Source of the DNA: an uncultured Alphaproteobacteria bacterium
GTDB taxonomy: Bacteria; Pseudomonadota; Alphaproteobacteria; Micavibrionales; Micavibrionaceae
Length of the DNA: 64,000 bases
Reading direction: 5' to 3'
Assembly (NCBI GenBank): GCA_963799275.1
Contig: CAWCWJ010000001.1
Coordinates: 197,071 to 261,070 of the forward strand
Positions 1-64,000 of the stretch are shown here, one piece after another. Within the stretch, counting starts at the first letter, position 1. Every line of letters begins with the position of its first letter. The translations under genes were made by a program, and so were the position numbers. The notes below the pieces were generated by a model. It was not told where the DNA came from and did no database searches. It worked only from the letters and a program-made list of their open reading frames with translations.

Positions 1-1
1 C

Positions 2-685
2 TCACCATTGATAATATTATTCTATCCTTTTTTCGTTATTGAAATTTGTTTAAAATTATATGCTGATCGGTTGTCGTTTTTTAAATCCGGCTGGAATATT
101 TTTGATTTTATTATTGTCGGTATTGCGCTTGTTCCCGCCAGTGGGCCATTATCTGTCTTGCGGGCGTTGCGGGTGCTACGGCTATTACGGCTTCTTTCTA
201 TTGTGCCGCAATTACGGCGCGTCATTAATGCGATTGGATATTCTATACCCGGCATGATGTCGGTCATTGGCGTTCTGATGCTTATATTTTATGTCTCTGC
301 TGTTTTAACGACAAAACTTTTTGGCACACACCCCGACCCACAAATGCAAGAATGGTTTGGCACAATCGGCAGCTCCGCCTACACCCTTTTTCAGATTATG
401 ACATTGGAAAGCTGGTCTATGGGTATTGTACGCCCGACCATGGAAATCTTCCCTTATGCGTGGGTATTTTTTGTTCCTTTTATCATCATCACCAGCTTTG
501 CCGTTTTGAATTTATTTATTGGTATTATTGTCGATGCCATGTCATCTGCCCAAGAAAAACCACGCGAAAAAAGCACCCAAGAAATTAAAGATTTTACAGC
601 CGATGAAATGATTCATATTCATGAGCGGTTAGACGTATTACAAAAAGAGTTTCTATCTTTACAAAAAATACTTCGCAAAAAATAA
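2..685 (+). CDS. voltage-gated sodium channel, BacNav/NaChBac family (5' end outside window)
   Basis: The ORF is open to the window edge. S3 is GWNIFDFIIV. S4 has Arg at every third position (LRALRVLRLLRLL). The pore region FQIMTLESWSMGIVRP carries the BacNav TLESW selectivity filter. S6 is FAVLNLFIGIIVDAM, followed by a C-terminal helical tail. Confidence 0.85.
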   Translation, partial: SPLIILFYPFFVIEICLKLYADRLSFFKSGWNIFDFIIVGIALVPASGPLSVLRALRVLRLLRLLSIVPQLRRVINAIGYSIPGMMSVIGVLMLIFYVSAVLTTKLFGTHPDPQMQEWFGTIGSSAYTLFQIMTLESWSMGIVRPTMEIFPYAWVFFVPFIIITSFAVLNLFIGIIVDAMSSAQEKPREKSTQEIKDFTADEMIHIHERLDVLQKEFLSLQKILRKK

Positions 686-975
686 AGCCGCCTTTTGTTT
701 TTAAAAAACAGCTTTAATAAATAAAATCAGTGTAATTTTACGCTATTTATTTGCTTTGTTTTCGACTTTCATTTTTACAATAGGCTTTTTCGCTGGTTTT
801 TAACAAATACTGACGGACTATATTTTTCTCAATATAAAATAATTATGGTAATTGCTATAAATTTATGCTATACCCTTTTGCATAACTTTTCTTTTATAGA
901 ACAGATGGCGTATTGCCTCAACTTTATGTAGAATAAAAGAGAGAGAATTACAAAGTAAGGATAATAGAAAACGAT

Positions 976-1281
976 ATGATTAAATTTATTTATTTTTCAA
1001 TGGCTGTGGTTGTCTTTTCTTTTTTGATTGTTCCTTTTTTTAATGGAATATCTGCCGAACGCAATAAAATTAACATCCGCCCTTTGCAATTTTCTGATAA
1101 TCAAGCGCCATCACAAAATGAATTAACATTTGATGAAATTTACGCCTTGGCTAATGAAGAAAGTTTTGACCCGCAAAGCTTGAATAATATTGCCCCAGCG
1201 GCAGGAAATGAACAAACGGATATTTCGTATCCTAATGATTTTTCAAATCAAATCGAACGTGCGCCTCATCCAGCACTTTAA
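976..1281 (+). CDS. hypothetical small exported protein
   Basis: 101-aa ORF with an N-terminal hydrophobic signal-like segment (FSMAVVVFSFLIVPFFNGISA). I recognise no family. Confidence 0.4.
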   Translation: MIKFIYFSMAVVVFSFLIVPFFNGISAERNKINIRPLQFSDNQAPSQNELTFDEIYALANEESFDPQSLNNIAPAAGNEQTDISYPNDFSNQIERAPHPAL

Positions 1282-1287
1282 CATTAT

Positions 1288-1944
1288 TTAAGCCAATGCG
1301 GGAGCTGGAGCGGTAACTGTTGGGCTAGAATCTGATCTTTCCAAATCTGAGGAAGAATAACTGTATCGAATTGTACCAATAATACTATCTATTTTTTGTT
1401 CTACTCCCTCAATACCGATGCTATTCACCGCCGCGCCCACCTCTTGCTGAGCTTCGCCGACAGACTTATTTACAAGAGCATCATATTTATCTTTATGAAC
1501 ATGCAAGGGGCCCGCCCCATCATTATCGCTTCCATTACCTTTTTCAAACAAACTTGCTGGTGGTTGAGTAATAACTAGAACACCGCCATCGGGTGCCGCA
1601 ATTGTATACACCTCAACTGTAATTCCCCCTACTCTACCCTGTTCAAAATCAATACCAGGAGCCGCCGCATTTCCTTGACCATCAACAGCACCATCCAAGG
1701 TCCTAATACCTGATTTTAAAGAATTTATATCCTCTATAATATTTCGCATACTACCACGAAATATACGAGTAGGATCTAAACCACCCCCTAGAACAGCATC
1801 CATTGCTGTGCTTTTAACAACGCCACCAACATCAAGTTGATGATTAGGATCACCATGTTGTAATTGATTAATAATTTTAGAAGCGGTTTCGTTTAAACCA
1901 AGTGAAGTAGCTCCTCGTGCAATAAGATTGCTTAACTGAGTCAT
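1288..1944 (-). CDS. hypothetical protein
   Basis: 218-aa Gly/Ala/Ser-rich ORF with no recognisable motif. It is the only long ORF in this interval. Confidence 0.5.
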   Translation of the reverse strand: MTQLSNLIARGATSLGLNETASKIINQLQHGDPNHQLDVGGVVKSTAMDAVLGGGLDPTRIFRGSMRNIIEDINSLKSGIRTLDGAVDGQGNAAAPGIDFEQGRVGGITVEVYTIAAPDGGVLVITQPPASLFEKGNGSDNDGAGPLHVHKDKYDALVNKSVGEAQQEVGAAVNSIGIEGVEQKIDSIIGTIRYSYSSSDLERSDSSPTVTAPAPALA

Positions 1945-2014
1945 ATAAGTTTCTCCCTAATCATAATGATAATGTACCAGATAAAGGTTATTTTTTTATT
2001 AACATAATATAATT

Positions 2015-3223
2015 CTACAACATTTTAGGCAATAAAATCCAATATTGTCCTTTTGATTTCATTTGCCCTGCCATTTGTTCGGCATTTTTTCCATACCCCC
2101 AAAAGAAATCCCCCCGCACAGGGCCACGTATCGCTCCACCCGTATCTTGGGTAACCATCAAACGGTTGAGCATGGGCGCGGTAGCATTAGGATGCGCGGC
2201 ACTTAACCAAACAGGCGCACCATAGGGGATAAGCGAGCGATCAATCGCCAAAGATCGCAGGGGTGTCAACGCTACCCCTTGCCCACCAATTGGACCTTCG
2301 CCTTTAATTTCGCGAAAGAATACATAGGATTTATTGGTCGTCATAATCTCACGCGCTTGGGATGGGTTTGCCGCCAACCATGCCCGAATGGATTGCATTG
2401 AAACATTTTCTTTTGTCAAATGCCCCCGCTTTATCAACTCTTTACCAATCGCATAATAGGGATGACCATTTTGCCCCGCATACCCGACCCGCATGGTTGT
2501 TCCATCGGTTAAGGTTACAACGCCCGACCCCTGAATTTGTAGGAAAAAAGCATCAACCGCATCATTAACATAAACCAAAGGTTTATCTTGCGCGGGGGGC
2601 AATTTTCCATCAATAATTTGGGCATGGGTTTCATAGGGTTTTAAATTACCGCCCACAATACGCCCTGCGATACGCTGGCCTTTTAATTCTTCCCTAAAAT
2701 CACCCAATTGTACCATGACCAAATCATCGGGACGCATCCGCAAAGGGATTTGATATTGACCCGTTTTAACGCGTGATCCACGAAGCCCTGCCTCATAATA
2801 TCCTGTGAATAATCCTTGTGCCTCATCATTGTTTTTAATTTGATAAGGAATAAAATTTTGTTCGAAAAATTGACGCACCGCAATTGCGTTTGTTTGATTA
2901 ATATCGGCAAAACGACGGCACATAATTTGCCATTCTTGTGCCTTACCAAATCGTGGGTTTTTACCGATTAAATTTTGGGAAGGCCGATTTAAAATTGTTG
3001 CACAGCTACGGTTGTATGCCGTTGCAAAATCTATAAAATTCTCATTTTCCCATTGTGGCAAATCACTATATGTGGCAGCAGACAATAATAACTTATCAGA
3101 AATTTCTTCCGTACCCACTTCACTTTTTACAATAGGCTTTGTGTTTGTGTCTTGAGTAGATGTCCCACTACAAGCACTAAGCAAGATTGTTATAACAAAC
3201 GCACCACATAAATTTCTTATCAT
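2015..3223 (-). CDS. mltA: membrane-bound lytic murein transglycosylase A (lipoprotein)
   Basis: MltA/3D-domain signature at the C-terminus (LAIDRSLIPYGAPVWL ... TQDTGGAIRGPVRGDFFWG). I moved the start to Met48 of the tracked ORF (MIRNLCGAFVITILLSAC, lipobox LSAC). That start removes the overlap with the upstream tim44-like gene. Confidence 0.85.
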   Translation of the reverse strand: MIRNLCGAFVITILLSACSGTSTQDTNTKPIVKSEVGTEEISDKLLLSAATYSDLPQWENENFIDFATAYNRSCATILNRPSQNLIGKNPRFGKAQEWQIMCRRFADINQTNAIAVRQFFEQNFIPYQIKNNDEAQGLFTGYYEAGLRGSRVKTGQYQIPLRMRPDDLVMVQLGDFREELKGQRIAGRIVGGNLKPYETHAQIIDGKLPPAQDKPLVYVNDAVDAFFLQIQGSGVVTLTDGTTMRVGYAGQNGHPYYAIGKELIKRGHLTKENVSMQSIRAWLAANPSQAREIMTTNKSYVFFREIKGEGPIGGQGVALTPLRSLAIDRSLIPYGAPVWLSAAHPNATAPMLNRLMVTQDTGGAIRGPVRGDFFWGYGKNAEQMAGQMKSKGQYWILLPKML

Positions 3224-3242
3224 TCTTTTATATATTTTCTTT

Positions 3243-4013
3243 TTATTTTGTTTTACCTGCATCGGGGATGGGTGTTTTATGGTCTTCTTCTTCATCATCG
3301 CGTGTTTCATATAAAAACCATTCTGGCCCAGTGGCATTTTCGGGTTGTCCAAAAACCCATACATCTACCATTTTTGTAATTTTATCGGGCGTGCCTGAAA
3401 TAATTTCACCCTCTTTATCGCGAATGACACAAATCTCGTTCGCATAAAACCGTACTGTGATAAAGAAAATTTCATTTTTGATAAAGGCTTCAACAATATC
3501 CATCCGTTCGATGGATTGCACTTGGGTGGATACAATTTCGCCCTTATCCTCACGCATTTCAATGGCGGATTTAAACCCTTCAAACACTGGCTTATCCAAT
3601 AAATCACTTAATGTTTCCAAATCCCCATTGGCAAATGCCTCAATAATCATGGGAAAGGCATGCTCCGCCCCATTGATAAAATGCCCTAAATCAAAATCGG
3701 GCTTACTAATGGCAATATCATCTAAATTATTTTGTGCGGTTTTATTGTCGAAAAAAACATGGCGCGGCAAAGCCAAATTTTGCCCTGATAATGCATTTAA
3801 TTTAACAATATTATCTTCAAGGCGATTTGATTTTTTAGTTATGGGTGATAAAAAGCTTTCCGCATTTTCACCTTCTGATTTTTGCTCATTTCGTGTTTTA
3901 AAAATTTCTTCACGTTTTTCGTCATCTTCGTCGTCAGTTTGACCCAAAATAGATTTTAACCAAAAAACAAGTCCGGCTGCGATTATGATATATAGAAGAA
4001 GATCGGCGCTCAT
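3243..4013 (-). CDS. Tim44-like domain protein
   Basis: N-terminal TM helix, an acidic linker and a C-terminal Tim44-type domain. It occupies the conserved alphaproteobacterial position between fxsA/secB and mltA. Confidence 0.8.
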   Translation of the reverse strand: MSADLLLYIIIAAGLVFWLKSILGQTDDEDDEKREEIFKTRNEQKSEGENAESFLSPITKKSNRLEDNIVKLNALSGQNLALPRHVFFDNKTAQNNLDDIAISKPDFDLGHFINGAEHAFPMIIEAFANGDLETLSDLLDKPVFEGFKSAIEMREDKGEIVSTQVQSIERMDIVEAFIKNEIFFITVRFYANEICVIRDKEGEIISGTPDKITKMVDVWVFGQPENATGPEWFLYETRDDEEEDHKTPIPDAGKTK

Positions 4014-4067
4014 GAATAACTCTCTTTATTTATTGTTGTAAAATAGTTATAAAGCACCTTTACAACA

Positions 4068-4565
4068 ATGAAAAGAAAAGACGTTTTAAGAATGCCATTT
4101 TTAATTTTATTTATTCTTATCCCAATTGCCGAAGTGTACGCATTTTTAACTGTGGGTGATGAGATTGGTATATTGAACACTTTATTATTATGCATCGTGA
4201 CCGCATTTATTGGTGGTTTTTTGGTAAAACAGCAAGGGGTAGAAACTTTATTCAACGCCCAAAAGAATTTGCAAAGCGGTAAATTACCCATTCAACAGTT
4301 ATTTGATGGGTTTTGCCTTATTATTGCAGGTGCATTGCTATTAACACCAGGTTTTATAACAGATATTGCTGGATTTTTGCTATTACTGCCCCCATTTCGT
4401 CGTTTTCTAAGTCAAAAACTATCAAATTCAGATAGATTTAAGGTTTATACCAAACAAAACACTTCAAAAACCGATGATAATACCATAGAAGGTGATTTTG
4501 AAATTGTTCAAGATACGGTTGAAAATAACCCCGAAACCATAGAGAATACAAAAAACAAAAATTAA
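4068..4565 (+). CDS. fxsA: FxsA family membrane protein
   Basis: Typical FxsA motif LLLTPGFITDIAGFLLLLPPFRR and two N-terminal TM helices. Confidence 0.85.
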   Translation: MKRKDVLRMPFLILFILIPIAEVYAFLTVGDEIGILNTLLLCIVTAFIGGFLVKQQGVETLFNAQKNLQSGKLPIQQLFDGFCLIIAGALLLTPGFITDIAGFLLLLPPFRRFLSQKLSNSDRFKVYTKQNTSKTDDNTIEGDFEIVQDTVENNPETIENTKNKN

Positions 4566-4575
4566 GAGATTACCC

Positions 4576-5124
4576 ATGACTGATACCTCCCCCAATTCCC
4601 CCAATTCCCCCAAAGATATTATTGATAACGATGAAGATATTGGCGAAGTGGCACAAGCCCCCCTTATGATACATAAACAATTTTTAAAAGATTTGTCTTT
4701 TGAAAACCCAAATGCGCCAGAAGTTTTCTTTGGCGAGCAACAACGCCCTGTAATGGATATGAATATCGGAATAGACGTACAGCGTTTGGAAAACGATAAA
4801 CATGATTATTATTATGAAGTTTCCTTGCAGGTAACGGCCAATGCGACCCAAAATGGTAAAGCAATGTTTTTATGTGAAGTAACCTATTCGGCTGTGGTTT
4901 CAATTAATAATATGGATGAAAAACATCATCAAGCGCTACTTTTCGTAGAAGTGCCGCAATTAATTTTCCCTTATGCCCGTCAAATTATATCAAATGTAAG
5001 CCAATCAGGAGCTTTTATGCCCCTTCAACTTGCCCCTGTTGATTTTAGATCTATGTTTATAAAGCGTTTTGGCAAAAACAAGGAAAACACAAAAAATACT
5101 GAAAATACTGAAAATGCAGCTTAA
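4576..5124 (+). CDS. secB: protein-export chaperone SecB
   Basis: SecB core (IHKQFLKDLSFENPNAP ... LFVEVPQLIFPYARQIISNVSQSGAFMPLQLAPVDF). Confidence 0.9.
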   Translation: MTDTSPNSPNSPKDIIDNDEDIGEVAQAPLMIHKQFLKDLSFENPNAPEVFFGEQQRPVMDMNIGIDVQRLENDKHDYYYEVSLQVTANATQNGKAMFLCEVTYSAVVSINNMDEKHHQALLFVEVPQLIFPYARQIISNVSQSGAFMPLQLAPVDFRSMFIKRFGKNKENTKNTENTENAA

Positions 5125-5370
5125 ATTTATAATTTTCTTATTAAATTAAAAGCTTTTTCCTTAAAAACCCCTGTGATAGAATAATAAACAGCTTTATTCA
5201 CAGCTTTACCCCCACATAAAGTTTTGATTGGCGTTTGTATTCTTTGTTATTTTAACAATAATTTCACTTTGCAATGCGCCAATTCTGGCGACATATCAGC
5301 ATAACTCATTATTAACCTTTCACATGTTATTATGTGGGAGGGATATTACGTTTATAAAAGGGGTACGTTC

Positions 5371-8300
5371 ATGACGCACTGGACACAAAACGTTTTCAGC
5401 ATCTTAAACGCTAGAAAAAAACATCACCATTATCAGCCCCTTGTTAAGGAATCGGGGAATGTTTTCTTGATGCTTTTTGGCGCGGTTGCCATGGTGGGTG
5501 TCTTAGGCGCGTCGACCATGACCGTCCTTCGTGGCCCCGTCAAAACCATGTCCGAAGTCACAAAACGCACCTTGGCCGAAAATAATATGATGTCATCGGC
5601 ACGGATTGCTGTGGTTACAGCATCACAAGATGCAACAACATATGATTGTGATACAGATGGTGTTGTTGAACCTGATGCATTTGGTACGGCTATTACTGGT
5701 TTTACAGGGGGGGGAACAATACCCGCCACTATTGGTGTCAGCCGCCAAGACCCATGGGGAAACGAGTATGGATATTGCGTATGGGATCATGGTCCATCAA
5801 TAGATGCGGGGGGTTGTACAGGGGATAATCGCCTTGCAGGAGATAATAGCACAACATCAACTTCATATTCTGTTGCCTTGATATCTGCAGGACCCAATGG
5901 TCAATATGAAGCTGGGTGTTTACCATATGCAGGTAGTCCAGCCAGCCAAATTTCTAGGGGTGGCGATGATATTGTTCATACTTTATCCTATGATGATGCC
6001 GCCAATATCGCAGGTGGATTATGGAGCGAGGAAGGGTCAACGGCAGCTCGAATTTCACGCGATTTAATTGTCGATGATGGTGCATCCACCCCCATTGAAA
6101 CTTTAAATTTTACAGCATCTTCGGGTGATTTTAGCGTTTCTGGCTCTGGTCAATTTCCAGTAATTAATACGGATAATATTCAACCAATTTCCGCGGCAAG
6201 CTTACTTATTAGCGCCCCAACAATTATATCTGGCGATTTAACTGCATCTGGCAATATCTCAGGCGTAAATTTATTGGCGACAGGAACGCTTGATGTTACA
6301 GGCGCTTCATCCCTTGGTATATTAGGCGCAGGCGCGACAACAGTAACAACTTTGAACAGTTCAGGGTTGGCACAGTTAGATTCTTTAAACGTGTTTAATA
6401 ATGCTGATATAGATGGCAATTTGAATGTGGATGGCACACTCACCCTTGCCGATTTAGATGTACCAGGCAACACATCATTAGGGACAACGACTGCACAAGA
6501 AATTGCCCTAAATGGAACAATAACCACCGATATTTTAATAAGTGCAGGTAACTTAACCCTTACATCAGGCAATGCAACAATTGGTGGAACATTGGGTGCA
6601 GGGGCGACAATATTAGATTCCTTAACCGTAACAAATAATTTAACCGTAAATGGAAGTTTAGGCGCTGCATTAAACGCAGGTGGTTTTGGTATTACAAACT
6701 TACTTGACCCTTCCGCCCTTCAAGATGCCGCAACAAAAAGTTATGTTGATACTGAAATTTCTAGTGTCATGTCTGGCGGTGTAACGGAAGATGACCCATT
6801 TGTTGAAGATGTTCTGAACACAGGTGAATTATGTATCGGAAAGACAGGTAACATCGTTGGCTGTGATGTTAGTGCAGTCACTGCCTTTGAAACCGATCCC
6901 ACAATATCAACTTTGGCAAATGATGGAGATGTATGTGTTGTTAGTGGTACACAAATTATTTGTAATGTACCACAAGGAACAATTAGCGCTGGCGCAACTG
7001 GCCTTTGGTCGGATAACACGAATAGTATAAATTATCTAAGCCAATATATTATAAAATCTGGCCAAAACTCAACCACTGCTGGCCTTGATGGTGATGGCAC
7101 ACGCATGTTTTACGACACTAACGAAGGCGCACTTCGTGGTGGTCGTATTTTTGGTGGAAACACTGCTTGGCAGAACACAAATATTGGTAGATATTCATTA
7201 GCATGGGGTTACAATCCTTTAGCCAGCGGTGATAGTGCTACAGCATTAGGGAACAATACGACAGCTAGTGGTAATAATTCTACAGCTATGGGGTCAAATA
7301 CAACAGCTAGTGGTATTAGTTCTACAGCTTTGGGAGGTTTTGCAACTGCAAGTGGCAATAATTCCGTAGCTTTGGGACGAGCTACAAATGCTAGTGGAAC
7401 TGATTCTATCGCTATGGGTGGTGGTACATTTGCTAGTGGTAATAATTCTACAGCTATAGGAAGTCAATCAACTGCAAGTGGCACTCATTCTGTAGTTATA
7501 GGTCATCAATCAACTGCAAGTGGGTTCAGCTCAACTAGTTTTGGATATAGAGTAATAGCAGGATCAGGAGTACCACAACCTTTTGGTGGTAATTCGGGCG
7601 TTGGTAATTATTCTGTCGCTTTTGGATTAGGTAACTCTTCATTTACATTACCTCCTCGTGTTTCTGGTAATGAAAGTTTTGGAATTTTCTTTGGTGACCA
7701 ATCAGGGGAAGACATCACCGCAACGAATGTTCTGGCGTTAGAAGGAGGCTCACTCCTCCTCTCTAACGATTCAGGAACCGCGTGTGCGGCGGATAAACAA
7801 GGAGCCTTACGCCTTAACGCAACCGCAGACGGCCTTGAAATGTGCGATGGTGCAGGAACATGGACATCCACCTTCACAGGTGGCGGGGCCAGCGGTGGTG
7901 TGATTGCATTAAACGACCTAACAGATGTTTTATTTGACACAACAACTGATTATGATGGGGACACGTTGGATGATGATGATAATTTGTTTATTGGAATTAC
8001 CGCCGCCGCGTTAACAACAGGTAATCAAAATATAGTTATTGGCGCAACATCTGGTAATAATATTACAGAAGCCAATGGCGGTGTTATTATTGGTGCAGAT
8101 GCGGGTCGCTTACTTACTACGGGTAATGATAATACATTTATAGGGCAAGAAGCAGGTGAATTAACCACAACAGGGGAATTTAATACTTTTATTGGAAATG
8201 ACGCAGGTAAAAATAACAGTACAGGTTCATACAATGATTTTTTTGGTAAAAGCTCAGGTAGAGATAATACAACAGGAATACAAAACACCTTTTTAGGTAT

Positions 8301-9609
8301 CAGTAGTGGTACAAGTAATACGACAGGTAATCGTAATGTTTATATAGGTAATAGAGCAGGCCGAAATCTAACAGCGGGAGTTGATAATGTTATTGTTGGT
8401 CAATCTGCTGGGGAACAAACAACCAATGCTAGTCAATCTGTTTTTATCGGTCACCGATCAGGGATTAGTGCGGGTTCAAGAAACGCATTTGTTGGTTGGT
8501 ATTCAGGTAGAAATATAAGCGGCACGGGAAATATTGCAATGGGTGAAAATTCCGCAGGCAATGTTTCTAACGGGTCTGATAATGTTTTTCTTGGGTCTAA
8601 TGTTGCAGCATCATTATCATCTGGTGATAAAAATATTTACATTGGTAGTGATGTTGATTCATCTGCTGCAACGGTATCCGAAGAATTAAATATTGGGGAT
8701 CTAATTAAGGGTGATATCGGTACAACATCAACCGACCCCCGCATCGGCGCGCCAAAATATTGCGATGAAAATCTAGCCAATTGCTTTATCGCTACGGATG
8801 TTTCTAGCAATAATGCTGGCGGCGCAGACACGCAAATTCAATTTAACAATATTGGCGTATTGGATGGCGATGCGGCCTTCATATGGGATTCAACCAATGA
8901 TATTTTGGATGTGAATGGATCAATCAATGCACAAACACGCATAACCTTGGGCCAAACCACGGGCGCCGCCGCACCAACATACCCTAGCCCCGCAGATTTA
9001 TGGAGTAACGGTACTGGCGATGATATTTATTATAACACTGGCACCACACCACAAGTTGGTATCGGGACAACAACACCTGCTGAAGCCCTTGACGTTGTTG
9101 GGAACATTCAATATTCAGGAATTTTGGTTGATGCGTCCGACCGCCGATTGAAAGAGAATATCACCCCCCTTGATAACAAGACAATTTTATCGCGGATTGA
9201 ACAAATCGATACCTATTCATTCACCATGATTGGGGATGACAAAAAACAGATGGAGTTTGGTGTTATTGCCCAAGAATTGGAAAAAATATTCCCCGAATTG
9301 GTAACCGTTGCGAATGACGTAATGAAAACCCGACATGTTAATTATGTTGGCTTTATCGCGCCCTTAATTGAATCAACCAAGCAATTAAAAATAGAAAATG
9401 ATACTTTAAAGAACGAACTTTCCACCCTAAAAAACAATCAAGAACAAATCTTACAAGATATGGCAAAAATAAAATCTATAATGGGTATAAATTCAGCAAA
9501 GGGCGCAAAATTTAATTCTTATTTATTATTACTCTCATTAATAATTGGTGGTGGGATAATGGTTGCCTTTTCACGTCAACAAAAAGTTATTAGCGGTAAG
9601 GAAGTTTAA
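5371..9609 (+). CDS. giant surface fibre protein: pseudopilin-like N-terminus, YadA-like head repeats, tail-fibre-type G-x-x-N-x-F-I-G repeats, C-terminal peptidase S74 intramolecular chaperone domain
   Basis: Start chosen at the ATG at 5371, preceded by AAGGGG; the tracked ORF begins at 5332. N-terminal hydrophobic helix NVFLMLFGAVAMVGVLGAS. GspG-like motifs DPWGNEYGY, SAGPNG and GGDDI. Hep_Hag-like NSTAMGSNTTASG repeats. A phage-fibre motif ITNLLDPSALQDAATKSYVD. An S74 motif SDRRLKENITPL ... EFGVIAQELEKIFPELV. A coiled coil and a C-terminal TM helix. Confidence 0.75.
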   Translation: MTHWTQNVFSILNARKKHHHYQPLVKESGNVFLMLFGAVAMVGVLGASTMTVLRGPVKTMSEVTKRTLAENNMMSSARIAVVTASQDATTYDCDTDGVVEPDAFGTAITGFTGGGTIPATIGVSRQDPWGNEYGYCVWDHGPSIDAGGCTGDNRLAGDNSTTSTSYSVALISAGPNGQYEAGCLPYAGSPASQISRGGDDIVHTLSYDDAANIAGGLWSEEGSTAARISRDLIVDDGASTPIETLNFTASSGDFSVSGSGQFPVINTDNIQPISAASLLISAPTIISGDLTASGNISGVNLLATGTLDVTGASSLGILGAGATTVTTLNSSGLAQLDSLNVFNNADIDGNLNVDGTLTLADLDVPGNTSLGTTTAQEIALNGTITTDILISAGNLTLTSGNATIGGTLGAGATILDSLTVTNNLTVNGSLGAALNAGGFGITNLLDPSALQDAATKSYVDTEISSVMSGGVTEDDPFVEDVLNTGELCIGKTGNIVGCDVSAVTAFETDPTISTLANDGDVCVVSGTQIICNVPQGTISAGATGLWSDNTNSINYLSQYIIKSGQNSTTAGLDGDGTRMFYDTNEGALRGGRIFGGNTAWQNTNIGRYSLAWGYNPLASGDSATALGNNTTASGNNSTAMGSNTTASGISSTALGGFATASGNNSVALGRATNASGTDSIAMGGGTFASGNNSTAIGSQSTASGTHSVVIGHQSTASGFSSTSFGYRVIAGSGVPQPFGGNSGVGNYSVAFGLGNSSFTLPPRVSGNESFGIFFGDQSGEDITATNVLALEGGSLLLSNDSGTACAADKQGALRLNATADGLEMCDGAGTWTSTFTGGGASGGVIALNDLTDVLFDTTTDYDGDTLDDDDNLFIGITAAALTTGNQNIVIGATSGNNITEANGGVIIGADAGRLLTTGNDNTFIGQEAGELTTTGEFNTFIGNDAGKNNSTGSYNDFFGKSSGRDNTTGIQNTFLGISSGTSNTTGNRNVYIGNRAGRNLTAGVDNVIVGQSAGEQTTNASQSVFIGHRSGISAGSRNAFVGWYSGRNISGTGNIAMGENSAGNVSNGSDNVFLGSNVAASLSSGDKNIYIGSDVDSSAATVSEELNIGDLIKGDIGTTSTDPRIGAPKYCDENLANCFIATDVSSNNAGGADTQIQFNNIGVLDGDAAFIWDSTNDILDVNGSINAQTRITLGQTTGAAAPTYPSPADLWSNGTGDDIYYNTGTTPQVGIGTTTPAEALDVVGNIQYSGILVDASDRRLKENITPLDNKTILSRIEQIDTYSFTMIGDDKKQMEFGVIAQELEKIFPELVTVANDVMKTRHVNYVGFIAPLIESTKQLKIENDTLKNELSTLKNNQEQILQDMAKIKSIMGINSAKGAKFNSYLLLLSLIIGGGIMVAFSRQQKVISGKEV

Positions 9610-9614
9610 TTTAA

Positions 9615-11273
9615 ATGAGATACCGCCTTATCCTTTATTTTTTAACGATTTCTTTTGTGATGATAATATCATCTAACGCGCATGCCTGCATCAACCCTGC
9701 GGGATCAGCGGGTGAGTCAATTTACAATAAAGATTACAGCGTAATGCAATATTGCGACGGCACCAATTGGGTCGGGATGAGCGATGTTGAAACAGGGCTA
9801 GTCGGTCATTGGCGACTAGATGAAACCAGCGGCACAACTGTAGTTGACAGTTCAAAAAATTCTTATACAGGTACAATGATAAATGGTTTAGATGCCGCCA
9901 ACAGCAATATAACTGGCCCTATTAATACAGCCCTTAGTTTTGATGGAATAGATGATCAAATTTCTGTATTTGATGGATGGTTACATTTTGAAAAAAATTT
10001 TACTGTTAGTTTTTGGATTTACATTAAAGATCCAGGAGCCAGAACAATGGATATATTGGGCACCTATACGGGATCAGGCGGAAATAATTTACATTTTGGT
10101 GTAAATGGGCACTTCGAAAGAATTTATTTAAGTATGCATGGTGGTTTTGGGATACAACATCAAGATACAAACGAGCTTTATAATCAATGGCATCATTTTG
10201 TATTTACCCGAAATGTAAATGGAAATTTAGAAATTTTTAAAAATGGTGTGTCTGTATCAAATAATAGTGCGGGCCCTATCGGTTCATTCATATTAAGCAA
10301 CAATGATAACTTAAATTTCGGGAAGGGCGGCACAGGCAATGTAATATTTAATGGTGGTTTAGATGAAATTCGTATCTATGATCGTATCCTCTCCCCCGCT
10401 GAAATTTCCGCCTTGTATGAATCAGGCCGCGACCGTGGATTGGTTGGCCATTATAAAATGGATGAAACCTCAGGATTGACAGTATTTGACAGTACGGTTT
10501 ATGGTAATAATGGAACAATATTAGGCGGTTCAACAGGTATTTCTTATAGCAATCCATCCCCTACTGGAACAGCAATTGATTTTCCTAATACACCTTCTGA
10601 TAATAGTGGTCGTCGTGTAGAGATACCAAATATTTTCCCTACTGGTCCTTCCTCTCCCTTTACAATTTCAAGTTGGATTAAAAGAGAAGGTTCCTCGCAA
10701 AGCCTTTTTACTAATGGAACTCAATCTACAAAACAATTTTTGATTTTCAGAAATATTAGAATTAGAGATCTTTCTGGTTGGTATGATAGATCCTCAAGTG
10801 CAACTAAAATAAATGATCAGTGGGATCATATTTCTATTGTTTATGATGGGGCTAATATTAAAATTTATAATAGTGGTTTGTTATCTGATAGTCGTTCTCG
10901 AACATTAAATTTAACTGAAACAACATTTCTATTTGGTAGTACAGGCGGTGCATTTGGAGAAGGTGGTGCTGATTTTGATGATGTACGACTATATAATCGT
11001 GCACTTTCTGATGATGAAATCCAATCAATTTATCAACAACGTTTCAAAAGCTGTACTTCCCCCGATGGGCACGAAGGGGACACAATTTATAATAATACCA
11101 ATAATGTAATGCAGTATTGTAATGGAACATTTTGGGCGGCCATGGGCGCAGCGGGCGATGGCGGTGCAGGGTGCACTGGCCCCATCGGCGCAGCAGGCGA
11201 CCTAATTTATAATGACAGCTTTAATGTAATGCAATATTGCGAAGGCGACACATGGATGGCAATTGGAAAGTAA
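9615..11273 (+). CDS. secreted protein with two LamG/concanavalin-A-like lectin domains flanked by Cys-bracketed modules
   Basis: Signal peptide ending in NAHA. Two Laminin_G_3-type domains (GLVGHWRLDETSG ... LDEIRIYDRILSPAEISALY and GLVGHYKMDETSG ... FDDVRLYNRALSDDEIQSIY). Three copies of C-x2-P-x-G-x2-G-x2-IYN-x4-VMQYC-x-G-T-x-W. Confidence 0.8.
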   Translation: MRYRLILYFLTISFVMIISSNAHACINPAGSAGESIYNKDYSVMQYCDGTNWVGMSDVETGLVGHWRLDETSGTTVVDSSKNSYTGTMINGLDAANSNITGPINTALSFDGIDDQISVFDGWLHFEKNFTVSFWIYIKDPGARTMDILGTYTGSGGNNLHFGVNGHFERIYLSMHGGFGIQHQDTNELYNQWHHFVFTRNVNGNLEIFKNGVSVSNNSAGPIGSFILSNNDNLNFGKGGTGNVIFNGGLDEIRIYDRILSPAEISALYESGRDRGLVGHYKMDETSGLTVFDSTVYGNNGTILGGSTGISYSNPSPTGTAIDFPNTPSDNSGRRVEIPNIFPTGPSSPFTISSWIKREGSSQSLFTNGTQSTKQFLIFRNIRIRDLSGWYDRSSSATKINDQWDHISIVYDGANIKIYNSGLLSDSRSRTLNLTETTFLFGSTGGAFGEGGADFDDVRLYNRALSDDEIQSIYQQRFKSCTSPDGHEGDTIYNNTNNVMQYCNGTFWAAMGAAGDGGAGCTGPIGAAGDLIYNDSFNVMQYCEGDTWMAIGK

Positions 11274-11279
11274 TAAAAT

Positions 11280-13763
11280 ATGTTAAAAAACAAAAATAAC
11301 TTTAAAAGGTCTTTTACGATGTCAAAAAAAATTCAAATATTTTTATTTGCTTTCACTCTCATGTTTGGTGCGCAAAACGCACACGCCCAATGTACCAGCC
11401 CCGCATCAAATGAAGGTGGCATTGATTACAGCACAACCATCAATGACCTAATCGTTTGCGACGGCACAAATTGGCAAACCGCAGGGTACACTGGCGGTGG
11501 AAGTGGACTATTCACCGACAACACAACCCACATTACTCGCTCAGACTTTCATATCATAAATAGTGGCCAAACATCAACCACTGCTGCCCTTGATGGTGAT
11601 GGCACACGCATGTTTTATGATCCCAATAAAGGCGCATTGAGAGGGGGGTCTATAACTAGTGGTAATGATAGATGGCAAAATTCTAATATTGGTTCAGAGT
11701 CGTTCGCTTGGGGTTGGAATGTAGAGGCTAGTGGTAATAGTTCTACAGCTATAGGTCGTTCTGTGATTGCAACCGGCTTTAACTCGATGGCTTTTGGCAA
11801 CGATATACAAGTTGGAACTGGTACGGCACAAACGGTAGATACAAATGCTGGCGAGGGAAATTATTCTATTGCCTATGGTTTGGGTGATGCGTCAACATCT
11901 ACTAAACCCCGAGTAACTGGTAATGAAACAGCTGCGTTTTTCTTTGGTGATCAACAAGGTGAAAATATCACTGCAACAAATGTTCTGGCGTTAGAAGGTG
12001 GCTCACTCCTTCTCTCCAACGATTCAGGAACCGCCTGTGCAGCGAATAAACAAGGAGCCTTACGCCTTAACACAACCGCAGACGGCCTTGAAATGTGTGA
12101 TGGCGCAGGAACTTGGACATCCACCTTCACAGGTGGCGGTGCTGGCGGTGGTGCAATCGCCATTAATGATTTAACGGATGCCTATACCGATTACACCACA
12201 GATTTTAACCTGTTTATGGGTCAAAATGCTGGTAGTTCAATTGCAGCAGGCGCGGCAAATAACATTGCTATTGGTATAAATTCTGCTTCTAATCTTACTA
12301 CAGGAGGTGATAATATTGCCATAGGTAATAATGCAATGGCATCTACCACAACAGGTGGTGGTAATACAATTATTGGTCATGATTCCATGACAACTGGAAA
12401 TGGTTTTGCAAATACTGCACTCGGGGTGCGTACATTAAAATTATCAACAGGGGCTTTAAACACTGCTATTGGTGATTCAGCGTTGGAATCTTCTACAACT
12501 GCAAGTGGAAATACCGCTCTGGGCTTTCACGCAGCAAGATTAATAGATAGTGGCGCAAATGTGTCGATTGGTGTGCGAACTATGTATAAAATGACCACGG
12601 GATCAGATAATGTAGCGATTGGTGCTTATAATTTTTCAAATGCCATAACAGGTTCCGATAATACTATACTGGGAAGTCGATCTGGAAACAATCTTACATC
12701 TGGGGATGGAAATATCCTCATTGGCAAAGAAGTTCAAACGTCTACAGCTACATCTAATGAAGAATTAAATATCGGTGATTTAATCAAAGGGGATATCGGT
12801 ACAACATCAACCGACCCCCGCATCGGCGCGCCAAAATATTGTGATGAAAATCTTGCCAATTGCTTTATCGCTACGGATGTTTCGGGTGGTATCGGCAGCC
12901 GTATCCAAGATGCGGATAATGATACATATATTGATGTTGATGGTACAGGCGATGGATCAGAAAATACCATTAGAATGGGTTTTGGTGGAACAGATAGACT
13001 TGTATTAAATGGCCCTAATGCAACTTTAAGTGCACGATTATTTTTGCAAACAACAAATGGTTTTAGTGCTGTTTTTAAAGCAACATCACCAGGTTCAGGA
13101 CCATTTTTGTTATTTCAACATAGTGGAATAGATGTAGAATCAGGCATACTTGGTTTCCCGCGGGAGGCAGGTGCAGGCGATAGTGCATTTGCAGTATCAA
13201 CTGGTAATAATGGTGTTCTGGCTGAACATTTACGCGTTACATCCGATGGAGACGTTGGCATTGGGACACTAACCCCAACAGAAAGTCTGCATGTTAATGG
13301 CAATGTACTTGCTGATGCTTATTTTCATACCTCTGATAAAAATTTGAAGAATGATATAGAGCTTGTAAAAGGTCTTGATCTTATTAATAAATTGCGCGGT
13401 GTTACCTTTACTTTTAAAGAGGATAATCGTGAAAGTGCAGGAATTATCGCGCAAGATGTTCAAAAAGTACTTCCCCGCGCGGTCAAGGAAAATACAGGCG
13501 GGTTCCTAACCGTTGATTATAACCAGCTTTTTGCACCGATTATTGAAGCGATTAAAGATCTTCATAAAATGGTGATGGATTTAACAAAAAATATACAATC
13601 AATCTTTGATAAGGTAAGCGCATTAGAAAGTGAAAATGCTAATTTGAAAAATGAAGTTCATATATTAAAAAAACAAAATCAGGATATTATGAAACGTCTT
13701 GATGCGCTCGAAACATTACCGCAAACTTCATCTTCTGACATCACCGCGCAAGGCGCTACATAA
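11280..13763 (+). CDS. surface fibre protein 2 with C-terminal peptidase S74 intramolecular chaperone domain
   Basis: Sec signal (FAFTLMFGAQNAHA), a Cys module, head-type repeats and an S74 domain (SDKNLKNDIELV ... AGIIAQDVQKVLPRAV ... VDYNQLFAPIIEAIKDL), followed by a coiled coil. Several blocks are near-identical to 5371-9609. The alternative start is the ATG at 11319. Confidence 0.75.
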   Translation: MLKNKNNFKRSFTMSKKIQIFLFAFTLMFGAQNAHAQCTSPASNEGGIDYSTTINDLIVCDGTNWQTAGYTGGGSGLFTDNTTHITRSDFHIINSGQTSTTAALDGDGTRMFYDPNKGALRGGSITSGNDRWQNSNIGSESFAWGWNVEASGNSSTAIGRSVIATGFNSMAFGNDIQVGTGTAQTVDTNAGEGNYSIAYGLGDASTSTKPRVTGNETAAFFFGDQQGENITATNVLALEGGSLLLSNDSGTACAANKQGALRLNTTADGLEMCDGAGTWTSTFTGGGAGGGAIAINDLTDAYTDYTTDFNLFMGQNAGSSIAAGAANNIAIGINSASNLTTGGDNIAIGNNAMASTTTGGGNTIIGHDSMTTGNGFANTALGVRTLKLSTGALNTAIGDSALESSTTASGNTALGFHAARLIDSGANVSIGVRTMYKMTTGSDNVAIGAYNFSNAITGSDNTILGSRSGNNLTSGDGNILIGKEVQTSTATSNEELNIGDLIKGDIGTTSTDPRIGAPKYCDENLANCFIATDVSGGIGSRIQDADNDTYIDVDGTGDGSENTIRMGFGGTDRLVLNGPNATLSARLFLQTTNGFSAVFKATSPGSGPFLLFQHSGIDVESGILGFPREAGAGDSAFAVSTGNNGVLAEHLRVTSDGDVGIGTLTPTESLHVNGNVLADAYFHTSDKNLKNDIELVKGLDLINKLRGVTFTFKEDNRESAGIIAQDVQKVLPRAVKENTGGFLTVDYNQLFAPIIEAIKDLHKMVMDLTKNIQSIFDKVSALESENANLKNEVHILKKQNQDIMKRLDALETLPQTSSSDITAQGAT

Positions 13764-13782
13764 ATAAGGAAATTAAAATATC

Positions 13783-15942
13783 ATGAAATATTTTCTTCCT
13801 ATTTTATTAGTGGCGATTGTAAGCGGATCTTCTATTGCTTTGACAGCGGATAGTTATCGCGTGCCATCCAAAGGCGGACAAGTTTATATTGAGGAGCATT
13901 CGGTTTGTAAACAAGTCACCAACAATTCGCCCGATAATGATCTCTTCGTCCCCACTCGTACCCCCGCCGAATGGCATACAGGCGGCGAGTCTTTCGTCGA
14001 AAACACGCCCTCTATTGCAAATATAATAGATAATTGTAATTCTGGGACATTAAATCTAGAGGGGGTGACGAGAAATTATCTTGATGGGGCAAGCTCTGTC
14101 ACGGTGTCGGGTAATTTTGCCTATGTCGCAAGCCTTGGTACCGATAGCTTGACCATCATCGATATCTCTAACCCCGCCGCCCCCACACAAACAGGCACCA
14201 TCTCTAATGCCAATCTTGATGGTGCTTTCTCTGTCACGGTGTCGGGTAATTATGCCTATGTCGCAAGCCTTAATGCCAATAGCTTGACCATCATCAATAT
14301 CTCTAACCCCGCCGCCCCCACACAAACAGGCACCATCTCTAATGCCAATCTTGATGGGGCAAGATCTGTCACGGTGTCGGGTAATTATGCCTATGTCGCG
14401 AGCAATATTGCCGATAGCTTGACCATCATCGATATTTCTAACCCCGCCGCCCCCACACAAACAGGCACCATCTCTAATGCCAATCTTGATGGGGCAAGCT
14501 CTGTCATGGTGTCGGGTAATTTTGCCTATGTTGCAAGCTCTACTGCCGATAGCTTGACCATCATCGATATCTCTAACCCCGCCACCCCCATACAAACAGG
14601 CACCATCTCTAATGCCAATCTTGATGCGGCTTACTCTGTCACGGTGTCAGGTAATTATGCCTATGTCACAAGCTTTAATGCCGATAGCTTGACTATCATC
14701 GATATCTCTAACCCCGCCGCCCCCACACAAACAGGCACCATCTCTAATGCCAATCTTGATGGTGCTTTCTCTGTCACGGTGTCGGGTAATTATGCCTATG
14801 TCGCAAGCCTTGGTGCCGATAGCTTGACCATCATCGACATATTTAACCCCGCCGCCCCCACACAAACAGGCACCATTTCTAATGCCAATCTTAATGCGCC
14901 TTACTCTGTCACGGTGTCGGGTAATTATGCCTATGTCGCAAGCTCTACTGCCGATAGCTTGACCATCATCGATATCTCTAACCCCGCCGCCCCCACACAA
15001 ACAGGCACCATCTCTAATGTCAATCTTGATGGGGCTTACTCTGTCACGGTGTCGGGTAATTATGCCTATGTCGCAAGCCTTGTTGCCGATAGCTTGACCA
15101 TCATCGATATCTCAAACCCCGCCGCCCCCACACAAACAGGCACCATCTCTAATACCAATCTTAATGGGGCAAGATCTGTCACGGTGTCGGGTAATTTTGC
15201 CTATGTCGCAAGCGTTTATGCCGATAGCTTGACCATCATCGATATCTCTAACCCCTCCGCCCCCACACAAACAGGCACCATTTCTAATGCCAATCTTAAT
15301 GGGGCAAGCTCTGTCACGGTGTCGGGTAATTTTGCCTATGTTGCAAGCTCTACTGCCGATAGCTTGACCATCATCGATATCTCTAACCCTGCCGCCCCCA
15401 CACAAACAGGCACCATCTCTAATGCCAATTTTGATGGGGCAAGCTCTGTCACGGTGTCGGGTAATTATGCCTATGTCGCAAGCTTTAATGCCAATAGCTT
15501 GACCATCATCGATATCTCTAACCCCGCCGCCCCCACACAAACAGGCACCATCTCTAATGCCAATCTTAATGGGGCAAGATCTGTCACGGTGTCGGGTAAT
15601 TTTGCCTATGTCGCAAGCGTTAATGCCGATAGCTTGACCATCATCGATATCTCTAACCCCGCCGCCCCCATACAAACAGGCACCATCTCTAATGCCAATC
15701 TTAATGGGGCTTTCTCTGTCACGGTGTCGGGTAATTATGCCTATGTCGCAAGCTTTCTTGCCAATAGCTTGACCATCATCGATATCTCTAACCCCGCCGC
15801 CCCCACACAAACAGGCACCATCTCTAATGCCAATCTTAGTAATGCGCGCTCTGTCACGGTGTCGGGTAATTTTGCCTATGTCGCGAGCTCTACTGCCGAT
15901 AGCTTGACCATAATTAATCTCTCCTGCACGTTCGGTTGCTAA
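13783..15942 (+). CDS. secreted LVIVD-repeat beta-propeller protein (14 repeats)
   Basis: Signal peptide, then 14 copies of a 45-aa unit (SVTVSGNYAYVAS..ADSLTIIDISNPAAPTQTGTISNANLDGA) that matches the LVIVD repeat pattern. Confidence 0.85.
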   Translation: MKYFLPILLVAIVSGSSIALTADSYRVPSKGGQVYIEEHSVCKQVTNNSPDNDLFVPTRTPAEWHTGGESFVENTPSIANIIDNCNSGTLNLEGVTRNYLDGASSVTVSGNFAYVASLGTDSLTIIDISNPAAPTQTGTISNANLDGAFSVTVSGNYAYVASLNANSLTIINISNPAAPTQTGTISNANLDGARSVTVSGNYAYVASNIADSLTIIDISNPAAPTQTGTISNANLDGASSVMVSGNFAYVASSTADSLTIIDISNPATPIQTGTISNANLDAAYSVTVSGNYAYVTSFNADSLTIIDISNPAAPTQTGTISNANLDGAFSVTVSGNYAYVASLGADSLTIIDIFNPAAPTQTGTISNANLNAPYSVTVSGNYAYVASSTADSLTIIDISNPAAPTQTGTISNVNLDGAYSVTVSGNYAYVASLVADSLTIIDISNPAAPTQTGTISNTNLNGARSVTVSGNFAYVASVYADSLTIIDISNPSAPTQTGTISNANLNGASSVTVSGNFAYVASSTADSLTIIDISNPAAPTQTGTISNANFDGASSVTVSGNYAYVASFNANSLTIIDISNPAAPTQTGTISNANLNGARSVTVSGNFAYVASVNADSLTIIDISNPAAPIQTGTISNANLNGAFSVTVSGNYAYVASFLANSLTIIDISNPAAPTQTGTISNANLSNARSVTVSGNFAYVASSTADSLTIINLSCTFGC
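14080..15929 (+). repeat. tandem array, about 13.7 x 135 bp, in-frame coding repeats
   Basis: The string acggtgtcgggtaat recurs with an exact 135-nt period (14101, 14236, ...). Units are near-identical at the DNA level. Confidence 0.95.
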
Positions 15943-16640
15943 ATACCACTCTTCCATAATGCTGCATCACCTAACGCTCCAACCATTTTTTCATGGGCCT
16001 GCGCTTCATCATTGCTCACCTTAAAATTTCGTGGTTCGCGATAGGGTCTGTCCGATGGGATAATATCCAAACTAATCCTCGATGATTGACTGCCGCTTCC
16101 CTCTCCCATTGCCAAACCGCGTTGCCGACCACCCAATAACTCAAGATATACTTCGGCCAATAATTCAGAATCGAGCAACGCGCCATGTAAAGTCCGTGAT
16201 GTATTATCAATCCCAAAACGGCGGCAGAGCGCATCCAGATTGGCAGGGCTACCCGGAAATTTCTTCCGCGCCATGGGCAGGGTATCAATCACCCGCCTTG
16301 GGTCTATAGAAGGAAAGCCAAACATTTTTAATTCCGCATTTATAAATTTCATATCAAATTCGGCATTATGTGCGATTAACTTCGCCTCTGTACCGATAAA
16401 ATCAACAAAATCGCCAACCACTTCACCAAAGGTAGGCTCGTTTTTTAAGCGTTCATTATCAAGGCCATGCACCGCGACCACTTCGGCGGGGACATCGCGT
16501 TCAGGATTTATATATTGGTGATAGGTACGCCCCGTTGGCATATGATTTTCAAGCTCGATACAGCCCATTTCAACAAGGCGATGGCCTTCGAAAGGATCAA
16601 TCCCTGTTGTTTCAGTATCAAAAACAATTTCACGACCCAT
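15939..16640 (-). CDS. dnaQ: DNA polymerase III epsilon subunit (3'-5' exonuclease)
   Basis: Exo motifs VFDTETTG and HNAEFD, plus HGALLDSELLAEVY. Confidence 0.92.
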   Translation of the reverse strand: MGREIVFDTETTGIDPFEGHRLVEMGCIELENHMPTGRTYHQYINPERDVPAEVVAVHGLDNERLKNEPTFGEVVGDFVDFIGTEAKLIAHNAEFDMKFINAELKMFGFPSIDPRRVIDTLPMARKKFPGSPANLDALCRRFGIDNTSRTLHGALLDSELLAEVYLELLGGRQRGLAMGEGSGSQSSRISLDIIPSDRPYREPRNFKVSNDEAQAHEKMVGALGDAALWKSGI

Positions 16641-17339
16641 CTATAAAACGCTTTCCAACCATTCATTAAAGAATAATGTGCGTTGTTTATCTAATGTTTC
16701 CAAATTCTCTAATGTTTGCTCACGCAATAATTTTACATTCAAGCCAACCTGTTGCAATTCCGCCTGACCCAGCGCAAGCCATAATTCAATATTGGTATTT
16801 GTCACTTCAGGGTGACATTGAAACCCGAGCGCATTATCAACCATAAAGGCCTGATTTTTATATAAATCAGAAGATGCCAATAATGTTGCATCTTCTGGCA
16901 GGGAGAATGTATCGCCATGCCATTGTATCATGCGCGTTACCGATTTATCCAAATGGCGAACGGCGGTTTTCATACCTGCCTCGTTTACGTCAATATCGTG
17001 CCAACCAATCTCTTTTCCCGCCTTACCGGGGAAATTATCCGCGCCCATGGCCTTGGCCAATAATTGCCCACCCAAACAAATCCCTAAATAAGGTTTTTTT
17101 GAATCAAGACGCGTTTTGATATACTCAACTTCTTGATCCAGATAGGGGAAAATATCATTTTGATACGCACCCATTGGCCCGCCCATAAATATGGTTAAGT
17201 CGTGAAAATTAGGGTCAACATCTTCAATCCCCTCGTCAAAGGCAAGTCGAATATCAATATCCGCACCGCGTTGATGTAACAAGTTTTCAAACGCGCCTGC
17301 ATCTTGTTTTGATTTATGGCAGAGGATTAATGTTTTCAT
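16641..17339 (-). CDS. class I glutamine amidotransferase-like protein
   Basis: Nucleophile elbow YLGICLGGQ and the His/Glu pair in FQCHPE. Confidence 0.8.
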   Translation of the reverse strand: MKTLILCHKSKQDAGAFENLLHQRGADIDIRLAFDEGIEDVDPNFHDLTIFMGGPMGAYQNDIFPYLDQEVEYIKTRLDSKKPYLGICLGGQLLAKAMGADNFPGKAGKEIGWHDIDVNEAGMKTAVRHLDKSVTRMIQWHGDTFSLPEDATLLASSDLYKNQAFMVDNALGFQCHPEVTNTNIELWLALGQAELQQVGLNVKLLREQTLENLETLDKQRTLFFNEWLESVL

Positions 17340-17929
17340 CGTGTTACTCGTTTTAAAATGTTTTGAACTTGCTTCATACTATATGCTTTTCCCAATCCTG
17401 TGTGTACTACAAAATCAGCCAATGCACATTTTTGATCATTTGGCATTTGCGCTTCTAAAATTCTTTCAAATTTTTCTTGAGTCATATTTTTGCGGGCCAG
17501 AACACGTTGCGCCTGAATAAAATATGGGGCATTGACCACAATTGTGTAATCTACATTTTTTTGCGCCCCTGTTTCAAATAATAAAGGAATATCCAGCGCG
17601 CAATGGTGAACTCCCAATTTTTTATGTTTGAATATAAAATTCTTTTGCTCTTGCCGCACGATGGGATGCAAAATATGTTCTAATTTTTCGCGTTCTTTTG
17701 AATCACCAAAAATAATTTGGGATAAGACATCTTTTTTTATAACATGCTTTTTCTTATCCCACACTTTTGGGAATGTAAGCGCTACAGCTTCAAACCCTTT
17801 ACCATAGGGATCTAACGCCTTTTTCACACTTAAATCAGAATCATGAACGGGGCATCCCAATCTCATCAACATTTTTCCAACCGTAGTTTTGCCCATACCA
17901 ATTGACCCCGTTAATCCAAATATAATCAC
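17336..17929 (-). CDS. coaE: dephospho-CoA kinase
   Basis: P-loop GLTGSIGMGKTT, CoaE length, and a 4-nt overlap with its neighbours. Confidence 0.9.
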   Translation of the reverse strand: MIIFGLTGSIGMGKTTVGKMLMRLGCPVHDSDLSVKKALDPYGKGFEAVALTFPKVWDKKKHVIKKDVLSQIIFGDSKEREKLEHILHPIVRQEQKNFIFKHKKLGVHHCALDIPLLFETGAQKNVDYTIVVNAPYFIQAQRVLARKNMTQEKFERILEAQMPNDQKCALADFVVHTGLGKAYSMKQVQNILKRVTR

Positions 17930-18735
17930 GCCAAAACCTCTTTTATTAATTGATCATCTATGACTGGTATTGATCCTGACCATATTTCAAATGATTTTTG
18001 CGCCTGATAAAGCAACATGCCAATACCCGTCACTGTTTCAAATCCTTTTTCTTTTGCTTGCGCCAAAAGCGGAGTTATTAAAGGCGAATAAACAATATCA
18101 GTAACAATCGAATGTTTTTGTAAAGATGATAAATTAATTTCTAGAGAGGGGTATCCATCCATACCCAAAGATGTTGTATTAATTAAAATATTGGTATGGG
18201 GTAAGTAATTTTGATATTTATCCCACTTTAAAACTTCAATATATTGTTCATCAAATTTTTTTAAGATTTGCGCTTTTTCAATCGTACGATTGGTGATATA
18301 AATTTTACCGATTTGCTTATCCAGCAACCCTTGAATCACCGCCCTTGCCGCGCCTCCCGCCCCGATGATAAGGGCGGTTTTACCCTTAAAATCAAAATCT
18401 GAATTTTCAATAATATTTTGGGTAAAGCCAAAGGCATCAGTATTATATCCCGATAAAAAACCATTATTAATCACAATTGTATTCACTGCCCCAATATTTT
18501 TGGCGCCCTCATCAATCGCACTACAAAAATTCATAATATTTTGTTTGTGGGGGATTGTCACATTAAACCCATTATATCCTTCATTGATCAGACGTTGAAC
18601 CTCGTGTTCTAAATCATCGGCTTTAATATCAATGGCGGTATAATCACCATCAATTTGTGCATCTTCCAACCAACGATTGTGAATAATCGGGCTTTTGCTT
18701 TGTGTGATGGGATGACCAATAACGCCTAACTTCAT
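17926..18735 (-). CDS. aroE: shikimate dehydrogenase
   Basis: GVIGHPITQSKSP, NVTIPHK, GAGGAARA. Confidence 0.9.
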   Translation of the reverse strand: MKLGVIGHPITQSKSPIIHNRWLEDAQIDGDYTAIDIKADDLEHEVQRLINEGYNGFNVTIPHKQNIMNFCSAIDEGAKNIGAVNTIVINNGFLSGYNTDAFGFTQNIIENSDFDFKGKTALIIGAGGAARAVIQGLLDKQIGKIYITNRTIEKAQILKKFDEQYIEVLKWDKYQNYLPHTNILINTTSLGMDGYPSLEINLSSLQKHSIVTDIVYSPLITPLLAQAKEKGFETVTGIGMLLYQAQKSFEIWSGSIPVIDDQLIKEVLA

Positions 18736-19325
18736 AGGGTATTTTCCTTATCTAAAAAAGCGATCAATTTAAGCAATGGTATCCCCATAATTGTAAAAAA
18801 ATCGCCATTAATTTCTTTAAATAATCGCGCACCCCTAAATTCAATGGCATACCCACCAACGCAATGTAGCGCATCATCCGCACATAGAGAAAGATACTTT
18901 TTAATATCATTGTGCGTTAGTTTTTTCATGGTCATGTTTGCAATATCAAAATCTGACCATAAAATTTTTCCGTTTTTAATAACACTCACCCCTGAAATAA
19001 GCGCATGGGTTTGATTTTGCATTGCGGATAGTTTATCAAAGGCTTGTTCCAGATTTTCTGATTTTGAAAAAATTTTATTTTCGAAAATTAAAATTTGGTC
19101 TGAACCAATAATATAGCTATTCTTCTTATCTTGCACTGCCAATGCTTTTTCTTGGCTTAACCGCATCGCAATTTCTTCATAAGAAATATTATCCATTTGC
19201 AATTTTTTAATAATGAATTGTTCATCAATATTGGTTGGATGAACGTCAAAATCATATCCAACATTTTTTAACAATTTTTGTCGTGCCTTTGATGCCGATG
19301 CTAAAATGATTTTATGTTTAAACAT
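18732..19325 (-). CDS. maf: Maf-like nucleoside triphosphate pyrophosphatase
   Basis: ILASASKARQKLL at the N-terminus and GGYAIE near the C-terminus. Start set at MFKHK (19325), just after the stop of the upstream gene. Confidence 0.85.
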   Translation of the reverse strand: MFKHKIILASASKARQKLLKNVGYDFDVHPTNIDEQFIIKKLQMDNISYEEIAMRLSQEKALAVQDKKNSYIIGSDQILIFENKIFSKSENLEQAFDKLSAMQNQTHALISGVSVIKNGKILWSDFDIANMTMKKLTHNDIKKYLSLCADDALHCVGGYAIEFRGARLFKEINGDFFTIMGIPLLKLIAFLDKENTL

Positions 19326-20211
19326 CGTTTCCATCCTTGATAATTTTGGCAGTATCATTACGTTTATTGCCCATATTCATTTTTCCGCGATGGCGTTGCA
19401 AAAGGGCGTAAATCTCTGCTGTTGTTTCCTCCACTGATTTTCGGGTGACATCAATCACGGGCCATTTTCCTTTTGCAAAAATACGTCGGGCAGATTTTAT
19501 TTCATCTTCAATCTTTTCCAAATCAAGGTAATCGTTATCATCATAATGCTTGTTATGATCTTCGGCATGAAGCCGACTGCGCCTTAAATTTTCAAGTCGT
19601 TTTGCACTTTCGGTTAATCCGATAATTAGCGGCTCTTTCAATCCAAAAATCTTTTCGGGGAATGGAACATGAGGCACCAATGGTATATTTGCAGCCTTGA
19701 TTCCACGCCTTGCCAAAAAAATACAGGTGGGGGTTTTTGATGTGCGCGATACCCCAACCAAAATCACATCTGCATCTTCAATCCCTTGTGTGGTTTGTCC
19801 ATCATCATAATGTAAGGCAAAATCCACGGCATCAATACGCTTAAAATATGCCTCATCAAGGGAATGCTGAAGGCCGGGAATCCCCTTTGCTTCAATCCCT
19901 AAATAAGAGGACATTGTACGTAAAATCGGATCCAGCACGGGCATACATGGAACATCCAGTATCTGGCATGTCTTTTGTAATTTGCGCCGTAGCTTTTTAT
20001 CAACAAAGGTAAATAAAACTGGGCCTGGTGCTTTTTCAATATCGGCAATGGCGCGATCCAATTGCATTTCTGATCGTATCATCGGCCAAAATCTTTCCGA
20101 TGCATCAATACCATCAAATTGGGATAAGGCCGCCCGTGCCAACCCTTGTAAGGTGGTTCCCGTGGCATCCGATACCAAGTAAAGCCGAAATTCTTTTACG
20201 CCCGTGTTCAT
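19318..20211 (-). CDS. pyruvate,phosphate dikinase / PEP synthase regulatory protein (DUF299 kinase-pyrophosphorylase)
   Basis: LVSDATGTT and P-loop-like VGVSRTSKTPT. This is the RP001-type gene that flanks the origin in Rickettsia and Caulobacter. Confidence 0.85.
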   Translation of the reverse strand: MNTGVKEFRLYLVSDATGTTLQGLARAALSQFDGIDASERFWPMIRSEMQLDRAIADIEKAPGPVLFTFVDKKLRRKLQKTCQILDVPCMPVLDPILRTMSSYLGIEAKGIPGLQHSLDEAYFKRIDAVDFALHYDDGQTTQGIEDADVILVGVSRTSKTPTCIFLARRGIKAANIPLVPHVPFPEKIFGLKEPLIIGLTESAKRLENLRRSRLHAEDHNKHYDDNDYLDLEKIEDEIKSARRIFAKGKWPVIDVTRKSVEETTAEIYALLQRHRGKMNMGNKRNDTAKIIKDGNDV

Positions 20212-20306
20212 AACATCATTCTATCAAGGGTGGCGCATAAGAAAAGAAGCGATTATCGCCCGCTTATTTTTATTCAAAATGTTTATTCAAACCTATTTCG
20301 TATCAA

Positions 20307-21362
20307 TTAAGCATCCAAGAATTTTTGTGCCAAAATTCTATCGCGAAACGGAATATCTTTTACAAAGGTCACTTTATTGTCATACATAATTTGAAATAAA
20401 TGTGCTTGGTTAATAGGATCGTTCATCCCGCTGAAAAAAGAGTCTTTGGCTACAGTTTGTGCCAATTCATCTAAATAAATTGTTCCATTAGGTAATTTTG
20501 ATAATTTTAGAATATCTTTCTCATGCAATGGTGATGTGCCAACCAACCCCAGTTTTTGATGCAAAATATGGTCAAGCCGCTCCAGCGTTTCATGATCTAC
20601 CGCATCAATACGGTTAATATCTGCATACCATTGGCGGAAAATATGGGCAATCGCCATACCGTTATACAAAGCCGTAGGATAACGTTCAAGAATATTGACC
20701 ATGATTTGAGCCATATCACCATCATCAGATGATAGGATATGACGCCACACATCGTCAAAACCTGCGCCCCGCAATTCCCACCCAATAAAGATAGAGATGG
20801 CATCGCTATCGGCTGCGCGCATACGTTCGAGTTGTAAGGTTGCATTAATGGTGTACGTGTCTTCGAATGCGCCAAAATTTTCTTCATGATCAATATCCCG
20901 TAATGCCTTGGAAATAATCGGGATTAAAGATAATCGATAATGACTGGAACGACCAATGGCGGCGGCATCAAAACCAAAATGATCAATGAAAATTATTTTT
21001 GTATCAATTTCAAGATGAAAACCCCCCGTCCCCAAATCAGACAAAGCGATTTTCCACCCTGCGGATTGCGCTTTATTTAACAAGGCCAGCCCCATTGGAC
21101 TTTCACTAATTATTGCAGTAGCCCAGCATAAAACATCGTAATCAGTTTCAAACACGTACGGATATGCATCCAAATTTTGAAACTTCTTTATGGCTAGGGG
21201 ATTGAGCTTTTCAATCGTAAAGCTTTCCTCATCCAACTCACAATTTATTGTTTGTATCGGGGCATCAAGCAAGGAATCATCCATCGCATTTTCAGTAACG
21301 CAATCATACCATCTTGTAATGGCACGTGGTTTTGATATGGGAAAATGTCGATTTGACTTCAT
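20307..21362 (-). CDS. hypothetical protein, paralogue A of tandem pair
   Basis: Long ORF. Start set at MKSNRHF (21362) to avoid a 143-nt overlap with the upstream gene; the tracked ORF extends to 21536. It aligns by eye with 21394-22761 (WELRGAGFDDVW vs WELRLAGEFDLW; LSKLPNGTIYLDE vs LGELPMGKNYLSS). Confidence 0.6.
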   Translation of the reverse strand: MKSNRHFPISKPRAITRWYDCVTENAMDDSLLDAPIQTINCELDEESFTIEKLNPLAIKKFQNLDAYPYVFETDYDVLCWATAIISESPMGLALLNKAQSAGWKIALSDLGTGGFHLEIDTKIIFIDHFGFDAAAIGRSSHYRLSLIPIISKALRDIDHEENFGAFEDTYTINATLQLERMRAADSDAISIFIGWELRGAGFDDVWRHILSSDDGDMAQIMVNILERYPTALYNGMAIAHIFRQWYADINRIDAVDHETLERLDHILHQKLGLVGTSPLHEKDILKLSKLPNGTIYLDELAQTVAKDSFFSGMNDPINQAHLFQIMYDNKVTFVKDIPFRDRILAQKFLDA

Positions 21363-21393
21363 AGTAGTAAATTCCTGTGACACATCGTAAAAG

Positions 21394-22761
21394 TTACGAT
21401 TGTCCGTATTGTTCTCCACACTTTCCAAAGCGGGCGTAGATAACATTGTTCCCATGGGGTGTAATTTTTTCCCCAATATTATTTGTGGGGGCGGTGTTTT
21501 TTGCATTTGTGCAAGGGAATGCATGAATTTTCTCATTGAATGAAGTGTCCTCGATATATTTATTTTTTATCAGGTCTGAATCGCCTGATTTAGATATATC
21601 GGTGGATTGCAATTGCTGTTCCACAATTTGTTCCGCTTCGGCAAAATTGCGCTCGAACTTGATAAACCATAGGAAATTGGCATTGGATCTATCGCGCACT
21701 TCTGTAAATAAGCTGTCATTTACGATCATCGCAGCATAGCTTGATAGGTAGTTTTTACCCATTGGCAATTCCCCCAATCGGCAAAGAATATCATAACAAG
21801 AGGCTTCATTTTGACTTTCTTGGACATAATCTTTGTAATCATTTAACATCATATTAATCAGTTGTTTATCGACCATTGTGCAACGGTTTGATAAAAACCA
21901 TGTTTCAAACAATACGGCCTGTGCCTTACCATTATTTAATGTTCTAAAATCGGATAGGGCCTCACGGGCAAAGGCACGTGCCAAATCCATGTAGCATGAA
22001 TTTTCAAGGCGATCCCATAAATCAAATTCCCCCGCCAAGCGTAATTCCCAGGCGGATTTAATGACTGCACCATCCAAATCGGCATGTTGGGCGCGATGGA
22101 TTAAAACCGCCTCGTCTGGATCGAAATCTAGTGAATTGGTCATCGCATTTTGCGTATTTTGCCAAAATCGTCTTAATTCACGAACAAGCAAGATAGCCTG
22201 ATCGGTATAAGATAAATTTGGTGATATTAGAATAAGTTTTGCTTGTGAATCAAAATATGCTTTTTCAATTTTATTCGAGTATTCAATTTTTACATGCGCT
22301 GCAATTGCATTATCAAGATAAGACTTTGCAGTCTGGCTTTTTTGTAAAAGCTTTATTACATTTTCAATCTTTGTCATTGAATGATAATCCGCATCCAATA
22401 TGACTTGCCCGTCATCTTTAAAAATATCTAAAATATTATCGCGGCTATCAATATCTTTATGATGGGTGGTTAAACTTTCATAAGCATCAATTTTGTTTTT
22501 CATCGCCAATAATTCATTTATGAGTGAGGGGTCGGTGATATCATTTCGCTCAATTGCGTCTTCAACCTCATGGACAAATTCATCAGCGAACATGCAATTA
22601 TCATCCCCTTGAATTTCTTCATCAATATAGAAAAAAGGCTGGTCACTTATCATCGTACATAATACGGGTTGCGTATTATTTAAAGTGTATGCCATACGAA
22701 TTTTTCGTATTTGATTTTTGCTGTTTGTCGCAATTTTTGAATTATCTATTTTCTTGCCCAT
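21394..22761 (-). CDS. hypothetical protein, paralogue B of tandem pair
   Basis: 455-aa ORF homologous by eye to 20307-21362 over its central and C-terminal parts. Confidence 0.6.
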   Translation of the reverse strand: MGKKIDNSKIATNSKNQIRKIRMAYTLNNTQPVLCTMISDQPFFYIDEEIQGDDNCMFADEFVHEVEDAIERNDITDPSLINELLAMKNKIDAYESLTTHHKDIDSRDNILDIFKDDGQVILDADYHSMTKIENVIKLLQKSQTAKSYLDNAIAAHVKIEYSNKIEKAYFDSQAKLILISPNLSYTDQAILLVRELRRFWQNTQNAMTNSLDFDPDEAVLIHRAQHADLDGAVIKSAWELRLAGEFDLWDRLENSCYMDLARAFAREALSDFRTLNNGKAQAVLFETWFLSNRCTMVDKQLINMMLNDYKDYVQESQNEASCYDILCRLGELPMGKNYLSSYAAMIVNDSLFTEVRDRSNANFLWFIKFERNFAEAEQIVEQQLQSTDISKSGDSDLIKNKYIEDTSFNEKIHAFPCTNAKNTAPTNNIGEKITPHGNNVIYARFGKCGEQYGQS

Positions 22762-23018
22762 TTTATTTCTCTTTTAAATTTATAGTTTTATAAAATCCCC
22801 AACCAATGTGCGGTTCTTAAAATAAACCGTTCTTGTTATTCTTTTATTATGGCGGGTAAAGAGTTAACGAATTGCTACTAAAAACATCATGATAGGCATT
22901 TTTTTAAAGTTTTTTTGCCAAACATTAACACCCCCTTAACAAGAGATGACTATGAGGTTAATTTATGTATATTATGAAAATTAAAGAACTTGTTTTATAG
23001 AATGAATGACGTTTTCAT

Positions 23019-23651
23019 TTAAGATAAAATTTGATCCACGACTGGCAAATCTTCGACCAGTATTTTTTGATCTTTCAAGGCAATCATTCCATTTTGTGCG
23101 ACATGAATATCGCTTTCGAAAAGGGAATCTTTAAATAATATTGTTGATTTTAATATGTATTCATCATCATTTTGCTCAATAATCTTAAGCGGGGCAATCA
23201 TTTTTGATAAGGCTTTAATTCCAGATGGGCCAGGGGCTTCGTGCCATTGGATATCGTCAATTGAGCTTAAAATCTGAAACTGACCTTGTGCTCCACGAAC
23301 ATAGGCAAAAAAGAATGTCACATAACTATGCACCGTACTTTTATTTAAAAGGATAGGAATCTCTTTATTTAGCCGGTAAAAAATACTGTTTGTTCCATCC
23401 AAAAGACAAACATTCTCCTCATCCCAATTTTTATAATCTATTGGGGCAAAAAGATTCAATTTTAGGGGGGGATTGGCATTGGCCTTCCTCATTTCAACAA
23501 ATTGAAAGGCAGGATAAAAGGGGAGAGAATGCGATATTGCTTTGGTTTGTGCGCTTTCAAATGGGGACGTCGTGATTTTTGGATTAATAATTTTGATAAG
23601 TGTATCAATTTTATTAGCGGTTAATGGTTTATAGGAATCTCTAAACATCAA
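23019..23651 (-). CDS. hypothetical protein
   Basis: 210-aa ORF, the only long ORF in this interval. I recognise no family. Confidence 0.5.
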   Translation of the reverse strand: MMFRDSYKPLTANKIDTLIKIINPKITTSPFESAQTKAISHSLPFYPAFQFVEMRKANANPPLKLNLFAPIDYKNWDEENVCLLDGTNSIFYRLNKEIPILLNKSTVHSYVTFFFAYVRGAQGQFQILSSIDDIQWHEAPGPSGIKALSKMIAPLKIIEQNDDEYILKSTILFKDSLFESDIHVAQNGMIALKDQKILVEDLPVVDQILS

Positions 23652-24125
23652 AGACCTTTTTTAAAATAAAGTTGACCCGAATCGATTCGTTTCATGTGCC
23701 TATCTTAACTGAATTTCTTTTCATATTCACGAAAATATCTGATTTGTTCCCTTTATAACCTTGTGTGCAAAGTATGTTTGAAAATTAGGATGAATTGAAC
23801 ATGCGATTTCATCCCCTTATACAAAAAAAACTTTTAATGTTATGCGCCTTGTGAATGGGATAATTTTTTTGGTCTGATAATATTTGAATAAAAATGATTT
23901 TGTCTTAGAAGATATTCGTTAAATTTATCAACTACGCTGGGGGTAAAACGCGGGATAATTGATAATCCCCGATTCCCACAGGCCCTATTACTATCCAAAA
24001 CCTTATTTTAATTCTTTATATAATATTGGTAATCTGCTTTGATGATTTTGCAAAAACGAATAAGCCGAAACGTAAAAACCCATAACCGCAAATAAAATTT
24101 TAAAACCGATAGAATTTAAATCATC

Positions 24126-25169
24126 ATGCAACGATCTTTACTTCAAACTTTAAACAACCAAGTAACCCCTAACGTTCCCTTTTGGTTTATGCGTCAGGCG
24201 GGAAGATATCTGCCCGAATACCGTGAGATACGTCAAACCGCAGGGGGGTTTTTAAATTTAGTTTATAACCCCGATACCGCCAGCGAAGTAACAATGCAGC
24301 CTATCCGCCGTTTTGGTATGAACGGGGCAATTTTATTTTCCGATATTTTGGTGATCCCCCATGCATTGGGTCAAGATCTTAAATTCGAAACGGGGGAGGG
24401 GCCAAAGCTAAATCCTATACGCTCTATCGAAGATTTACAAAACCTTGATATATCCAATATTGATCAAACCCTTCACCCCATTTATGAAACAATTCGCCAG
24501 ACCCGCCAAAAATTAAAATCTGAAAAGTTTGGTGATACCACCCTTATTGGTTTTGCGGGAAGCCCATGGACGGTTGCTTGCTACATGGTTGAAGGCGGGG
24601 GGAGTAAAACTTTTACCGAAGTGAAAAAATGGGCCTATGGCAAGCCTGATGAATTTCAAAAGTTAATTGATATCGTAACCGATGCCACCATAACCTATTT
24701 AGAAAACCAAGTGGAAGCGGGCGCAGAAACCCTACAACTTTTCGATAGCTGGGCTGGAATTTTAGACATGCCCAATTTCGAAAAATGGGTGATTGAGCCA
24801 ACGAAGAAAATTGTTAATGCTTTAAAATCAAAATATCCGCTTGTTCCTATCATTGGTTTCCCGCGGGAGGCGGGGCACCATACCATCGTCTATATCAATC
24901 AAACGGGTATTCAAGCGGTCGGCCTTGATTTTACAACATCCAATTTTTGGGCGCGTAAAAATCTACAATCTGTCATGCCAATACAAGGTAATCTTGACCC
25001 GATTTATCTATTAAACGGGGGGCAAGAAATGATTGATGCTGCCACCCATATTTTGGAAACATATGCGTCCAAGCCCTTTATCTTTAATTTAGGGCACGGG
25101 GTCATTAAAGAAACCCCACCCGACCATGTGGCGCAACTTTCAACTTTAATTCGGGAGTTTGAACGATGA
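24126..25169 (+). CDS. hemE: uroporphyrinogen decarboxylase
   Basis: PFWFMRQAGRYLPEYR signature at the N-terminus; full-length URO-D. Confidence 0.93.
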   Translation: MQRSLLQTLNNQVTPNVPFWFMRQAGRYLPEYREIRQTAGGFLNLVYNPDTASEVTMQPIRRFGMNGAILFSDILVIPHALGQDLKFETGEGPKLNPIRSIEDLQNLDISNIDQTLHPIYETIRQTRQKLKSEKFGDTTLIGFAGSPWTVACYMVEGGGSKTFTEVKKWAYGKPDEFQKLIDIVTDATITYLENQVEAGAETLQLFDSWAGILDMPNFEKWVIEPTKKIVNALKSKYPLVPIIGFPREAGHHTIVYINQTGIQAVGLDFTTSNFWARKNLQSVMPIQGNLDPIYLLNGGQEMIDAATHILETYASKPFIFNLGHGVIKETPPDHVAQLSTLIREFER

Positions 25170-26281
25170 GCAATATGACCAACACGATAAAAACCAAAGA
25201 TATCCAAAATAAAAAAATTGCTGTTGTTCTTTTTAACCTTGGTGGCCCCGATAAAAAAGAAAGCATTAAACCGTTTTTATTTAATTTCTTTATGGATAAA
25301 AACATTATCCGCGCCCCAATTTTTGTTCGTTATTTTGTGGCAAAGCTTATTTCTATCCGCCGCTCTAAACGCGAAGCGGGGGAAAGCTATAAAGAATTAG
25401 GCGATAAATCCCCATTACTAAAACATTCGATAGAGCAGACAGACGCGCTAGAAAAATTTTTAAATTTGGAAGAATGCGGGCAGTTTAAAACATTTATCTG
25501 TATGCGCTATTGGCATCCAATGTCGATTGAAGTGGCCGAAGATGTCAAAAATTTTGATCCTGATAAGATTATATTGCTGCCTTTATACCCTCAATTTTCT
25601 ACCACTACCACGCGTTCTTCCATACAATCGTGGAAAAAGGCAGTCGCACAAATAAAGTTAGACAAACCCACCACAACCATTTGTTGTTATCCTTGGGAAG
25701 AAGGATTTATAGAAGCTTGCGCCCATAATATTAAAGGGGTGTATAAAAAGGCCATGGAGGAAACAGGGAAAAAACCACGTTTGTTATTAAGCGCCCATGG
25801 TCTTCCTGAAAATATCGTAAAGGAAGGTGATCCTTATCAATGGCAATGTGAACAATCAGCCGCCCATATTGCCAAAGCAACAAAAATTAGTGATTTGGAT
25901 TGGCAGATTTGTTATCAATCGCGTGTTGGCCCCTTAAAATGGATTGGCCCCTCTACCGAGGAAGCGTTGCAAAAGGCAGCAAAAGATGGTGTCCCCGTCG
26001 TCATTTTGCCCCACGCATTCACCCAAGAACATGTTGAAACATTGGTTGAAATTGAGATTGAATATCGAGAAATGGCCGAAGAGATGGGATTACATGATTT
26101 TTATCGCGTCGAAACCCCAGGGACATCCGCCGCCTTTATCGAAGGATTGGCCGACTTGGTTTTAAAAAACCTCGACCATAGCGCTAATAAAAACAAAACC
26201 GTTTCCATGCAAGGCGGCAGCCTATGCCCCACAGGATTTAAAGATTGCTGCGTCAGACAATTTGAAAGTGAAGAAAAATGA
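25166..26281 (+). CDS. hemH: ferrochelatase
   Basis: VVLFNLGGPD, LLPLYPQFSTTT, SAHGLPE. 4-nt ATGA overlap with hemE. Confidence 0.92.
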   Translation: MSNMTNTIKTKDIQNKKIAVVLFNLGGPDKKESIKPFLFNFFMDKNIIRAPIFVRYFVAKLISIRRSKREAGESYKELGDKSPLLKHSIEQTDALEKFLNLEECGQFKTFICMRYWHPMSIEVAEDVKNFDPDKIILLPLYPQFSTTTTRSSIQSWKKAVAQIKLDKPTTTICCYPWEEGFIEACAHNIKGVYKKAMEETGKKPRLLLSAHGLPENIVKEGDPYQWQCEQSAAHIAKATKISDLDWQICYQSRVGPLKWIGPSTEEALQKAAKDGVPVVILPHAFTQEHVETLVEIEIEYREMAEEMGLHDFYRVETPGTSAAFIEGLADLVLKNLDHSANKNKTVSMQGGSLCPTGFKDCCVRQFESEEK

Positions 26282-26724
26282 GCGAATTTTTATTGGATTA
26301 TTATTTATGGCTCCAAGCCTTTCATATTATTAGTATGGTGGCATGGATGGCGGGGATGCTCTATCTTCCGCGTCTTTTTGTTTATCACGCACAAAGTAAG
26401 ATGGGATCGGATCAATCCGAAACTTTTAAGATGATGGAGCTTCGCTTGCTTCGCTTTATAATGAATCCTGCAATGATTTTAACGTTTATTTTTGGAATTT
26501 TAATGATTATTGCCAACCCTTCTCTATTCCAAGGGGGGTGGATGCATGTAAAAATTATGGCTGTCATCTTAATGGCGGTCTTGCATATGATGTTTTCCAA
26601 ATGGCGCAAAAACTTTGCCAAAGACAATAATACCCGCGATTCAAAATTTTATAAAATATGGAACGAAGCACCGACAGTCTTGCTTATCATTATTATTATA
26701 ATGGCAGTCGTAAAACCGTTTTAA
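26278..26724 (+). CDS. hemJ: protoporphyrinogen IX oxidase HemJ family
   Basis: Four-TM protein with AFHIISMVAWMAGMLYLPRLFVYH. 4-nt overlap with hemH. Confidence 0.85.
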   Translation: MSEFLLDYYLWLQAFHIISMVAWMAGMLYLPRLFVYHAQSKMGSDQSETFKMMELRLLRFIMNPAMILTFIFGILMIIANPSLFQGGWMHVKIMAVILMAVLHMMFSKWRKNFAKDNNTRDSKFYKIWNEAPTVLLIIIIIMAVVKPF

Positions 26725-27509
26725 TGAATCATAAGCGTTTGGTGCGCAGATAAACCTTTTGTTTTATTTACAAATTTTAGGTACGAAGAAATTGCTTGTC
26801 GCATATCATTTGGCGTATACGAAAATGTTCCATAAGGTCTTTGTGACAAATCTTGAGATGCTTTATTGTAAAATTCAATTAATCTTTGCTTACTAGAAAA
26901 TCCAAACTGTGTTGGTAAAAACCTAATATTTACGCGCGTATCATCAGCCAAATCTTGCTCCCGTCTTGCCTTTTTTGGTTGTGAAACAGTATGTGATGAT
27001 ATTTCAATAATAGCTTCTACTAAAAATGGAATATCTTCTAAATCACTTACAAAAATACCGATTTTATCTTCTTGCTGGCCTATTTTAAAATAATCTCCTT
27101 TAACTTTACTAGATAATCTTGGCGAATGTGCTTTTTCAAGACTAGCAAAAAAACGATCGGCTATTTCTTCGCTTTCAAAAGTCAATTGTACAAAATTATG
27201 TGCTGGCGTTGTACCCTCTTGTTTATTGGTACCTATTGCAACTTCAAGCTTTAATTTTGCGTTATTTAAATTATATCTTACGGTATCTTGTAAAACCGTT
27301 CCTATAATATGAGCAACATTTTGTTCAATGGTAAGCGGTTTTTCAGATTGCTCTGTATGAATATTTGCTGAAGCGCGCGAGGATAAAGATTTTGACACAA
27401 TAATAATACTCTTTATTTTTACTAAAAAAATAATATTACATCTTTTTATTATTATGTCTATTAAAAGAAAATTTTTAAATTCTACATATTGTCTTGACAA
27501 CAATGTCAT
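26721..27509 (-). CDS. hypothetical protein (start uncertain)
   Basis: 262-aa ORF. The first 40 or so codons are AT-rich and low-complexity, and an internal GTG (VSKSLSS) is an alternative start. Confidence 0.45.
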   Translation of the reverse strand: MTLLSRQYVEFKNFLLIDIIIKRCNIIFLVKIKSIIIVSKSLSSRASANIHTEQSEKPLTIEQNVAHIIGTVLQDTVRYNLNNAKLKLEVAIGTNKQEGTTPAHNFVQLTFESEEIADRFFASLEKAHSPRLSSKVKGDYFKIGQQEDKIGIFVSDLEDIPFLVEAIIEISSHTVSQPKKARREQDLADDTRVNIRFLPTQFGFSSKQRLIEFYNKASQDLSQRPYGTFSYTPNDMRQAISSYLKFVNKTKGLSAHQTLMIH

Positions 27510-27761
27510 AATCCCTCTATATGACTTTATCTTATTAAAGAAATTTCATCAAAATAGTTGATATGACAGCCAGATATTATGGCTTTTGCGGGATAAACCC
27601 ACCTTTTATATAAGATTGGAATATTATTTTTCAAAAATTTAACCTTTTTATAAAGAATTAACTTTACACTTTTATATTGATAAGACATCACAGCTTTTTG
27701 TGGATACCATAATTAAATCCTCCCCCCTCTTTTTTTCTAAATTATATAACGAGCCTTTCTC

Positions 27762-29018
27762 ATGAATTTACAAGAATTAAAATCAAGATCACCATCTGAA
27801 TTATTGGCCTTTGCCGAAGAGTTGGAGATTGAAAATTCTTCGACTATGCGCAAACAGGATATGATGTTTGCCATTTTAAAATCATTAGCCGATCAAAACG
27901 TACCCATTGCCGGCGGTGGTGTTTTAGAAGTGCTTCAAGATGGATTTGGCTTTTTACGCAGTCCTGAGGAAAATTATCTTCCCGGCCCTGACGATATTTA
28001 TGTTTCCCCCTCACAAGTGCGCCGCTTTGGCCTTCGTACAGGGGATATTGTCCAAGGTGAAATTCGCGCCCCTAAGGAGTCGGAGCGTTATTTTGCCCTT
28101 TTAAAAGTGGACACTATTAATGCAGAACAACCCGATAAGGTGCGTCACCGTATCAATTTTGATAATCTAACCCCGCTTTACCCTGATCGTAAAATTAAAT
28201 TGGAAATTGACGATCCAACAAAAAATTCAAATACCCAACGCGTGATCGAGCTTGTATCCCCAATTGGGTTTGGACAACGGGCTTTGCTTGTTGCGCCGCC
28301 GCGTACCGGTAAAACGGTCATGCTACAAAATATCGCTAGCTCAATCGCGGCAAACCACCCTGATGCTTATCTTCTTGTTCTTCTTATTGATGAGCGTCCT
28401 GAGGAAGTAACAGATATGGCACGCAGCGTGCGAGGAGAGGTCATCTCCTCCACCTTTGATGAGCCTGCATCCCGCCATGTTCAGGTTGCCGAAATGGTGC
28501 TTGAGAAGGCTAAACGTTTGGTTGAACATAAACGCGATGTAGTGATCTTGCTAGATTCGATTACCCGTCTTGCACGCGCTTATAATACGGTTGTCCCTTC
28601 ATCGGGTAAGGTTTTAACAGGGGGGGTTGATGCCAATGCCCTACAACGTCCAAAACGTTTCTTTGGTGCGGCGCGAAATGTGGAACAGGGTGGTTCTTTG
28701 ACCATTATTGCCACCGCATTGATTGATACAGGATCGCGCATGGATGAGGTGATCTTTGAAGAATTTAAAGGAACAGGGAATAGTGAGATTGTTATGGATC
28801 GCAAAATTGCTGATAAGCGTGTGTTCCCTGCCATTGATATCCAAAAATCAGGTACCCGTAAGGAAGAATTATTGGTTGATAAAGACACATTACAAAAAAT
28901 GTGGGTTCTTCGCCGTATCTTAAACCCAATGGGAACCGTCGATGCGGTTGAATTCTTACTAGGTAAGATGAAAGAAACCAAAAATAATGATGAATTCTTT
29001 AACGGAATGAACCAGTAA
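27762..29018 (+). CDS. rho: transcription termination factor Rho
   Basis: Rho N-terminal and CSD-like domains, Walker A PPRTGKT, and [10 protein letters not shown]. Confidence 0.95.
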
Positions 29019-29026
29019 ATTTTTAT

Positions 29027-29539
29027 CTAAGGTATTTTAACTTCAATAGGTGGGTGGTATAACCCACATACTTCTATCGCCTGCTCTAGCTTTACAACCT
29101 GCGATTTTGTTTCATCTTGCATCGCTAAAACAACATTATTCGTGCTTCTTGCTTGATACCTATTCATACTTGCTGTCTGATCATTAAATACATGAACAAC
29201 TCGGATACTCGCTTGCATGCTTGGTGTTTTGTGATATCCAATCCCAAAACGTAATGTTATACGCTCAATTTCTTCTTGTTTAAAATTAATTGCTATTTGT
29301 GTTTTTCTTATAATTTCGGATCTCCTTGATATGGCTGTAACGCTTTGATAAGAATTTTCTTGTCTTTCGCTAAGTGACCATTCAATTTGTGCATCTACAT
29401 CATCAACGGTAATTTTGCTAAATTCTTCAAGACAGCTTTGCATATAAGGTGAAATGCCGCCATCTCGATTTTCTTGTGCCGTTGCAATGTTAGAGGCAGT
29501 GACCAATGCTATTAACCCGCGACTTATATCTTTAAACAT
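29027..29539 (-). CDS. hypothetical exported protein
   Basis: 170-aa ORF with a signal-like N-terminus (GLIALVTASNIATAQE). Confidence 0.5.
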   Translation of the reverse strand: MFKDISRGLIALVTASNIATAQENRDGGISPYMQSCLEEFSKITVDDVDAQIEWSLSERQENSYQSVTAISRRSEIIRKTQIAINFKQEEIERITLRFGIGYHKTPSMQASIRVVHVFNDQTASMNRYQARSTNNVVLAMQDETKSQVVKLEQAIEVCGLYHPPIEVKIP

Positions 29540-29825
29540 GCTTTATACCAATGCTAACTTTTCAAGTATCTTTATCCTAAAACCAAAAACACTTATGTCA
29601 ATAAATCATTAATATAAAATTTTAAATAAATCTGGTTTAAATTTGAATTGATATCAATTGTCATAATTAATTTATCATGCTCTAATAGAACTATAACAAA
29701 CACACATATTTAAAAAAGCATTCAAACGCAAAAATGCGAGAACGCAAAAAAATAAGCCAGAGACAAAATAACTTTGCCAGTGCTTTCGCCTTTACGTTTA
29801 CGGACTTGGCGACTTACAAAAGAAA

Positions 29826-30371
29826 ATGGGTTTTACTATGGGTTACTCTCTACAATCAAATAAATTAACGCTGCGCAAACCGCGCCGTATTTTTAGAACA
29901 AAGAAAAGTTTGTTCAAAATATTTTTCAATTTAGTTATTGTTATCTCTCTTCTGGTTTCGATCCCGATGCATGTGAAACGTGCCTTTGCGATTGAAACTG
30001 TCAAAGCTTCTGCGCTCGTTCCGGAGGAAATGCGCGCTGATACTCCTCTCTCCTTTACGCAAAAATCTCCTCCCCTTGCGGCCACTAAAAATGATCCTTG
30101 CCTTCCCCTTTTGGGATCAAAAATATCCCTGGCATCTACGCCTGGCCGCGTTACTCGACATGATGTCGAAAAAACTGCCGCGCCTGCCGCTTTAGGCTTC
30201 ATTCTTGGTGTTCGAATTGCCCTTGGCCCAAAGGATGTCGTGAATAAAGGTAGCCGCGTAAAACTTGCTTCCGAAGTTCTTGCAAATAATAAAGGTGGTC
30301 ATACACATGCCCTCGCTATCGCTGCCTATAGAAGTTGTAAGAACGAATTTACTCTTAAGGAGTTACGGTAA
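29826..30371 (+). CDS. hypothetical membrane-anchored protein
   Basis: 181-aa ORF with one TM helix (IFFNLVIVISLLVSIP). The stretch is GC-richer than its surroundings, and two other frames are also open here, so the coding call is tentative. Confidence 0.4.
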   Translation: MGFTMGYSLQSNKLTLRKPRRIFRTKKSLFKIFFNLVIVISLLVSIPMHVKRAFAIETVKASALVPEEMRADTPLSFTQKSPPLAATKNDPCLPLLGSKISLASTPGRVTRHDVEKTAAPAALGFILGVRIALGPKDVVNKGSRVKLASEVLANNKGGHTHALAIAAYRSCKNEFTLKELR

Positions 30372-30620
30372 CAAACAAGCCATTGATGCTCCTCTCGTCG
30401 ATGGTGATAAAATAAGGCAAGTCGGTTACGTATAACCAATTTTAAATATACGTTCCTTGAACGCTCTCGCTTAAGAAATTAGGCGGGAGCGTTTAGGCAT
30501 GTAAGACTTCGCCATGCGCGTAAACGCGAGGGCGAGGGCTTTCCTCCATAGAAGAAAATTTTAATTACTGCGTAAATCGCCTACGCTGCATCTGTTTATA
30601 TTTTAGGATTTTGATTTACA

Positions 30621-30724
30621 AAGCCGTAGCGGGTTTACCCGCCTGAGGTAATAAATAAGGCCGTAGCGAGTTTACCCGCCTAAGTTAATAAATAAGGCCG
30701 TAGCGCGTTTACGCGCCTAAAGGC
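30621..30724. repeat. three tandem 36-37 bp REP-like hairpin units
   Basis: Units begin at 30621, 30657 and 30694 (aag(g)ccgtagcgNgtttacNcgcctNaNgt(t)aataaat). Each has a gcgggt/acccgc-type stem. They lie between two convergent genes. Confidence 0.85.
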
Positions 30725-30745
30725 AAAAGTTCTAAAGTCCAGAAA

Positions 30746-32329
30746 TTAAAACGGTAACCACATAATATTTTTGCCTAATAACAACACAGCTAATAATGCA
30801 CAAATTATAAAAATCCCGATACTAATGCCATAGGTTGGGATAAGATCAATTTTAATTTTCTTCTTTTTTTGCCCGCCTTTTATACGCTCAATAATGCGCT
30901 CAATCGGCCTACGGCTGATTTTTAAAGTAACAATGGCGGCAAGTGCGCTCCCCAATACCAAACAAATCACATCAATAACGATAGCCATAATCGGGTTTGC
31001 AATATTTGCCAAGATCATAGTGCGCAAAGGACCCATGAAATAAAGCCCAAATAAAACAGCATTTATACCTGCCCCAACACCATAGGCCATCCATCGGGCG
31101 GAGCGTGAGGCATTCATTACCGCTTTGCGGCTATTCATAATGCTTTGTTTATAAAAATCTTTATCCGCCCCAAGAGGATATTTTTTGGCAAGCGCAGCAT
31201 AAGCTTTTTTAGGTTTCATTTGTGTTGATAAATACACAGAATCTGCATAAAAGCGTGTTTTTATCATTTTATTCAACAAATCTTGCGATTGTGCTGCATT
31301 TTGAGTGGCAGTTTTAAGCATTTGAGCTGGTTTATTCAGTAAATCACTTAAAAAATTGGGCAAACGTATCAATTTTGCTTTAAATCCAAGGATTTGAGCC
31401 TTATAATGCGTATCTTTAATTTTAAACTCGAAATTTCCAAATGGGAACGCCACCTTATATTCCACAGCTAGGCCCCCATCATCTCGCTTTATCGCATCGG
31501 ATTGTATATGCAAATGTTGACGCATAGAAAGGCGCGGCCCCGTTTTATCAATTGCCAAGGCCGCCGCAGGGGGCAGTTCGGTTTTATCGTAAATAAATCC
31601 TGTTTTAATGCGTACAGCCAAATTTATAATATGGGTCATAAAGGCGGCCCCTTGGCATTGACGGCATGTTGTGGTTCCAGAGCCGCGACATTTACGGCAA
31701 CTAATATATCCTGTCCGTTGGCATGTGGGGCAACTGGTTTGACGATGGCCAAAACAACGATTACATTGCTTTTGCTTTCCATCGGGGCCTTGCATCATGC
31801 CACTGCCATTGCAATAATCACAAGGTACCATTCCTTTGGTACGGCAATGATTGCACGGCTCTTTACGTTGTCCACGACATTGCTCACAAACCGTATTGCC
31901 CACCCCCTGGCAGGTATGGCACGGCTCATGCGTGCAAAAACTTCGCTTTAATTGCTCAACATCAATCACTTCACCTTGCAAGCCAAAACCACGATCGGGA
32001 CGTTTTAAGATTTTATCAGCTAAAAATTTACGACTTTCGGGGTTTTTGATGGCGCTACTGGCCATGTTTTGTAACACCTTATCAACTGAATTTGGATTTT
32101 CGATATACTCGCCAATTTGATGGCGACCTTTTCGGGTGGTGCGTTCAATACTGGGTTCTAAATCAATATGGGTATGGGCAATAAATTTATACATATTGCC
32201 GCTGGCTTTTACGATTTTAACCTCATCACTTTTACAACCATTGCCTTTACAAACCGCGCGAATACGCTTAATCGCAGTCTTTGGCAATTGTTTCATATCA
32301 TCGGCAGTAAAGTTATTGGGGTCAATCAT
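30746..32329 (-). CDS. membrane-anchored protein with eight DnaJ-type CxxC zinc-finger motifs
   Basis: Residues 132-225 contain CHTCQGVG, CEQC, CNHC, CDYCNGSG, CNRC, CPTC, CRKCRGSG and CRQC. Three predicted TM helices at the C-terminus. Confidence 0.7.
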   Translation of the reverse strand: MIDPNNFTADDMKQLPKTAIKRIRAVCKGNGCKSDEVKIVKASGNMYKFIAHTHIDLEPSIERTTRKGRHQIGEYIENPNSVDKVLQNMASSAIKNPESRKFLADKILKRPDRGFGLQGEVIDVEQLKRSFCTHEPCHTCQGVGNTVCEQCRGQRKEPCNHCRTKGMVPCDYCNGSGMMQGPDGKQKQCNRCFGHRQTSCPTCQRTGYISCRKCRGSGTTTCRQCQGAAFMTHIINLAVRIKTGFIYDKTELPPAAALAIDKTGPRLSMRQHLHIQSDAIKRDDGGLAVEYKVAFPFGNFEFKIKDTHYKAQILGFKAKLIRLPNFLSDLLNKPAQMLKTATQNAAQSQDLLNKMIKTRFYADSVYLSTQMKPKKAYAALAKKYPLGADKDFYKQSIMNSRKAVMNASRSARWMAYGVGAGINAVLFGLYFMGPLRTMILANIANPIMAIVIDVICLVLGSALAAIVTLKISRRPIERIIERIKGGQKKKKIKIDLIPTYGISIGIFIICALLAVLLLGKNIMWLPF

Positions 32330-32420
32330 ATATGGTCATTACCAAATTTATTTATATTTTATTCTTTTTCATATTTTATGCGCATTGACGCATATTATAA
32401 ACCATTATAAGTTTCACGCC

Positions 32421-33926
32421 ATGACTGATACAAATAATAATGTTGTAATAACGCCTACTATCTATGCTTTATCCAGTGCATCGGGGAAGGCGGGCGTATC
32501 GGTTATTCGCGTATCAGGGCCAAAATCTTGGGATACCCTAAAGATTTTTAATAAAAAAGTAAAATACCCTGAACCACGCCATTCTTTTGTTATGACTTTA
32601 AAGAACCCCTATACGGGTGATGATATCGACAATGCGATGGTTATTGGTTTTAAATCCTCGCAAAGCTTTACGGGCGAAGATGTGATTGAATATCATTGCC
32701 ACGGCTCACAAGCTGTTTTGAGTGAGGTTTTTGATATTTTATCAAAAATCGAAGGTTTTCGTATGGCCGAACATGGTGAATATACCCGTCGCGCTTTTGA
32801 AAATGGCAAAATGGATTTGACCGAAGCCGAAGCCATTGCCGATCTTATTGATGCTGAAACCAAGGCGCAAAAGGATCAGGCACTTGCACAAATGGGTGGG
32901 GCTTTGGCAAATTTATATAATGGTTGGGCAAAAGATTTAACAAAAATTTTGGCTTATATTGAGGCTGTGATTGATTTTCCCGATGAGGAGGTTCCCGATG
33001 ACGAGATTGAGAAGGTGCTTCCCCAATTAAAAACGCTTGAACGTCAAATAAATGCCCATCTCAACGATAATCGTCAGGGGGAGCGTTTGAGAAATGGTGT
33101 TAAAATCGCCATCATTGGTGCGCCTAATGCTGGTAAATCAACTTTAATGAATAAATTAGCACAACGCGATGTGGCTATTGTATCTGATATGGCGGGTACA
33201 ACCCGCGATATAATTGAGGTTCATTTAAATATTGCTGGATATCCTGTAATTATTGCCGATACGGCAGGTCTTCGTCCCGAACTTATTGGTACCGATGGTC
33301 ACGATGCCATTGAAGGCGAGGGTATGCGTCGTGCTTTAAATTATGCCAAAACCGCAGATATCAAATTATTGTTATTTGATGGTGAAAATACTCAATTGCA
33401 TCAAAATACACTTGATTTAGCATATGTACATAATCAAACTCAAAATCCTAAAGATCATTGCTCACCAATAGGTATAGGCAATATTGATAAGATTAAAACT
33501 GGTCAAAATAATGCTAATTCGCTCTCAGACGCTTCAAAATTAAAAATTGCGGATAATGTGATACTTGCGGTAAATAAAAGCGATTTAAACAGTAATTTTA
33601 ATAAAACGCAATTTAAGACAATGCAAGTCATTGATATATCAGCAAAAAATGATGTTGGTATAGATATATTATTGAAAAAAATAGCCGAACTTTTAAAAAA
33701 TCAGATTTTTGTTTCACGTGAAACAGTTTTTTTAACACGCAATCGACATCGTGAAAATATTGTCTCAATGCATCAGAATATTATAACAGCTTTTGATATT
33801 ACCGAACCCGAACTCCTTGCCCAAGAATTACGTTTTGCTTTATATTCGATTGGCAGAATTACAGGCAAAATTGATGTTGAAGATTTATTAGATGTAATAT
33901 TCAAAGATTTTTGTATCGGTAAATAA
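32421..33926 (+). CDS. mnmE: tRNA modification GTPase MnmE
   Basis: IYALSSASGKAGVSVIRVSG, G-domain GAPNAGKSTL / DTAG / NKSD, and the C-terminal FCIGK motif. Start set at 32421 because the tracked ORF from 32136 runs antisense through the neighbouring gene. Confidence 0.92.
   Translation: MTDTNNNVVITPTIYALSSASGKAGVSVIRVSGPKSWDTLKIFNKKVKYPEPRHSFVMTLKNPYTGDDIDNAMVIGFKSSQSFTGEDVIEYHCHGSQAVLSEVFDILSKIEGFRMAEHGEYTRRAFENGKMDLTEAEAIADLIDAETKAQKDQALAQMGGALANLYNGWAKDLTKILAYIEAVIDFPDEEVPDDEIEKVLPQLKTLERQINAHLNDNRQGERLRNGVKIAIIGAPNAGKSTLMNKLAQRDVAIVSDMAGTTRDIIEVHLNIAGYPVIIADTAGLRPELIGTDGHDAIEGEGMRRALNYAKTADIKLLLFDGENTQLHQNTLDLAYVHNQTQNPKDHCSPIGIGNIDKIKTGQNNANSLSDASKLKIADNVILAVNKSDLNSNFNKTQFKTMQVIDISAKNDVGIDILLKKIAELLKNQIFVSRETVFLTRNRHRENIVSMHQNIITAFDITEPELLAQELRFALYSIGRITGKIDVEDLLDVIFKDFCIGK
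33710..33725. promoter_or_regulatory. parS: parS centromere site (perfect consensus)
   Basis: Exact 16-bp palindrome TGTTTCACGTGAAACA inside mnmE. Confidence 0.85.
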
Positions 33927-33987
33927 ACAAACATTTATACACAGATAAATCGTGCATTTTCATTAGTTTTCATATATAAAATGGCAA

Positions 33988-35865
33988 ATGGATAACTCTA
34001 ATATTGATTACGATGTTTTGGTAATTGGTGGTGGCCACGCTGGATGCGAGGCTGCGGCTGCTTCTGCGCGGATGGGCGCAAATACAGCTCTTATCACTCA
34101 TAATCTAGATACTATTGGTGTTATGTCGTGCAATCCAGCGATTGGCGGGTTGGGGAAAGGTCATTTGGTTCGTGAAATTGATGCACTTGATGGTATTATG
34201 GGGCGAATTACTGATGTATCAGGTATTCAATTCCGTATGTTGAACGCATCAAAAGGCCCAGCTGTGCGAGGTCCTAGAACCCAAACGGATAGAAAACTTT
34301 ATCGTGATGCGATGCAAAAAGAACTATCGAATACGCAAAATCTACATTTAATAGCAGGCGAAGTTGATGATTTAATTGTTCAAGACAATAAAATTAAAGG
34401 CATTATATTAGCAGATAATTCTAAGATATTTGCATCTGCTGTTATTTTAACAACGGGTACATTTCTAGGGGGATTAATTCATCGTGGTAATGATATCATT
34501 CCTGCGGGCCGTGTTGGTGAAAAACCTGCAAATAATCTTGCAAAAACTCTTAAGGAATATGGGTTTCCACTTGCGCGTTTAAAAACAGGGACGCCCGCTA
34601 GGTTGGATTCAAAATCAATTAATTGGGATGTTTTGGAAACTCAAAAACCAGATCAAAACCCAATCCCATTTTCTTATATGTCAAAAGAAATAACAACGCC
34701 TCAAATTGTTTGCCATATAACATATACCAACCTTGAAACACATAAAGTGATTCAAGATAATTTACATCAAGCACCCATGTATTCGGGTCAAATTGATGGG
34801 ACAGGGCCTCGTTATTGTCCTTCAATTGAAGATAAAATAGTTCGTTTTGCGGATAAAGAGCGACATCAAATCTTTTTGGAGCCTGAAGGGTTAGATGATG
34901 ATACAGTTTATCCCAATGGCATTTCAAACGCGCTGCCTGTTGATGTTCAAGAAAAATTTCTAAAAACAATTAAAGGTTTGGAGAATGTAATTGTTAAAGA
35001 ATGGGCATACGCAATTGAATATGATTTTTGCGACCCACGTGATCTCAAAAATACACTAGAAAGTAAACGGATAGAAAACTTTTACCTTGCTGGTCAAATT
35101 AATGGAACAACTGGTTATGAAGAGGCCGCGGCACAAGGTTTAATGGCAGGTATTAATGCCGCATTATACGCAAAACATGATTGTAGAAATGAAAAACCTA
35201 CTTTTAAATTGGGACGTGCAGATGCCTATATCGGTGTTTTAATTGATGATCTTATTTCACGTGGAACATTAGAACCTTATAGAATGTTCACCAGCCGTGC
35301 TGAATATCGTCTCCTTTTACGTTCAGACAATGCAGATCAGCGGTTAACGGAAAAAGGAATTGAAATTGGTTGTGTATCAAAAATTCGTGCAGAATTTTGG
35401 GCACGGAAAAAAGAACTTTTAAATAATGCGGAAACACAGTTAAAAAACTTAAAAATTACACCTAACGCTATTAAAGAATATAATATTCAATTAAATCGTG
35501 ATGGACGTTTACGCACAGCATATGAATTGCTCAATCAAGCAAATATAACTCTTAATGTTTTGTATAAAATATGGCCTGAAATAAAGGATATTCCAATCTA
35601 TATTTTAGAACAAATAAAAACAGATTCTTTATATTCTGGTTATACAAAACGCCAAGCTGCTGAAATTGAGAGTTTGCGTAAAGATGAGAATTTATTATTA
35701 CCTAAGGCAATTAACTTTTCACAAATTGGTGGATTATCAAATGAGGTGGTTCAAAAGTTAGAATTGGTTCAACCTGAAACATTAGGGGCAGCATCACGCA
35801 TACCAGGAGTTACACCCGCTGCAGTTATTGCATTAATGCGTTTTGTAAAAAAGCGTGCAGCCTAA
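33988..35865 (+). CDS. mnmG: tRNA uridine 5-carboxymethylaminomethyl modification enzyme MnmG
   Basis: FAD motif [12 protein letters not shown]; full-length GidA. Confidence 0.95.
35253..35268. promoter_or_regulatory. parS-like site (14/16 match)
   Basis: TATTTCACGTGGAACA. It differs from the perfect sites at positions 2 and 13, and is one mismatch from the reverse complement of the B. subtilis-type TGTTCCACGTGAAACA. Confidence 0.5.
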
Positions 35866-35878
35866 TTTTAAAGAGAAG

Positions 35879-35894
35879 TGTTTCACGTGAAACA
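35879..35894. promoter_or_regulatory. parS: parS centromere site (perfect consensus)
   Basis: Exact TGTTTCACGTGAAACA overlapping the GTG start of rsmG (it encodes FHVKQ). Confidence 0.85.
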
Positions 35895-36156
35895 AAATTT
35901 GCAAATATATCAAGATTTACTTTTAAAATGGCAAAAACAAATAAACCTTATTAGTAATAATACAGTAAAAAATAGCTGGGAAAGACATTTCGAAGATTCT
36001 TTGCAGATTTTAGATATTATACCCAGCGGGGCAAATAATCTTATTGATTTGGGTTCTGGGGCAGGATTTCCTGGTTTGGTTATTGCAATTCAAAAACTAG
36101 ATTTAAATGTGGTTTTAATTGAATCAGATCAAAAAAAATGCGCTATTTCTTAAAAC

Positions 36157-36172
36157 TGTTTCACGTGAAACA
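36157..36172. promoter_or_regulatory. parS: parS centromere site (perfect consensus)
   Basis: Exact TGTTTCACGTGAAACA inside rsmG (it encodes VSRET). Confidence 0.85.
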
Positions 36173-36541
36173 AATATGGATGTAACAATTATTAACGATA
36201 GAATAGAAGATATTAATTTAGATATAGCGCCCGATGTCATTACTGCGCGCGCATTGGCACCATTGGATAAATTATTTCAATATTGTCAAAACTGGATAGA
36301 AATGAACACAAATCTATGTTTAATATTTCCAAAAGGTCAAAATTATAAATCCGAATTAGATAAATGTTCTAAAAATTGGTATTTTGATAAAGAAACTCAT
36401 AGCAGCAAAATTGATAATAATAGCGTTATTATAGTTTTTAAGAATATTAGTAAAAAGTAGTTTAGGTATAAAATTACATAAAAACTTGAGATTTTATTTA
36501 ATTTGTTTAAATTAAAGTTATATAATATGGATTAGAAAAAT

Positions 36542-37384
36542 ATGGCAATTTACAAAAATAATAAAAACCGTATTCCACGCATTTTATCCGTTGCAAACCA
36601 AAAAGGGGGCGTGGGTAAAACGACCACGTCTGTTAATTTAGCGACAGCATTAAGTGCCATTGGTAAAAAAGTATTGCTTGTAGATTTAGATGCACAAGGT
36701 AATGCCAGTACGGGATTGGGAATATCACGTGCCAGTTTAAAAACAAGTACATATGACATAATATTTGACGATGTTCGTGTTGAAGATGCGGTTAAAAAAA
36801 CCCGTGTTCCTGGCTTAGATGTATTGCCATCATCGGTTCATTTATCGGGTGCAGAAATTGAATTGGTAGGCGCATCACGCCGCGAATATAGATTGCAAGA
36901 AGCATTCCGCACCAACTTGGATTATGACTATATTATTATTGATTGTCCACCATCTTTAAGTTTACTCACTTTAAATGCATTGGTAGCATCGGATTCTATT
37001 GTTGTTCCTTTGCAGTGTGAATTTTATGCCCTTGAAGGATTAAGCCATTTGGTAAAAACAATCGAACGCGTTCAAAAAACATTTAATCCGCGGCTTGATA
37101 TTCATGGGGTTGTTTTAACGATGTTTGATAAACGGAATAAATTATCCGAAATGGTTGCCCAAGATGTGCGTAAATATTTTGGAGATACGGTTTATAAAAC
37201 AGTTATTCCAAGAAATGTTCGCCTGTCTGAAGCACCATCATACGGCCTGCCTGCGATTGTATATGATATGAAATGTAGCGGGGCCCGCGCTTATATTAAA
37301 TTGGCGAAAGAAGTCATTGCGCGTGAAAAGAAAATTATTGGCAATGACCAACAAAATATCGTATCATCAGAGACAGCGGCATAA
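36542..37384 (+). CDS. parA: chromosome partitioning ATPase ParA
   Basis: Deviant Walker A VANQKGGVGKTTT; full-length Soj/ParA. Confidence 0.93.
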   Translation: MAIYKNNKNRIPRILSVANQKGGVGKTTTSVNLATALSAIGKKVLLVDLDAQGNASTGLGISRASLKTSTYDIIFDDVRVEDAVKKTRVPGLDVLPSSVHLSGAEIELVGASRREYRLQEAFRTNLDYDYIIIDCPPSLSLLTLNALVASDSIVVPLQCEFYALEGLSHLVKTIERVQKTFNPRLDIHGVVLTMFDKRNKLSEMVAQDVRKYFGDTVYKTVIPRNVRLSEAPSYGLPAIVYDMKCSGARAYIKLAKEVIAREKKIIGNDQQNIVSSETAA

Positions 37385-37406
37385 TTATTTATTTTAAAGG
37401 TATAAA

Positions 37407-38411
37407 ATGGAAAACCAGTCAACAAAAAATATAAAAAAGAAACAACCCAAAGATCGGGGTTTGGGACGTGGATTGGATGCATTATTTGGTGATGAAGAAA
37501 TCTCGTTCAATGATGATAAAAATAATCAGTCATCTTTGACTAAAAATAGTGATATCGAAAAAGAAAGTAATTCCAACGCACGCAAAACAGTTGGTATTGA
37601 ACAAGTCTTTCCGTGTTCCGATCAACCGCGTCGTACTTTTGATGAAGATGCGTTAAATGAATTGGCGCAGTCAATCAAACAATATGGTTTGTTGCAGCCT
37701 ATTGTTGTGCGCCCCTCCCCTTCCAAAAATGACATGTATGAAATTGTTGCGGGAGAACGCAGATGGCGTGCATGCCAAATTGCACGGCTTCATGAAATTT
37801 TGGTTATTGTTCGTGAGATGGACGATCAGGAAATGTTTCAAATCGCCTTGGTTGAAAATTTGCAACGTAAAGATTTAAACCCCATTGAAGAAGCCTTAGG
37901 GTATCAAAAATTAATGGATGATTATAATTTTAAACCCGAAAAGGTTGCAAAGGTTGTAGGAAAAAGCCGTAGTAATGTTGTGAATATGACCCGTCTTTTG
38001 GCCTTGCCAAAATCAGTTCAGGCCATGGTTGAAATGGGTGATTTAACAATGGGTCATGCGCGTGCATTATTGGGCGTTAAAAATTGTGAACAAGTGGCTT
38101 TAAAAGTTATCGAACAAAAAATGTCAGTACGCGATACGGAAAAATTTATTACCGATTTTCGAACGCATAAAAAAGGAGACGGTAAAAATTTTAAATTGCT
38201 ACAAAAAGAATTACGTAAGCAAGGCTATAGCAATAAAGATGCCGATACTTTGGCATTGGAAGATGAAGTTTCACAACAATTGGGTATGAATGTTTCGATT
38301 GATATGAAAGATAGAAATAAAGGATCAATGAAAATTGATTTTACAACGTTGGATCAACTTGACGAGATTTTACAAAGACTGGCACAAACGCCAAAGCGCC
38401 CACAATTTTAA
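37407..38411 (+). CDS. parB: chromosome partitioning protein ParB
   Basis: GLGRGLDALF, ParB box VAGERRWRA, HTH region. Confidence 0.93.
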   Translation: MENQSTKNIKKKQPKDRGLGRGLDALFGDEEISFNDDKNNQSSLTKNSDIEKESNSNARKTVGIEQVFPCSDQPRRTFDEDALNELAQSIKQYGLLQPIVVRPSPSKNDMYEIVAGERRWRACQIARLHEILVIVREMDDQEMFQIALVENLQRKDLNPIEEALGYQKLMDDYNFKPEKVAKVVGKSRSNVVNMTRLLALPKSVQAMVEMGDLTMGHARALLGVKNCEQVALKVIEQKMSVRDTEKFITDFRTHKKGDGKNFKLLQKELRKQGYSNKDADTLALEDEVSQQLGMNVSIDMKDRNKGSMKIDFTTLDQLDEILQRLAQTPKRPQF

Positions 38412-38823
38412 AAATTTTTGATTTTAAAACTTCACTTATTACAATTATATTTAATATAAGTAAAAACGTATCTAATACCGCCATAATAATAGCGCCATGA
38501 GATAGGGCATAAAATATCCAGCATAACAGTGATAGCGAATATAATTTATAGATAGATTTTTTATTCATGCATGTTTCTGCAAAACAATTAATAACAAAAG
38601 CTAGCATGGGCAAATAATCAATTTGAGTTTTTGCAAAAATCATCGTTCTTATCAAGGCAAATATTAGAGCAGCCCCTAACCGAATAAATACAGCGTTCTT
38701 TGTCATATTAAATGGTGAATATATTTGTAATATGGTATTCAATATCTGAACTAAGCATATGATGCCGCCCGTTGGGGAAACATATAATAATGCATATAGA
38801 CCAAATAATAGTGAGCTATACAT
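38341..38823 (-). CDS. hypothetical multi-pass membrane protein
   Basis: 160-aa hydrophobic ORF. Its 3' end overlaps the 3' end of parB by 71 nt, which lowers confidence. Confidence 0.35.
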   Translation of the reverse strand: MYSSLLFGLYALLYVSPTGGIICLVQILNTILQIYSPFNMTKNAVFIRLGAALIFALIRTMIFAKTQIDYLPMLAFVINCFAETCMNKKSIYKLYSLSLLCWIFYALSHGAIIMAVLDTFLLILNIIVISEVLKSKIFKIVGALAFVPVFVKSRQVDPTL

Positions 38824-38963
38824 TGAATATAAAAGTGTAGTTTTTCGACATGGGCGCAGATAAAGAATAATGTTTGATAAAAACCAAGCGCATAATAAGA
38901 ATAATCACAGCATATAGTCATATTACATGTGAAGTATTTAAGAAAAATTAAGATCTTGAAAGT

Positions 38964-39977
38964 TTATCGTACGGCGCTAATAGACAATATGGCTTGTGAG
39001 CATAATGTTTGCACAGGCGTTGCTGTACGTTTTGATTGTGCTTCCAATTCAGTGAGTTTTAAAAGAATAGTATCAAGCTTCTTGCCTCGCCATTTGGTAA
39101 CTTGTGATTTAAATGCGGGTTCTACTTTAAAAAATAATGGGGGGGATAAGGTTTTTATCGCTTGATCTAATGATTGACCAGACTGCATCACACTTTGAGT
39201 ATAATGAAGCCGTCTAAAATGGTTTTGCATACTGCGTAATATGGCAATATCGGCAACCCCTTCACCAATTAATCGGTTGTAACTTTCTATGGCTTTTTTC
39301 GTATTGCCAGAGCCAAGGGCATACACCAGATCATCAAGATCGGCATCGGCAATATTACCCACCGATTGGTGTACGTGTTCTGTTGTAATATTCTTTTCCT
39401 CCCCCATATAGAGCATAAGCTTTTCAATCTCGCCCCGTACGCGTGACCGATCCCCCATCACATTAGCAGCCAAAAGATGTACCGCATCAGCATTAATAAA
39501 ATATCCCGCGTTAGAGAGCGTTTCGCGTATAAGGTTGCTCACTCCCCTCTCATCCTCAACATAGCAAGGCAATGCCGCTGCATTTTTTGATTTTTCACAA
39601 AGTTGCCGCAAAGTAGATCGTGTTTCTAAAGCATCCGCTTCAATCAGTATAAGATTATCTGGGGAGGGATCTTCGAGGTAGGATTTTATAATGGTCGTTA
39701 ACTTGTCACTACCGTCCTCAATTTTTATAAGACGCGCCCCACCCATCATGGATAAGGCCATCGCCTCGTCATTTAAGCGGGCGGGGTCATCGTGAATAAT
39801 ATCAGCGGTGAGCGATATAGCATTGAAGGGATCGTCCAAATTATCGACAATTGTTTTACCAATGATCTGGCTGCGCTCTCGCATAAGGCCGTTATCAGGA
39901 CCATAAATCAAAATAACCCGGGCCTTAGGATCGGGGGATTTTAAAAAAGGGTCACTTTGTTTCCATGTCAGTTTCAT
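38964..39977 (-). CDS. holA: DNA polymerase III delta subunit
   Basis: Length, the N-terminal VILIYGPDNGL segment, and the conserved position next to parB/lptE. Confidence 0.8.
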   Translation of the reverse strand: MKLTWKQSDPFLKSPDPKARVILIYGPDNGLMRERSQIIGKTIVDNLDDPFNAISLTADIIHDDPARLNDEAMALSMMGGARLIKIEDGSDKLTTIIKSYLEDPSPDNLILIEADALETRSTLRQLCEKSKNAAALPCYVEDERGVSNLIRETLSNAGYFINADAVHLLAANVMGDRSRVRGEIEKLMLYMGEEKNITTEHVHQSVGNIADADLDDLVYALGSGNTKKAIESYNRLIGEGVADIAILRSMQNHFRRLHYTQSVMQSGQSLDQAIKTLSPPLFFKVEPAFKSQVTKWRGKKLDTILLKLTELEAQSKRTATPVQTLCSQAILSISAVR

Positions 39978-39998
39978 ATATTTGACTATAAAGAATTT

Positions 39999-40343
39999 TT
40001 ACGTATTGACCAATTCTTCATCCCAAATTTTCATGGCGCGGCGAATATGGGGAATGGTGATTGACCCCCCAACCAACATAGCAATTGAAACGGCATCCGA
40101 TAATTCTTCGGATGAAACGCCTGCTTTATGACATTCGATTAGATGATATAAAATACAATCATCACATCGCAGAACAAGTGAGGCGTTCAACCCTAAAAGC
40201 TCCTTGGTTTTTTTGTCTAATGCGCCTGCTTCATATGTTTTTGAATCAAGGCCGTAAAATGATTTTTGTGAACGGTTGGCATATTTGGCAAGAACTTTAT
40301 TATACTCTTCGCGTTCGGTTTTAAATTTTTCAATTTGTGACAT
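39999..40343 (-). CDS. carboxymuconolactone decarboxylase / AhpD-like family protein
   Basis: CMD-type helical domain with a CxxC-containing motif (LRCDDCILYH). Confidence 0.75.
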   Translation of the reverse strand: MSQIEKFKTEREEYNKVLAKYANRSQKSFYGLDSKTYEAGALDKKTKELLGLNASLVLRCDDCILYHLIECHKAGVSSEELSDAVSIAMLVGGSITIPHIRRAMKIWDEELVNT

Positions 40344-40360
40344 AGTTTTTTCTTTCTTAT

Positions 40361-41777
40361 TTATAATGTTAAAGATTCTTTTGCAATTTGTTGATGACCA
40401 TCACGAAATGTTTCAACACCCCATTTCCCCTTATAGCTTGCAGGACCTGCATAATATAAGCCGTCCGTATTTTGTTGACCAGCAATAATAACATCATGAC
40501 CGATACCGCCCCATCGAATATGACCATCGCGATCCAGCGTAGAAATTAAAGGGGATCGTATTCTTCCATTGGGTGATTTTAACAATCGCGCGCAGCTTGC
40601 TGCATTAAAAACAGCATCATATTGAGCTTGCTCTTGCCCTACAAATGTGACGGTGAATCCATCACAATGGGGTTCAATATCTTTACTGGTGATCGAAGAT
40701 TGTTTGGAAATAAATTGTGTATCTCCTATCGACTGTTGATATAATCTAAAGCGTTGAGGCGATGTTGGATTGCTGTAATAGGCATCAATCCTTTGTGTCA
40801 TCTTCTTCCAAACATCTTGGGAAGGATGCACAAAATTTTTAAAAATAGAATCTTCTTTATAAAAAGCAGATAAAACATGCCCAACGCCATATCCCGTTGT
40901 CACGGCAAGTGCAATCTCCTTCTCCCATAAAAATTGTAAATCTTTTTCTGTCTTACATTCAATCAAATTTTCTGGTGTAAATTCAGTAAATTGATAAGGG
41001 GGTAGATTATTATCTGGCCTATATAATTCGGGACTAAAAAGCCAAGGGAGAACGCCGCGACGTGATACGACATGAATTTCTCCATCATAGCCATAGTTTT
41101 TCAGCTCGGCCAAACGATCAATCATTGTTTGACCACTACCAACAATAAGAACGCGGTTATGTCTATTTCCTATTGTTTCAAATGCTTGTCTATCAATATG
41201 GCCATCGAAATAAAGTTTATGATCTGAGAATTCTTGTAAATATTCGTTACGATGATGACCATCTGCGATAATTAAACGAGTTCGTATCCCATTCTTTATC
41301 CGGTGTGCAAATCTTCCAACGCCCATCATGGCCTTGTGCAGAAGTTATGGCTTGGGGCGTTATTTCTACGGTTGCAGGAAAATTCCCCCATAATGTTTGT
41401 GTTCTTGCCCTATCAAAAACTTTTCTCAAAAATTCACCATATACTTGACGGGGTTGAAAACTATTTTCGCAATCAAATTTAGAGAGTTGTGGGTTTTTCT
41501 CCCTTACGAAATCAACAAACTTTTGTGGCTCATCACCAAATGGGGACATTGCAAATGCAGGCTGGTTTAATAATGCAATATTATCAGGACTATAAAATCT
41601 GTAAGGGGAGCCGTCCCCAAATTGCCCTGAGGGGTCTGCAATGATAAATCGTGTTTGAGAAAAATCATCTGGTTGGCCAGAATTTTGCCATGCTTTTCGA
41701 ATTTGCTTTATTTGTTGTGCAAAAATCGTAGTTCCAGAAAATCCTGCACCTGCGATTGTTATGGTCTGTTGTGTCAT
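40361..41777 (-). pseudogene. FAD/NAD(P)-binding oxidoreductase, split by a frameshift
   Basis: The N-terminal ORF (41247-41777) has the Rossmann motif ITIAGAGFSGTT. The C-terminal ORF (40361-41329) has a second dinucleotide motif VLIVGSGQTMID. The two overlap in different frames, and the 1417-nt span is 3n+1. Confidence 0.7.
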
Positions 41778-42032
41778 GTTTCACCTATTATACAAATTAT
41801 GCATAGGCAAAGATAAACAGTATCAAGATGAGATATGCTTGAACTTTGCTATGGTCTCCAAAAATTACGGGACCATAGCGGTTCGTTCGCTATAGCGCTC
41901 TTTAGCCTTTTTATACGTGGTGCAAGCTGCCCCGATCAAAATCCACGATTAATCGCCAGATGAAAGCAATCAATAATTCAGATATATCGGATGTTATGCA
42001 AAGAAGTCAAGTATTTTATATGAAAGAATTAT

Positions 42033-42548
42033 TTATCGTTTTAAATATAAAGATATTTGTTGTTCGATTTGTCGTGCCAAATCATTAAGGGCAGATTCCC
42101 TGGCGCTTTGTTCTGTAACAATTGTAGAATATTCACTCTCCAAAACGTTATAAGATGTTACAGCGTTAAGTGTACGTGTCAGTAAAACATCGGTGGTCGC
42201 GGCATCTAAAAATTGCATTTTTGTTGTAAGACGTAATTGGCGACGCGTGGCTTCGGAATTTATAGTAACATCAAAATCAGCCACATTTTCTTTTATAGGG
42301 GTAAGGGATAATTGATATATAGGCGTATTGGGATAACCCGAATAGTAAAAACGATCAATCAAAGCATTGCGCAAAAATTGCCCTTCACGATCGGGGATAA
42401 TATCAATAGCGATATCATTAAGATTGTTTTTTATCGCCTGCCCTTGCGAAATTGAATTGGCACCATATAAAGATGTAAAACCGCAGGCAGTAAGGACCAC
42501 ATTTGATAACATCATACAAGATAATAAAATAAATGTAGAAAACCGCAT
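42033..42548 (-). CDS. lptE: LPS-assembly lipoprotein LptE
   Basis: Lipobox VVLTAC-G, about 170 aa, in the conserved position between leuS and holA. Confidence 0.65.
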   Translation of the reverse strand: MRFSTFILLSCMMLSNVVLTACGFTSLYGANSISQGQAIKNNLNDIAIDIIPDREGQFLRNALIDRFYYSGYPNTPIYQLSLTPIKENVADFDVTINSEATRRQLRLTTKMQFLDAATTDVLLTRTLNAVTSYNVLESEYSTIVTEQSARESALNDLARQIEQQISLYLKR

Positions 42549-42656
42549 GAATTTGTTCCTTATAATTATGCTATAGTATAGTGTTGAAAAATTCTTTTTC
42601 GAAGAATGACTATATATAAAAACACAAAAAAGAACATAAAGATTTCCTCAATCTCA

Positions 42657-43280
42657 CTAGCGCGTAAAAACAAGTTTTTCATCCATTAAAATTTTATAAA
42701 GCTTATTCCCCAAACCAACAATAAGCAAACATAGAGCTGTTACACTTAAAATATTTGGCGGATAGATAAGATTTAATTTGGAAGGAAATAAAGAGGGTTT
42801 AAACCAACTTATCAAAGGTAGAATTAATCCCCCCATAGCAATACTAAACATTAACACATACCGTGGAATATGATTTAACAGTCGCGAAGTGTTATGTAGA
42901 TTTGTTTCATTTTGAGTGTTTATTTCTTGCCATTCTTGGGGGGTATGCCAATTAAAAAAGGACTGCCCCCAGCTTACTTCCTCCACCGCAACATAAAAAC
43001 AAGAAAGTGCGGCAAGCGATATCCATGCAAAAATCCATGGATTTTGTTTCCATGATAATTTTATTAATAAGGTGCAACATAAAATAAACGATACCACCAA
43101 TAGCCCAAATTGGATAAGTTCGTGAATATTCCCTTCGGCATGAATATTGAGAATAAGAAGTGGCGGCAATGTCCATTCGATAACTATTTGTCCAATAAAC
43201 CACAATACAGGAATCCATAGCCATAAAAGAGAAGGAATTTCTTGTGTTGCTATTTTTTGAAAAGTATTTTTTTCGCGCAT
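42657..43280 (-). CDS. hypothetical multi-pass membrane protein
   Basis: 207-aa ORF with five to six hydrophobic helices and a VEEVSWGQ motif. Its start codon abuts the leuS stop codon. Confidence 0.6.
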   Translation of the reverse strand: MREKNTFQKIATQEIPSLLWLWIPVLWFIGQIVIEWTLPPLLILNIHAEGNIHELIQFGLLVVSFILCCTLLIKLSWKQNPWIFAWISLAALSCFYVAVEEVSWGQSFFNWHTPQEWQEINTQNETNLHNTSRLLNHIPRYVLMFSIAMGGLILPLISWFKPSLFPSKLNLIYPPNILSVTALCLLIVGLGNKLYKILMDEKLVFTR

Positions 43281-45861
43281 TTAACCAATAACCAGATTAA
43301 CAATACGTCCCGGCACAATAATGGTCTTTTTAATATTTTTGCTATCAATCGCCTTTATAATAGCGGGGTCGTTCATGGCAATTTCTTCAATTTCTTCCTT
43401 GCTGGCATTGGCATTATGGGCAATGGTGGCGCGTACTTTCCCATTGATCTGAACCGCAATTGTAACGGTATCGGCGGCCAATAATTCTTTATCAAAAATG
43501 GGCCAGGGTGTGTCACATAAAATTGTATCATGCCCTAAAATTTGCCAAAGTTCTTCGGCCAAATGCGGCATCATCGGATTAAAAATTTGAACCAGAGTTT
43601 CCAGCCCCTCACGATAGACCCATTTATCGGCATCATTAGCGGGTTTGAACGTCGATAAAGCATTGGATAATTCACGAATACGTGCCACTGCCTTATTCAT
43701 ATGAAAGGCTTCAATATCTGCTGCGACCCCTTCGATAGATTGATGGGTAATGGTGCGTAATTTTAAAGCCTTCTCATTAAAATCATCGGGAATTTTGGTA
43801 TTAATTGGGGGTAGATTGTTTTTGCCTTCCTCCACCATACGGTGCAATTTATTGACGAAACGCCATGCGCCTTCAATTCCGCCTTCCGTCCATTCAATAT
43901 CACGCTCGGGCGGGGAATCGGACAAGATAAAAAGACGTACAGCATCCGCCCCGTACGTATCAATAATATCTTGCGGGTCAATCACATTTTTCTTGGATTT
44001 GGACATTTTTGTCACCGCCCCTGCCTTCACAGGTGAGCCATCGGTTAATTTTGTCCATTGACCATCTTTTTGAATGGCATCGGTAGGATAGATCCAATTA
44101 CCTTCATTATCTTGAAATGTTTGATGGGTGACCATGCCTTGGGTAAATAATCCCGCAAACGGCTCATCCGGTACTTCATATCCGCAATCCGATAAGGCGC
44201 GGGTGAAAAAACGTGAGTATAAAAGATGCAAAACCGCATGTTCAACCCCGCCAATATATTGATCAACGGGCATCCAGTAATTTGATTTTTCATCCGCAAA
44301 ACCGCGGGTTTTGTTGTTCGGGTCAAGATAGCGAAGGAAATACCAGCTGCTTTCAAAAAAAGTGTCGCAAGTATCTGTCTCACGAATGGCAGGTTCCCCC
44401 GTTTCGGGGCAGGTGGTATATTTCCATGTGGGATGACGATCAAGCGGGTTGCCTGGCGCGTCATAATTAATGTCATAAGGCAATTCAACGGGCAATTGAT
44501 CCTCAGGCACGGCAACACATGCCCCATCACTAACCCGATAGACAAAGGGGACGGGGCATCCCCAATATCGTTGGCGTGATACACCCCAATCACGTAAGAC
44601 GGAAAACGGTTGCACCTTCGCCAATGCTCATCTCCTCCATTTTTTGGATGATGGCGCGTTTTGCCGCATCAATTTCTAACCCATTTAAGAAGTCAGAATT
44701 TATAATTGTGCCTGGGCCGTTGTAAGATTCATCTTGAATATCAGGGGCATCATCGGGGGATGAAACCACTTGGGTAATCGAAAGGTTATATTTTTTGGCA
44801 AATTCATGATCCCGCGCATCATGGGCAGGGACACCAAAAATGGCGCCTGTACCGTAATCCATCAAAATAAAGTTGGCAATATAAAGGGGGTAATCTTCCC
44901 CCGTCATGGGGTTGGTAATGGTGTAGCCTGTATCAAAGCCAAGCTTATCCGCTTTCTCAATTGCCTCTTCGGATGTGCCGACGGCTTGGCATTGTTTGAT
45001 AAAATCTTCAAATCCCTCTTTATCACCCGCCAGTTTTTTGGCCAAGGGATGATCCGCCGCCATTGCAAAGAATGATGTGCCAAATATTGTATCGGGGCGT
45101 GTGGTATAAATTTTTAAAACATCATCAGTATTGTTGATGGGGAAATCGGCATACATCCCTTGGGATTTACCGATCCAGTTGGCTTGCATGGTGCGTACCT
45201 TATCTGGCCAATGGTCAAGTGTATCAATCCCGCTTAACAATTCATCGGCATAGTCAGTGATTTTAAAAAACCATTGGTGTAATTTACGCCTTTCAACAGG
45301 CGCGCCAGAACGCCAGCCTTTACCATCGACCACTTGTTCATTGGCCAAGACAGTGTCTTCAACAGGGTCCCAATTCACAACGGATTCTTTACGATACGCC
45401 AATCCTTTATTATAAAAATCAATGAACATCTTTTGTTCATGACGATAATAATCGGGATCGCAAGTGGCGACCTCCCTGCTCCAATCAATGGCCAAACCCA
45501 TGGAGAGCAATTGTGCCTTCATTTGGGCGATATTGTCGTACGTCCAATCTTTGGGATGTAGATTATTTTGTATGGCTGCATTTTCCGCAGGCAAACCCAA
45601 GGCATCCCACCCCATGGGGTTCAACACATTAAACCCCTTTGCCTTTTTATATCGTGCCACAACATCCGATAGTGAATAATTACGCACATGGCCCACATGG
45701 ATACGCCCCGAAGGGTAAGGCAACATGGCAAGGACATAAAATTTTTGTTTACTTGCATCTTCGGTAACTTCGAATGATTTTTGCTCATCCCAAATTTTTT
45801 GCCATTTTGATTCGGTTTCGCGGATATTATAGCGTTCTGGTGTGTTCATCTTTATTGCCAT
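43281..45861 (-). pseudogene. leuS: leucyl-tRNA synthetase, interrupted by a frameshift (possibly a sequence error)
   Basis: The N-terminal ORF (44590-45861) has the HIGH motif PYPSGRIHVGH. The C-terminal ORF (43281-44624) has [13 protein letters not shown] and the KMSKS motif. The 2581-nt span is 3n+1. The junction reads ...GATVFRLT* in one frame and LRDWGVSRQ in the other. Confidence 0.9.
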
Positions 45862-45924
45862 TTATTTAAAATTTATCTGTATTAGTTTTAACCGCCAAGA
45901 CACAAAGACACAAAGTCTTTTTAT

Positions 45925-45962
45925 AAAAAAAAGCGCCTTACATATATAAGACGCTTTTTTAA
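45925..45962 (-). terminator. rho-independent terminator after the DUF3576-like gene
   Basis: On the minus strand: agcgtctta-tatatg-taaggcgct (9-bp stem with one G-U pair) followed by TTTTTT. An A-run lies on the other side. Confidence 0.7.
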
Positions 45963-45981
45963 ATATTAGAAGAAAAGTTGT

Positions 45982-46524
45982 TTATCCTTCTTTAGCGGCA
46001 ACGCGCAGTTGGCGGGCGCGGGTGAGGATGGCATCTTCGAGTTTTGTACCCATTTCATCGGCAACGGGGGATGCTTTCCACCCACTGCCCGATTTTACTT
46101 CACGAAATACTTTGACTTGTACCCCTGTTGATACCAGTTGCTTATCCAAAATAAAGACATTGACCTTTAAACGCTCGTTCGGGGTGGCAGGATCGGAATA
46201 CCAATCGGTGATAATAACGCCACCAAACGGGTCAGCACTGGCCAAGGGCATAAAGGATACCGTATCCAATGAGGCACGCCACAAAAAGCTGTTGACCCCA
46301 ATACCGGTTGATCCATCATCGGCATTCTTTTTCTTGCCACCAAAAATTGAAAGTCCGTCGCTGCCAAATATGCTTTCACGCTCCCCATAAATATCATCCC
46401 CTGTTGTGGTTCTGTCTAGGCCAGAAGGGAATTTTTGCTCACCTTCGGGCAGTTTGCTACAGGCAGAAAGGCCAAATATCGTAGCCATTATAATGGTAGG
46501 CAATAAGTAAAAACGATGTGACAT
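45982..46524 (-). CDS. lipoprotein, DUF3576-like
   Basis: Start at MSHRFYLL. Lipobox GLSAC. The conserved core VNSFLWRASLDTVSFMPLASADPFGGVIITDWY is recalled from the DUF3576 family found next to leuS in alphaproteobacteria. Confidence 0.65.
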   Translation of the reverse strand: MSHRFYLLPTIIMATIFGLSACSKLPEGEQKFPSGLDRTTTGDDIYGERESIFGSDGLSIFGGKKKNADDGSTGIGVNSFLWRASLDTVSFMPLASADPFGGVIITDWYSDPATPNERLKVNVFILDKQLVSTGVQVKVFREVKSGSGWKASPVADEMGTKLEDAILTRARQLRVAAKEG

Positions 46525-46815
46525 ATAATAAGTCCTAAAAGTTAAGTAAAAATGTAAAATATTTCTAGCATGGGAAAAAGCCGCGCTCAAGAGGCCATTT
46601 TATGGCATTTGATAGATAAGCCTCATTCTGTATGTTGCAAAAATACCACAGCTTATTAAAAATCGTGATATTTTTATCAAATCTGCGTTGACGATTGGCG
46701 CGAATAGGGTCTAAATAGGCCTCGTTACTTAGGGGTTCTCTCAGGTAGCTCTTCTTTTTAGCGATAGTCGTAATAAAGAAGATTTTAATTTAGTTATTCT
46801 TTTGGAGGAAATACA

Positions 46816-47946
46816 ATGAATAAACTTTTACTCGGTAGTGCTGCAATTGCCGGTTTGGTTTTAGCTTCTGCGCCTGCGCAAGCTCAAATGGAACTGACAA
46901 TCGGTGGTCACTCTAAAAACTATGTTGGTTACTTAGATCAAGATGATGCTGCTGGTACAGATACTCGTGATTTTGATATGCAACGCGAAACTGAACTTCA
47001 CTTTAATGGTGAATCAACATTAGACAATGGTCTAACATTTGGTTTTCAAGTTGAAGCAGAAGTAGATGCTGGTGATGATGCAAACACAATCGAAGAATCA
47101 TACATTTACTTATCAAGTGCATTTGGTCGTTTGAACTTAGGTTCTGAAGATGGTGCTGCTTACTTATTACAAGTTGCTGCTCCTTCTGCGGATGCAAACA
47201 TTGACGGTCTTCGTCAGTACATCAACCCTGTAAACTACGCAGCTGCTGCTGTTGTTGGTGCAAGTGCATTACGTTCACCTGCTGATCCAGGTGCAGAAGC
47301 TGATGGTTTTGACTATGATCAAGATATCACTGGTGCAGCTGAAAAAATCACATACTTGTCACCTAACTTTGGTGGTTTCCAATTCGGTGCGTCTTATACG
47401 CATGATTTGAGTGATGGTGGTTCAGCTGACAATATTGCATCTGGTTTTAACCAAGATGATCAAGCTGGTACTTTAGGTTCAGCTTATGAAGTTGGTGCAC
47501 GTTTTGAAGGTGTTATGAGCAACTTTGGTTATGCTATTGGTGCAGGTTACACTTTCGCTGAAAGCGAAAATGACAATGCTGTCCGTACAGATGACTATAA
47601 CGCATTTAACGTTGGTCTAGACATCGACACTGGTCCTTTTGGTATTGGTGCTGTTTACTTAGATGAAGATCAAGGTCTTGCATCTGGTGATGATGTAACA
47701 ACATATGTTGTTGGTGCAGACTACACAACTGGTCCTTTCAAATTTGGTGCTTCTTACTACAACCAAGAAGATGAAACAGTTGCTGGTGGATCTGACCTAG
47801 ATACTGACCGTTATACTGGTGGTGTTATCTACACTGCGGGTCCTGGTTTATCTTTCCGTGGTTCTGTTTCATACATTGACCATGATTTAGGTGCCGTTGA
47901 TGCAGATGCAACATCTGTAATGGGTGGTGTTCAAATCAACTTCTAA
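46816..47946 (+). CDS. outer-membrane porin
   Basis: Strong SD (GGAGGA 8 nt upstream). Signal peptide ending AQA. Alternating Gly/Tyr/Asp-rich beta-strand pattern and a C-terminal ...GGVQINF. Codon usage is distinct from neighbours, as expected for a highly expressed gene. Confidence 0.85.
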   Translation: MNKLLLGSAAIAGLVLASAPAQAQMELTIGGHSKNYVGYLDQDDAAGTDTRDFDMQRETELHFNGESTLDNGLTFGFQVEAEVDAGDDANTIEESYIYLSSAFGRLNLGSEDGAAYLLQVAAPSADANIDGLRQYINPVNYAAAAVVGASALRSPADPGAEADGFDYDQDITGAAEKITYLSPNFGGFQFGASYTHDLSDGGSADNIASGFNQDDQAGTLGSAYEVGARFEGVMSNFGYAIGAGYTFAESENDNAVRTDDYNAFNVGLDIDTGPFGIGAVYLDEDQGLASGDDVTTYVVGADYTTGPFKFGASYYNQEDETVAGGSDLDTDRYTGGVIYTAGPGLSFRGSVSYIDHDLGAVDADATSVMGGVQINF

Positions 47947-48006
47947 TTTTTAAGTCCTCGCATTTATGCGCATGACGAATTAATTAGTAGATATAAGAAT
48001 TTTAAG

Positions 48007-48034
48007 GGGGCGCTTTTTATAGCGCCTCTTTTTT
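48007..48034 (+). terminator. rho-independent terminator after the porin gene
   Basis: ggggcgct-ttttat-agcgcctc stem-loop followed by TTTTTT. Confidence 0.75.
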
Positions 48035-48096
48035 GTTTTGTCTTAATGAATAATTTTAACCTTTATGTCTTCGTGCCTTAATGGTTATATAAAACC

Positions 48097-48774
48097 ATGA
48101 ATAATATTCTTGAAAACCTAAATCAAACCCATCAGAAAATTGATAAAGCATGCAATCAATGGGCTGTTGATAAAGACGCTATAAAATTAATTGCCGTAAG
48201 CAAAAAACAATCCAGCGGTAAAATTGATTCTGCCTTAAAAGCCGGTCAAGTTGTCTTTGGTGAAAATCAAATTAAAGATGCGAAAAACAGATGGGATCAT
48301 CGCATTGAAGAAAATAAAGATATTGAGCTTCACCTTATCGGTGCTTTACAATCCAATAAGGTGAAGGAGGCAGTTGCCCTGTTTGACTATATCCATAGTG
48401 TGGATCGTATAAAATTGGTTCGTGCATTGGTCAAAGAAAGTAGATTGCAAAATAAAAAAATTAAATATTTTATTCAAATCAACACAGGTGAGGAACCACA
48501 AAAATCCGGCGTGCTTCCCCATGATTTTAATGATTTTTATTCGCAATGCCAAAGTGAAGGATTGGATATTTATGGCTTAATGTGCATCCCCCCGGTTGAT
48601 GAACGTCCCGCCCATCATTTTGCGCTGTTACGAAAAATGGCAATGGCGAAAGAGATTAAAAATTTAAGTATTGGGATGAGCAGCGATTTTGAAAAAGCAA
48701 TCCCCTTTCAAATTCCTAATGGTAAAATTTATATTCGGGTGGGAACGTCCATCTTTGGCGTGCGAGATAGTTAA
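48097..48774 (+). CDS. yggS: YggS family pyridoxal-phosphate homeostasis protein
   Basis: LIAVSKKQ (PLP lysine), HLIGALQSNKV, IHSVDR, GMSSDF. Confidence 0.88.
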   Translation: MNNILENLNQTHQKIDKACNQWAVDKDAIKLIAVSKKQSSGKIDSALKAGQVVFGENQIKDAKNRWDHRIEENKDIELHLIGALQSNKVKEAVALFDYIHSVDRIKLVRALVKESRLQNKKIKYFIQINTGEEPQKSGVLPHDFNDFYSQCQSEGLDIYGLMCIPPVDERPAHHFALLRKMAMAKEIKNLSIGMSSDFEKAIPFQIPNGKIYIRVGTSIFGVRDS

Positions 48775-49434
48775 TCACGCATCAACAAGCGTTCGGGGGG
48801 GCATAGGGGTTAGGCTTAGTTGAGTAATCGGGGGATAACCAGAATGTTGCTGTCTATTTAAAGGGCTATTATTGGATTTCAATCCCCAATTGGCGGTTCT
48901 GATGTCGCTATCATCTTCATATTGACGGTATAGAATATCTGGATTAACCGCTTTTTGTGTGCCAGATAACCCCACCATAGAAAAGGCGGAATCATTCAAG
49001 TTGGAGCCTGTTTGCATTTCGCTAATCGCATTAATGGTTGATGTGACCGCCCCAATCGGCCCCCCAAAGATTGATCCACCAATAATTTGTGATGCAGGTT
49101 TAATTTCATCCCCTGTCACAGAACGGTAAAGCGAGCCGACAATCGGTATATGTTGAAGGGGATTAATAATATCCAAAACATCTTTAAATGCATAAGGATC
49201 ATGAGGGGGGGAGGCTGGCACATCCTGCTTTAACCCAAGCATATTTTGGGCGGGTTGAATATTGTAAGACCCAACGCGCCCCAATGCTGCACGATTTAAA
49301 TCCGAAGAAATTTTATCTTGTGCAGATTGATTAATTTTTGGATTTTTCCATGATTGTATGGATAACGGCTTATTACGACCCGTTTGCAAAATGTTATTCG
49401 CACTATATGAAGAATTTATATCCATATAAAACAC
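48775..49434 (-). CDS. hypothetical protein
   Basis: 219-aa ORF with a Gly-rich hydrophobic patch (IIGGSIFGGPIGAVTSTINAI). No family recognised. Confidence 0.5.
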   Translation of the reverse strand: MFYMDINSSYSANNILQTGRNKPLSIQSWKNPKINQSAQDKISSDLNRAALGRVGSYNIQPAQNMLGLKQDVPASPPHDPYAFKDVLDIINPLQHIPIVGSLYRSVTGDEIKPASQIIGGSIFGGPIGAVTSTINAISEMQTGSNLNDSAFSMVGLSGTQKAVNPDILYRQYEDDSDIRTANWGLKSNNSPLNRQQHSGYPPITQLSLTPMPPRTLVDA

Positions 49435-49552
49435 TATTCAAATAATATGCCAAATAATGAATCATTTAAAAACAATAACTTAATAAGGTTTAACTTCTAT
49501 CTTTTTAAAAATAAATTTGATGATAAGGCAGGAAACAGGTAAATTTTTCTGT

Positions 49553-58737: not shown

Positions 58738-60249
58738 ATGACAGCCATAATTAATACAGTTGCATTCCAAGGGGTGGATGTTCGTCCTGTGGATGTGCAG
58801 GTACAAATATCAAATGGTTTGCCTGCCTTTACGATTGTCGGCCTGCCTGATAAGGCCGTGGCGGAGAGTAAGGAGCGGGTGCGTGCCGCCCTTCATGCAT
58901 TGGGGATTGCATTACCACCCAAACGCCTGACCGTTAATTTGGCGCCTGCGGATGTAAATAAGGAAGGCAGCCATTATGATCTGCCCATTGCGCTGGGTCT
59001 ATTGGCCGCGATGGAGGTTTTGCCAAAGGATGAGTTAAGCCAATATATTGTTTTGGGTGAATTATCGCTCGATGCGACCATTCGGGGGGTAACGGGTGTA
59101 TTACCAGCGGCCATTTTTGCCGCAAGCAATGATAATAGTCTTATTTGCCCTTCCACGTGCGGGGGTGAGGCCGCCTGGGCAGGGGACGATTTATCCATTT
59201 TGGCACCCCAAAATTTATTGCAATTAATTAATCATATTAAAGGGACTCAAATGCTCGCCCGCCCTACAGGTAAAATTGTAGAAGGGGTAAAACATAAAAC
59301 CAACCTTGCCGATGTAAAAGGGCAAGAATGCGCCAAACGCGCATTAGAAGTTGCTGCCGCAGGGGCGCATAATCTATTAATGATGGGCCCTCCGGGGTCG
59401 GGGAAATCAATGTTGGCAAGCTGTCTGCCTTCTATCTTACCGCCTTTGTCACCCAAGGAAGCATTGGAAGTTTCAATGATACATTCTTTATCGGGGACAT
59501 TAAATGAAGATGGGTTAATGAAAACCCGCCCCTATCGTGACCCGCATCATTCCGCATCTTTGCCTGCAATAATCGGGGGTGGGCATAAGGTAAAACCAGG
59601 GGAAATTTCATTAGCGCATCATGGGGTTTTGTTTTTGGATGAATTGCCCGAATTTTCACGCGCCACATTGGAAGCATTGCGCCAGCCCCTTGAAACAGGA
59701 GAAACATTAGTGGCACGGGCAAATCATCATGCAACCTATCCCGCACGGTTCCAGTTTATTGCCGCTATGAATCCCTGCCGATGTGGATATTTGGGGGATG
59801 CAGATCGTGAATGCTCCAAAGCGCCGCGGTGCGGGCAAGATTATCAAACGAAAATCTCTGGCCCAATGTTGGATCGGATTGATATCCAAGTCGAAGTACC
59901 AGCCGTATCAATTGAAGATTTGGATAAAACCGATGCTGAAAGCTCGGATATCGTAGCGGCACGGGTGCAGAACGCGCGGGATATTCAAAATGATCGCTAT
60001 AAAGACACGGATATTCGTGTAAATGCCCATGCAAATGGTGAATTGCTCGAAAAACAAATGGTGATGGAAGATAAAGCCAAGGAATTAATGACCAAGGCCG
60101 CGACAAAAATGCGCTTATCAGCGCGCGGATATTATCGTCTTATCCGCGTGGCGCGCACCATTGCCGATTTACAAGGAATTGAAGGCCACATTCAACCCCA
60201 TCATATAGCCGAAGCGCTCAGCTATCGCAAAATATCGTTAAGTAACTGA
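58738..60249 (+). CDS. YifB/ComM family Mg-chelatase-like AAA+ ATPase
   Basis: Lon-like N-terminal domain, Walker A GPPGSGKSM, Walker B LFLDELPEF. Start set at MTAIINTVAF. Confidence 0.92.
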   Translation: MTAIINTVAFQGVDVRPVDVQVQISNGLPAFTIVGLPDKAVAESKERVRAALHALGIALPPKRLTVNLAPADVNKEGSHYDLPIALGLLAAMEVLPKDELSQYIVLGELSLDATIRGVTGVLPAAIFAASNDNSLICPSTCGGEAAWAGDDLSILAPQNLLQLINHIKGTQMLARPTGKIVEGVKHKTNLADVKGQECAKRALEVAAAGAHNLLMMGPPGSGKSMLASCLPSILPPLSPKEALEVSMIHSLSGTLNEDGLMKTRPYRDPHHSASLPAIIGGGHKVKPGEISLAHHGVLFLDELPEFSRATLEALRQPLETGETLVARANHHATYPARFQFIAAMNPCRCGYLGDADRECSKAPRCGQDYQTKISGPMLDRIDIQVEVPAVSIEDLDKTDAESSDIVAARVQNARDIQNDRYKDTDIRVNAHANGELLEKQMVMEDKAKELMTKAATKMRLSARGYYRLIRVARTIADLQGIEGHIQPHHIAEALSYRKISLSN

Positions 60250-60391
60250 TATATAATATTAAAACATCTATTTTTGTGTTATGATGACCCTTTATTTATA
60301 CTTGAATATGGGTCTTAGCGATTTGTTAAATCTTATGCGCTATACTTAAAAAAGTATAAAAAGGGAGAGGCTTCACAGTCTTTAATAAAAT

Positions 60392-61168
60392 ATGAGTGTA
60401 TCGGGAAGTTTCGTAGAATCACCAAAAGGCACACCAGATGGTCAATCTGGTCAAGAATATCATGCAGGTTTAGATGAATTAGCCCGCCAAGCGAGCGCGT
60501 CTGTTGCAGAAGTAAAAAAAACCGAAGGTCAAATAAAAGATAACCAAAGCCGCGTTGAAGGCGCAAAAGCAGATAGCAAGCGTGAAGAAGCGGGACGCGA
60601 AAACAAAGCATCATCTGAAAGTGAAGTGAGTTTAGCAGCTGTAGAATCTGCTGCATTACCAGCGGCAATGCAGATTGCCAAAACGGGAATGGAAGTTTTA
60701 GGCGAAAACCGAAGCAATCCTGTTGATACTTTATCAAATAATGAGGCAAAAAATTTAGGGTTATCAGGCAAAGGAACATCTTTTGAAGATGGGTTTAAAA
60801 CAATTAGATCTGCCCCCTTGGGAAATTTAAATTCCATCCCGCAACGTGCGAAAGTGGCATCAAAATCTTTGGGGGAGCAAGGTGATACAAATATCGGAAC
60901 GGTTGCTACTGAACAAAATGCTGCAAATTTGACAACTTCGGCAACACTGGCAACCTCATTGGTTTGTGCCAATGAAAAAGTTTTGGGACAGGTAATGGCC
61001 GCCAAAGCAACAAACGCCCATAATATAAATCACGCCCCGGGAATGGGGTCAAGCGCACCAGCATTGGAAAATAATAAGATGGGGCGTGGCCCTGCCTATA
61101 TCTCTCCCGAACAAGCCGAACGGATGGCACGTTCAATGGAAACAGACAATTCGGAAAGTTGGGCTTAA
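60392..61168 (+). CDS. hypothetical low-complexity (Ala/Ser/Glu/Asn-rich) protein
   Basis: 258-aa ORF. Long antisense ORFs also exist here, so strand and coding status are tentative. Confidence 0.4.
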   Translation: MSVSGSFVESPKGTPDGQSGQEYHAGLDELARQASASVAEVKKTEGQIKDNQSRVEGAKADSKREEAGRENKASSESEVSLAAVESAALPAAMQIAKTGMEVLGENRSNPVDTLSNNEAKNLGLSGKGTSFEDGFKTIRSAPLGNLNSIPQRAKVASKSLGEQGDTNIGTVATEQNAANLTTSATLATSLVCANEKVLGQVMAAKATNAHNINHAPGMGSSAPALENNKMGRGPAYISPEQAERMARSMETDNSESWA

Positions 61169-61171
61169 AAT

Positions 61172-61582
61172 ATGGTTGCAAGTTTAGGTGCAGAATTTCA
61201 AGCTAGTGCAATTTATGATAATGTGCCAACTGCTGCGCCTGCATTTGATATGCCCGAGCCAGAAGTGACAACAACGGTTACTATCAATCCAGATTTACTA
61301 AATGGTGCTGATGGTGCGTGCTTACTTCCTGGAGTAGCTGTTCAAGCAATGCATCAAAGCGATAGTTTGCTTGGTGGCATCATGTCTGCAGTCGAAAATT
61401 TAACAAATGATGTTTGCGAAGCGGGACAACAATTAATGGGGGCTGACCTGGCGCAAGAACAAATTGTAGAAGTTGGTTCGAAACCAGTTCTTGATACATT
61501 TTTAACAGCAAAAGAAACGCAATACACGCAAGAGGCACTAAAAACGCCAGTTGCGGCGCCTACGCCAAATATGCTTGGTTAA
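61172..61582 (+). CDS. hypothetical protein
   Basis: 136-aa ORF beginning 3 nt after the previous stop. No family recognised. Confidence 0.4.
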   Translation: MVASLGAEFQASAIYDNVPTAAPAFDMPEPEVTTTVTINPDLLNGADGACLLPGVAVQAMHQSDSLLGGIMSAVENLTNDVCEAGQQLMGADLAQEQIVEVGSKPVLDTFLTAKETQYTQEALKTPVAAPTPNMLG

Positions 61583-61585
61583 GAT

Positions 61586-62440
61586 TTATTTAGAAATTTC
61601 ATTGTCATCGTCGATGCCAAGGGCAAGATCGGTTAGATCGATTTGCTCTTTATTTTCCTTTGCCAATTTTTGAAAATGGCGGACAGAAAATGGAATGCTG
61701 AGCAAGTACATCGCGCTTAATATTGTTAAACTAATCCATGGGGCTTGGATCAGGGCGGCGATGATTAAAGCAACCACCGCCAAGGCAGGCATTGCCATCT
61801 TTTTGGGAAGATGGATTTGCTTGGTGGAAAAGGTTGGAATACGGCTGACCATCAAGGCGGCACAAAATAAAACCCATAATCCAACAATAATATTCAGCGT
61901 ACCAAATTGTTCAAAATAATCAGGTGCAATTAGCCATACAAACAAAGGAAAAAGTGCAATTCCTGCCCCCGCGGGGGCGGGTACGCCAGAAAAAAATCCT
62001 TTCGCCCATTCTTTTACTGGTTTTTTCGAACTGACATTATAACGCGCCAAACGCATGGCGCATGCCACGGCAAAGACCAACATGGCAATCCACCCCACTT
62101 TGCCTGACTCCTCTAATATCCAAAGATATAAAACAATAGAAGGGGCAATGCCAAAGGCCAAAAAATCAGAAAGACTATCCAATTGTGCGCCAAACTCGCT
62201 GGTCGCATTCAACAATCTGGCCGAGGCCCCATCAAGGGCATCAAGAATAGCCGCAGCAACAATAGCGATAACCGCCTGATCCCATGCCCCATTAATGGCA
62301 AATTGAATAGAAGACAATCCCGCCGCCAAGGCACATAAAGTTAAAATATTAGGCACAAGTTTATAAAAATGGGCGGCATTGCCATCATGATGGTCAATAT
62401 CATGTTCGATAGATGAGGAAGCGTCTTTGTTTTCTATCAT
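61586..62440 (-). CDS. pssA: CDP-diacylglycerol--serine O-phosphatidyltransferase
   Basis: CDP-alcohol phosphatidyltransferase motif DALDGASARLLNATSEFGAQLDSLSD; multi-pass membrane protein. Confidence 0.9.
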   Translation of the reverse strand: MIENKDASSSIEHDIDHHDGNAAHFYKLVPNILTLCALAAGLSSIQFAINGAWDQAVIAIVAAAILDALDGASARLLNATSEFGAQLDSLSDFLAFGIAPSIVLYLWILEESGKVGWIAMLVFAVACAMRLARYNVSSKKPVKEWAKGFFSGVPAPAGAGIALFPLFVWLIAPDYFEQFGTLNIIVGLWVLFCAALMVSRIPTFSTKQIHLPKKMAMPALAVVALIIAALIQAPWISLTILSAMYLLSIPFSVRHFQKLAKENKEQIDLTDLALGIDDDNEISK

Positions 62441-62441
62441 T

Positions 62442-63158
62442 TTAAATCTTAATCGCAGCGTAAGGTTCGTCTATATTCGCATCAAAATCAGCCAAGATAG
62501 TTTCCCCTGCAATGGTGCGCTGGCCTTCACAAACCATGACAGGCATATTATCGGGCAAATATATATCCATACGACTGCCAAAGCGGATGATGCCAAACCT
62601 CTCCCCTGCCTTGACCATATCCCCTTCGTTTAATTGGGTTACAATGCGGCGGGCAACCAATCCTGCAATTTGTGAGAATCCGATAAATTGACCTGTCTTG
62701 GTTTTAATCAAGGCGTGGGCGCGTTCGTTCTCGATGCTGGCTTTATCCAATTCAGCATTTAAAAATTTTCCTTCATAATAAAATGTTTTTACAATCTCTC
62801 CCCCAAATGGCGCGCGATTAACATGGGGGTCAAGAACAGAAAGAAAGATGCTTATCTTTGTATAACTGTCGCTATCATCTTCTTCATTCAAATCATCAGG
62901 CAGATTGTTTCCTTGGGTTATTTTTAAAACACGCCCATCGGCAGGCGCCAAAACCAAGCTATCTTTTTGGGGAACATGGCGAATAGGGTCACGAAAGAAA
63001 TAATAGATAAAAGCTGTGATCAATAAAGCCAAAACGCCTAAAGGCTGCCAAATTAGTAATAAAATAATCGAAACCCCAAGCCCTCCAAATATAAAGGGAT
63101 GCCCCGCAGGATGTGGTTTAACAAAACAAGTATTCTTAATTGTTTGAAGAAGAGACAT
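62442..63158 (-). CDS. psd: phosphatidylserine decarboxylase proenzyme (short form)
   Basis: RFGSRMDIYLP self-cleavage (GS) motif, N-terminal TM helices, directly upstream of pssA. Confidence 0.88.
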   Translation of the reverse strand: MSLLQTIKNTCFVKPHPAGHPFIFGGLGVSIILLLIWQPLGVLALLITAFIYYFFRDPIRHVPQKDSLVLAPADGRVLKITQGNNLPDDLNEEDDSDSYTKISIFLSVLDPHVNRAPFGGEIVKTFYYEGKFLNAELDKASIENERAHALIKTKTGQFIGFSQIAGLVARRIVTQLNEGDMVKAGERFGIIRFGSRMDIYLPDNMPVMVCEGQRTIAGETILADFDANIDEPYAAIKI

Positions 63159-63342
63159 ATTTTAATACTTTCGCAATATAATTAGGTTATAAATAGTAGC
63201 TTTTCGTTGTTAAGGAAACTATAATAAATATGGTCCAATTTATAGTATTTATTTATATTTACTTTTCTTGCGATTATAAAAATGTCTGTTAACCAGACTG
63301 TCGAAATTAATAATATTATTTTTTAAAGTGTGAATTACTTCT

Positions 63343-64000
63343 ATGAAAACTTCTTTTTACTCTATTTTTATTCTGTTTACGCTGGTTTTAATGGTTTCAA
63401 ACCCTGTTTTGGCACAATCATCTTATGATTTAGGATGTCGGGAGGCTGAAAGTACATCCTCTATCCAAAAATGTTTAAAAAACAAACTTGAAGAGGCTCA
63501 AAATCGTTTAAAAGACGCTTACTCTGCCTTGGATAAGAAATTTGACAATCAAAATAAAAGCAATGAGCTTAAGCAACTTCAAACATCATGGTTAAAATAT
63601 CGGGATGATGAATGTATGTGGGAAGCCAACCACGCATCAACCCCAGGCTTAAAAGGTATTAATGAATTATCATGTATGGTTCGGGTGAGTGAGGATCGCG
63701 CAGATTTACTTGAAATAACATATATTGATATTGATCCTGATTTAACGCGTCAATATGCAAATACTAGCCGTTGGAAAAATATTTTAAGAAATAATTATAA
63801 AGAAACGGTCTGGGATTTTAACAATGCAATCACGCATGATTTGCAATGTGGTGATACGCAAGAAATTATCGCGCAAGGGCATAAATTTGTCCAAACCGAA
63901 GACAATAAAAACCTATTTTACAAAAACAAAGTCTTAGCCTTAGTGATCAATCCCGCCATTGGTCGCCCCGAAGTGACAACATTTGATTTTGAAATTTCGA
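63343..64000 (+). CDS. exported DUF1311 / LprI-like protein (3' end outside window)
   Basis: Not in the ORF track because it has no stop in the window. I translated it from the ATG at 63343 and found it open to 64000. Signal peptide ...NPVLAQS, then the C-x10-C ... LQTSWLKYRDDEC pattern typical of DUF1311. Confidence 0.65.
   Translation, partial: MKTSFYSIFILFTLVLMVSNPVLAQSSYDLGCREAESTSSIQKCLKNKLEEAQNRLKDAYSALDKKFDNQNKSNELKQLQTSWLKYRDDECMWEANHASTPGLKGINELSCMVRVSEDRADLLEITYIDIDPDLTRQYANTSRWKNILRNNYKETVWDFNNAITHDLQCGDTQEIIAQGHKFVQTEDNKNLFYKNKVLALVINPAIGRPEVTTFDFEIS

Follow-up and report, generated by a model that had tools for sequence, protein, structure and literature searches.

A likely adhesion module of mosaic adhesive trimer type, not a prophage, kept between secB and dnaQ in Micavibrio-like Alphaproteobacteria

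The mosaic adhesive trimer (MAT) fibres of Bdellovibrio comprise S74 and non-S74 subfamilies, and experiments have demonstrated that they undergo S74 self-cleavage and are displayed at the surface (PMC10769870). Their N-domain has no homologue in the PDB and is proposed to bind a component of the cell envelope, and Table S3 of the same paper already includes a Micavibrio S74-like MAT (PMC10769870). We analysed a 64,000-nt stretch of DNA (the window) in which four genes lie between secB and dnaQ. The original prediction could name no described system for this gene set; the MAT fibres are the closest described kind. We consider it likely that the locus represents an adhesion module of this kind, chromosomal and distinct from phage, which has been kept between secB and dnaQ throughout the Micavibrio-like clade. 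The N-terminal head domain found here is however unrelated to the MAT N-terminal domain, and what goes beyond the MAT fibres is a predicted, undescribed pilin-like membrane anchor as well as the use of one chromosomal site across the whole clade. A predatory lifestyle of the source organism would be an extrapolation from the Micavibrio labels on its relatives; the head family is also present in non-predatory Hyphomicrobium, Stappia, Nitratireductor, Mesorhizobium and Brucella/Falsochrobactrum.

The ORF list gives four + strand ORFs at 5332-9609 (gene 1, 1425 aa), 9615-11273 (gene 2, 552 aa), 11280-13763 (gene 3, 827 aa) and 13783-15942 (gene 4, 719 aa), in agreement with the four co-oriented ORFs first predicted. 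The gaps between these longest ORFs are 5, 6 and 19 nt. The start of gene 1 is more probably ATG 5371, favoured by a database gene call (P0003, 1412 aa) and by RBS-like sequences, and gene 3 possibly starts at ATG 11319 on the same kind of evidence (P0001, 814 aa), in which case the gap between genes 2 and 3 becomes 45 nt. No + strand terminator-like site was found at the three gene junctions, the two + strand matches being inside the LamG gene, and transcription of the four genes as a single operon is plausible. The domain content announced by the original prediction (an S74 fibre, a double-LamG protein, a second S74 fibre and a 14-blade LVIVD propeller) agrees with Pfam, and the features are as follows.

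4576 to 5124, + strand: secB, left flank (Pfam SecB, 2.8e-43)
5371 to 9609, + strand: fibre 1 (F1; ORF from 5332), with head, shaft, YadA-like head repeats, connector, second shaft, tip, S74 chaperone, coiled coil and C-terminal membrane helix
5371 to 6081, + strand: head domain of F1, ~240 aa, with basic leader, invariant Gly, hydrophobic helix, amphipathic helix and beta domain
7177 to 7683, + strand: YadA-head-like repeats of F1, as known from the heads of trimeric adhesins (Pfam YadA_head, 3.9e-23)
8666 to 11693, + strand: 3,028-bp cassette that spans the tip, S74 domain and membrane helix of F1, all of the LamG gene and the 5' part of F2 (blastn)
8680 to 8805 in F1 and 12759 to 12884 in F2, + strand: 42-aa junction, EELNIGDLIKGDIG...CFIATDVS, identical in both fibres
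9136 to 9306, + strand: S74 intramolecular-chaperone/autoprotease domain of F1 (Pfam Peptidase_S74, 3.6e-16)
9520 to 9570, + strand: C-terminal hydrophobic helix of F1, YLLLLSLIIGGGIMVAF, then a basic tail, SRQQKVISGKEV (hydropathy scan)
9615 to 11273, + strand: double-LamG protein, with signal peptide, Cmotif, two Laminin_G_3 domains (2.4e-38) and two more Cmotifs
11319 to 13763, + strand: fibre 2 (F2; ORF from 11280), with signal peptide, Cmotif, shaft, shared junction, tip, S74 domain and coiled coil
13783 to 15942, + strand: secreted LVIVD beta-propeller protein, with signal peptide, ~75-aa N-domain, 14 blades and a CTFGC end (Pfam LVIVD x14, 7e-155)
15939 to 16640, - strand: dnaQ, right flank (Pfam RNase_T, 6.6e-36), convergent with the LVIVD gene and overlapping its stop by 4 nt

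An export signal had been claimed for all four products and can be seen in each, as judged by eye only: a basic leader with a 20-residue hydrophobic helix in gene 1, and Sec-type signal peptides with predicted cleavage sites (slash) ...SSNAHA/C in gene 2, ...AQNAHA/Q in gene 3 and ...IALTA/D in gene 4.

The statement that secB and dnaQ are normally neighbours holds, as they abut in 59 of the 64 informative alphaproteobacterial loci of a metagenome sample with DnaQ 54-72% identical (gaps of -7 to 136 bp). Head-family genes lie beside secB and/or dnaQ in 19 further Micavibrio-like loci, whose content ranges from a single 391-aa head-only gene up to multi-gene arrays, and in the nearest metagenomic dnaQ relative an LVIVD ORF likewise adjoins dnaQ. 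A sister genome carries the same four genes at the same site, with flank proteins 68-90% identical, a LamG protein 95% identical, an LVIVD protein only 43.5% identical and mosaic fibres. Given the head genes in these 19 loci, the minimal head-only gene included, the site is an old, clade-wide and hypervariable resident locus. The site is thus usually empty across alphaproteobacteria, yet occupied clade-wide in the Micavibrio-like group. Hence the island that had been described as wedged in does separate secB from dnaQ, but it is not a recent insertion.

The phage-like parts of the locus were considered against this background. Similarity to PHROG tail-fibre families is seen in the S74 domain and in shaft segments (E 1e-10 to 1e-27), which also have counterparts with 26-35% identity in about 1,100 phage records, as would be expected if the locus were the remnant of a decayed prophage, tailocin or contractile injection system of which just the receptor-binding fibre genes are left, with no present cellular role. 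We regard this as highly improbable. All four ORFs are intact and the gene set is kept at the same site in the sister genome, whose flanks are about 80% identical, with occupancy of the site throughout the clade. Moreover, the similarity of genes 2 and 3 to phage proteins does not exceed 26-35% identity and extends over only part of each gene. A tblastn search of 50,697 phage records gave no match to the head, and the locus of its single relative in IMG/VR is ICE- or plasmid-like and not phage. The flanks hold Tim44, FxsA and SecB on one side and RNase_T (DnaQ), GATase, CoaE and more housekeeping genes on the other (Pfam), with no integrase, capsid, terminase, tube, sheath or baseplate genes. 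No tRNA and no Rfam match were found in the whole window, nor any direct or inverted repeat of at least 9 nt joining both locus boundaries. In addition, every product bears a Sec-type or membrane-anchor signal, and to our knowledge phage virion proteins carry neither. The earlier reading of the locus as something other than a prophage is therefore upheld.

F1 combines several modules, and its YadA-like repeats show PDB sequence matches to BpaC, Hep_Hag, EibD, YadA and CbpF. Given these matches, and the fact that some database sources name relatives "trimeric autotransporter adhesin", F1 might be taken for a trimeric autotransporter adhesin (type Vc secretion) with the other genes as unrelated neighbours. 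We give this reading next to no credence, since F1 lacks a YadA_anchor beta-barrel, its C-terminus consisting instead of S74, a coiled coil and one hydrophobic helix, and since its score of 24.5 bits falls short of the cut-off of the NCBIfam YadA model (750). In addition, the neighbours are tied to head fibres through fusions and conserved gene order.

The S74 domains of F1 and F2 (Pfam Peptidase_S74, 2.9e-14 for F2) are both above the Pfam gathering score and both carry the catalytic S-D-x-x-x-K motif, namely S1269-D-R-R-L-K1274 (SDRRLK) at 9136-9153 in F1 and SDKNLK at 13332-13349 in F2. Among PDB entries, the F1 domain is matched best by the MYRF ICA domain (7dc3, E 3.2e-10), in an alignment that includes the cleavage motif, and the order of the F1 C-terminus, from S74 autoproteolytic chaperone to coiled coil to membrane helix, is MYRF-like. 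The C-terminal helix would tether the S74 chaperone to the membrane. By hydropathy scan, a comparable helix is present in 16 of 31 complete head+S74 proteins of the loci and in 27 of 53 representatives; F2 has none.

At the other end of F1, the head starts with the basic leader and the invariant Gly (aa 42), followed by the 20-residue hydrophobic helix (5458-5517) and a domain of ~200 aa whose beta part holds the motifs DCDxDG, DPWGNEYGYCVWDHG (5749-5793), ISAGPNG (5872-5901) and GDDI. The family counts ~1,100 clusters at 50% identity, in proteins of ~140 to 6,785 aa, and the domain is N-terminal in every case. It had been called a pseudopilin, and in that form this part of the original prediction is not confirmed. 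An hhalign comparison with the GspG profile gave three colinear local matches, one in which the hydrophobic helix keeps the register of the prepilin Gly (P 7e-5) and the others covering DPWGN.Y (P 5e-3) and ISAGPDG (P 0.018), and 2 of 58 family members match Pfam T2SSG weakly. These matches are suggestive of a pilin-like head whose identity as a pilin is unproven. A search with the head matched no Pfam model even at E=10, N_methyl and T2SSG included, and Foldseek of head models against the PDB found no significant match and no pilin for either model.

The head may therefore not be pilin-like, but consist of an ordinary Sec signal peptide or signal anchor and a novel ~200-aa envelope-binding base, with the fibres unchanged and exported by a non-pilus route. 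We hold this to be a possibility of somewhat less than even likelihood. Besides the empty Pfam and Foldseek searches, it is favoured by the absence of Glu at residue +5 in all 139 sequences and by a plausible signal-peptidase I site after the helix (...LGA/S), so that the hydrophobic segment might just as well be a Sec signal peptide that is cleaved off. Homologues of E. coli GspD, E, F, G-K and O are lacking in the window (phmmer E<1e-3), and the MAT fibres likewise have an N-domain lacking a PDB homologue (PMC10769870). On the other hand, the residues G-1, F+7 and G+14 are at least 90% conserved although the family is only 30-50% identical overall. Such strong conservation is unusual for a signal peptide. 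The GspG register weighs on the same side, as does the AF2 model of a relative (P0124), which shows a continuous 58-residue N-terminal helix and a beta sheet with pLDDT above 90. Furthermore, one locus (L086) holds a tandem triplet of canonical prepilin (G/FSLIE) + S74 fibres, mirroring in architecture and arrangement the head-fibre triplets of six others (L035, L057, L070, L074, L077 and L083). Our best guess, a tentative one with about the same confidence, is that the head behaves like a pseudopilin or minor pilin that lacks Glu5 and is a substrate of a machine resembling a type II secretion system or type IV pilus. Two loci flagged by a GspE-like match and then scanned (L039 and L081) contain Tad-like genes in one case and T4BSS genes in the other, some kb off and loosely linked.

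Two of the secreted products share a Cys-bracketed Cmotif, which directly follows the signal peptide in the LamG protein (9687-9770, with further copies at 11052-11135 and 11172-11255) and in F2 (11391-11474). A signal peptide-Cmotif gene lies directly downstream of 10 of 14 membrane-tethered S74 head fibres and of none of 14 without a membrane helix (hypergeometric P = 7.6e-5). By this association of predicted features, the Cmotif is a marker of secreted partners of membrane-tethered S74 fibres. Related genomes show the modules head, S74, LamG, LVIVD and Cmotif recombined and joined to one another in many ways, such as head+LVIVD+LamG (L047, L061), head+LVIVD (L030, L054) and head+LamG (L073), and one protein (L015) has the frame of the LamG protein of the locus, as signal peptide-Cmotif-LVIVD-Cmotif-Cmotif. 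The co-occurrence of these families is borne out by such fusions and by the four genes of the sister genome. Solely from gene order and domain fusions, we infer that the LamG, F2 and LVIVD proteins dock onto F1.

The Cmotif is also present in PilV, the tip adhesin of the IncI1 thin pilus (aa 351-375), at what we take to be the boundary between its constant and variable parts. The fibres could thus serve mainly to bring cells together for the transfer of DNA or effectors, as PilV-like adhesins for mating pairs or target cells and not as general or prey adhesins. In line with this, Pfam Shufflon_N is matched by 2 of 58 head-family members (8.9e-15), one head-S74 gene adjoins resolvase/invertase and TraG genes on an ICE- or plasmid-like contig (L087), and another lies a few kb from the T4BSS genes of L081, which are of IncI type. 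We nevertheless find a transfer role unlikely, since such a context is seen in only 2 of ~80 loci, while the window locus and its 19 relatives are chromosomal, amid housekeeping genes, with no transfer genes near.

Under the adhesion-module reading, F1 would be anchored in the inner membrane at each of its ends (N-in, C-in), and some 1,300 aa of it would lie in the periplasm. The membrane-tethered S74 domains would align three chains and trimer folding would be nucleated from the C-terminus, after which self-cleavage at Ser1269, likened to that of phage tail spikes and of eukaryotic MYRF, would free the folded fibre tip from its C-terminal anchor while the N-terminal head helices keep hold of the fibre. 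The head would then serve in retention and display at the cell surface. The lectin-like LamG protein, F2 and the propeller may join the same structure through connector modules, the Cmotif for the first two and the N-domain for the propeller. Binding specificity for other cells or surfaces would come from the variable parts, namely both fibre tips, the LamG domains and, in each blade, three hypervariable loop positions. Diversity would arise as cassettes are exchanged at conserved junctions and as repeats are homogenised, with diversification limited to focal positions.

Compared with the sister genome (L001), the cassette shows 94.7% DNA identity, against 76-82% for the housekeeping flanks (blastn). 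At the left edge of the cassette lies the 42-aa junction shared by F1 and F2, which is probably a tip-swapping recombination site; the DNA segments common to both fibres are 80-83% identical. The LVIVD blades form a 135-bp tandem array at 14078-15911 (TRF: 13.6 copies, 91% matches), and their identity is 92% for DNA and 86% for protein. They are homogenised apart from three hypervariable codons (5, 19 and 20), at which 196 nonsynonymous and 0 synonymous pairwise differences were counted.

The four co-oriented ORFs of the original prediction agree exactly with the ORF list of the window, and Pfam finds the domain content that had been claimed for their products. The locus and its two flanking genes are organised as follows.

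4576-5124, secB (Pfam SecB), one flank of the four-gene locus
5332-9609, gene 1, encoding fibre F1, with YadA_head and Peptidase_S74 (Pfam)
9615-11273, gene 2, encoding the LamG protein, with two Laminin_G_3 domains (Pfam)
11280-13763, gene 3, encoding fibre F2, with Peptidase_S74 (Pfam)
13783-15942, gene 4, encoding the LVIVD propeller protein, with 14 LVIVD repeats (Pfam)
15939-16640, minus strand and convergent, dnaQ, the other flank

According to Pfam the flanks carry Tim44, FxsA and SecB on one side and DnaQ, GATase and CoaE on the other. The LamG protein matches Laminin_G_3 (PF13385) over two stretches with 132 bits against a gathering cut-off of 27.6, while the gene 4 product matches LVIVD (PF08309) over 14 stretches (E = 7e-155) and its DNA is a 135-bp tandem array of 13.6 copies with 91% matches. 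The NCBIfam label "TafC fimbrial protein" for the LamG protein was rejected: it reaches 44.7 bits against a cut-off of 410, the match being due only to LamG-domain similarity to an archaeal Tat-fimbria subunit. Gene 1 likely starts at ATG 5371 and gene 3 perhaps at ATG 11319, to judge from gene calls in databases (P0003, P0001) and from RBS-like sequences. Upstream of genes 2 and 4, RBS-like sequences lie inside or just past the preceding gene, a placement which would fit with coupled expression without proving it. No terminator-like site was found on the + strand at the three gene junctions, and the two + strand matches are both within the LamG gene; overall, such matches modestly exceed the shuffle mean and nearly all of them are - strand copies within the LVIVD repeat. 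Promoter-like matches in the window are at chance level.

The chromosomal site was examined in a metagenome scan with the window DnaQ, which yielded 80 loci with DnaQ identities of 54-72%, 64 of them informative. In 59 of these 64, secB and dnaQ are immediate neighbours (intergenic distance -7 to 136 bp), hence the premise that the two genes are normally neighbours is correct. The idea of an island wedged between them holds as regards its position, since the site is normally empty, but not as a fresh insertion. Indeed, the sister genome (MAG MFD03250.bin.3.33, 1.09-Mb contig) has the same four genes in the same place, and in a more distant relative secB and dnaQ are separated by one 391-aa gene, which encodes little beyond a head of the F1 type, the head being the ~240-aa N-terminal domain of F1. 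Furthermore, head genes adjoin secB and/or dnaQ in 19 loci besides the window, and an LVIVD ORF also neighbours dnaQ in the metagenomic locus whose DnaQ is closest to that of the window (72% identity). The locus is therefore an old, clade-wide and hypervariable resident of the secB-dnaQ junction. The head relatives were collected by a scan of one genome per species with the head alignment (125 confirmed, 79 distinct loci kept); nearly all are Alphaproteobacteria, many labelled Micavibrio and others Pseudobdellovibrionaceae, which is where NCBI taxonomy files Micavibrio.

The head itself defines a large N-terminal family without prior description. A profile search of 1.84 billion representative proteins gave 1,096 members, and among the 150 of these that were listed the head is at the N-terminus in every case; protein lengths range from 138 to 6,785 aa (160 proteins). 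Its conserved features are, in order, a basic leader, an invariant Gly, a hydrophobic helix in which F+7 and G+14 are at least 90% conserved, a Gly-Pro, an amphipathic helix, and the motifs DCDxDG, DPWG..YGYCVWDHG, ISAGPD and DD(I/V). Pfam gives no match to the head even at E = 10, nor anything useful (E up to 10) for the first and second shafts, the N-domain of the LVIVD protein or the Cmotif, a Cys-bracketed 28-aa module described below. Shufflon_N was discarded as a property of the shared head, its matches mapping mainly to C-terminal extensions.

A prophage or tailocin remnant would account for the fibre genes, which share with phage tail spikes and fibres (endosialidase K1F type, T5, T4-like) an S74 domain above the Pfam threshold, its Ser-Lys motif, its placement after a repetitive fibre and matches to PHROG tail-fibre families. 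However, no integrase, capsid, terminase, tail tube or sheath, baseplate, att site or tRNA target accompanies them, the products carry export signals, the genes stand outside any virion module, F1 has a membrane helix after its chaperone, and its N-terminus is not a phage attachment domain. There is no tRNA across the whole window and no repeat of 9 nt or longer is common to both locus boundaries, in line with what had been noticed at the outset. The window has no Rfam match either. By tblastn, the head has no match among 50,697 phage records. Thus the locus was rightly held not to be a prophage. The 2.9 million contigs of IMG/VR contain one head relative, whose contig (L087) is ICE- or plasmid-like rather than phage as it carries TraG/VirD4, ArdA, two Fic proteins and a resolvase. 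On this contig (5634-9885) the head-S74 gene adjoins a Hin/Gin-type resolvase-invertase gene and is itself followed by a gene for a He_PIG/Lcl_C protein, an arrangement reminiscent of invertase-controlled variation of a fibre or pilus tip.

The fibre had been described as headed by a pseudopilin, a reading for which the evidence is suggestive. Like minor pilins of type IV pili and type II secretion systems (PilV, CofB/TcpB, GspG-K), the head has a leader, an invariant Gly, a hydrophobic helix, a long α helix and a β domain; CofB and TcpB are homotrimeric tip pilins. The invariant Gly (G29 in the 239-aa numbering) occupies position -1 of the ~20-residue hydrophobic helix, and an AF2 model of the head from a 58-sequence alignment displays a continuous 58-residue helix followed by a β sheet with pLDDT > 90. 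Moreover, hhalign of the head profile against the GspG family profile shows three colinear local matches, namely the hydrophobic helix in register with the prepilin Gly-1 of GspG (probability 63%, P = 7e-5), DPWGN.Y (P = 5e-3) and ISAGPDG (P = 0.018), and the motifs DPWGN.Y, SAGPDG and DDI are GspG-like. Pfam T2SSG is weakly matched by 2 of 58 family members (E = 0.034). On the other hand, Glu+5 is present in none of 139 sequences (residue +5 is mostly A, T or M), and neither N_methyl (PF07963) nor T2SSG is matched by the head itself in Pfam at E up to 10. Against the PDB, Foldseek gave no significant match for either of two AF2 head models, the best being an R2 pyocin spike (E = 0.46), and phmmer of the head against PDB sequences returned noise only. 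Unlike a minor pilin, moreover, F1 has no pilus-assembly genes beside it and extends into a fibre exceeding 1,000 aa that bears an S74 chaperone. Homology of the head with pilins is thus suggestive and, in our estimation, slightly favoured, while the pilus-type export that would follow from it is rather doubtful.

The genomic context bears on the same question. Within the 64-kb window no prepilin peptidase and no assembly ATPase or platform gene was found. Pilus and type II secretion genes were sought in two related loci with a GspE-like match, of which one (L039) has Tad-like genes and the other (L081) T4BSS genes; in both, the machinery genes lie some kb from the head genes with housekeeping genes between, so there is no consistent linkage of head genes to such systems. 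At L081 (953-8105) IncI-type T4BSS genes (TcpQ-like, TraJ-like ATPase, TraI lipoprotein, DotI/IcmL) are located 2-9 kb upstream of the gene for a 2,389-aa head protein, with an ABC1 kinase gene between. An unrelated metagenome contig (L086, 3626-13963) has three tandem genes, each of which joins a type IV prepilin N-terminus of canonical form (G|FSLIE; PilV-like head) to a long shaft of repeats and to an S74 chaperone. This triplet mirrors the head-fibre triplets seen in six related loci (L035, L057, L070, L074, L077 and L083); hhalign of the head against its canonical prepilin heads gives only P = 0.045. A literature search found no description of pilin-S74 proteins or of a prepilin combined with a tail fibre and S74. 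The published genome of M. aeruginosavorus has a type II system annotated without GspC, G, H and K (PMC3189940). The L086 triplet and this incomplete gene set make the pilin idea worth keeping. In its full form, which we regard as unlikely, the head would be a divergent pseudopilin lacking Glu5, and tail fibres would be mounted on a pilin with the three N-terminal helices acting as the tip or primer of a T2SS/T4P-type filament. Under this scheme the fibres would be homotrimeric, or heterotrimeric where three paralogues are found in tandem. If true, an alphaproteobacterial clade could push folded phage-type fibres through a secretin, with maturation under the control of a membrane-tethered S74 chaperone by the same logic as eukaryotic MYRF, of which it would be a possible prokaryotic prototype.

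As for the fibres, PF13884 (Peptidase_S74) scores 59.6 bits in F1 and 53.5 bits in F2 against a cut-off of 22, and the Ser-Lys motif S-D-x-x-x-K is found as SDRRLK in F1 (aa 1269-1274) and as SDKNLK in F2 (aa 685-690), both aligning to the MYRF cleavage motif. Among PDB sequences, the S74 region of F1 is closest to the MYRF ICA domain (7dc3, E = 3.2e-10), phage fibre chaperones coming next. After S74, F1 continues with a coiled coil, a hydrophobic helix (YLLLLSLIIGGGIMVAF) and a basic tail; a C-terminal hydrophobic helix is present in 16 of 31 complete head+S74 proteins from the fetched loci and in 27 of 53 S74-bearing representatives. MYRF is a membrane protein and transcription factor whose self-cleavage releases a trimer from its membrane tether. 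F1 resembles it in the succession of cargo, S74/ICA domain, helical stretch and single membrane helix, and by analogy a trimerisation-dependent self-cleavage would free its N-terminal part from the anchor; it differs by having no DNA-binding domain, an extracytoplasmic fibre as cargo and a bacterial host. According to this model, membrane anchors would hold the F1 precursor at its two ends, leaving the fibre in the periplasm, and S74 self-cleavage would then detach the folded trimer from its C-terminal tether. In the PDB, sequences matching the middle of F1 are the heads of trimeric autotransporter adhesins, and its YadA-head-type repeats recall YadA, BpaC and EibD. A type Vc autotransporter was nevertheless rejected, as F1 has no C-terminal YadA_anchor barrel (no Pfam match; NCBIfam YadA_autotrans 24.5 bits against a cut-off of 750) and both termini are entirely unlike. 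Phage fibres, MYRF, PilV and trimeric minor pilins, and autotransporters each have one module in common with the locus, and membership of any of them fails for the locus as a whole.

Partner proteins and fibres share the Cmotif, C..P.G..G...YN.....MQYCDGT.W (28 aa). The mature LamG protein begins with it and carries two further copies at its C-terminus, and mature F2 also starts with it. In a related locus (L015) the same signal peptide-Cmotif-X-Cmotif-Cmotif frame holds an LVIVD propeller in place of LamG, therefore the LamG and LVIVD payloads are interchangeable. A gene for a signal peptide-Cmotif protein directly follows the S74 head fibre in 10 of 14 membrane-tethered cases versus 0 of 14 untethered ones (P = 7.6e-5). 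At another locus (L003, 9003-16151) three tandem stand-alone head paralogues (~314-338 aa, with a Cys loop at the end of each) are followed by a separate signal peptide-Cmotif-S74 fibre of 946 aa, which is a split version of F1; a flagellar rod-type gene (Flg_bbr_C) lies beside this fibre set. Several proteins have the Cmotif straight after the head, at about residue 300. The split set and this placement suggest that the Cmotif may act as a head-proximal connector. The same Cys-bracketed motif occurs at aa 351-375 of the IncI1 PilV pilus-tip/shufflon adhesin (L085, 20844-22268), the sequence used being pilV of pESBL-EA11, so that PilV shares the Cmotif as well. The predicted co-occurrence of S74 fibre, LamG and LVIVD genes was found by the neighbourhood check, with the same set in the sister genome and fusions in other genomes: head+LVIVD+LamG in L047 and L061, head+LVIVD in L030 and L054, and head+LamG in L073. 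In two further loci (L020 and L068), small proteins whose genes lie downstream of head fibres contain the N-domain of the LVIVD protein.

Comparison with the sister genome shows which parts of the locus diversify. A segment at 8666-11693, which runs from the F1 tip through S74, the tether and all of the LamG gene into the 5' end of F2, displays 94.7% DNA identity versus 76-82% for the housekeeping flanks. Its left edge is a 42-aa junction (EELNIGDLIKGD...CFIATDVS) identical in F1 and F2, and at the sequence level the segment looks like a cassette that lineages have swapped, using a conserved splice point. Other DNA segments, 80-83% identical, are common to F1 and F2. Between the two genomes the LVIVD proteins share only 43.5% identity, and the 13 full blades in the window agree with one another at 92% in DNA and 86% in protein. 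Moreover, this homogenised LVIVD array (14078-15911) is compositionally foreign, with 50% GC and a GC skew of -0.23, unlike the same-strand neighbouring genes, which have ~38% GC and a positive skew; the sister gene has 36% GC. Within each 45-codon blade, codons 5, 19 and 20 show 196 nonsynonymous and 0 synonymous pairwise differences, versus 297 nonsynonymous and 189 synonymous for the other 42 codons, a part in which the blades are nearly identical. From general propeller topology, these three codons would sit in the D-A and B-C loops of one propeller face.

The closest described kind of system is the family of mosaic adhesive trimer (MAT) fibres of Bdellovibrio. The original prediction could not name a described system with this gene set, but this related family had already been published (PMC10769870). 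In Bdellovibrio bacteriovorus, MAT fibres are chromosomal, surface-displayed, trimeric and mosaic, comprising S74 and non-S74 subfamilies with other tips (Caulton et al. 2024, PMC10769870); their S74 self-cleavage was demonstrated experimentally, and Table S3 of the same paper contains an S74-like MAT of Micavibrio, MICA_2368, of 654 aa (PMC10769870). The locus is alike in having chromosomal, non-phage, exported fibres, built of phage-like shafts with exchangeable tips and ending in an S74 chaperone-protease that bears the SDxxxK motif, and in having multiple paralogues with mosaic evolution; with its predicted export signals it encodes exported S74/adhesive-tip fibres on the chromosome of a bacterium, as MAT loci do. 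In contrast, MAT proteins start with a signal peptide and a conserved ~130-aa β-rich N-domain whereas F1 has a retained-looking hydrophobic helix and a ~200-aa head of a separate family, visibly unlike that N-domain, and F2 starts with the Cmotif. The main text of the MAT paper does not mention any transmembrane segment (PMC10769870), and the membrane-tethered chaperone of F1 goes beyond MAT fibres as reported; dedicated LamG/LVIVD partner genes, the Cmotif and a fixed clade-wide site are likewise unreported in that paper. The differences from MAT fibres are the head-family anchor, the tethered chaperone, the Cmotif partner code with its LamG/LVIVD payloads, and the fixed site.

Taken at the level of genes, the locus appears to be a domesticated, non-prophage fibre and adhesion apparatus. 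This part of the prediction stands, together with the parts co-occurring or fused elsewhere, while the fresh island and the lack of a described relative do not. We infer that it would serve adhesion to other cells or surfaces, possibly prey, and its export route is deduced likewise. To the question of how phage-type trimeric fibres are anchored and exported, which arises for the experimentally studied Bdellovibrio MAT family too, the locus suggests a specific answer, open to test, in a second lineage rich in predators. It contributes a head family of ~1,100 clusters with pilin-like features, a tethered S74 chaperone and a downstream Cmotif partner code, and its fixed position between secB and dnaQ makes it easily found and compared across genomes. 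It would represent a natural specificity cassette, its anchor staying the same as the tips, LamG units and propeller loops are swapped or varied. Possible uses include the prediction or engineering of prey or surface range in Micavibrio-like bacteria, and the study of how phage receptor-binding modules are domesticated and of the origin of the MYRF self-cleaving membrane tether.

Elsewhere in the window, sizeable ORFs without a Pfam match are found on the - strand at 1288-1944, 23019-23651, 30746-32329 and 40361-41329, the third of which (527 aa) overlaps the extended 5' end of the mnmE ORF. Furthermore, leuS (- strand, 43281-45861) is present as two overlapping ORFs, 44590-45861 for the N-terminal 423 aa and 43281-44624 for the C-terminal 447 aa, which suggests a frameshift in an essential gene. 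An assembly indel is the likeliest cause and a genuine frameshift is possible; if it is an indel, caution is warranted on the per-base accuracy of the contig. DnaA boxes are not enriched in the window (25 found versus 22.6 expected). The stretch 19318-38411 contains genes for Kinase-PPPase and two DUF6782 paralogues, hemE, hemH, rho, mnmE, gidA, parA and parB, followed by holA, leuS, a porin gene and hslU, so that the window is a classical alphaproteobacterial origin-proximal neighbourhood, and the fibre locus therefore lies within ~10-20 kb of the Caulobacter-type origin position next to hemE.

Follow-up and report, generated by a model that had tools for sequence, protein, structure and literature searches.

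The giant gene and its start

A gene located in the 64-kb window (the whole stretch of DNA that was analysed) encodes a giant fibre protein whose N-terminal part recalls a type II secretion pseudopilin. It raises the question of whether this head is truly related to GspG-type pseudopilins, and what such a module would do at the base of a phage-type fibre. The reading frame is open from 5332 to 9609 (+), and the ATG at 5371 is almost certainly the true start, since it is preceded at 8-10 nt by a Shine-Dalgarno sequence (aaagggg) and a database protein of 1412 aa (P0016), identical to the giant protein, begins at Met5371. The gene accordingly spans 5371..9609 (+; 1412 aa), and residues are numbered from Met5371 throughout.

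The first-pass annotation had described in this protein a leader, a hydrophobic stretch and the motifs DPWGNEYGY, ISAGPNG and GGDDI, and all of them were found at the positions claimed. It had also considered that the motif matches might be due to chance. This can be set aside, because alignments of 47-93 homologues show the head motifs to vary little or not at all.

Structure of the head

The protein opens with a basic leader (5371..5457, +; residues 1-29) that ends KESG, with a putative prepilin-peptidase-type cleavage site after Gly29 (codon 5455-5457), which is preceded by Glu-Ser. Across 235 homologue N-termini, Gly at position -1 is invariant (100%), the residues before it are [EQ][SRA], and the leader is rich in Arg and Lys. 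Conservation is also high at Asn+1 (91%), Phe7 (97%), Gly+14 (96%) and Gly26-Pro27 (99%), and Phe or Met at +1 is absent from every one of these family members. Position +5 is occupied mostly by Ala (38%), Thr (25%) or Met (21%) and by Glu in none; in the giant protein it is Met34, so the earlier remark that Glu is missing there was correct. The N-methyl motif models (Pfam N_methyl PF07963 and TIGR02532) gave no match to the giant protein at E <= 1 in searches of Pfam and NCBIfam.

A long N-terminal helix (5458..5628, +; residues 30-86) was delimited from the AF2 model, conservation and the in-register alignment with GspG alpha1. Its hydrophobic half, NVFLMLFGAVAMVGVLGAS (5458-5514, +; residues 30-48), which we read as a membrane anchor or filament core, is followed by an amphipathic half, and AF2 predicts a single continuous helix of 58 residues (29-86). 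The head family displays two features by which pilins are recognised, namely a positively charged leader with Gly at -1 and about 20 hydrophobic residues after this Gly that open a helix of about 50 residues. The third, Glu at +5, is not present. Among type 4 pilins and pseudopilins, Glu5 is lacking only in cap subunits, e.g., GspK.

The globular part of the head (5629..6036, +; residues 87-222), defined by alignments, the AF2 model and Foldseek, contains an EF-hand-like loop, DCDTDGVVEP (5644-5673, +), followed by DPWGNEYGY (5749-5775, +; residues 127-135) at strand 1 (DPWGNEYGYCVWDHG; 5749-5793, +), ISAGPNG after strand 2 (5881-5901, +; residues 171-177) and GGDDI before strand 3 (5959-5973, +; residues 197-201). 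TGGGTIP, GGLW and four conserved Cys residues are further elements of this region. In the AF2 models (pLDDT 86.9 and pTM 0.82 for the globular part), the head consists of the 58-residue helix and then a three-stranded sheet, with the strands placed just after DPWG, just before SAGPNG and just after DDI.

Similarity of the head to GspG

Four lines of evidence, each weak but all pointing the same way, partly support the GspG-like reading of the head, and no single test is statistically decisive. When the head family was compared with a GspG alignment by hhalign, a score of 34.9 was obtained (P = 5.4e-5, probability 66%), while the controls reached at most 20.7 (32 unrelated families), 16.0 (reversed GspG) and 14.6 (other Gsp proteins). 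With the hydrophobic segment included, ESG|N was aligned on QRG|F and Gly14 on Gly14, followed in order by DPWG, SAGPDG and DDI, the confident core of the match comprising 14 columns only. Against a single GspG sequence, 13-15 columns were matched with a probability of 22-27%. The signature motifs of GspG (DPWG-x-x-Y, S-x-G-x-D-G and DDI) are present in the head, conserved in its family and collinear with those of E. coli GspG (DPWGNDY, SAGPDG, DDI) and PulG (DPWGSDY, SLGPDG, DDI).

The Pfam model T2SSG (PF08334) matched two of 93 family members below threshold (best E = 0.0073); its gathering score was reached by none of the 93, and the giant protein had no T2SSG match at all. Neither Pfam nor NCBIfam contained a pilin model matching the giant protein, and no pilin was retrieved from the PDB sequences with the head by phmmer or profile hmmsearch. 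In a Foldseek search of 350,542 PDB chains with a truncated globular AF2 model, PulG (5o2y) ranked first and EHEC GspG (3g20) second, with non-significant scores (E = 0.28 and 1.1, respectively; TM about 0.4). The type IV pilin PilA1 of C. difficile came third, and the top three matches together span E = 0.28-4.1 and TM 0.2-0.43. Searched at full length, with the long helix retained, the head model returned only noise, and the truncated, deeper model was required.

The GspG-type layout proposed in the first-pass annotation is thus borne out, weakly, by profile (hhalign) and fold (AF2/Foldseek) comparison, and it is opposed by the missing Glu5, the missing N-methyl match and the lack of assembly genes nearby. 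The structure and profile comparison that it had suggested is itself divided: the hhalign P value and the top-ranking PulG and GspG folds favour the similarity, and the non-significant Foldseek scores and the absence of a pilin match in Pfam, NCBIfam and the PDB profile searches do not.

The fibre shaft, S74 domain and C-terminal tail

The head is followed by a fibre shaft (6037..9135, +; residues 223-1255). Beta-helix-like repeats occur in it, as do a tail-fibre motif, DAATKSYVD (6724-6750, +), Gly/Asn-rich repeats, YadA-head-like repeats (about 7222-7713, +; Pfam YadA_head E = 3.9e-23), and cassettes that were also found by blastp and blastn in the shaft encoded by ORF 11280-13763. The NCBIfam YadA and BimA models gave only partial matches (YadA 24.5 bits against a cut-off of 750). 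No YadA beta-barrel anchor domain was detected in the giant protein with Pfam or NCBIfam, and for lack of this anchor its identification as a trimeric autotransporter was rejected.

A Peptidase S74 intramolecular chaperone domain (PF13884; 9136..9306, +; residues 1256-1312) was recognised with E = 3.6e-16 and 59.6 bits (cut-off 22), so that both the YadA-like repeats and the S74 domain named at first reading are present. The catalytic dyad, Ser1256 and Lys1261 (SDRRLK), is intact, and the S-D-x-x-L-K motif is kept in seven family members. By analogy with known endosialidase-type chaperones, self-cleavage would be expected at Ser1256. The C-terminal tail (9307..9609, +) comprises a heptad-rich, coiled-coil-like stretch, a hydrophobic helix, FNSYLLLLSLIIGGGIMVAF (9511-9570, +), and a basic end, SRQQKVISGKEV.

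Distribution of the head family

The head defines an unnamed, mainly alphaproteobacterial family of at least 1074 protein clusters, which includes proteins of the predator Micavibrio and of which the giant protein is typical. Its carriers include Micavibrio (M. aeruginosavorus; genome OZ246421.1), Brucella gallinifaecis, Falsochrobactrum ovis and Hyphomicrobium. In the proteins of the family, of 200 to 6785 aa, the head invariably occupies the N-terminus. S74 was found in about a third of the family representatives (52 of 161), and in 27 of these 52 it is followed by about 100 aa and a transmembrane tail. The view that this architecture had not been described before was therefore overstated: a head joined to a giant fibre is the rule in the family, and a pilin-S74 combination is listed among modular pilins (PMC8179133).

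Neighbouring genes and assembly machinery

The giant gene lies in an insert between secB and dnaQ, together with three further genes. The first (9615..11273, +) encodes a secreted protein with two Laminin_G_3 lectin-like domains, recognised by Pfam and in the translation, in which a Cys module (CxxPxGxxGxxxYN..MQYCDGxxW) occurs three times. This module was seen only in genes directly 3' of head-fibre genes (seven loci), and we regard the protein as a probable accessory to the fibre. A fibre protein is also encoded by the second (11280..13763, +); it has an S74 domain of its own, and its N-terminal part holds a Cys module in addition to a Sec signal peptide. The insert closes with a gene (13783..15942, +) for a secreted beta-propeller with 14 LVIVD repeats (Pfam LVIVD E = 7e-155). 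In a related locus (L001), the orthologous secB-dnaQ interval contains only one head protein, of 391 aa. Two gene sets, fxsA-secB...dnaQ and DotI-like...ubiB, recur beside head genes; both were rejected as functional partners and represent housekeeping synteny.

The first-pass annotation had proposed a search for a prepilin peptidase and for T2SS/T4P assembly genes. Using E. coli Gsp proteins and the ATPase, platform and secretins of Rhodoferax as queries, nothing convincing was found: genes for a prepilin peptidase, ATPase, platform, secretin or other T2SS/T4P components were detected neither in the 64-kb window nor within 10 kb of the head gene in 77 related loci. A porin and LptE are encoded in the window, so an outer membrane is present that the fibre has to cross.

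A link to secretion genes was obtained from plasmids. The head from the window gave no match to plasmids in tblastn, and a Brucella-type head retrieved a homologue (80 bits) encoded by the last gene of an operon on a plasmid of Rhodoferax, a betaproteobacterium. This operon contains genes for two secretins, a T2SSE ATPase and a T2SSF platform, as well as three small Glu5-less pilin-like genes, and a tail-fibre assembly gene comes after it. In the Rhodoferax homologue, WP_011458661.1, the hydrophobic pilin helix is replaced by an ordinary Sec signal peptide, which implies that the globular head can work without being a true pilin.

The leader of the head is shared by a family of 3537 small proteins of about 240 aa, named here after their ESGN leader. 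They match the head family in hhalign (probability 92.5%) and show no profile similarity to GspG. A gene adjoining one small ESGN gene gave weak N-terminal matches to GspK, GspI and ComGE. In the annotation of Micavibrio ARL-13, a T2SS is present in which GspC, G, H and K are unrecognised (PMC3189940).

A proposed pilin-like cap bearing a trimeric adhesin

We favour the interpretation that residues 1-222 are a divergent GspG-like pseudopilin module fused to a phage-tail-fibre/YadA-like shaft of about 1000 residues, and that the protein is a Glu5-less modular pilin capping a type-4 filament and displaying a trimeric, self-cleaving adhesin. We give it a probability of roughly 0.55. The head signal would then be a non-canonical class-III-type sequence, with a basic leader, Gly at -1, Asn at +1, Gly14 and no Glu5, and it is probable that the family as a whole uses a pilus-type filament to carry phage-tail-fibre-like adhesins.

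Assembly may be pictured as follows. The N-terminal helix and the helix encoded at 9511-9570 would anchor the protein in the inner membrane, and both of its termini would face the cytoplasm. On the periplasmic side, three chains could be gathered by the coiled coil together with the S74 chaperone, itself held at the membrane, and the triple fibre would fold from its C-terminal end, after which S74, acting by its known mechanism, would cut itself off at Ser1256. The pilin-like heads of the three chains, perhaps after trimming behind Gly29, would form a Glu5-less cap. From this cap a type-4-filament/T2SS-like machine might polymerise other subunits, pushing the fibre through a secretin to be shown as an adhesin. 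The downstream secreted lectin and the second fibre would probably dock on the fibre via their Cys modules.

Several observations would also fit an N-terminus that is an uncleaved signal anchor. The head would then be a calcium-binding, membrane-proximal base merely resembling GspG, and the fibre would be anchored in the inner membrane or released, with a route to the surface unrelated to type-4 filaments. The strongest Pfam signal in the head family is in fact the EF-hand (12 of 93 members, with a DxDxDG loop), every pilin similarity stays below formal significance, Glu5 and the N-methyl motif are missing, and no assembly genes accompany the head in the window or in the 77 related loci. However, the GspG alignment, with its clean controls, keeps order and register all the way from the leader Gly to DDI; the best PDB folds are those of PulG and GspG; and the Rhodoferax homologue is tied to a secretin/ATPase/platform operon. 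Moreover, in a diderm cell (porin, LptE) fibres that reach 6785 aa must have some passage through the outer membrane, and a signal anchor offers none. We therefore regard it as unlikely, though to be taken seriously.

The hydrophobic segment could also be an ordinary Sec signal peptide that signal peptidase I removes by cutting behind Gly-Ala-Ser (46-48). The fibre would then be secreted in soluble form and attach through non-covalent docking of its head to a pilus tip or other surface structure, as the Rhodoferax homologue, with its classical signal peptide, may do. The family consensus G17-A18-[SAG]19 satisfies the -3/-1 rule, and the fibre encoded downstream (ORF 11280) is exported with a Sec signal. 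Signal peptides are usually poorly conserved, whereas this segment is the best-conserved part of the whole protein and, judged by that conservation, is not a throw-away signal peptide; it also fits the pilin pattern of Gly-1, Gly14 and Gly26. As AF2 joins the hydrophobic and amphipathic parts in one helix and the ESGN leader is common to thousands of small proteins, such cleavage seems improbable. A prophage or tailocin remnant, with the protein as a tail fibre attached to the virion by its N-terminus, was rejected as very improbable on gene context and the near-absence of the head from viral contigs (1 of 2.9 million): relatives are named 'tail fiber domain-containing protein' in databases, family members match S74, a T7-tail-like motif, Gp34_trimer and Shufflon_N-like segments, and some lie in mobile-element contexts beside a serine recombinase, but the window holds no phage structural genes, the secB-dnaQ site is common to relatives, Foldseek of the head against the BFVD viral structures gave only noise with no fold match, and membrane helices at both the N- and C-terminus are atypical of tail fibres.

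The pseudopilin-cap interpretation can be extended, tentatively, to the small ESGN proteins. Together with the head, they might be subunits of an unrecognised alphaproteobacterial class of type-4 filaments without Glu5 or the N-methyl motif, built by a divergent T2SS-like machine (which could be the 'incomplete' T2SS of Micavibrio), with the giant self-cleaving fibres attaching to prey or partner cells; we consider this possible but doubtful. If these proposals are correct, more than 1000 giant surface proteins become readable as pilus-borne adhesins and about 3500 small ESGN-type proteins as the filament subunits of those adhesins; at present all of them are annotated as hypothetical, 'tail fiber domain' or 'endosialidase-like'. 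Type-4-filament subunits could then do without Glu5 and the canonical methylation motif, so that motif-based pilin censuses would miss whole clades. The proteins would also be candidates for the missing T2SS pseudopilins of Micavibrio and for the prey-attachment organelle of epibiotic predators, and the phage S74 chaperone would have been reused for cellular fibres, with a transmembrane helix of its own as membrane tether. Should the reading be wrong, the head is still a well-defined and widespread domain without a Pfam or NCBIfam model.

Comparison with known systems

GspG and PulG, the best hhalign and Foldseek matches of the head, share with it a leader ending [Q/E]-x-Gly, a hydrophobic helix of 20 residues in which Gly14 and Gly26 occur, and a long alpha1. 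The arrangement of the motifs is also common to them: DPWG-x-x-Y precedes strand 1, S-x-G-P-[DN]-G follows strand 2 and DDI precedes strand 3. In contrast to GspG and PulG, the head has no Glu5, Asn instead of Phe at +1 and no N-methyl match. It also has insertions of about 40 residues (the DxDxDG loop and a Cys-rich loop) with two putative disulfides, it carries a C-terminal fibre of 1200 residues, and its gene lies outside a gsp operon.

Modular pilins, including pilin-S74 (IPR012902-IPR030392), have been described by Raynaud et al. (2021; PMC8179133). In these proteins (PilB and PilC of Streptococcus sanguinis; pilin-S74), as in the head family, a small N-terminal pilin module bears a bulky functional module, which is probably exposed at the filament tip. 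They have a canonical class III signal (IPR012902, with Glu5), which the head family lacks, and the family was consequently missed in that census. Its shafts are also far longer (up to 6785 aa), and in about half of its members with S74 this domain is followed by a terminal membrane helix.

The tip pilins of type IVb pili, CofB and TcpB, are trimeric (PMC8179133). Their pilin module is followed by an elongated beta-rich adhesin, as is that of PilV, the shufflon tip adhesin of IncI plasmid R64, and the CofB/TcpB homotrimer at the tip is similar to the trimeric head proposed here. Likeness to PilV extends to family members matching the tail-fibre-like part of Shufflon_N (PF04917) and to one that UniRef calls 'pilus tip adhesin PilV'. 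The pilin region of Shufflon_N was not matched: two relatives (L015 and L072) match positions 202-305 only, in their fibre parts, and the giant protein has no match to this model. The site-specific recombinase found beside some head relatives in conjugative-element contexts is also reminiscent of PilV. It is a serine recombinase, unlike R64 Rci, which is a tyrosine recombinase. CofB, TcpB and PilV keep Glu5 and are encoded within pilus operons, in both of which the head family differs.

In type-4 filaments, a cap subunit without Glu5 starts assembly, and growth proceeds from tip to base (PMC10191384). The head resembles such GspK-type caps in having no Glu5, and a small gene of a related ESGN cassette has the weak GspK N-terminal match. 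There is no similarity to the globular or alpha-domain of GspK (hhalign score 14.6). With phage endosialidases and tail fibres the giant protein shares an S74 domain with its Ser-Lys dyad, and with the YadA trimeric autotransporters the YadA-head repeats. Instead of a virion-attachment N-terminus or a YadA beta-barrel anchor, it has a pilin-like membrane helix at its N-terminus and a transmembrane helix after S74.

Genomic context of the giant gene

The window derives from the chromosome of a diderm alphaproteobacterium (~39% GC), and the giant gene is the first of four genes inserted between secB and dnaQ. Its 4.2-kb ORF (5332-9609, + strand) encodes the head at its 5' end. Residues are numbered from the Met at 5371, since aaagggg precedes this ATG and an identical 1412-aa protein in a public collection (P0016, from a 483-kb contig) begins at the equivalent position. 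The insert is preceded by genes for MltA, a Tim44-like protein, FxsA and SecB and followed by that for DnaQ; the remaining window genes (rho, mnmE, mnmG, parAB, holA, lptE, leuS, porin, hslUV) are housekeeping. A search for prepilin peptidase and T2SS or T4P assembly genes, proposed in the first-pass annotation, found none within the 64-kb window. In another genome (locus L001), the secB-dnaQ interval holds a single 391-aa protein composed of the head and a short tail. The leucyl-tRNA synthetase gene of the window is split into overlapping ORFs (43281-44624 and 44590-45861, - strand), with the editing domain in the N-terminal half and the anticodon-binding domain in the C-terminal half; this is a frameshift, sequencing error or pseudogene.

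Of the other insert genes, the first (9615-11273) codes for a secreted protein that carries two Laminin_G_3 domains and the second (11280-13763) for another S74 fibre; the product of the last (13783-15942) consists of a signal peptide followed by 14 near-identical LVIVD beta-propeller repeats. The GC content of the last gene is 49%, compared to ~39% in its surroundings, and the long ORFs read from its opposite strand (14056-14595, 15112-15957) probably arise as artefacts of the repeats. The two fibre genes share a 125-nt DNA cassette (8680-8804 and 12759-12883, 93.6% identity) and an 86-nt cassette (7046-7131 and 11551-11636, 84.9% identity), while their proteins are otherwise only ~37% identical, which suggests that shaft segments were exchanged by recombination between paralogous genes.

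A Cys module of 28 residues, C-x2-P-x-G-x2-G-x3-YN-x5-MQYC[DNE]G-x2-W, is placed after the signal peptide in secreted proteins. It is present in three copies in ORF 9615-11273 (9687-9770, 11052-11135, 11172-11255), in one copy in ORF 11280-13763 (11391-11474), and in other head loci (L002:13311-16151, L005:16741-20708, L010:17297-, L017:13279-14415, L021:13178-14713, L052:16748-18676). Among 953 non-head ORFs of the fetched loci it was found in nine, all downstream of a head-fibre gene and most directly adjacent to it. Accessory fibre or lectin proteins probably use it for docking.

Similarity of the head to GspG-type pseudopilins

The first-pass annotation had recognized a GspG-type pseudopilin layout without Glu at +5 (counted after the leader Gly). 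All of its elements are present on the + strand: a basic leader ending KESG (Gly29), the hydrophobic stretch NVFLMLFGAVAMVGVLGAS (residues 30-48; 5458-5514), DPWGNEYGY (127-135; 5749-5775), ISAGPNG (171-177; 5881-5901) and GGDDI (197-201; 5959-5973). Position +5 is Met in the window protein and Ala, Thr or Met, never Glu, among 235 N-termini. The head motifs correspond in order to those of E. coli GspG (QRG-FTLLE...G14...G26...DPWGNDY...SAGPDG...DDI). Beyond the head, Pfam detects YadA_head repeats (E = 3.9e-23) and a Peptidase_S74 domain (E = 3.6e-16) with an intact Ser1256/Lys1261 dyad. Past S74 follow a stretch rich in heptads and, at the C-terminus, a hydrophobic helix (9511-9570). The protein has a hydrophobic helix at each terminus, and its two outermost ends carry basic residues.

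The first 240 residues have homologues at 37-62% identity, in which Pfam finds no domain. The window sequence alone matched no pilin model in Pfam or NCBIfam, and PDB sequence searches with the head (phmmer, profile hmmsearch) were empty. When each member was scanned against Pfam, 2/93 matched T2SSG (best E = 0.0073), a frequency far above chance for a family named in advance; 12/93 matched EF-hand models on a DCDxDGxxEP loop. In hhalign, the head family aligned to GspG with a score of 34.9 (P = 5.4e-5, probability 66%), compared to at most 20.7 for 32 unrelated family alignments, 16.0 for the reversed GspG alignment and at most 14.6 for eleven other Gsp proteins. With the hydrophobic segment included, the optimal path pairs Gly-1 and Gly14 with the same residues of GspG, and at a relaxed posterior threshold it is collinear through DPWG, SAGPDG and DDI, covering GspG residues 1-142.

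The AF2 model of the 240-residue N-terminus has a single helix over residues 29-86, then a small sheet. A second model, built without the hydrophobic half and with 47 homologues in the alignment, was confident (pLDDT 86.9, pTM 0.82); its predicted strands are placed as in GspG, the first immediately behind DPWG, the second shortly ahead of SAGPNG and the third shortly behind DDI. Foldseek against 350,542 PDB chains ranked PulG first (5o2y; E 0.28, target-normalised TM 0.40), EHEC GspG second (3g20; E 1.1, TM 0.43) and C. difficile PilA1 third (E 4.1, TM 0.22). Since the PDB holds only ~8 distinct GspG sequences, a random top ranking is very unlikely; Foldseek also scores residue identity, and the ranking is therefore not independent of the motif match. 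A viral structure library gave no match to the model.

The GspG-type reading was thus upheld in part. Motif order, an hhalign score above all controls and the fold ranking speak for it, whereas Foldseek E-values stayed at 0.28-4.1 and the head lacks both Glu5 and the N-methyl motif, two features by which canonical type-4 pilins are defined. The most serious alternative, possible though less likely, is a signal anchor that stays uncleaved and is joined to a base domain that only resembles GspG; it draws on the fact that every pilin similarity score is sub-threshold and that no assembly genes are linked to the head gene, either in the window or within 10 kb in 77 loci. A plain Sec signal peptide is improbable, as no other part of the protein is as conserved as the leader-Gly/hydrophobic-helix stretch, which keeps pilin register. 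All 235 N-termini have the leader Gly, with [EQ][SRA] before it (compare Q-[KR]-G in GspG and PilA); the other conserved positions are Asn at +1 (91%), Phe at +3, Leu-Phe at +6/+7, Gly at +14 (96%) and Gly-Pro at +26/+27 (99%). Such conservation argues against a disposable peptide. We conclude that the head probably works like a GspG-type pseudopilin and is probably its distant kin, with putative processing and assembly.

Distribution and architectures of the head family

The head profile retrieved 1074 clusters at E <= 1e-3 (716 at E <= 1e-30) from 1.84 billion representatives. In each protein among the matches listed, the head lies at or within ~80 residues of the start, and lengths range from 217 to 6785 aa. 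At least 52 of 161 family representatives end in S74, and 27 of these have a transmembrane helix ~100 residues past it, like the window protein. Because the N-terminal head recurs on long proteins, many with S74, head-fibre fusion is the normal state of a large uncharacterised family, contrary to the initial impression of an undescribed architecture. Head and fibre are also divisible between genes, since the S74 fibre of locus L002, which is Sec-dependent, has a gene of its own behind three short paralogues made of the head alone. Members are named 'tail fiber domain-containing protein', 'endosialidase-like protein', 'hypothetical protein' or, in UniRef, 'pilus tip adhesin PilV'; none of these names refers to the head.

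Nearly all of the 77 genome loci recovered are labelled alphaproteobacterial, with a few records under other labels. They include Micavibrio, Hyphomicrobium, Stappia, Nitratireductor, Mesorhizobium, Brucella gallinifaecis, Falsochrobactrum ovis and many metagenome-assembled genomes, and tandem paralogues are frequent. A prophage fibre was rejected as highly improbable on genomic context and on the presence of the head in only 1 of 2.9 million viral contigs. That sole contig (L083, IMGVR_UViG_3300037313_002204; head at 6578-7282) could be a piece of cellular DNA miscalled as viral.

Head-fibre genes recur at a second insertion site, which directly follows an ABC1/UbiB-type kinase gene and has a DotI/IcmL-like gene 1-3 kb upstream of it (L037:4796-5494 and 14 other loci; L026:4929-6311 and 16 other loci); these neighbours were judged to reflect conserved synteny, not a functional link. 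In Rhizobiales-type loci, a divergent gene for a ~200-236-aa serine recombinase (Resolvase and HTH_7 domains, like Hin/Gin invertases) lies 230-400 bp, and up to 1.8 kb, upstream of the head-fibre gene (L072:9043-9753, L063:9079-9756, L015:8957-9538, L020:4935-5552, L011:7614-8249, L012:7575-8249, L025:1-410), which suggests possible phase or antigenic variation, or mobility. The surroundings in L072 (TraG/VirD4 coupling protein, relaxase, ArdC, HipA, restriction-modification methylase) resemble an integrative conjugative element, and the ORFs of L063 agree with them in size and order.

Links to a filament machine

The window head matched none of 72,556 plasmids, and a Brucella-type head matched one, a conjugative plasmid of Rhodoferax ferrireducens T118. 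The match is a 1049-aa 'hypothetical protein' (80 bits to the head profile) with DFDGDAAVEAP, FGYCSWDNG, LAIIAKGPNG and GDDIVVAY motifs and a classical Sec signal peptide in place of the hydrophobic pilin helix. Its gene is the last of an operon (L085; NC_007901.1, 154745-170635) encoding two secretin-domain proteins, a T2SSE ATPase, a T2SSF platform protein, a peptidyl-prolyl isomerase and three small proteins, and is followed by a 'tail fiber assembly protein' gene. The small proteins have leaders KQAG-FMNALIMFGIAL, HQKG-FINALIMFGIAL and KQKG-FMLAYVMLMIAV, none of the three with Glu5. L085 is a divergent type-4-filament operon, similar in gene content to T2SS-like loci that have been reported in Omnitrophota, where they lie upstream of giant genes (bioRxiv 10.1101/2023.11.21.568195).

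Homologues of the small proteins occur in alphaproteobacterial head loci. One (L039:19109-19828), 5.5 kb from a head gene, starts RRSESG-NVLFLILIAVALFAAL, the head's own ESGN leader. All 3537 members of this ~240-aa ESGN family (E <= 1e-3) are unnamed, and neither Pfam nor NCBIfam has a model for the family; hhalign relates it to the head family with a probability of 92.5% over the leader, helix and first loop. In both genomes examined for it, the ESGN gene belongs to a similar cassette of four unnamed genes (~180, 240, 250 and 300 aa; L086:9426-12859, L087:9431-12670), the first genes of which are also found at L039:18537-20621, up to the end of that locus. Two of the four have Glu5-less pilin-like leaders (..E[SA]G-NVLFLILIAVAL and ..QRG-SALIYILVAVAL), and the gene adjoining the ESGN gene has weak N-terminal matches to GspK, GspI, XpsI and ComGE. 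The cassette sits among housekeeping genes (rpe...aconitase) with no adjoining ATPase.

Proposed mechanism and comparison with known systems

In the mechanism proposed for the pseudopilin-like head, domain order, conservation pattern, the Ser1256/Lys1261 dyad, the terminal helices and the outer-membrane context are observed, and the steps themselves are inferred. The protein would insert with both ends cytoplasmic and the shaft periplasmic. The membrane-tethered S74 domain and coiled coil would bring three chains together as a trimer and fold the shaft, after which autoproteolysis would set them free. The three heads, which lack Glu5 and may be cut after Gly29, could then cap the type-4-filament polymerisation of other subunits, for which the small ESGN proteins are candidates, and polymerisation beneath this cap would drive the fibre out through a secretin. 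The products of the downstream genes, the secreted lectin and the second fibre, may dock via their Cys modules.

In type-4 filaments, assembly is started by a tip complex capped by a Glu5-less subunit, and growth proceeds from tip to base (PMC10191384). The T2SS annotation of Micavibrio aeruginosavorus ARL-13 lacks GspC, G, H and K; the same genome paper reports pil genes as well as eight prepilin-like proteins (PMC3189940). Pilins of modular build, with a functional module borne on a pilin module, are widespread; CofB and TcpB form trimers at the pilus tip, and the pilin + S74 architecture IPR012902-IPR030392 is explicitly listed (PMC8179133). As the head-fibre fusion is recurrent and the combination of pilin and S74 is known, the architecture is not unique, and the head family extends the known modular pilin theme by a non-canonical branch that had not been annotated before.

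What the first reader, a model, noticed from the sequence alone, without database searches (positions are those of the whole stretch)
11052..11486. Unassigned Cys-bracketed ~30-aa module repeated four times at the termini of secreted island proteins
The pattern C-x2-P-x-G-x2-G-x2-(I/D)Y-N/S-x4-(V/L)-(M/I)-(Q/V)-(Y)-C-(D/N/E)-G-T-x-W occurs four times. It occurs once directly after the signal-peptide cleavage site of the LamG protein (CINPAGSAGESIYNKDYSVMQYCDGTNW, 9687-9779). It occurs twice in tandem at that protein's C-terminus (CTSPDGHEGDTIYNNTNNVMQYCNGTFW and CTGPIGAAGDLIYNDSFNVMQYCEGDTW, 11052-11270). It occurs once directly after the signal peptide of fibre 2 (CTSPASNEGGIDYSTTINDLIVCDGTNW, 11391-11486). 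Both signal peptides end in NAHA. A disulfide-bracketed mini-domain placed at mature termini of different proteins in one operon looks like a shared docking or recognition module. I cannot assign it to a named family.
Basis: seen in the sequence. Interest (0 to 1): 0.6.

Follow-up and report, generated by a model that had tools for sequence, protein, structure and literature searches.

The report
Three-copy disulfide module on fibre proteins
A small two-cysteine module seen four times in this fibre gene island belongs to a large unannotated family that occurs three per protein (or once per chain in trimeric fibres), so three copies probably build one small three-fold "plug" domain that mounts binding domains and phage-like fibres on a pilus-borne fibre system.

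Summary
There are four clear copies of a 28-35-residue C...C-x-G-x2-W module: three in the LamG protein and one at the mature N-terminus of fibre 2. They are the only significant copies in the genome. Two degenerate internal copies lie in the fibres.

No local Pfam or NCBIfam model covers the module, yet a profile finds 3,931 protein clusters. Of 164 proteins inspected, 158 carry exactly three modules, in every split (1+2, 3 tandem, 2+1, 1+1+1). The inserted payloads are LamG, Lcl_C, RCC1, LVIVD and FG-GAP domains.

Most single-module proteins examined are fibres with the S74 chaperone, which are presumably homotrimers. AlphaFold2 models a tandem triple as one compact unit (pLDDT 88.9, pTM 0.78). 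It has no significant structural match in PDB or BFVD.

Resemblance to the phage Mtd N-terminal beta-prism (Pfam Mtd_N) is weak and below threshold, but the register is the same.

In related genomes, S74 fibres carry either a pilin-like head or this module. The gene just after a fibre gene usually starts with the module.

Best reading: a (pseudo)trimeric adaptor domain. A docking role is inferred, not shown.

The scan noted the same mini-domain earlier in Sinorhizobium meliloti (e1-3179408).

The parts
5332..9609 (+). Fibre 1: pilin-like N-terminal head, YadA_head repeats, S74 chaperone (aa 1269-1325 = 9136-9306). This is the upstream fibre of the island and has no full module.
   Evidence: Pfam YadA_head E 3.9e-23 and Peptidase_S74 E 3.6e-16. 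The head motif ESGNVFLMLFGAVAMVGVLGA is shared with the upstream fibres of related islands.
7783..7863 (+). Degenerate internal module-like copy in fibre 1 (CAADKQGALRLNATADGLEMCDGAGTW).
   Evidence: Seen in the sequence. The twin copy in fibre 2 gave only a sub-threshold HMM alignment (0.8 bits).
9615..11273 (+). LamG protein, 552 aa: signal peptide (aa 1-24), module 1, two Laminin_G_3 domains, module 2, linker, module 3.
   Evidence: ORF. Laminin_G_3 E 2.4e-38 with 2 stretches. Three module hits of 71-77 bits.
9687..9770 (+). Module copy 1 (aa 25-52), starting at the first residue after the predicted AHA cleavage site.
11052..11135 (+). Module copy 2 (aa 480-507).
11136..11171 (+). Conserved Gly-rich linker AAMGAAGDGGAG between modules 2 and 3 (family consensus MGPxGxGGAG-C).
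   Evidence: Nearly invariant G516, G517 and G519 in alignment A1. Pairs are listed.
11172..11255 (+). Module copy 3 (aa 520-547). The protein ends 5 residues later (11270).
11280..13763 (+). Fibre 2: Sec signal peptide (probable start M14 at 11319, ...AQNAHA), one N-terminal module, fibre shaft, S74 chaperone (aa 685-736 = 13332-13487), coiled coil.
   Evidence: Peptidase_S74 E 2.9e-14. PHROG tail-fibre families down to 1.8e-27. Module hit of 68.5 bits.
11391..11474 (+). Module copy 4 (fibre 2 aa 38-65), one residue after the predicted cleavage site.
12036..12116 (+). Degenerate internal module-like copy in fibre 2 (CAANKQGALRLNTTADGLEMCDGAGTW).
   Evidence: (weak domain 260-280).

Best explanation
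The module is a roughly 30-residue three-stranded beta-meander stapled by one disulfide: Cys1 in the N-terminal arm bonds to Cys2 at the end of strand 2. It has an invariant Trp. The module works in threes. Three copies pack around a true or pseudo three-fold axis into one small prism-like domain. Monomeric proteins such as the LamG protein carry all three in one chain, and the binding payload is inserted at a junction between modules. Here two LamG domains sit between module 1 and modules 2-3, so the N- and C-termini of the protein come together. Homotrimeric S74-matured fibres such as fibre 2 carry one copy per chain at the mature N-terminus and build the same domain from three chains. In this lineage the module is the alternative to the pilin-like head found on fibre 1. 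Most likely it is the proximal adaptor or plug that mounts interchangeable tip proteins and secondary fibres on the pilin-headed fibre, or on a common surface receptor. [quoted passage not shown] Shown here: the family, the rule of three, the compact AF2 model, both-or-none Cys, and the synteny. Inferred: the three-fold geometry, the disulfide, monomer versus trimer state, and the docking partner.
For: 1) Rule of three. The module profile finds 3,931 clusters. Among the 164 proteins held, 158 have exactly three modules, although proteins with more copies would outrank them by score. All splits occur: 1+2 in 90, 1+1+1 in 25, tandem in 22, 2+1 in 21. A 149-aa protein (P0044) is only a signal peptide plus three modules. 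2) AF2 models a tandem triple (alignment A3) with mean pLDDT 88.9 and pTM 0.78 over 121 residues. That is not expected if three 35-residue units on Gly linkers were independent. Each module is modelled as three strands. 3) Most single-module proteins examined are fibres. Window fibre 2, L010_9264, L011_6884, L012_6286, L016_11250, L030 and L034 have one full N-terminal module plus S74. None of 73 three-module proteins has S74. 4) Cys occur both or none: 69 modules have both and 17 have neither, against 6 ambiguous. In the top set 462 of 474 have both, and Trp is present in 472 of 474. The LamG protein's six Cys are all in modules. 5) Payloads are LamG 44, Lcl_C 17, RCC1 7, LVIVD 6, FG-GAP 4, plus a C-type lectin and a SUEL lectin. 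From general structural knowledge, these folds have adjacent N- and C-termini, as an inserted domain needs. 6) Linkage to fibres. In 41 related genomes the module is in 22, S74 is in 24, and both are in 19. In 13 genomes the nearest module starts 450-660 bp after an S74 domain, which means the next gene begins with the module. The order pilin-headed fibre, then three-module proteins, then (where one is present) a module-headed fibre recurs in the window, G012, G019, G011, G008 and Micavibrio aeruginosavorus. 7) Weak similarity to Mtd_N in the same register. Pfam Mtd_N hits a module of P0007 at 22.6 bits and 4 of 38 modules. hhalign aligns module positions 8-29 with Mtd_N positions 17-38 at E 0.0066. 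Mtd_N corresponds to residues 4-51 of Mtd, PDB 1YU0. That beta-prism is thought to attach Mtd to the tail fibre (PMC10743442). PHROG hits place the module near the N-terminus of phage proteins, including a tail-fibre family.
Against: I could not inspect model coordinates, so three-fold packing is inferred from pTM only, and two of the five AF2 models were much less confident (pLDDT 64-68). The full-length LamG model is poor (pLDDT 61, pTM 0.54) and does not show whether the N- and C-terminal modules touch. Foldseek finds no significant structural relative in PDB (best E 0.53) or BFVD (best E 0.03). The Mtd_N similarity is below Pfam's threshold and hhalign probability is only 5.8%; the Mtd_N model finds nothing in this genome. 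The oligomeric state of any of these proteins is untested, and Lcl_C payloads are trimeric in Legionella Lcl (my knowledge). In distant alphaproteobacteria (L028, L029), and at one Micavibrio locus (L002), three-module proteins lie with no fibre gene nearby, so fibre docking cannot be the whole story. No partner surface has been identified.
Confidence: 0.5

Rival explanations
1. The three-module domain is itself a small pseudo-trimeric beta-prism lectin. It would be analogous to the 40-residue trimeric fungal lectin PhoSL and its three-repeat bacterial relative SL2-1. It would bind a glycan on the producer's own envelope (anchoring) or on prey or host cells (avidity), rather than a protein partner.
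For: PhoSL is a three-fold beta-prism of about 40-residue units. Each unit has a Cys pair and a core Trp triad, and the native gene and Streptomyces SL2-1 encode three repeats in one chain (PMC5958098). The module likewise has two invariant Cys and one invariant Trp and comes in threes. Conserved Tyr/Phe-Asn and Gln are typical sugar-contacting residues. All payloads are lectin-like or propeller binding domains. The database's precomputed Pfam hits list PF26696 'PTL_trimer' faintly on three module proteins; I only guess that this is the PhoSL family.
Against: hhalign of the module profile against PhoSL gives probability 2.4%. The module profile finds no PhoSL chain in the PDB sequences even at E 10. 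Foldseek of the triple model against PDB, which holds 6FX1 and 5XZK, gives nothing with E below 0.5. The Cys spacing differs (7 versus 22 residues). The tight adjacency to fibre genes is not explained by this reading.
Confidence: 0.2
2. The domain is a sorting or export tag. It would be a folded signal recognised in the periplasm by the type II/type IV-pilus-like machinery that also assembles the pilin-headed fibre, and it would take varied cargo across the outer membrane.
For: One conserved domain is fused to many unrelated secreted cargos, always behind a Sec signal peptide. It co-occurs with pilin-headed fibres. There are about 11 such proteins at several loci in Micavibrio.
Against: Sorting tags normally have a fixed terminal position, whereas here the modules are split in every possible way. 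There are few carriers per genome, often a single one. Cys-less copies of the same motif are repeated structural elements inside fibre shafts, which points to a structural role.
Confidence: 0.12
3. The modules are independent, self-folding disulfide caps or spacers at domain boundaries. They would have no co-assembly and no specific partner.
For: Each module is predicted as a self-contained three-strand meander. Modules sit at domain borders.
Against: Independent caps would not be limited to exactly three per protein over 158 of 164 proteins and four architectures. They also would not give pTM 0.78 for a Gly-linked triple.
Confidence: 0.08

Closest known systems
Pfam PF18454 Mtd_N: N-terminal beta-prism of the Bordetella phage BPP-1 major tropism determinant (PDB 1YU0, residues 4-51)
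   Same: It is a short beta-meander at the N-terminus of a trimeric receptor-binding protein. The core motif has the same spacing: G-[ED]-h-x-[FY]-[DN]-T-x3-x-h-x-h-x-D-G-x-T. The Mtd prism is thought to dock the trimer on a tail fibre (PMC10743442). Sub-threshold HMM hits recur.
   Different: The module adds an N-terminal arm with Cys1, has Cys2 before D/N-G, and has an invariant Trp where Mtd_N has GG. Scores stay below Pfam's cut-off, and there is no hit in this genome. The module occurs as three copies in one chain with domains inserted between them, which is not known for Mtd_N.
PhoSL / SL2-1 core-fucose lectins (PDB 6FX1, 5XZK); possibly Pfam PF26696 PTL_trimer
   Same: Units of about 40 residues with a Cys pair and a key Trp form a three-fold beta-prism. 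The units occur either as three chains or as three repeats in one chain (PMC5958098).
   Different: No sequence or fold similarity was detectable. The Cys spacing differs. PhoSL-type proteins carry no inserted payload domains and have no link to fibres.
Bdellovibrio bacteriovorus MAT (mosaic adhesive trimer) fibres
   Same: They are chromosomal, phage-tail-fibre-like trimeric adhesins of a bacterial predator. They have a conserved N-terminal anchoring domain of unknown partner, variable binding tips, and S74-type chaperones on some members (PMC10769870). Named homologues of the window proteins come from the predator Micavibrio aeruginosavorus.
   Different: I did not compare MAT N-terminal domains with the module. 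The system here adds pilin-headed fibres and monomeric three-module proteins, which that paper does not describe.
Earlier scan finding e1-3179408 (Sinorhizobium meliloti disulfide-stapled phage-fibre-like mini-domain)
   Same: Judging from that note's description, it is the same family and the same closest-known call (Mtd_N). It reports the same lack of a Pfam/NCBIfam model and the same observation that domains sit inside it. I did not compare its sequences with the module.
   Different: It lies in a different genome and context. The rule of three, the one-per-chain use in S74 fibres, the compact AF2 triple and the fibre synteny were worked out here.

Membership tests
Pfam PF18454 Mtd_N | HMM score at or above the gathering threshold (26.3 bits) | tested here: not met
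   No match in the own genome at E<=10. The best module hit is 22.6 bits in P0007. Four of 38 modules hit, best E 0.0011.
Pfam PF18454 Mtd_N | Core sequence motif and register (GE-h-x-F/Y-D/N-T ... h-x-h-x-DG-x-T) | tested here: inconclusive
   hhalign puts module positions 8-29 on Mtd_N positions 17-38 with identical spacing, but E is 0.0066 and probability only 5.8%. Sequences are shown.
Pfam PF18454 Mtd_N | N-terminal position in a homotrimeric receptor-binding or fibre protein | tested here: met
   Fibre 2 and six other S74 fibres carry one module at the mature N-terminus. This is not met by the three-module proteins.
Pfam PF18454 Mtd_N | Trimeric beta-prism fold | tested here: inconclusive
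   The AF2 triple is compact (pTM 0.78). Foldseek gives no significant match to PDB, Mtd included, but it is chain-based and a pseudo-trimer cannot match a single chain. No coordinates were available.
PhoSL/SL2-1 lectin family (PTL_trimer?) | Sequence similarity to the 40-residue PhoSL unit | tested here: not met
   hhalign probability 2.4%. There is no PDB sequence hit at E<=10. Only 'faint' precomputed PF26696 hits exist.
PhoSL/SL2-1 lectin family (PTL_trimer?) | Three units forming one three-fold prism | tested here: inconclusive
   The count of three is met and the AF2 model is compact, but the geometry could not be inspected.
PhoSL/SL2-1 lectin family (PTL_trimer?) | Core-fucose or other glycan binding | not testable with these tools
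   This needs glycan arrays.
Peptidase_S74 (endosialidase-type intramolecular chaperone) fibres, for fibre 2 | C-terminal S74 domain above the Pfam threshold | tested here: met
   53.5 bits against a cut-off of 22, aa 685-736.
Laminin_G_3 / ConA-like lectin, for the three-module protein's payload | Pfam PF13385 above threshold | tested here: met
   132 bits with two stretches. The Foldseek top hits are jelly-roll lectin-like domains.

The most novel reading that the evidence does not exclude
The three-module domain is a single-chain mimic of a homotrimeric fibre head. It lets monomeric lectin or propeller domains plug into the same socket as true trimeric phage-type fibres. Micavibrio-like bacteria would then decorate a pilus-mounted (pilin-headed) fibre with exchangeable tips, giving a plug-and-play adhesin system that is built from a disulfide-stapled derivative of a phage tail-fibre motif and has no structural relative yet in the PDB.
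Probability: 0.3. Interest if true: 0.8.

Novelty: new variant of a known kind. Interest (0 to 1): 0.62.

Why it matters
A family of about 3,900 protein clusters has no usable annotation. Recognising that its roughly 30-residue unit works in threes explains the architecture of hundreds of secreted LamG, propeller and lectin proteins. It also gives a rule for gene annotation: three modules indicate a monomeric adhesin, and one module plus S74 indicates a trimeric fibre. If the adaptor reading is right, it would show how bacteria related to the predator Micavibrio mount exchangeable binding tips on pilus-borne, phage-derived fibres. That question is open in the better-studied Bdellovibrio MAT fibres, whose N-terminal anchor partner is unknown. 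The compact, disulfide-stapled pseudo-trimer that tolerates whole-domain insertions could also serve as a protein-engineering scaffold.

Tried and rejected
1) The local Pfam and NCBIfam copies have no model on the module. PF26696 is not in the local Pfam library. 2) The PDB sequence search with the module profile gave only chance hits. 3) The PhoSL relationship was rejected on sequence and on fold; it is kept only as an analogy. 4) Foldseek of the full LamG model returned only generic jelly-roll matches, including the lectin-like subdomain of clostridial neurotoxin binding domains. This says nothing about the module or about toxicity. 5) tblastn of the stand-alone three-module protein against 50,697 phage records found no match. 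6) search for related loci with the triple alignment failed, and with the window pair it found one locus. 7) A second homologous-protein search on the fibre 2 head found only the near-identical relative. 8) A literature search for motif strings and for PF26696 gave 0 papers. 9) I tested whether modules 1, 2 and 3 keep position-specific identity across architectures. Only module 1 does, and this is probably helped by the cleavage-site columns, so I did not use it as evidence. 10) A lipoprotein reading of the N-terminal Cys was rejected. The sites are AxA signal-peptidase-I type (AHA|C, AHA|QC, ADC in relatives), and the Cys is equally invariant in internal and C-terminal copies.
Full report
**Observation**

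The window holds a four-gene island:
- fibre 1, 5332-9609;
- a LamG protein, 9615-11273;
- fibre 2, 11280-13763;
- an LVIVD propeller protein, 13783-15942.

The reported motif is present four times in frame. Three copies are in the LamG protein at aa 25-52, 480-507 and 520-547. One copy is in fibre 2 at aa 38-65.

An HMM built from the four copies was run over the six-frame translation of the whole 1.61-Mb genome. It recovers only these four at significance (domain i-E-values 8e-22 to 4.5e-19; the next hit has full-sequence E 2.1).

The copies share 32-61% protein identity and 49-64% DNA identity, so they are not recent duplicates. The LamG protein has six cysteines, and all six are in the modules. 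Both signal peptides end in NAHA, and the module starts 0 or 1 residue after the predicted cleavage site.

A degenerate, differently spaced copy (CAA[DN]KQGALRLN.TADGLEMCDGAGTW) lies inside each fibre, at 7783-7863 and 12036-12116.

**No named family, but a large one**

- The local Pfam and NCBIfam copies annotate LamG, YadA_head, Peptidase_S74 and LVIVD in the island proteins. Neither places a model on the module.
- A word-seeded search with the C-terminal pair found 20 proteins. They include several from Micavibrio aeruginosavorus and from alphaproteobacterial MAGs, and they carry different central domains.
- A 38-sequence module profile (A2) was scored against 1.84 billion representative proteins. 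It found 3,931 clusters at E<=1e-3, 1,801 at E<=1e-10 and 358 at E<=1e-30.
- In whole genomes the module was found in 22 of 41 genomes of the window's own order. In an even sample of the class it was found in 10 of 301 genomes. In a phylum sample it was found in 1 of 400 other genomes.
- The M. aeruginosavorus genome has 34 module matches in about 11 proteins.

**Rule of three**

I rescanned the 164 proteins in hand. Of these, 158 carry exactly three modules. The list is ranked by summed score, so proteins with four or more copies would rank at the top. Apart from two giant proteins (P0051 with 6 copies, P0027 with 8 by my rescan or 11 by HMMER) none exist in the list.

The three copies are split in every possible way:

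| Arrangement | Proteins |
|---|---|
| 1+2 (as in the window) | 90 |
| 1+1+1 | 25 |
| Three in tandem | 22 |
| 2+1 | 21 |

(Counts.)

P0044 (149 aa) is only a signal peptide plus three modules.

Among 73 three-module proteins the inserted domains are Laminin_G_3 (44), Lcl_C/DUF1566 (17), RCC1 propellers (7), LVIVD (6) and FG-GAP (4), plus a C-type lectin and a SUEL lectin. None has an S74 domain. From general structural knowledge, these folds have neighbouring N- and C-termini, as an inserted domain requires.

**One per chain in fibres**

Most proteins with a single full module that I examined are fibres. Window fibre 2 and six others carry a Sec signal peptide, one N-terminal module and a C-terminal S74 chaperone:
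- L010_9264, L011_6884, L012_6286 and L016_11250, from relatives;
- L030 and L034, from distant alphaproteobacteria.

From established knowledge of endosialidase and T5 pb1 fibres, the S74 chaperone marks homotrimeric phage-type fibres. The remaining single-module proteins are more varied. P0019/P0020 and L014 carry tail-fibre-like motifs, L031 carries the same internal copy as the window fibres, and L033 is unassigned.

Giant fibre shafts also contain Cys-less copies of the core, PATGLxAYNTxTxxYxFYDGTxW.

Cysteines are present both or none. Sixty-nine modules have both and 17 have neither. Six are ambiguous cases in which the N-terminal arm is not aligned or is differently spaced. In the top set 462 of 474 modules have both Cys, and Trp is present in 472 of 474. 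This supports an intramodule C1-C2 disulfide and a structural role for the Trp.

**Structure**

The full-length LamG model is weak (pLDDT 61, pTM 0.54). It does show each module as a three-strand meander.

A tandem triple (alignment A3, first row P0004 235-355) is modelled with mean pLDDT 88.9 and pTM 0.78. Three 35-residue units joined by Gly-rich linkers would not give such a pTM unless the model fixes their mutual arrangement. I therefore read the triple as one compact domain.

There are two caveats.

Foldseek finds nothing significant in PDB (best E 0.53) or in BFVD (best E 0.03). The weak viral hits are mostly tail-fibre, collagen-like, tail-collar and Mtd_N-annotated proteins.

**Relation to known motifs**

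- *Mtd_N (Pfam PF18454).* It gives recurrent sub-threshold hits: 22.6 bits on a P0007 module, and 4 of 38 modules with best E 1e-3. It finds nothing in this genome. True Mtd_N sequences recovered from alphaproteobacterial genomes align to the module in one register with identical spacing of G-[ED]...[FY]-[DN]-T...D-G (hhalign E 0.0066, probability 5.8%).
- *What Mtd_N is.* It corresponds to residues 4-51 of Mtd, PDB 1YU0. That beta-prism is thought to attach the Mtd trimer to the phage tail fibre (PMC10743442).
- *PHROGs.* They place the module near the N-terminus of several phage families of about 300-400 residues and unknown function, and of one tail-fibre family.
- *PhoSL.* This fungal lectin (and its three-repeat bacterial homologue SL2-1) is a close analogy. 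Units of about 40 residues, each with a Cys pair and a Trp triad, build a three-fold prism either as a trimer or as three repeats in one chain (PMC5958098). There is no detectable sequence or fold relationship.
- *PF26696.* The database's precomputed 'faint' PF26696 (PTL_trimer) hits could not be examined, because the model is not in the local library.

**System context**

S74 fibres in this lineage have one of two heads. One is a pilin-like head with the ESGNVFLMLFGAV motif. It is found on window fibre 1, L010_862, Micavibrio L001, L013, L018, L020, L035 and L036. The other is a signal peptide plus module.

A common order recurs: a pilin-headed fibre, then three-module proteins, then (in the window, G012, G019 and G011) a module-headed fibre. 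In G011 the module-headed fibre precedes the three-module protein. In G008 and Micavibrio no module-headed fibre was found in the fetched stretch.

Across 41 related genomes the module and S74 co-occur: both in 19, module only in 3, S74 only in 5, neither in 14. The Fisher p is 1e-4, but the genomes are kin and not independent. In 13 genomes the nearest module begins 450-660 bp after the start of an S74 domain, which means the next gene opens with the module.

The linkage is not universal. One Micavibrio locus (L002) and two distant genomes have three-module proteins with no fibre gene nearby.

**Interpretation**

The best-supported reading is a disulfide-stapled beta-meander that assembles in threes into a small prism-like domain. 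The assembly is intrachain in monomeric adhesins and interchain in trimeric fibres. The domain would act as the non-pilin head or adaptor of a pilus-associated fibre system.

- Docking on the pilin-headed fibre is inferred from synteny and from the Mtd analogy. I give the whole statement 0.5: about 0.7 for the three-in-one domain and about 0.4 for docking.
- The rivals are a PhoSL-like lectin prism (0.2), an export tag (0.12) and independent caps (0.08).

An earlier report of this scan on S. meliloti (e1-3179408) reached the Mtd_N-like mini-domain reading on other DNA. The rule of three, the one-per-chain use in fibres, the AF2 triple and the fibre synteny are added here.

Noticed in passing
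7783-7863 and 12036-12116: A degenerate, differently spaced copy of the module (CAA[DN]KQGALRLN.TADGLEMCDGAGTW) sits in both fibres. The same element occurs in a 343-aa protein of a distant alphaproteobacterium (L031_9358).
   Followed up: partly
L011 6884-13969 and L035 959-6274 (G011, same genus): Giant fibre shafts repeat a Cys-less version of the motif, ...RGFLAPRVSDP..AIAAPATGLMAYNTxTxxYxFYDGTxW..., every 200-450 residues. The only Pfam signal is a weak hit to the end of DUF2793 (E 0.002-0.017).
   Followed up: partly
13 related genomes, e.g. window 9136 to 9687: The distance from the start of an S74 chaperone domain to the first module of the next gene is 450-660 bp in each of the 13 genomes. 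This is a tightly conserved gene junction.
   Followed up: yes
P0051 (3902 aa) and P0027 (2878 aa): These are the only proteins in the top list with more than three modules. P0051 has 6 copies at a regular period of about 437 residues, and P0027 has 8-11. They may be trimeric giant fibres, or chains that hold two or more prisms.
   Followed up: no
L036 2482-4425 (G008): A three-module protein downstream of a pilin-headed fibre has a first module that lacks both cysteines (STGDIHYNETPEAIEYYNGTQW). So the staple is dispensable as a pair.
   Followed up: partly
13783-15942: The island's LVIVD propeller protein has a signal peptide but no module. In relatives, LVIVD propellers are payloads inside module-bearing proteins (P0002, P0017 and L003_9111). 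Its N-terminal roughly 90 residues, with Cys42 and Cys85, are unassigned.
   Followed up: no
9615-11273: The LamG region gives a sub-threshold hit to NCBIfam NF052521 'TafC family fimbrial protein' (44.7 bits against a cut-off of 410). Its Foldseek matches are to the lectin-like jelly-roll subdomain of clostridial neurotoxin binding domains. This is generic fold similarity only.
   Followed up: no
L002 4139-12727 (Micavibrio aeruginosavorus CP195303): Four consecutive genes each encode a three-module protein, with RCC1, FG-GAP, FG-GAP+Lcl_C and FG-GAP payloads. No fibre gene lies within 10 kb.
   Followed up: partly
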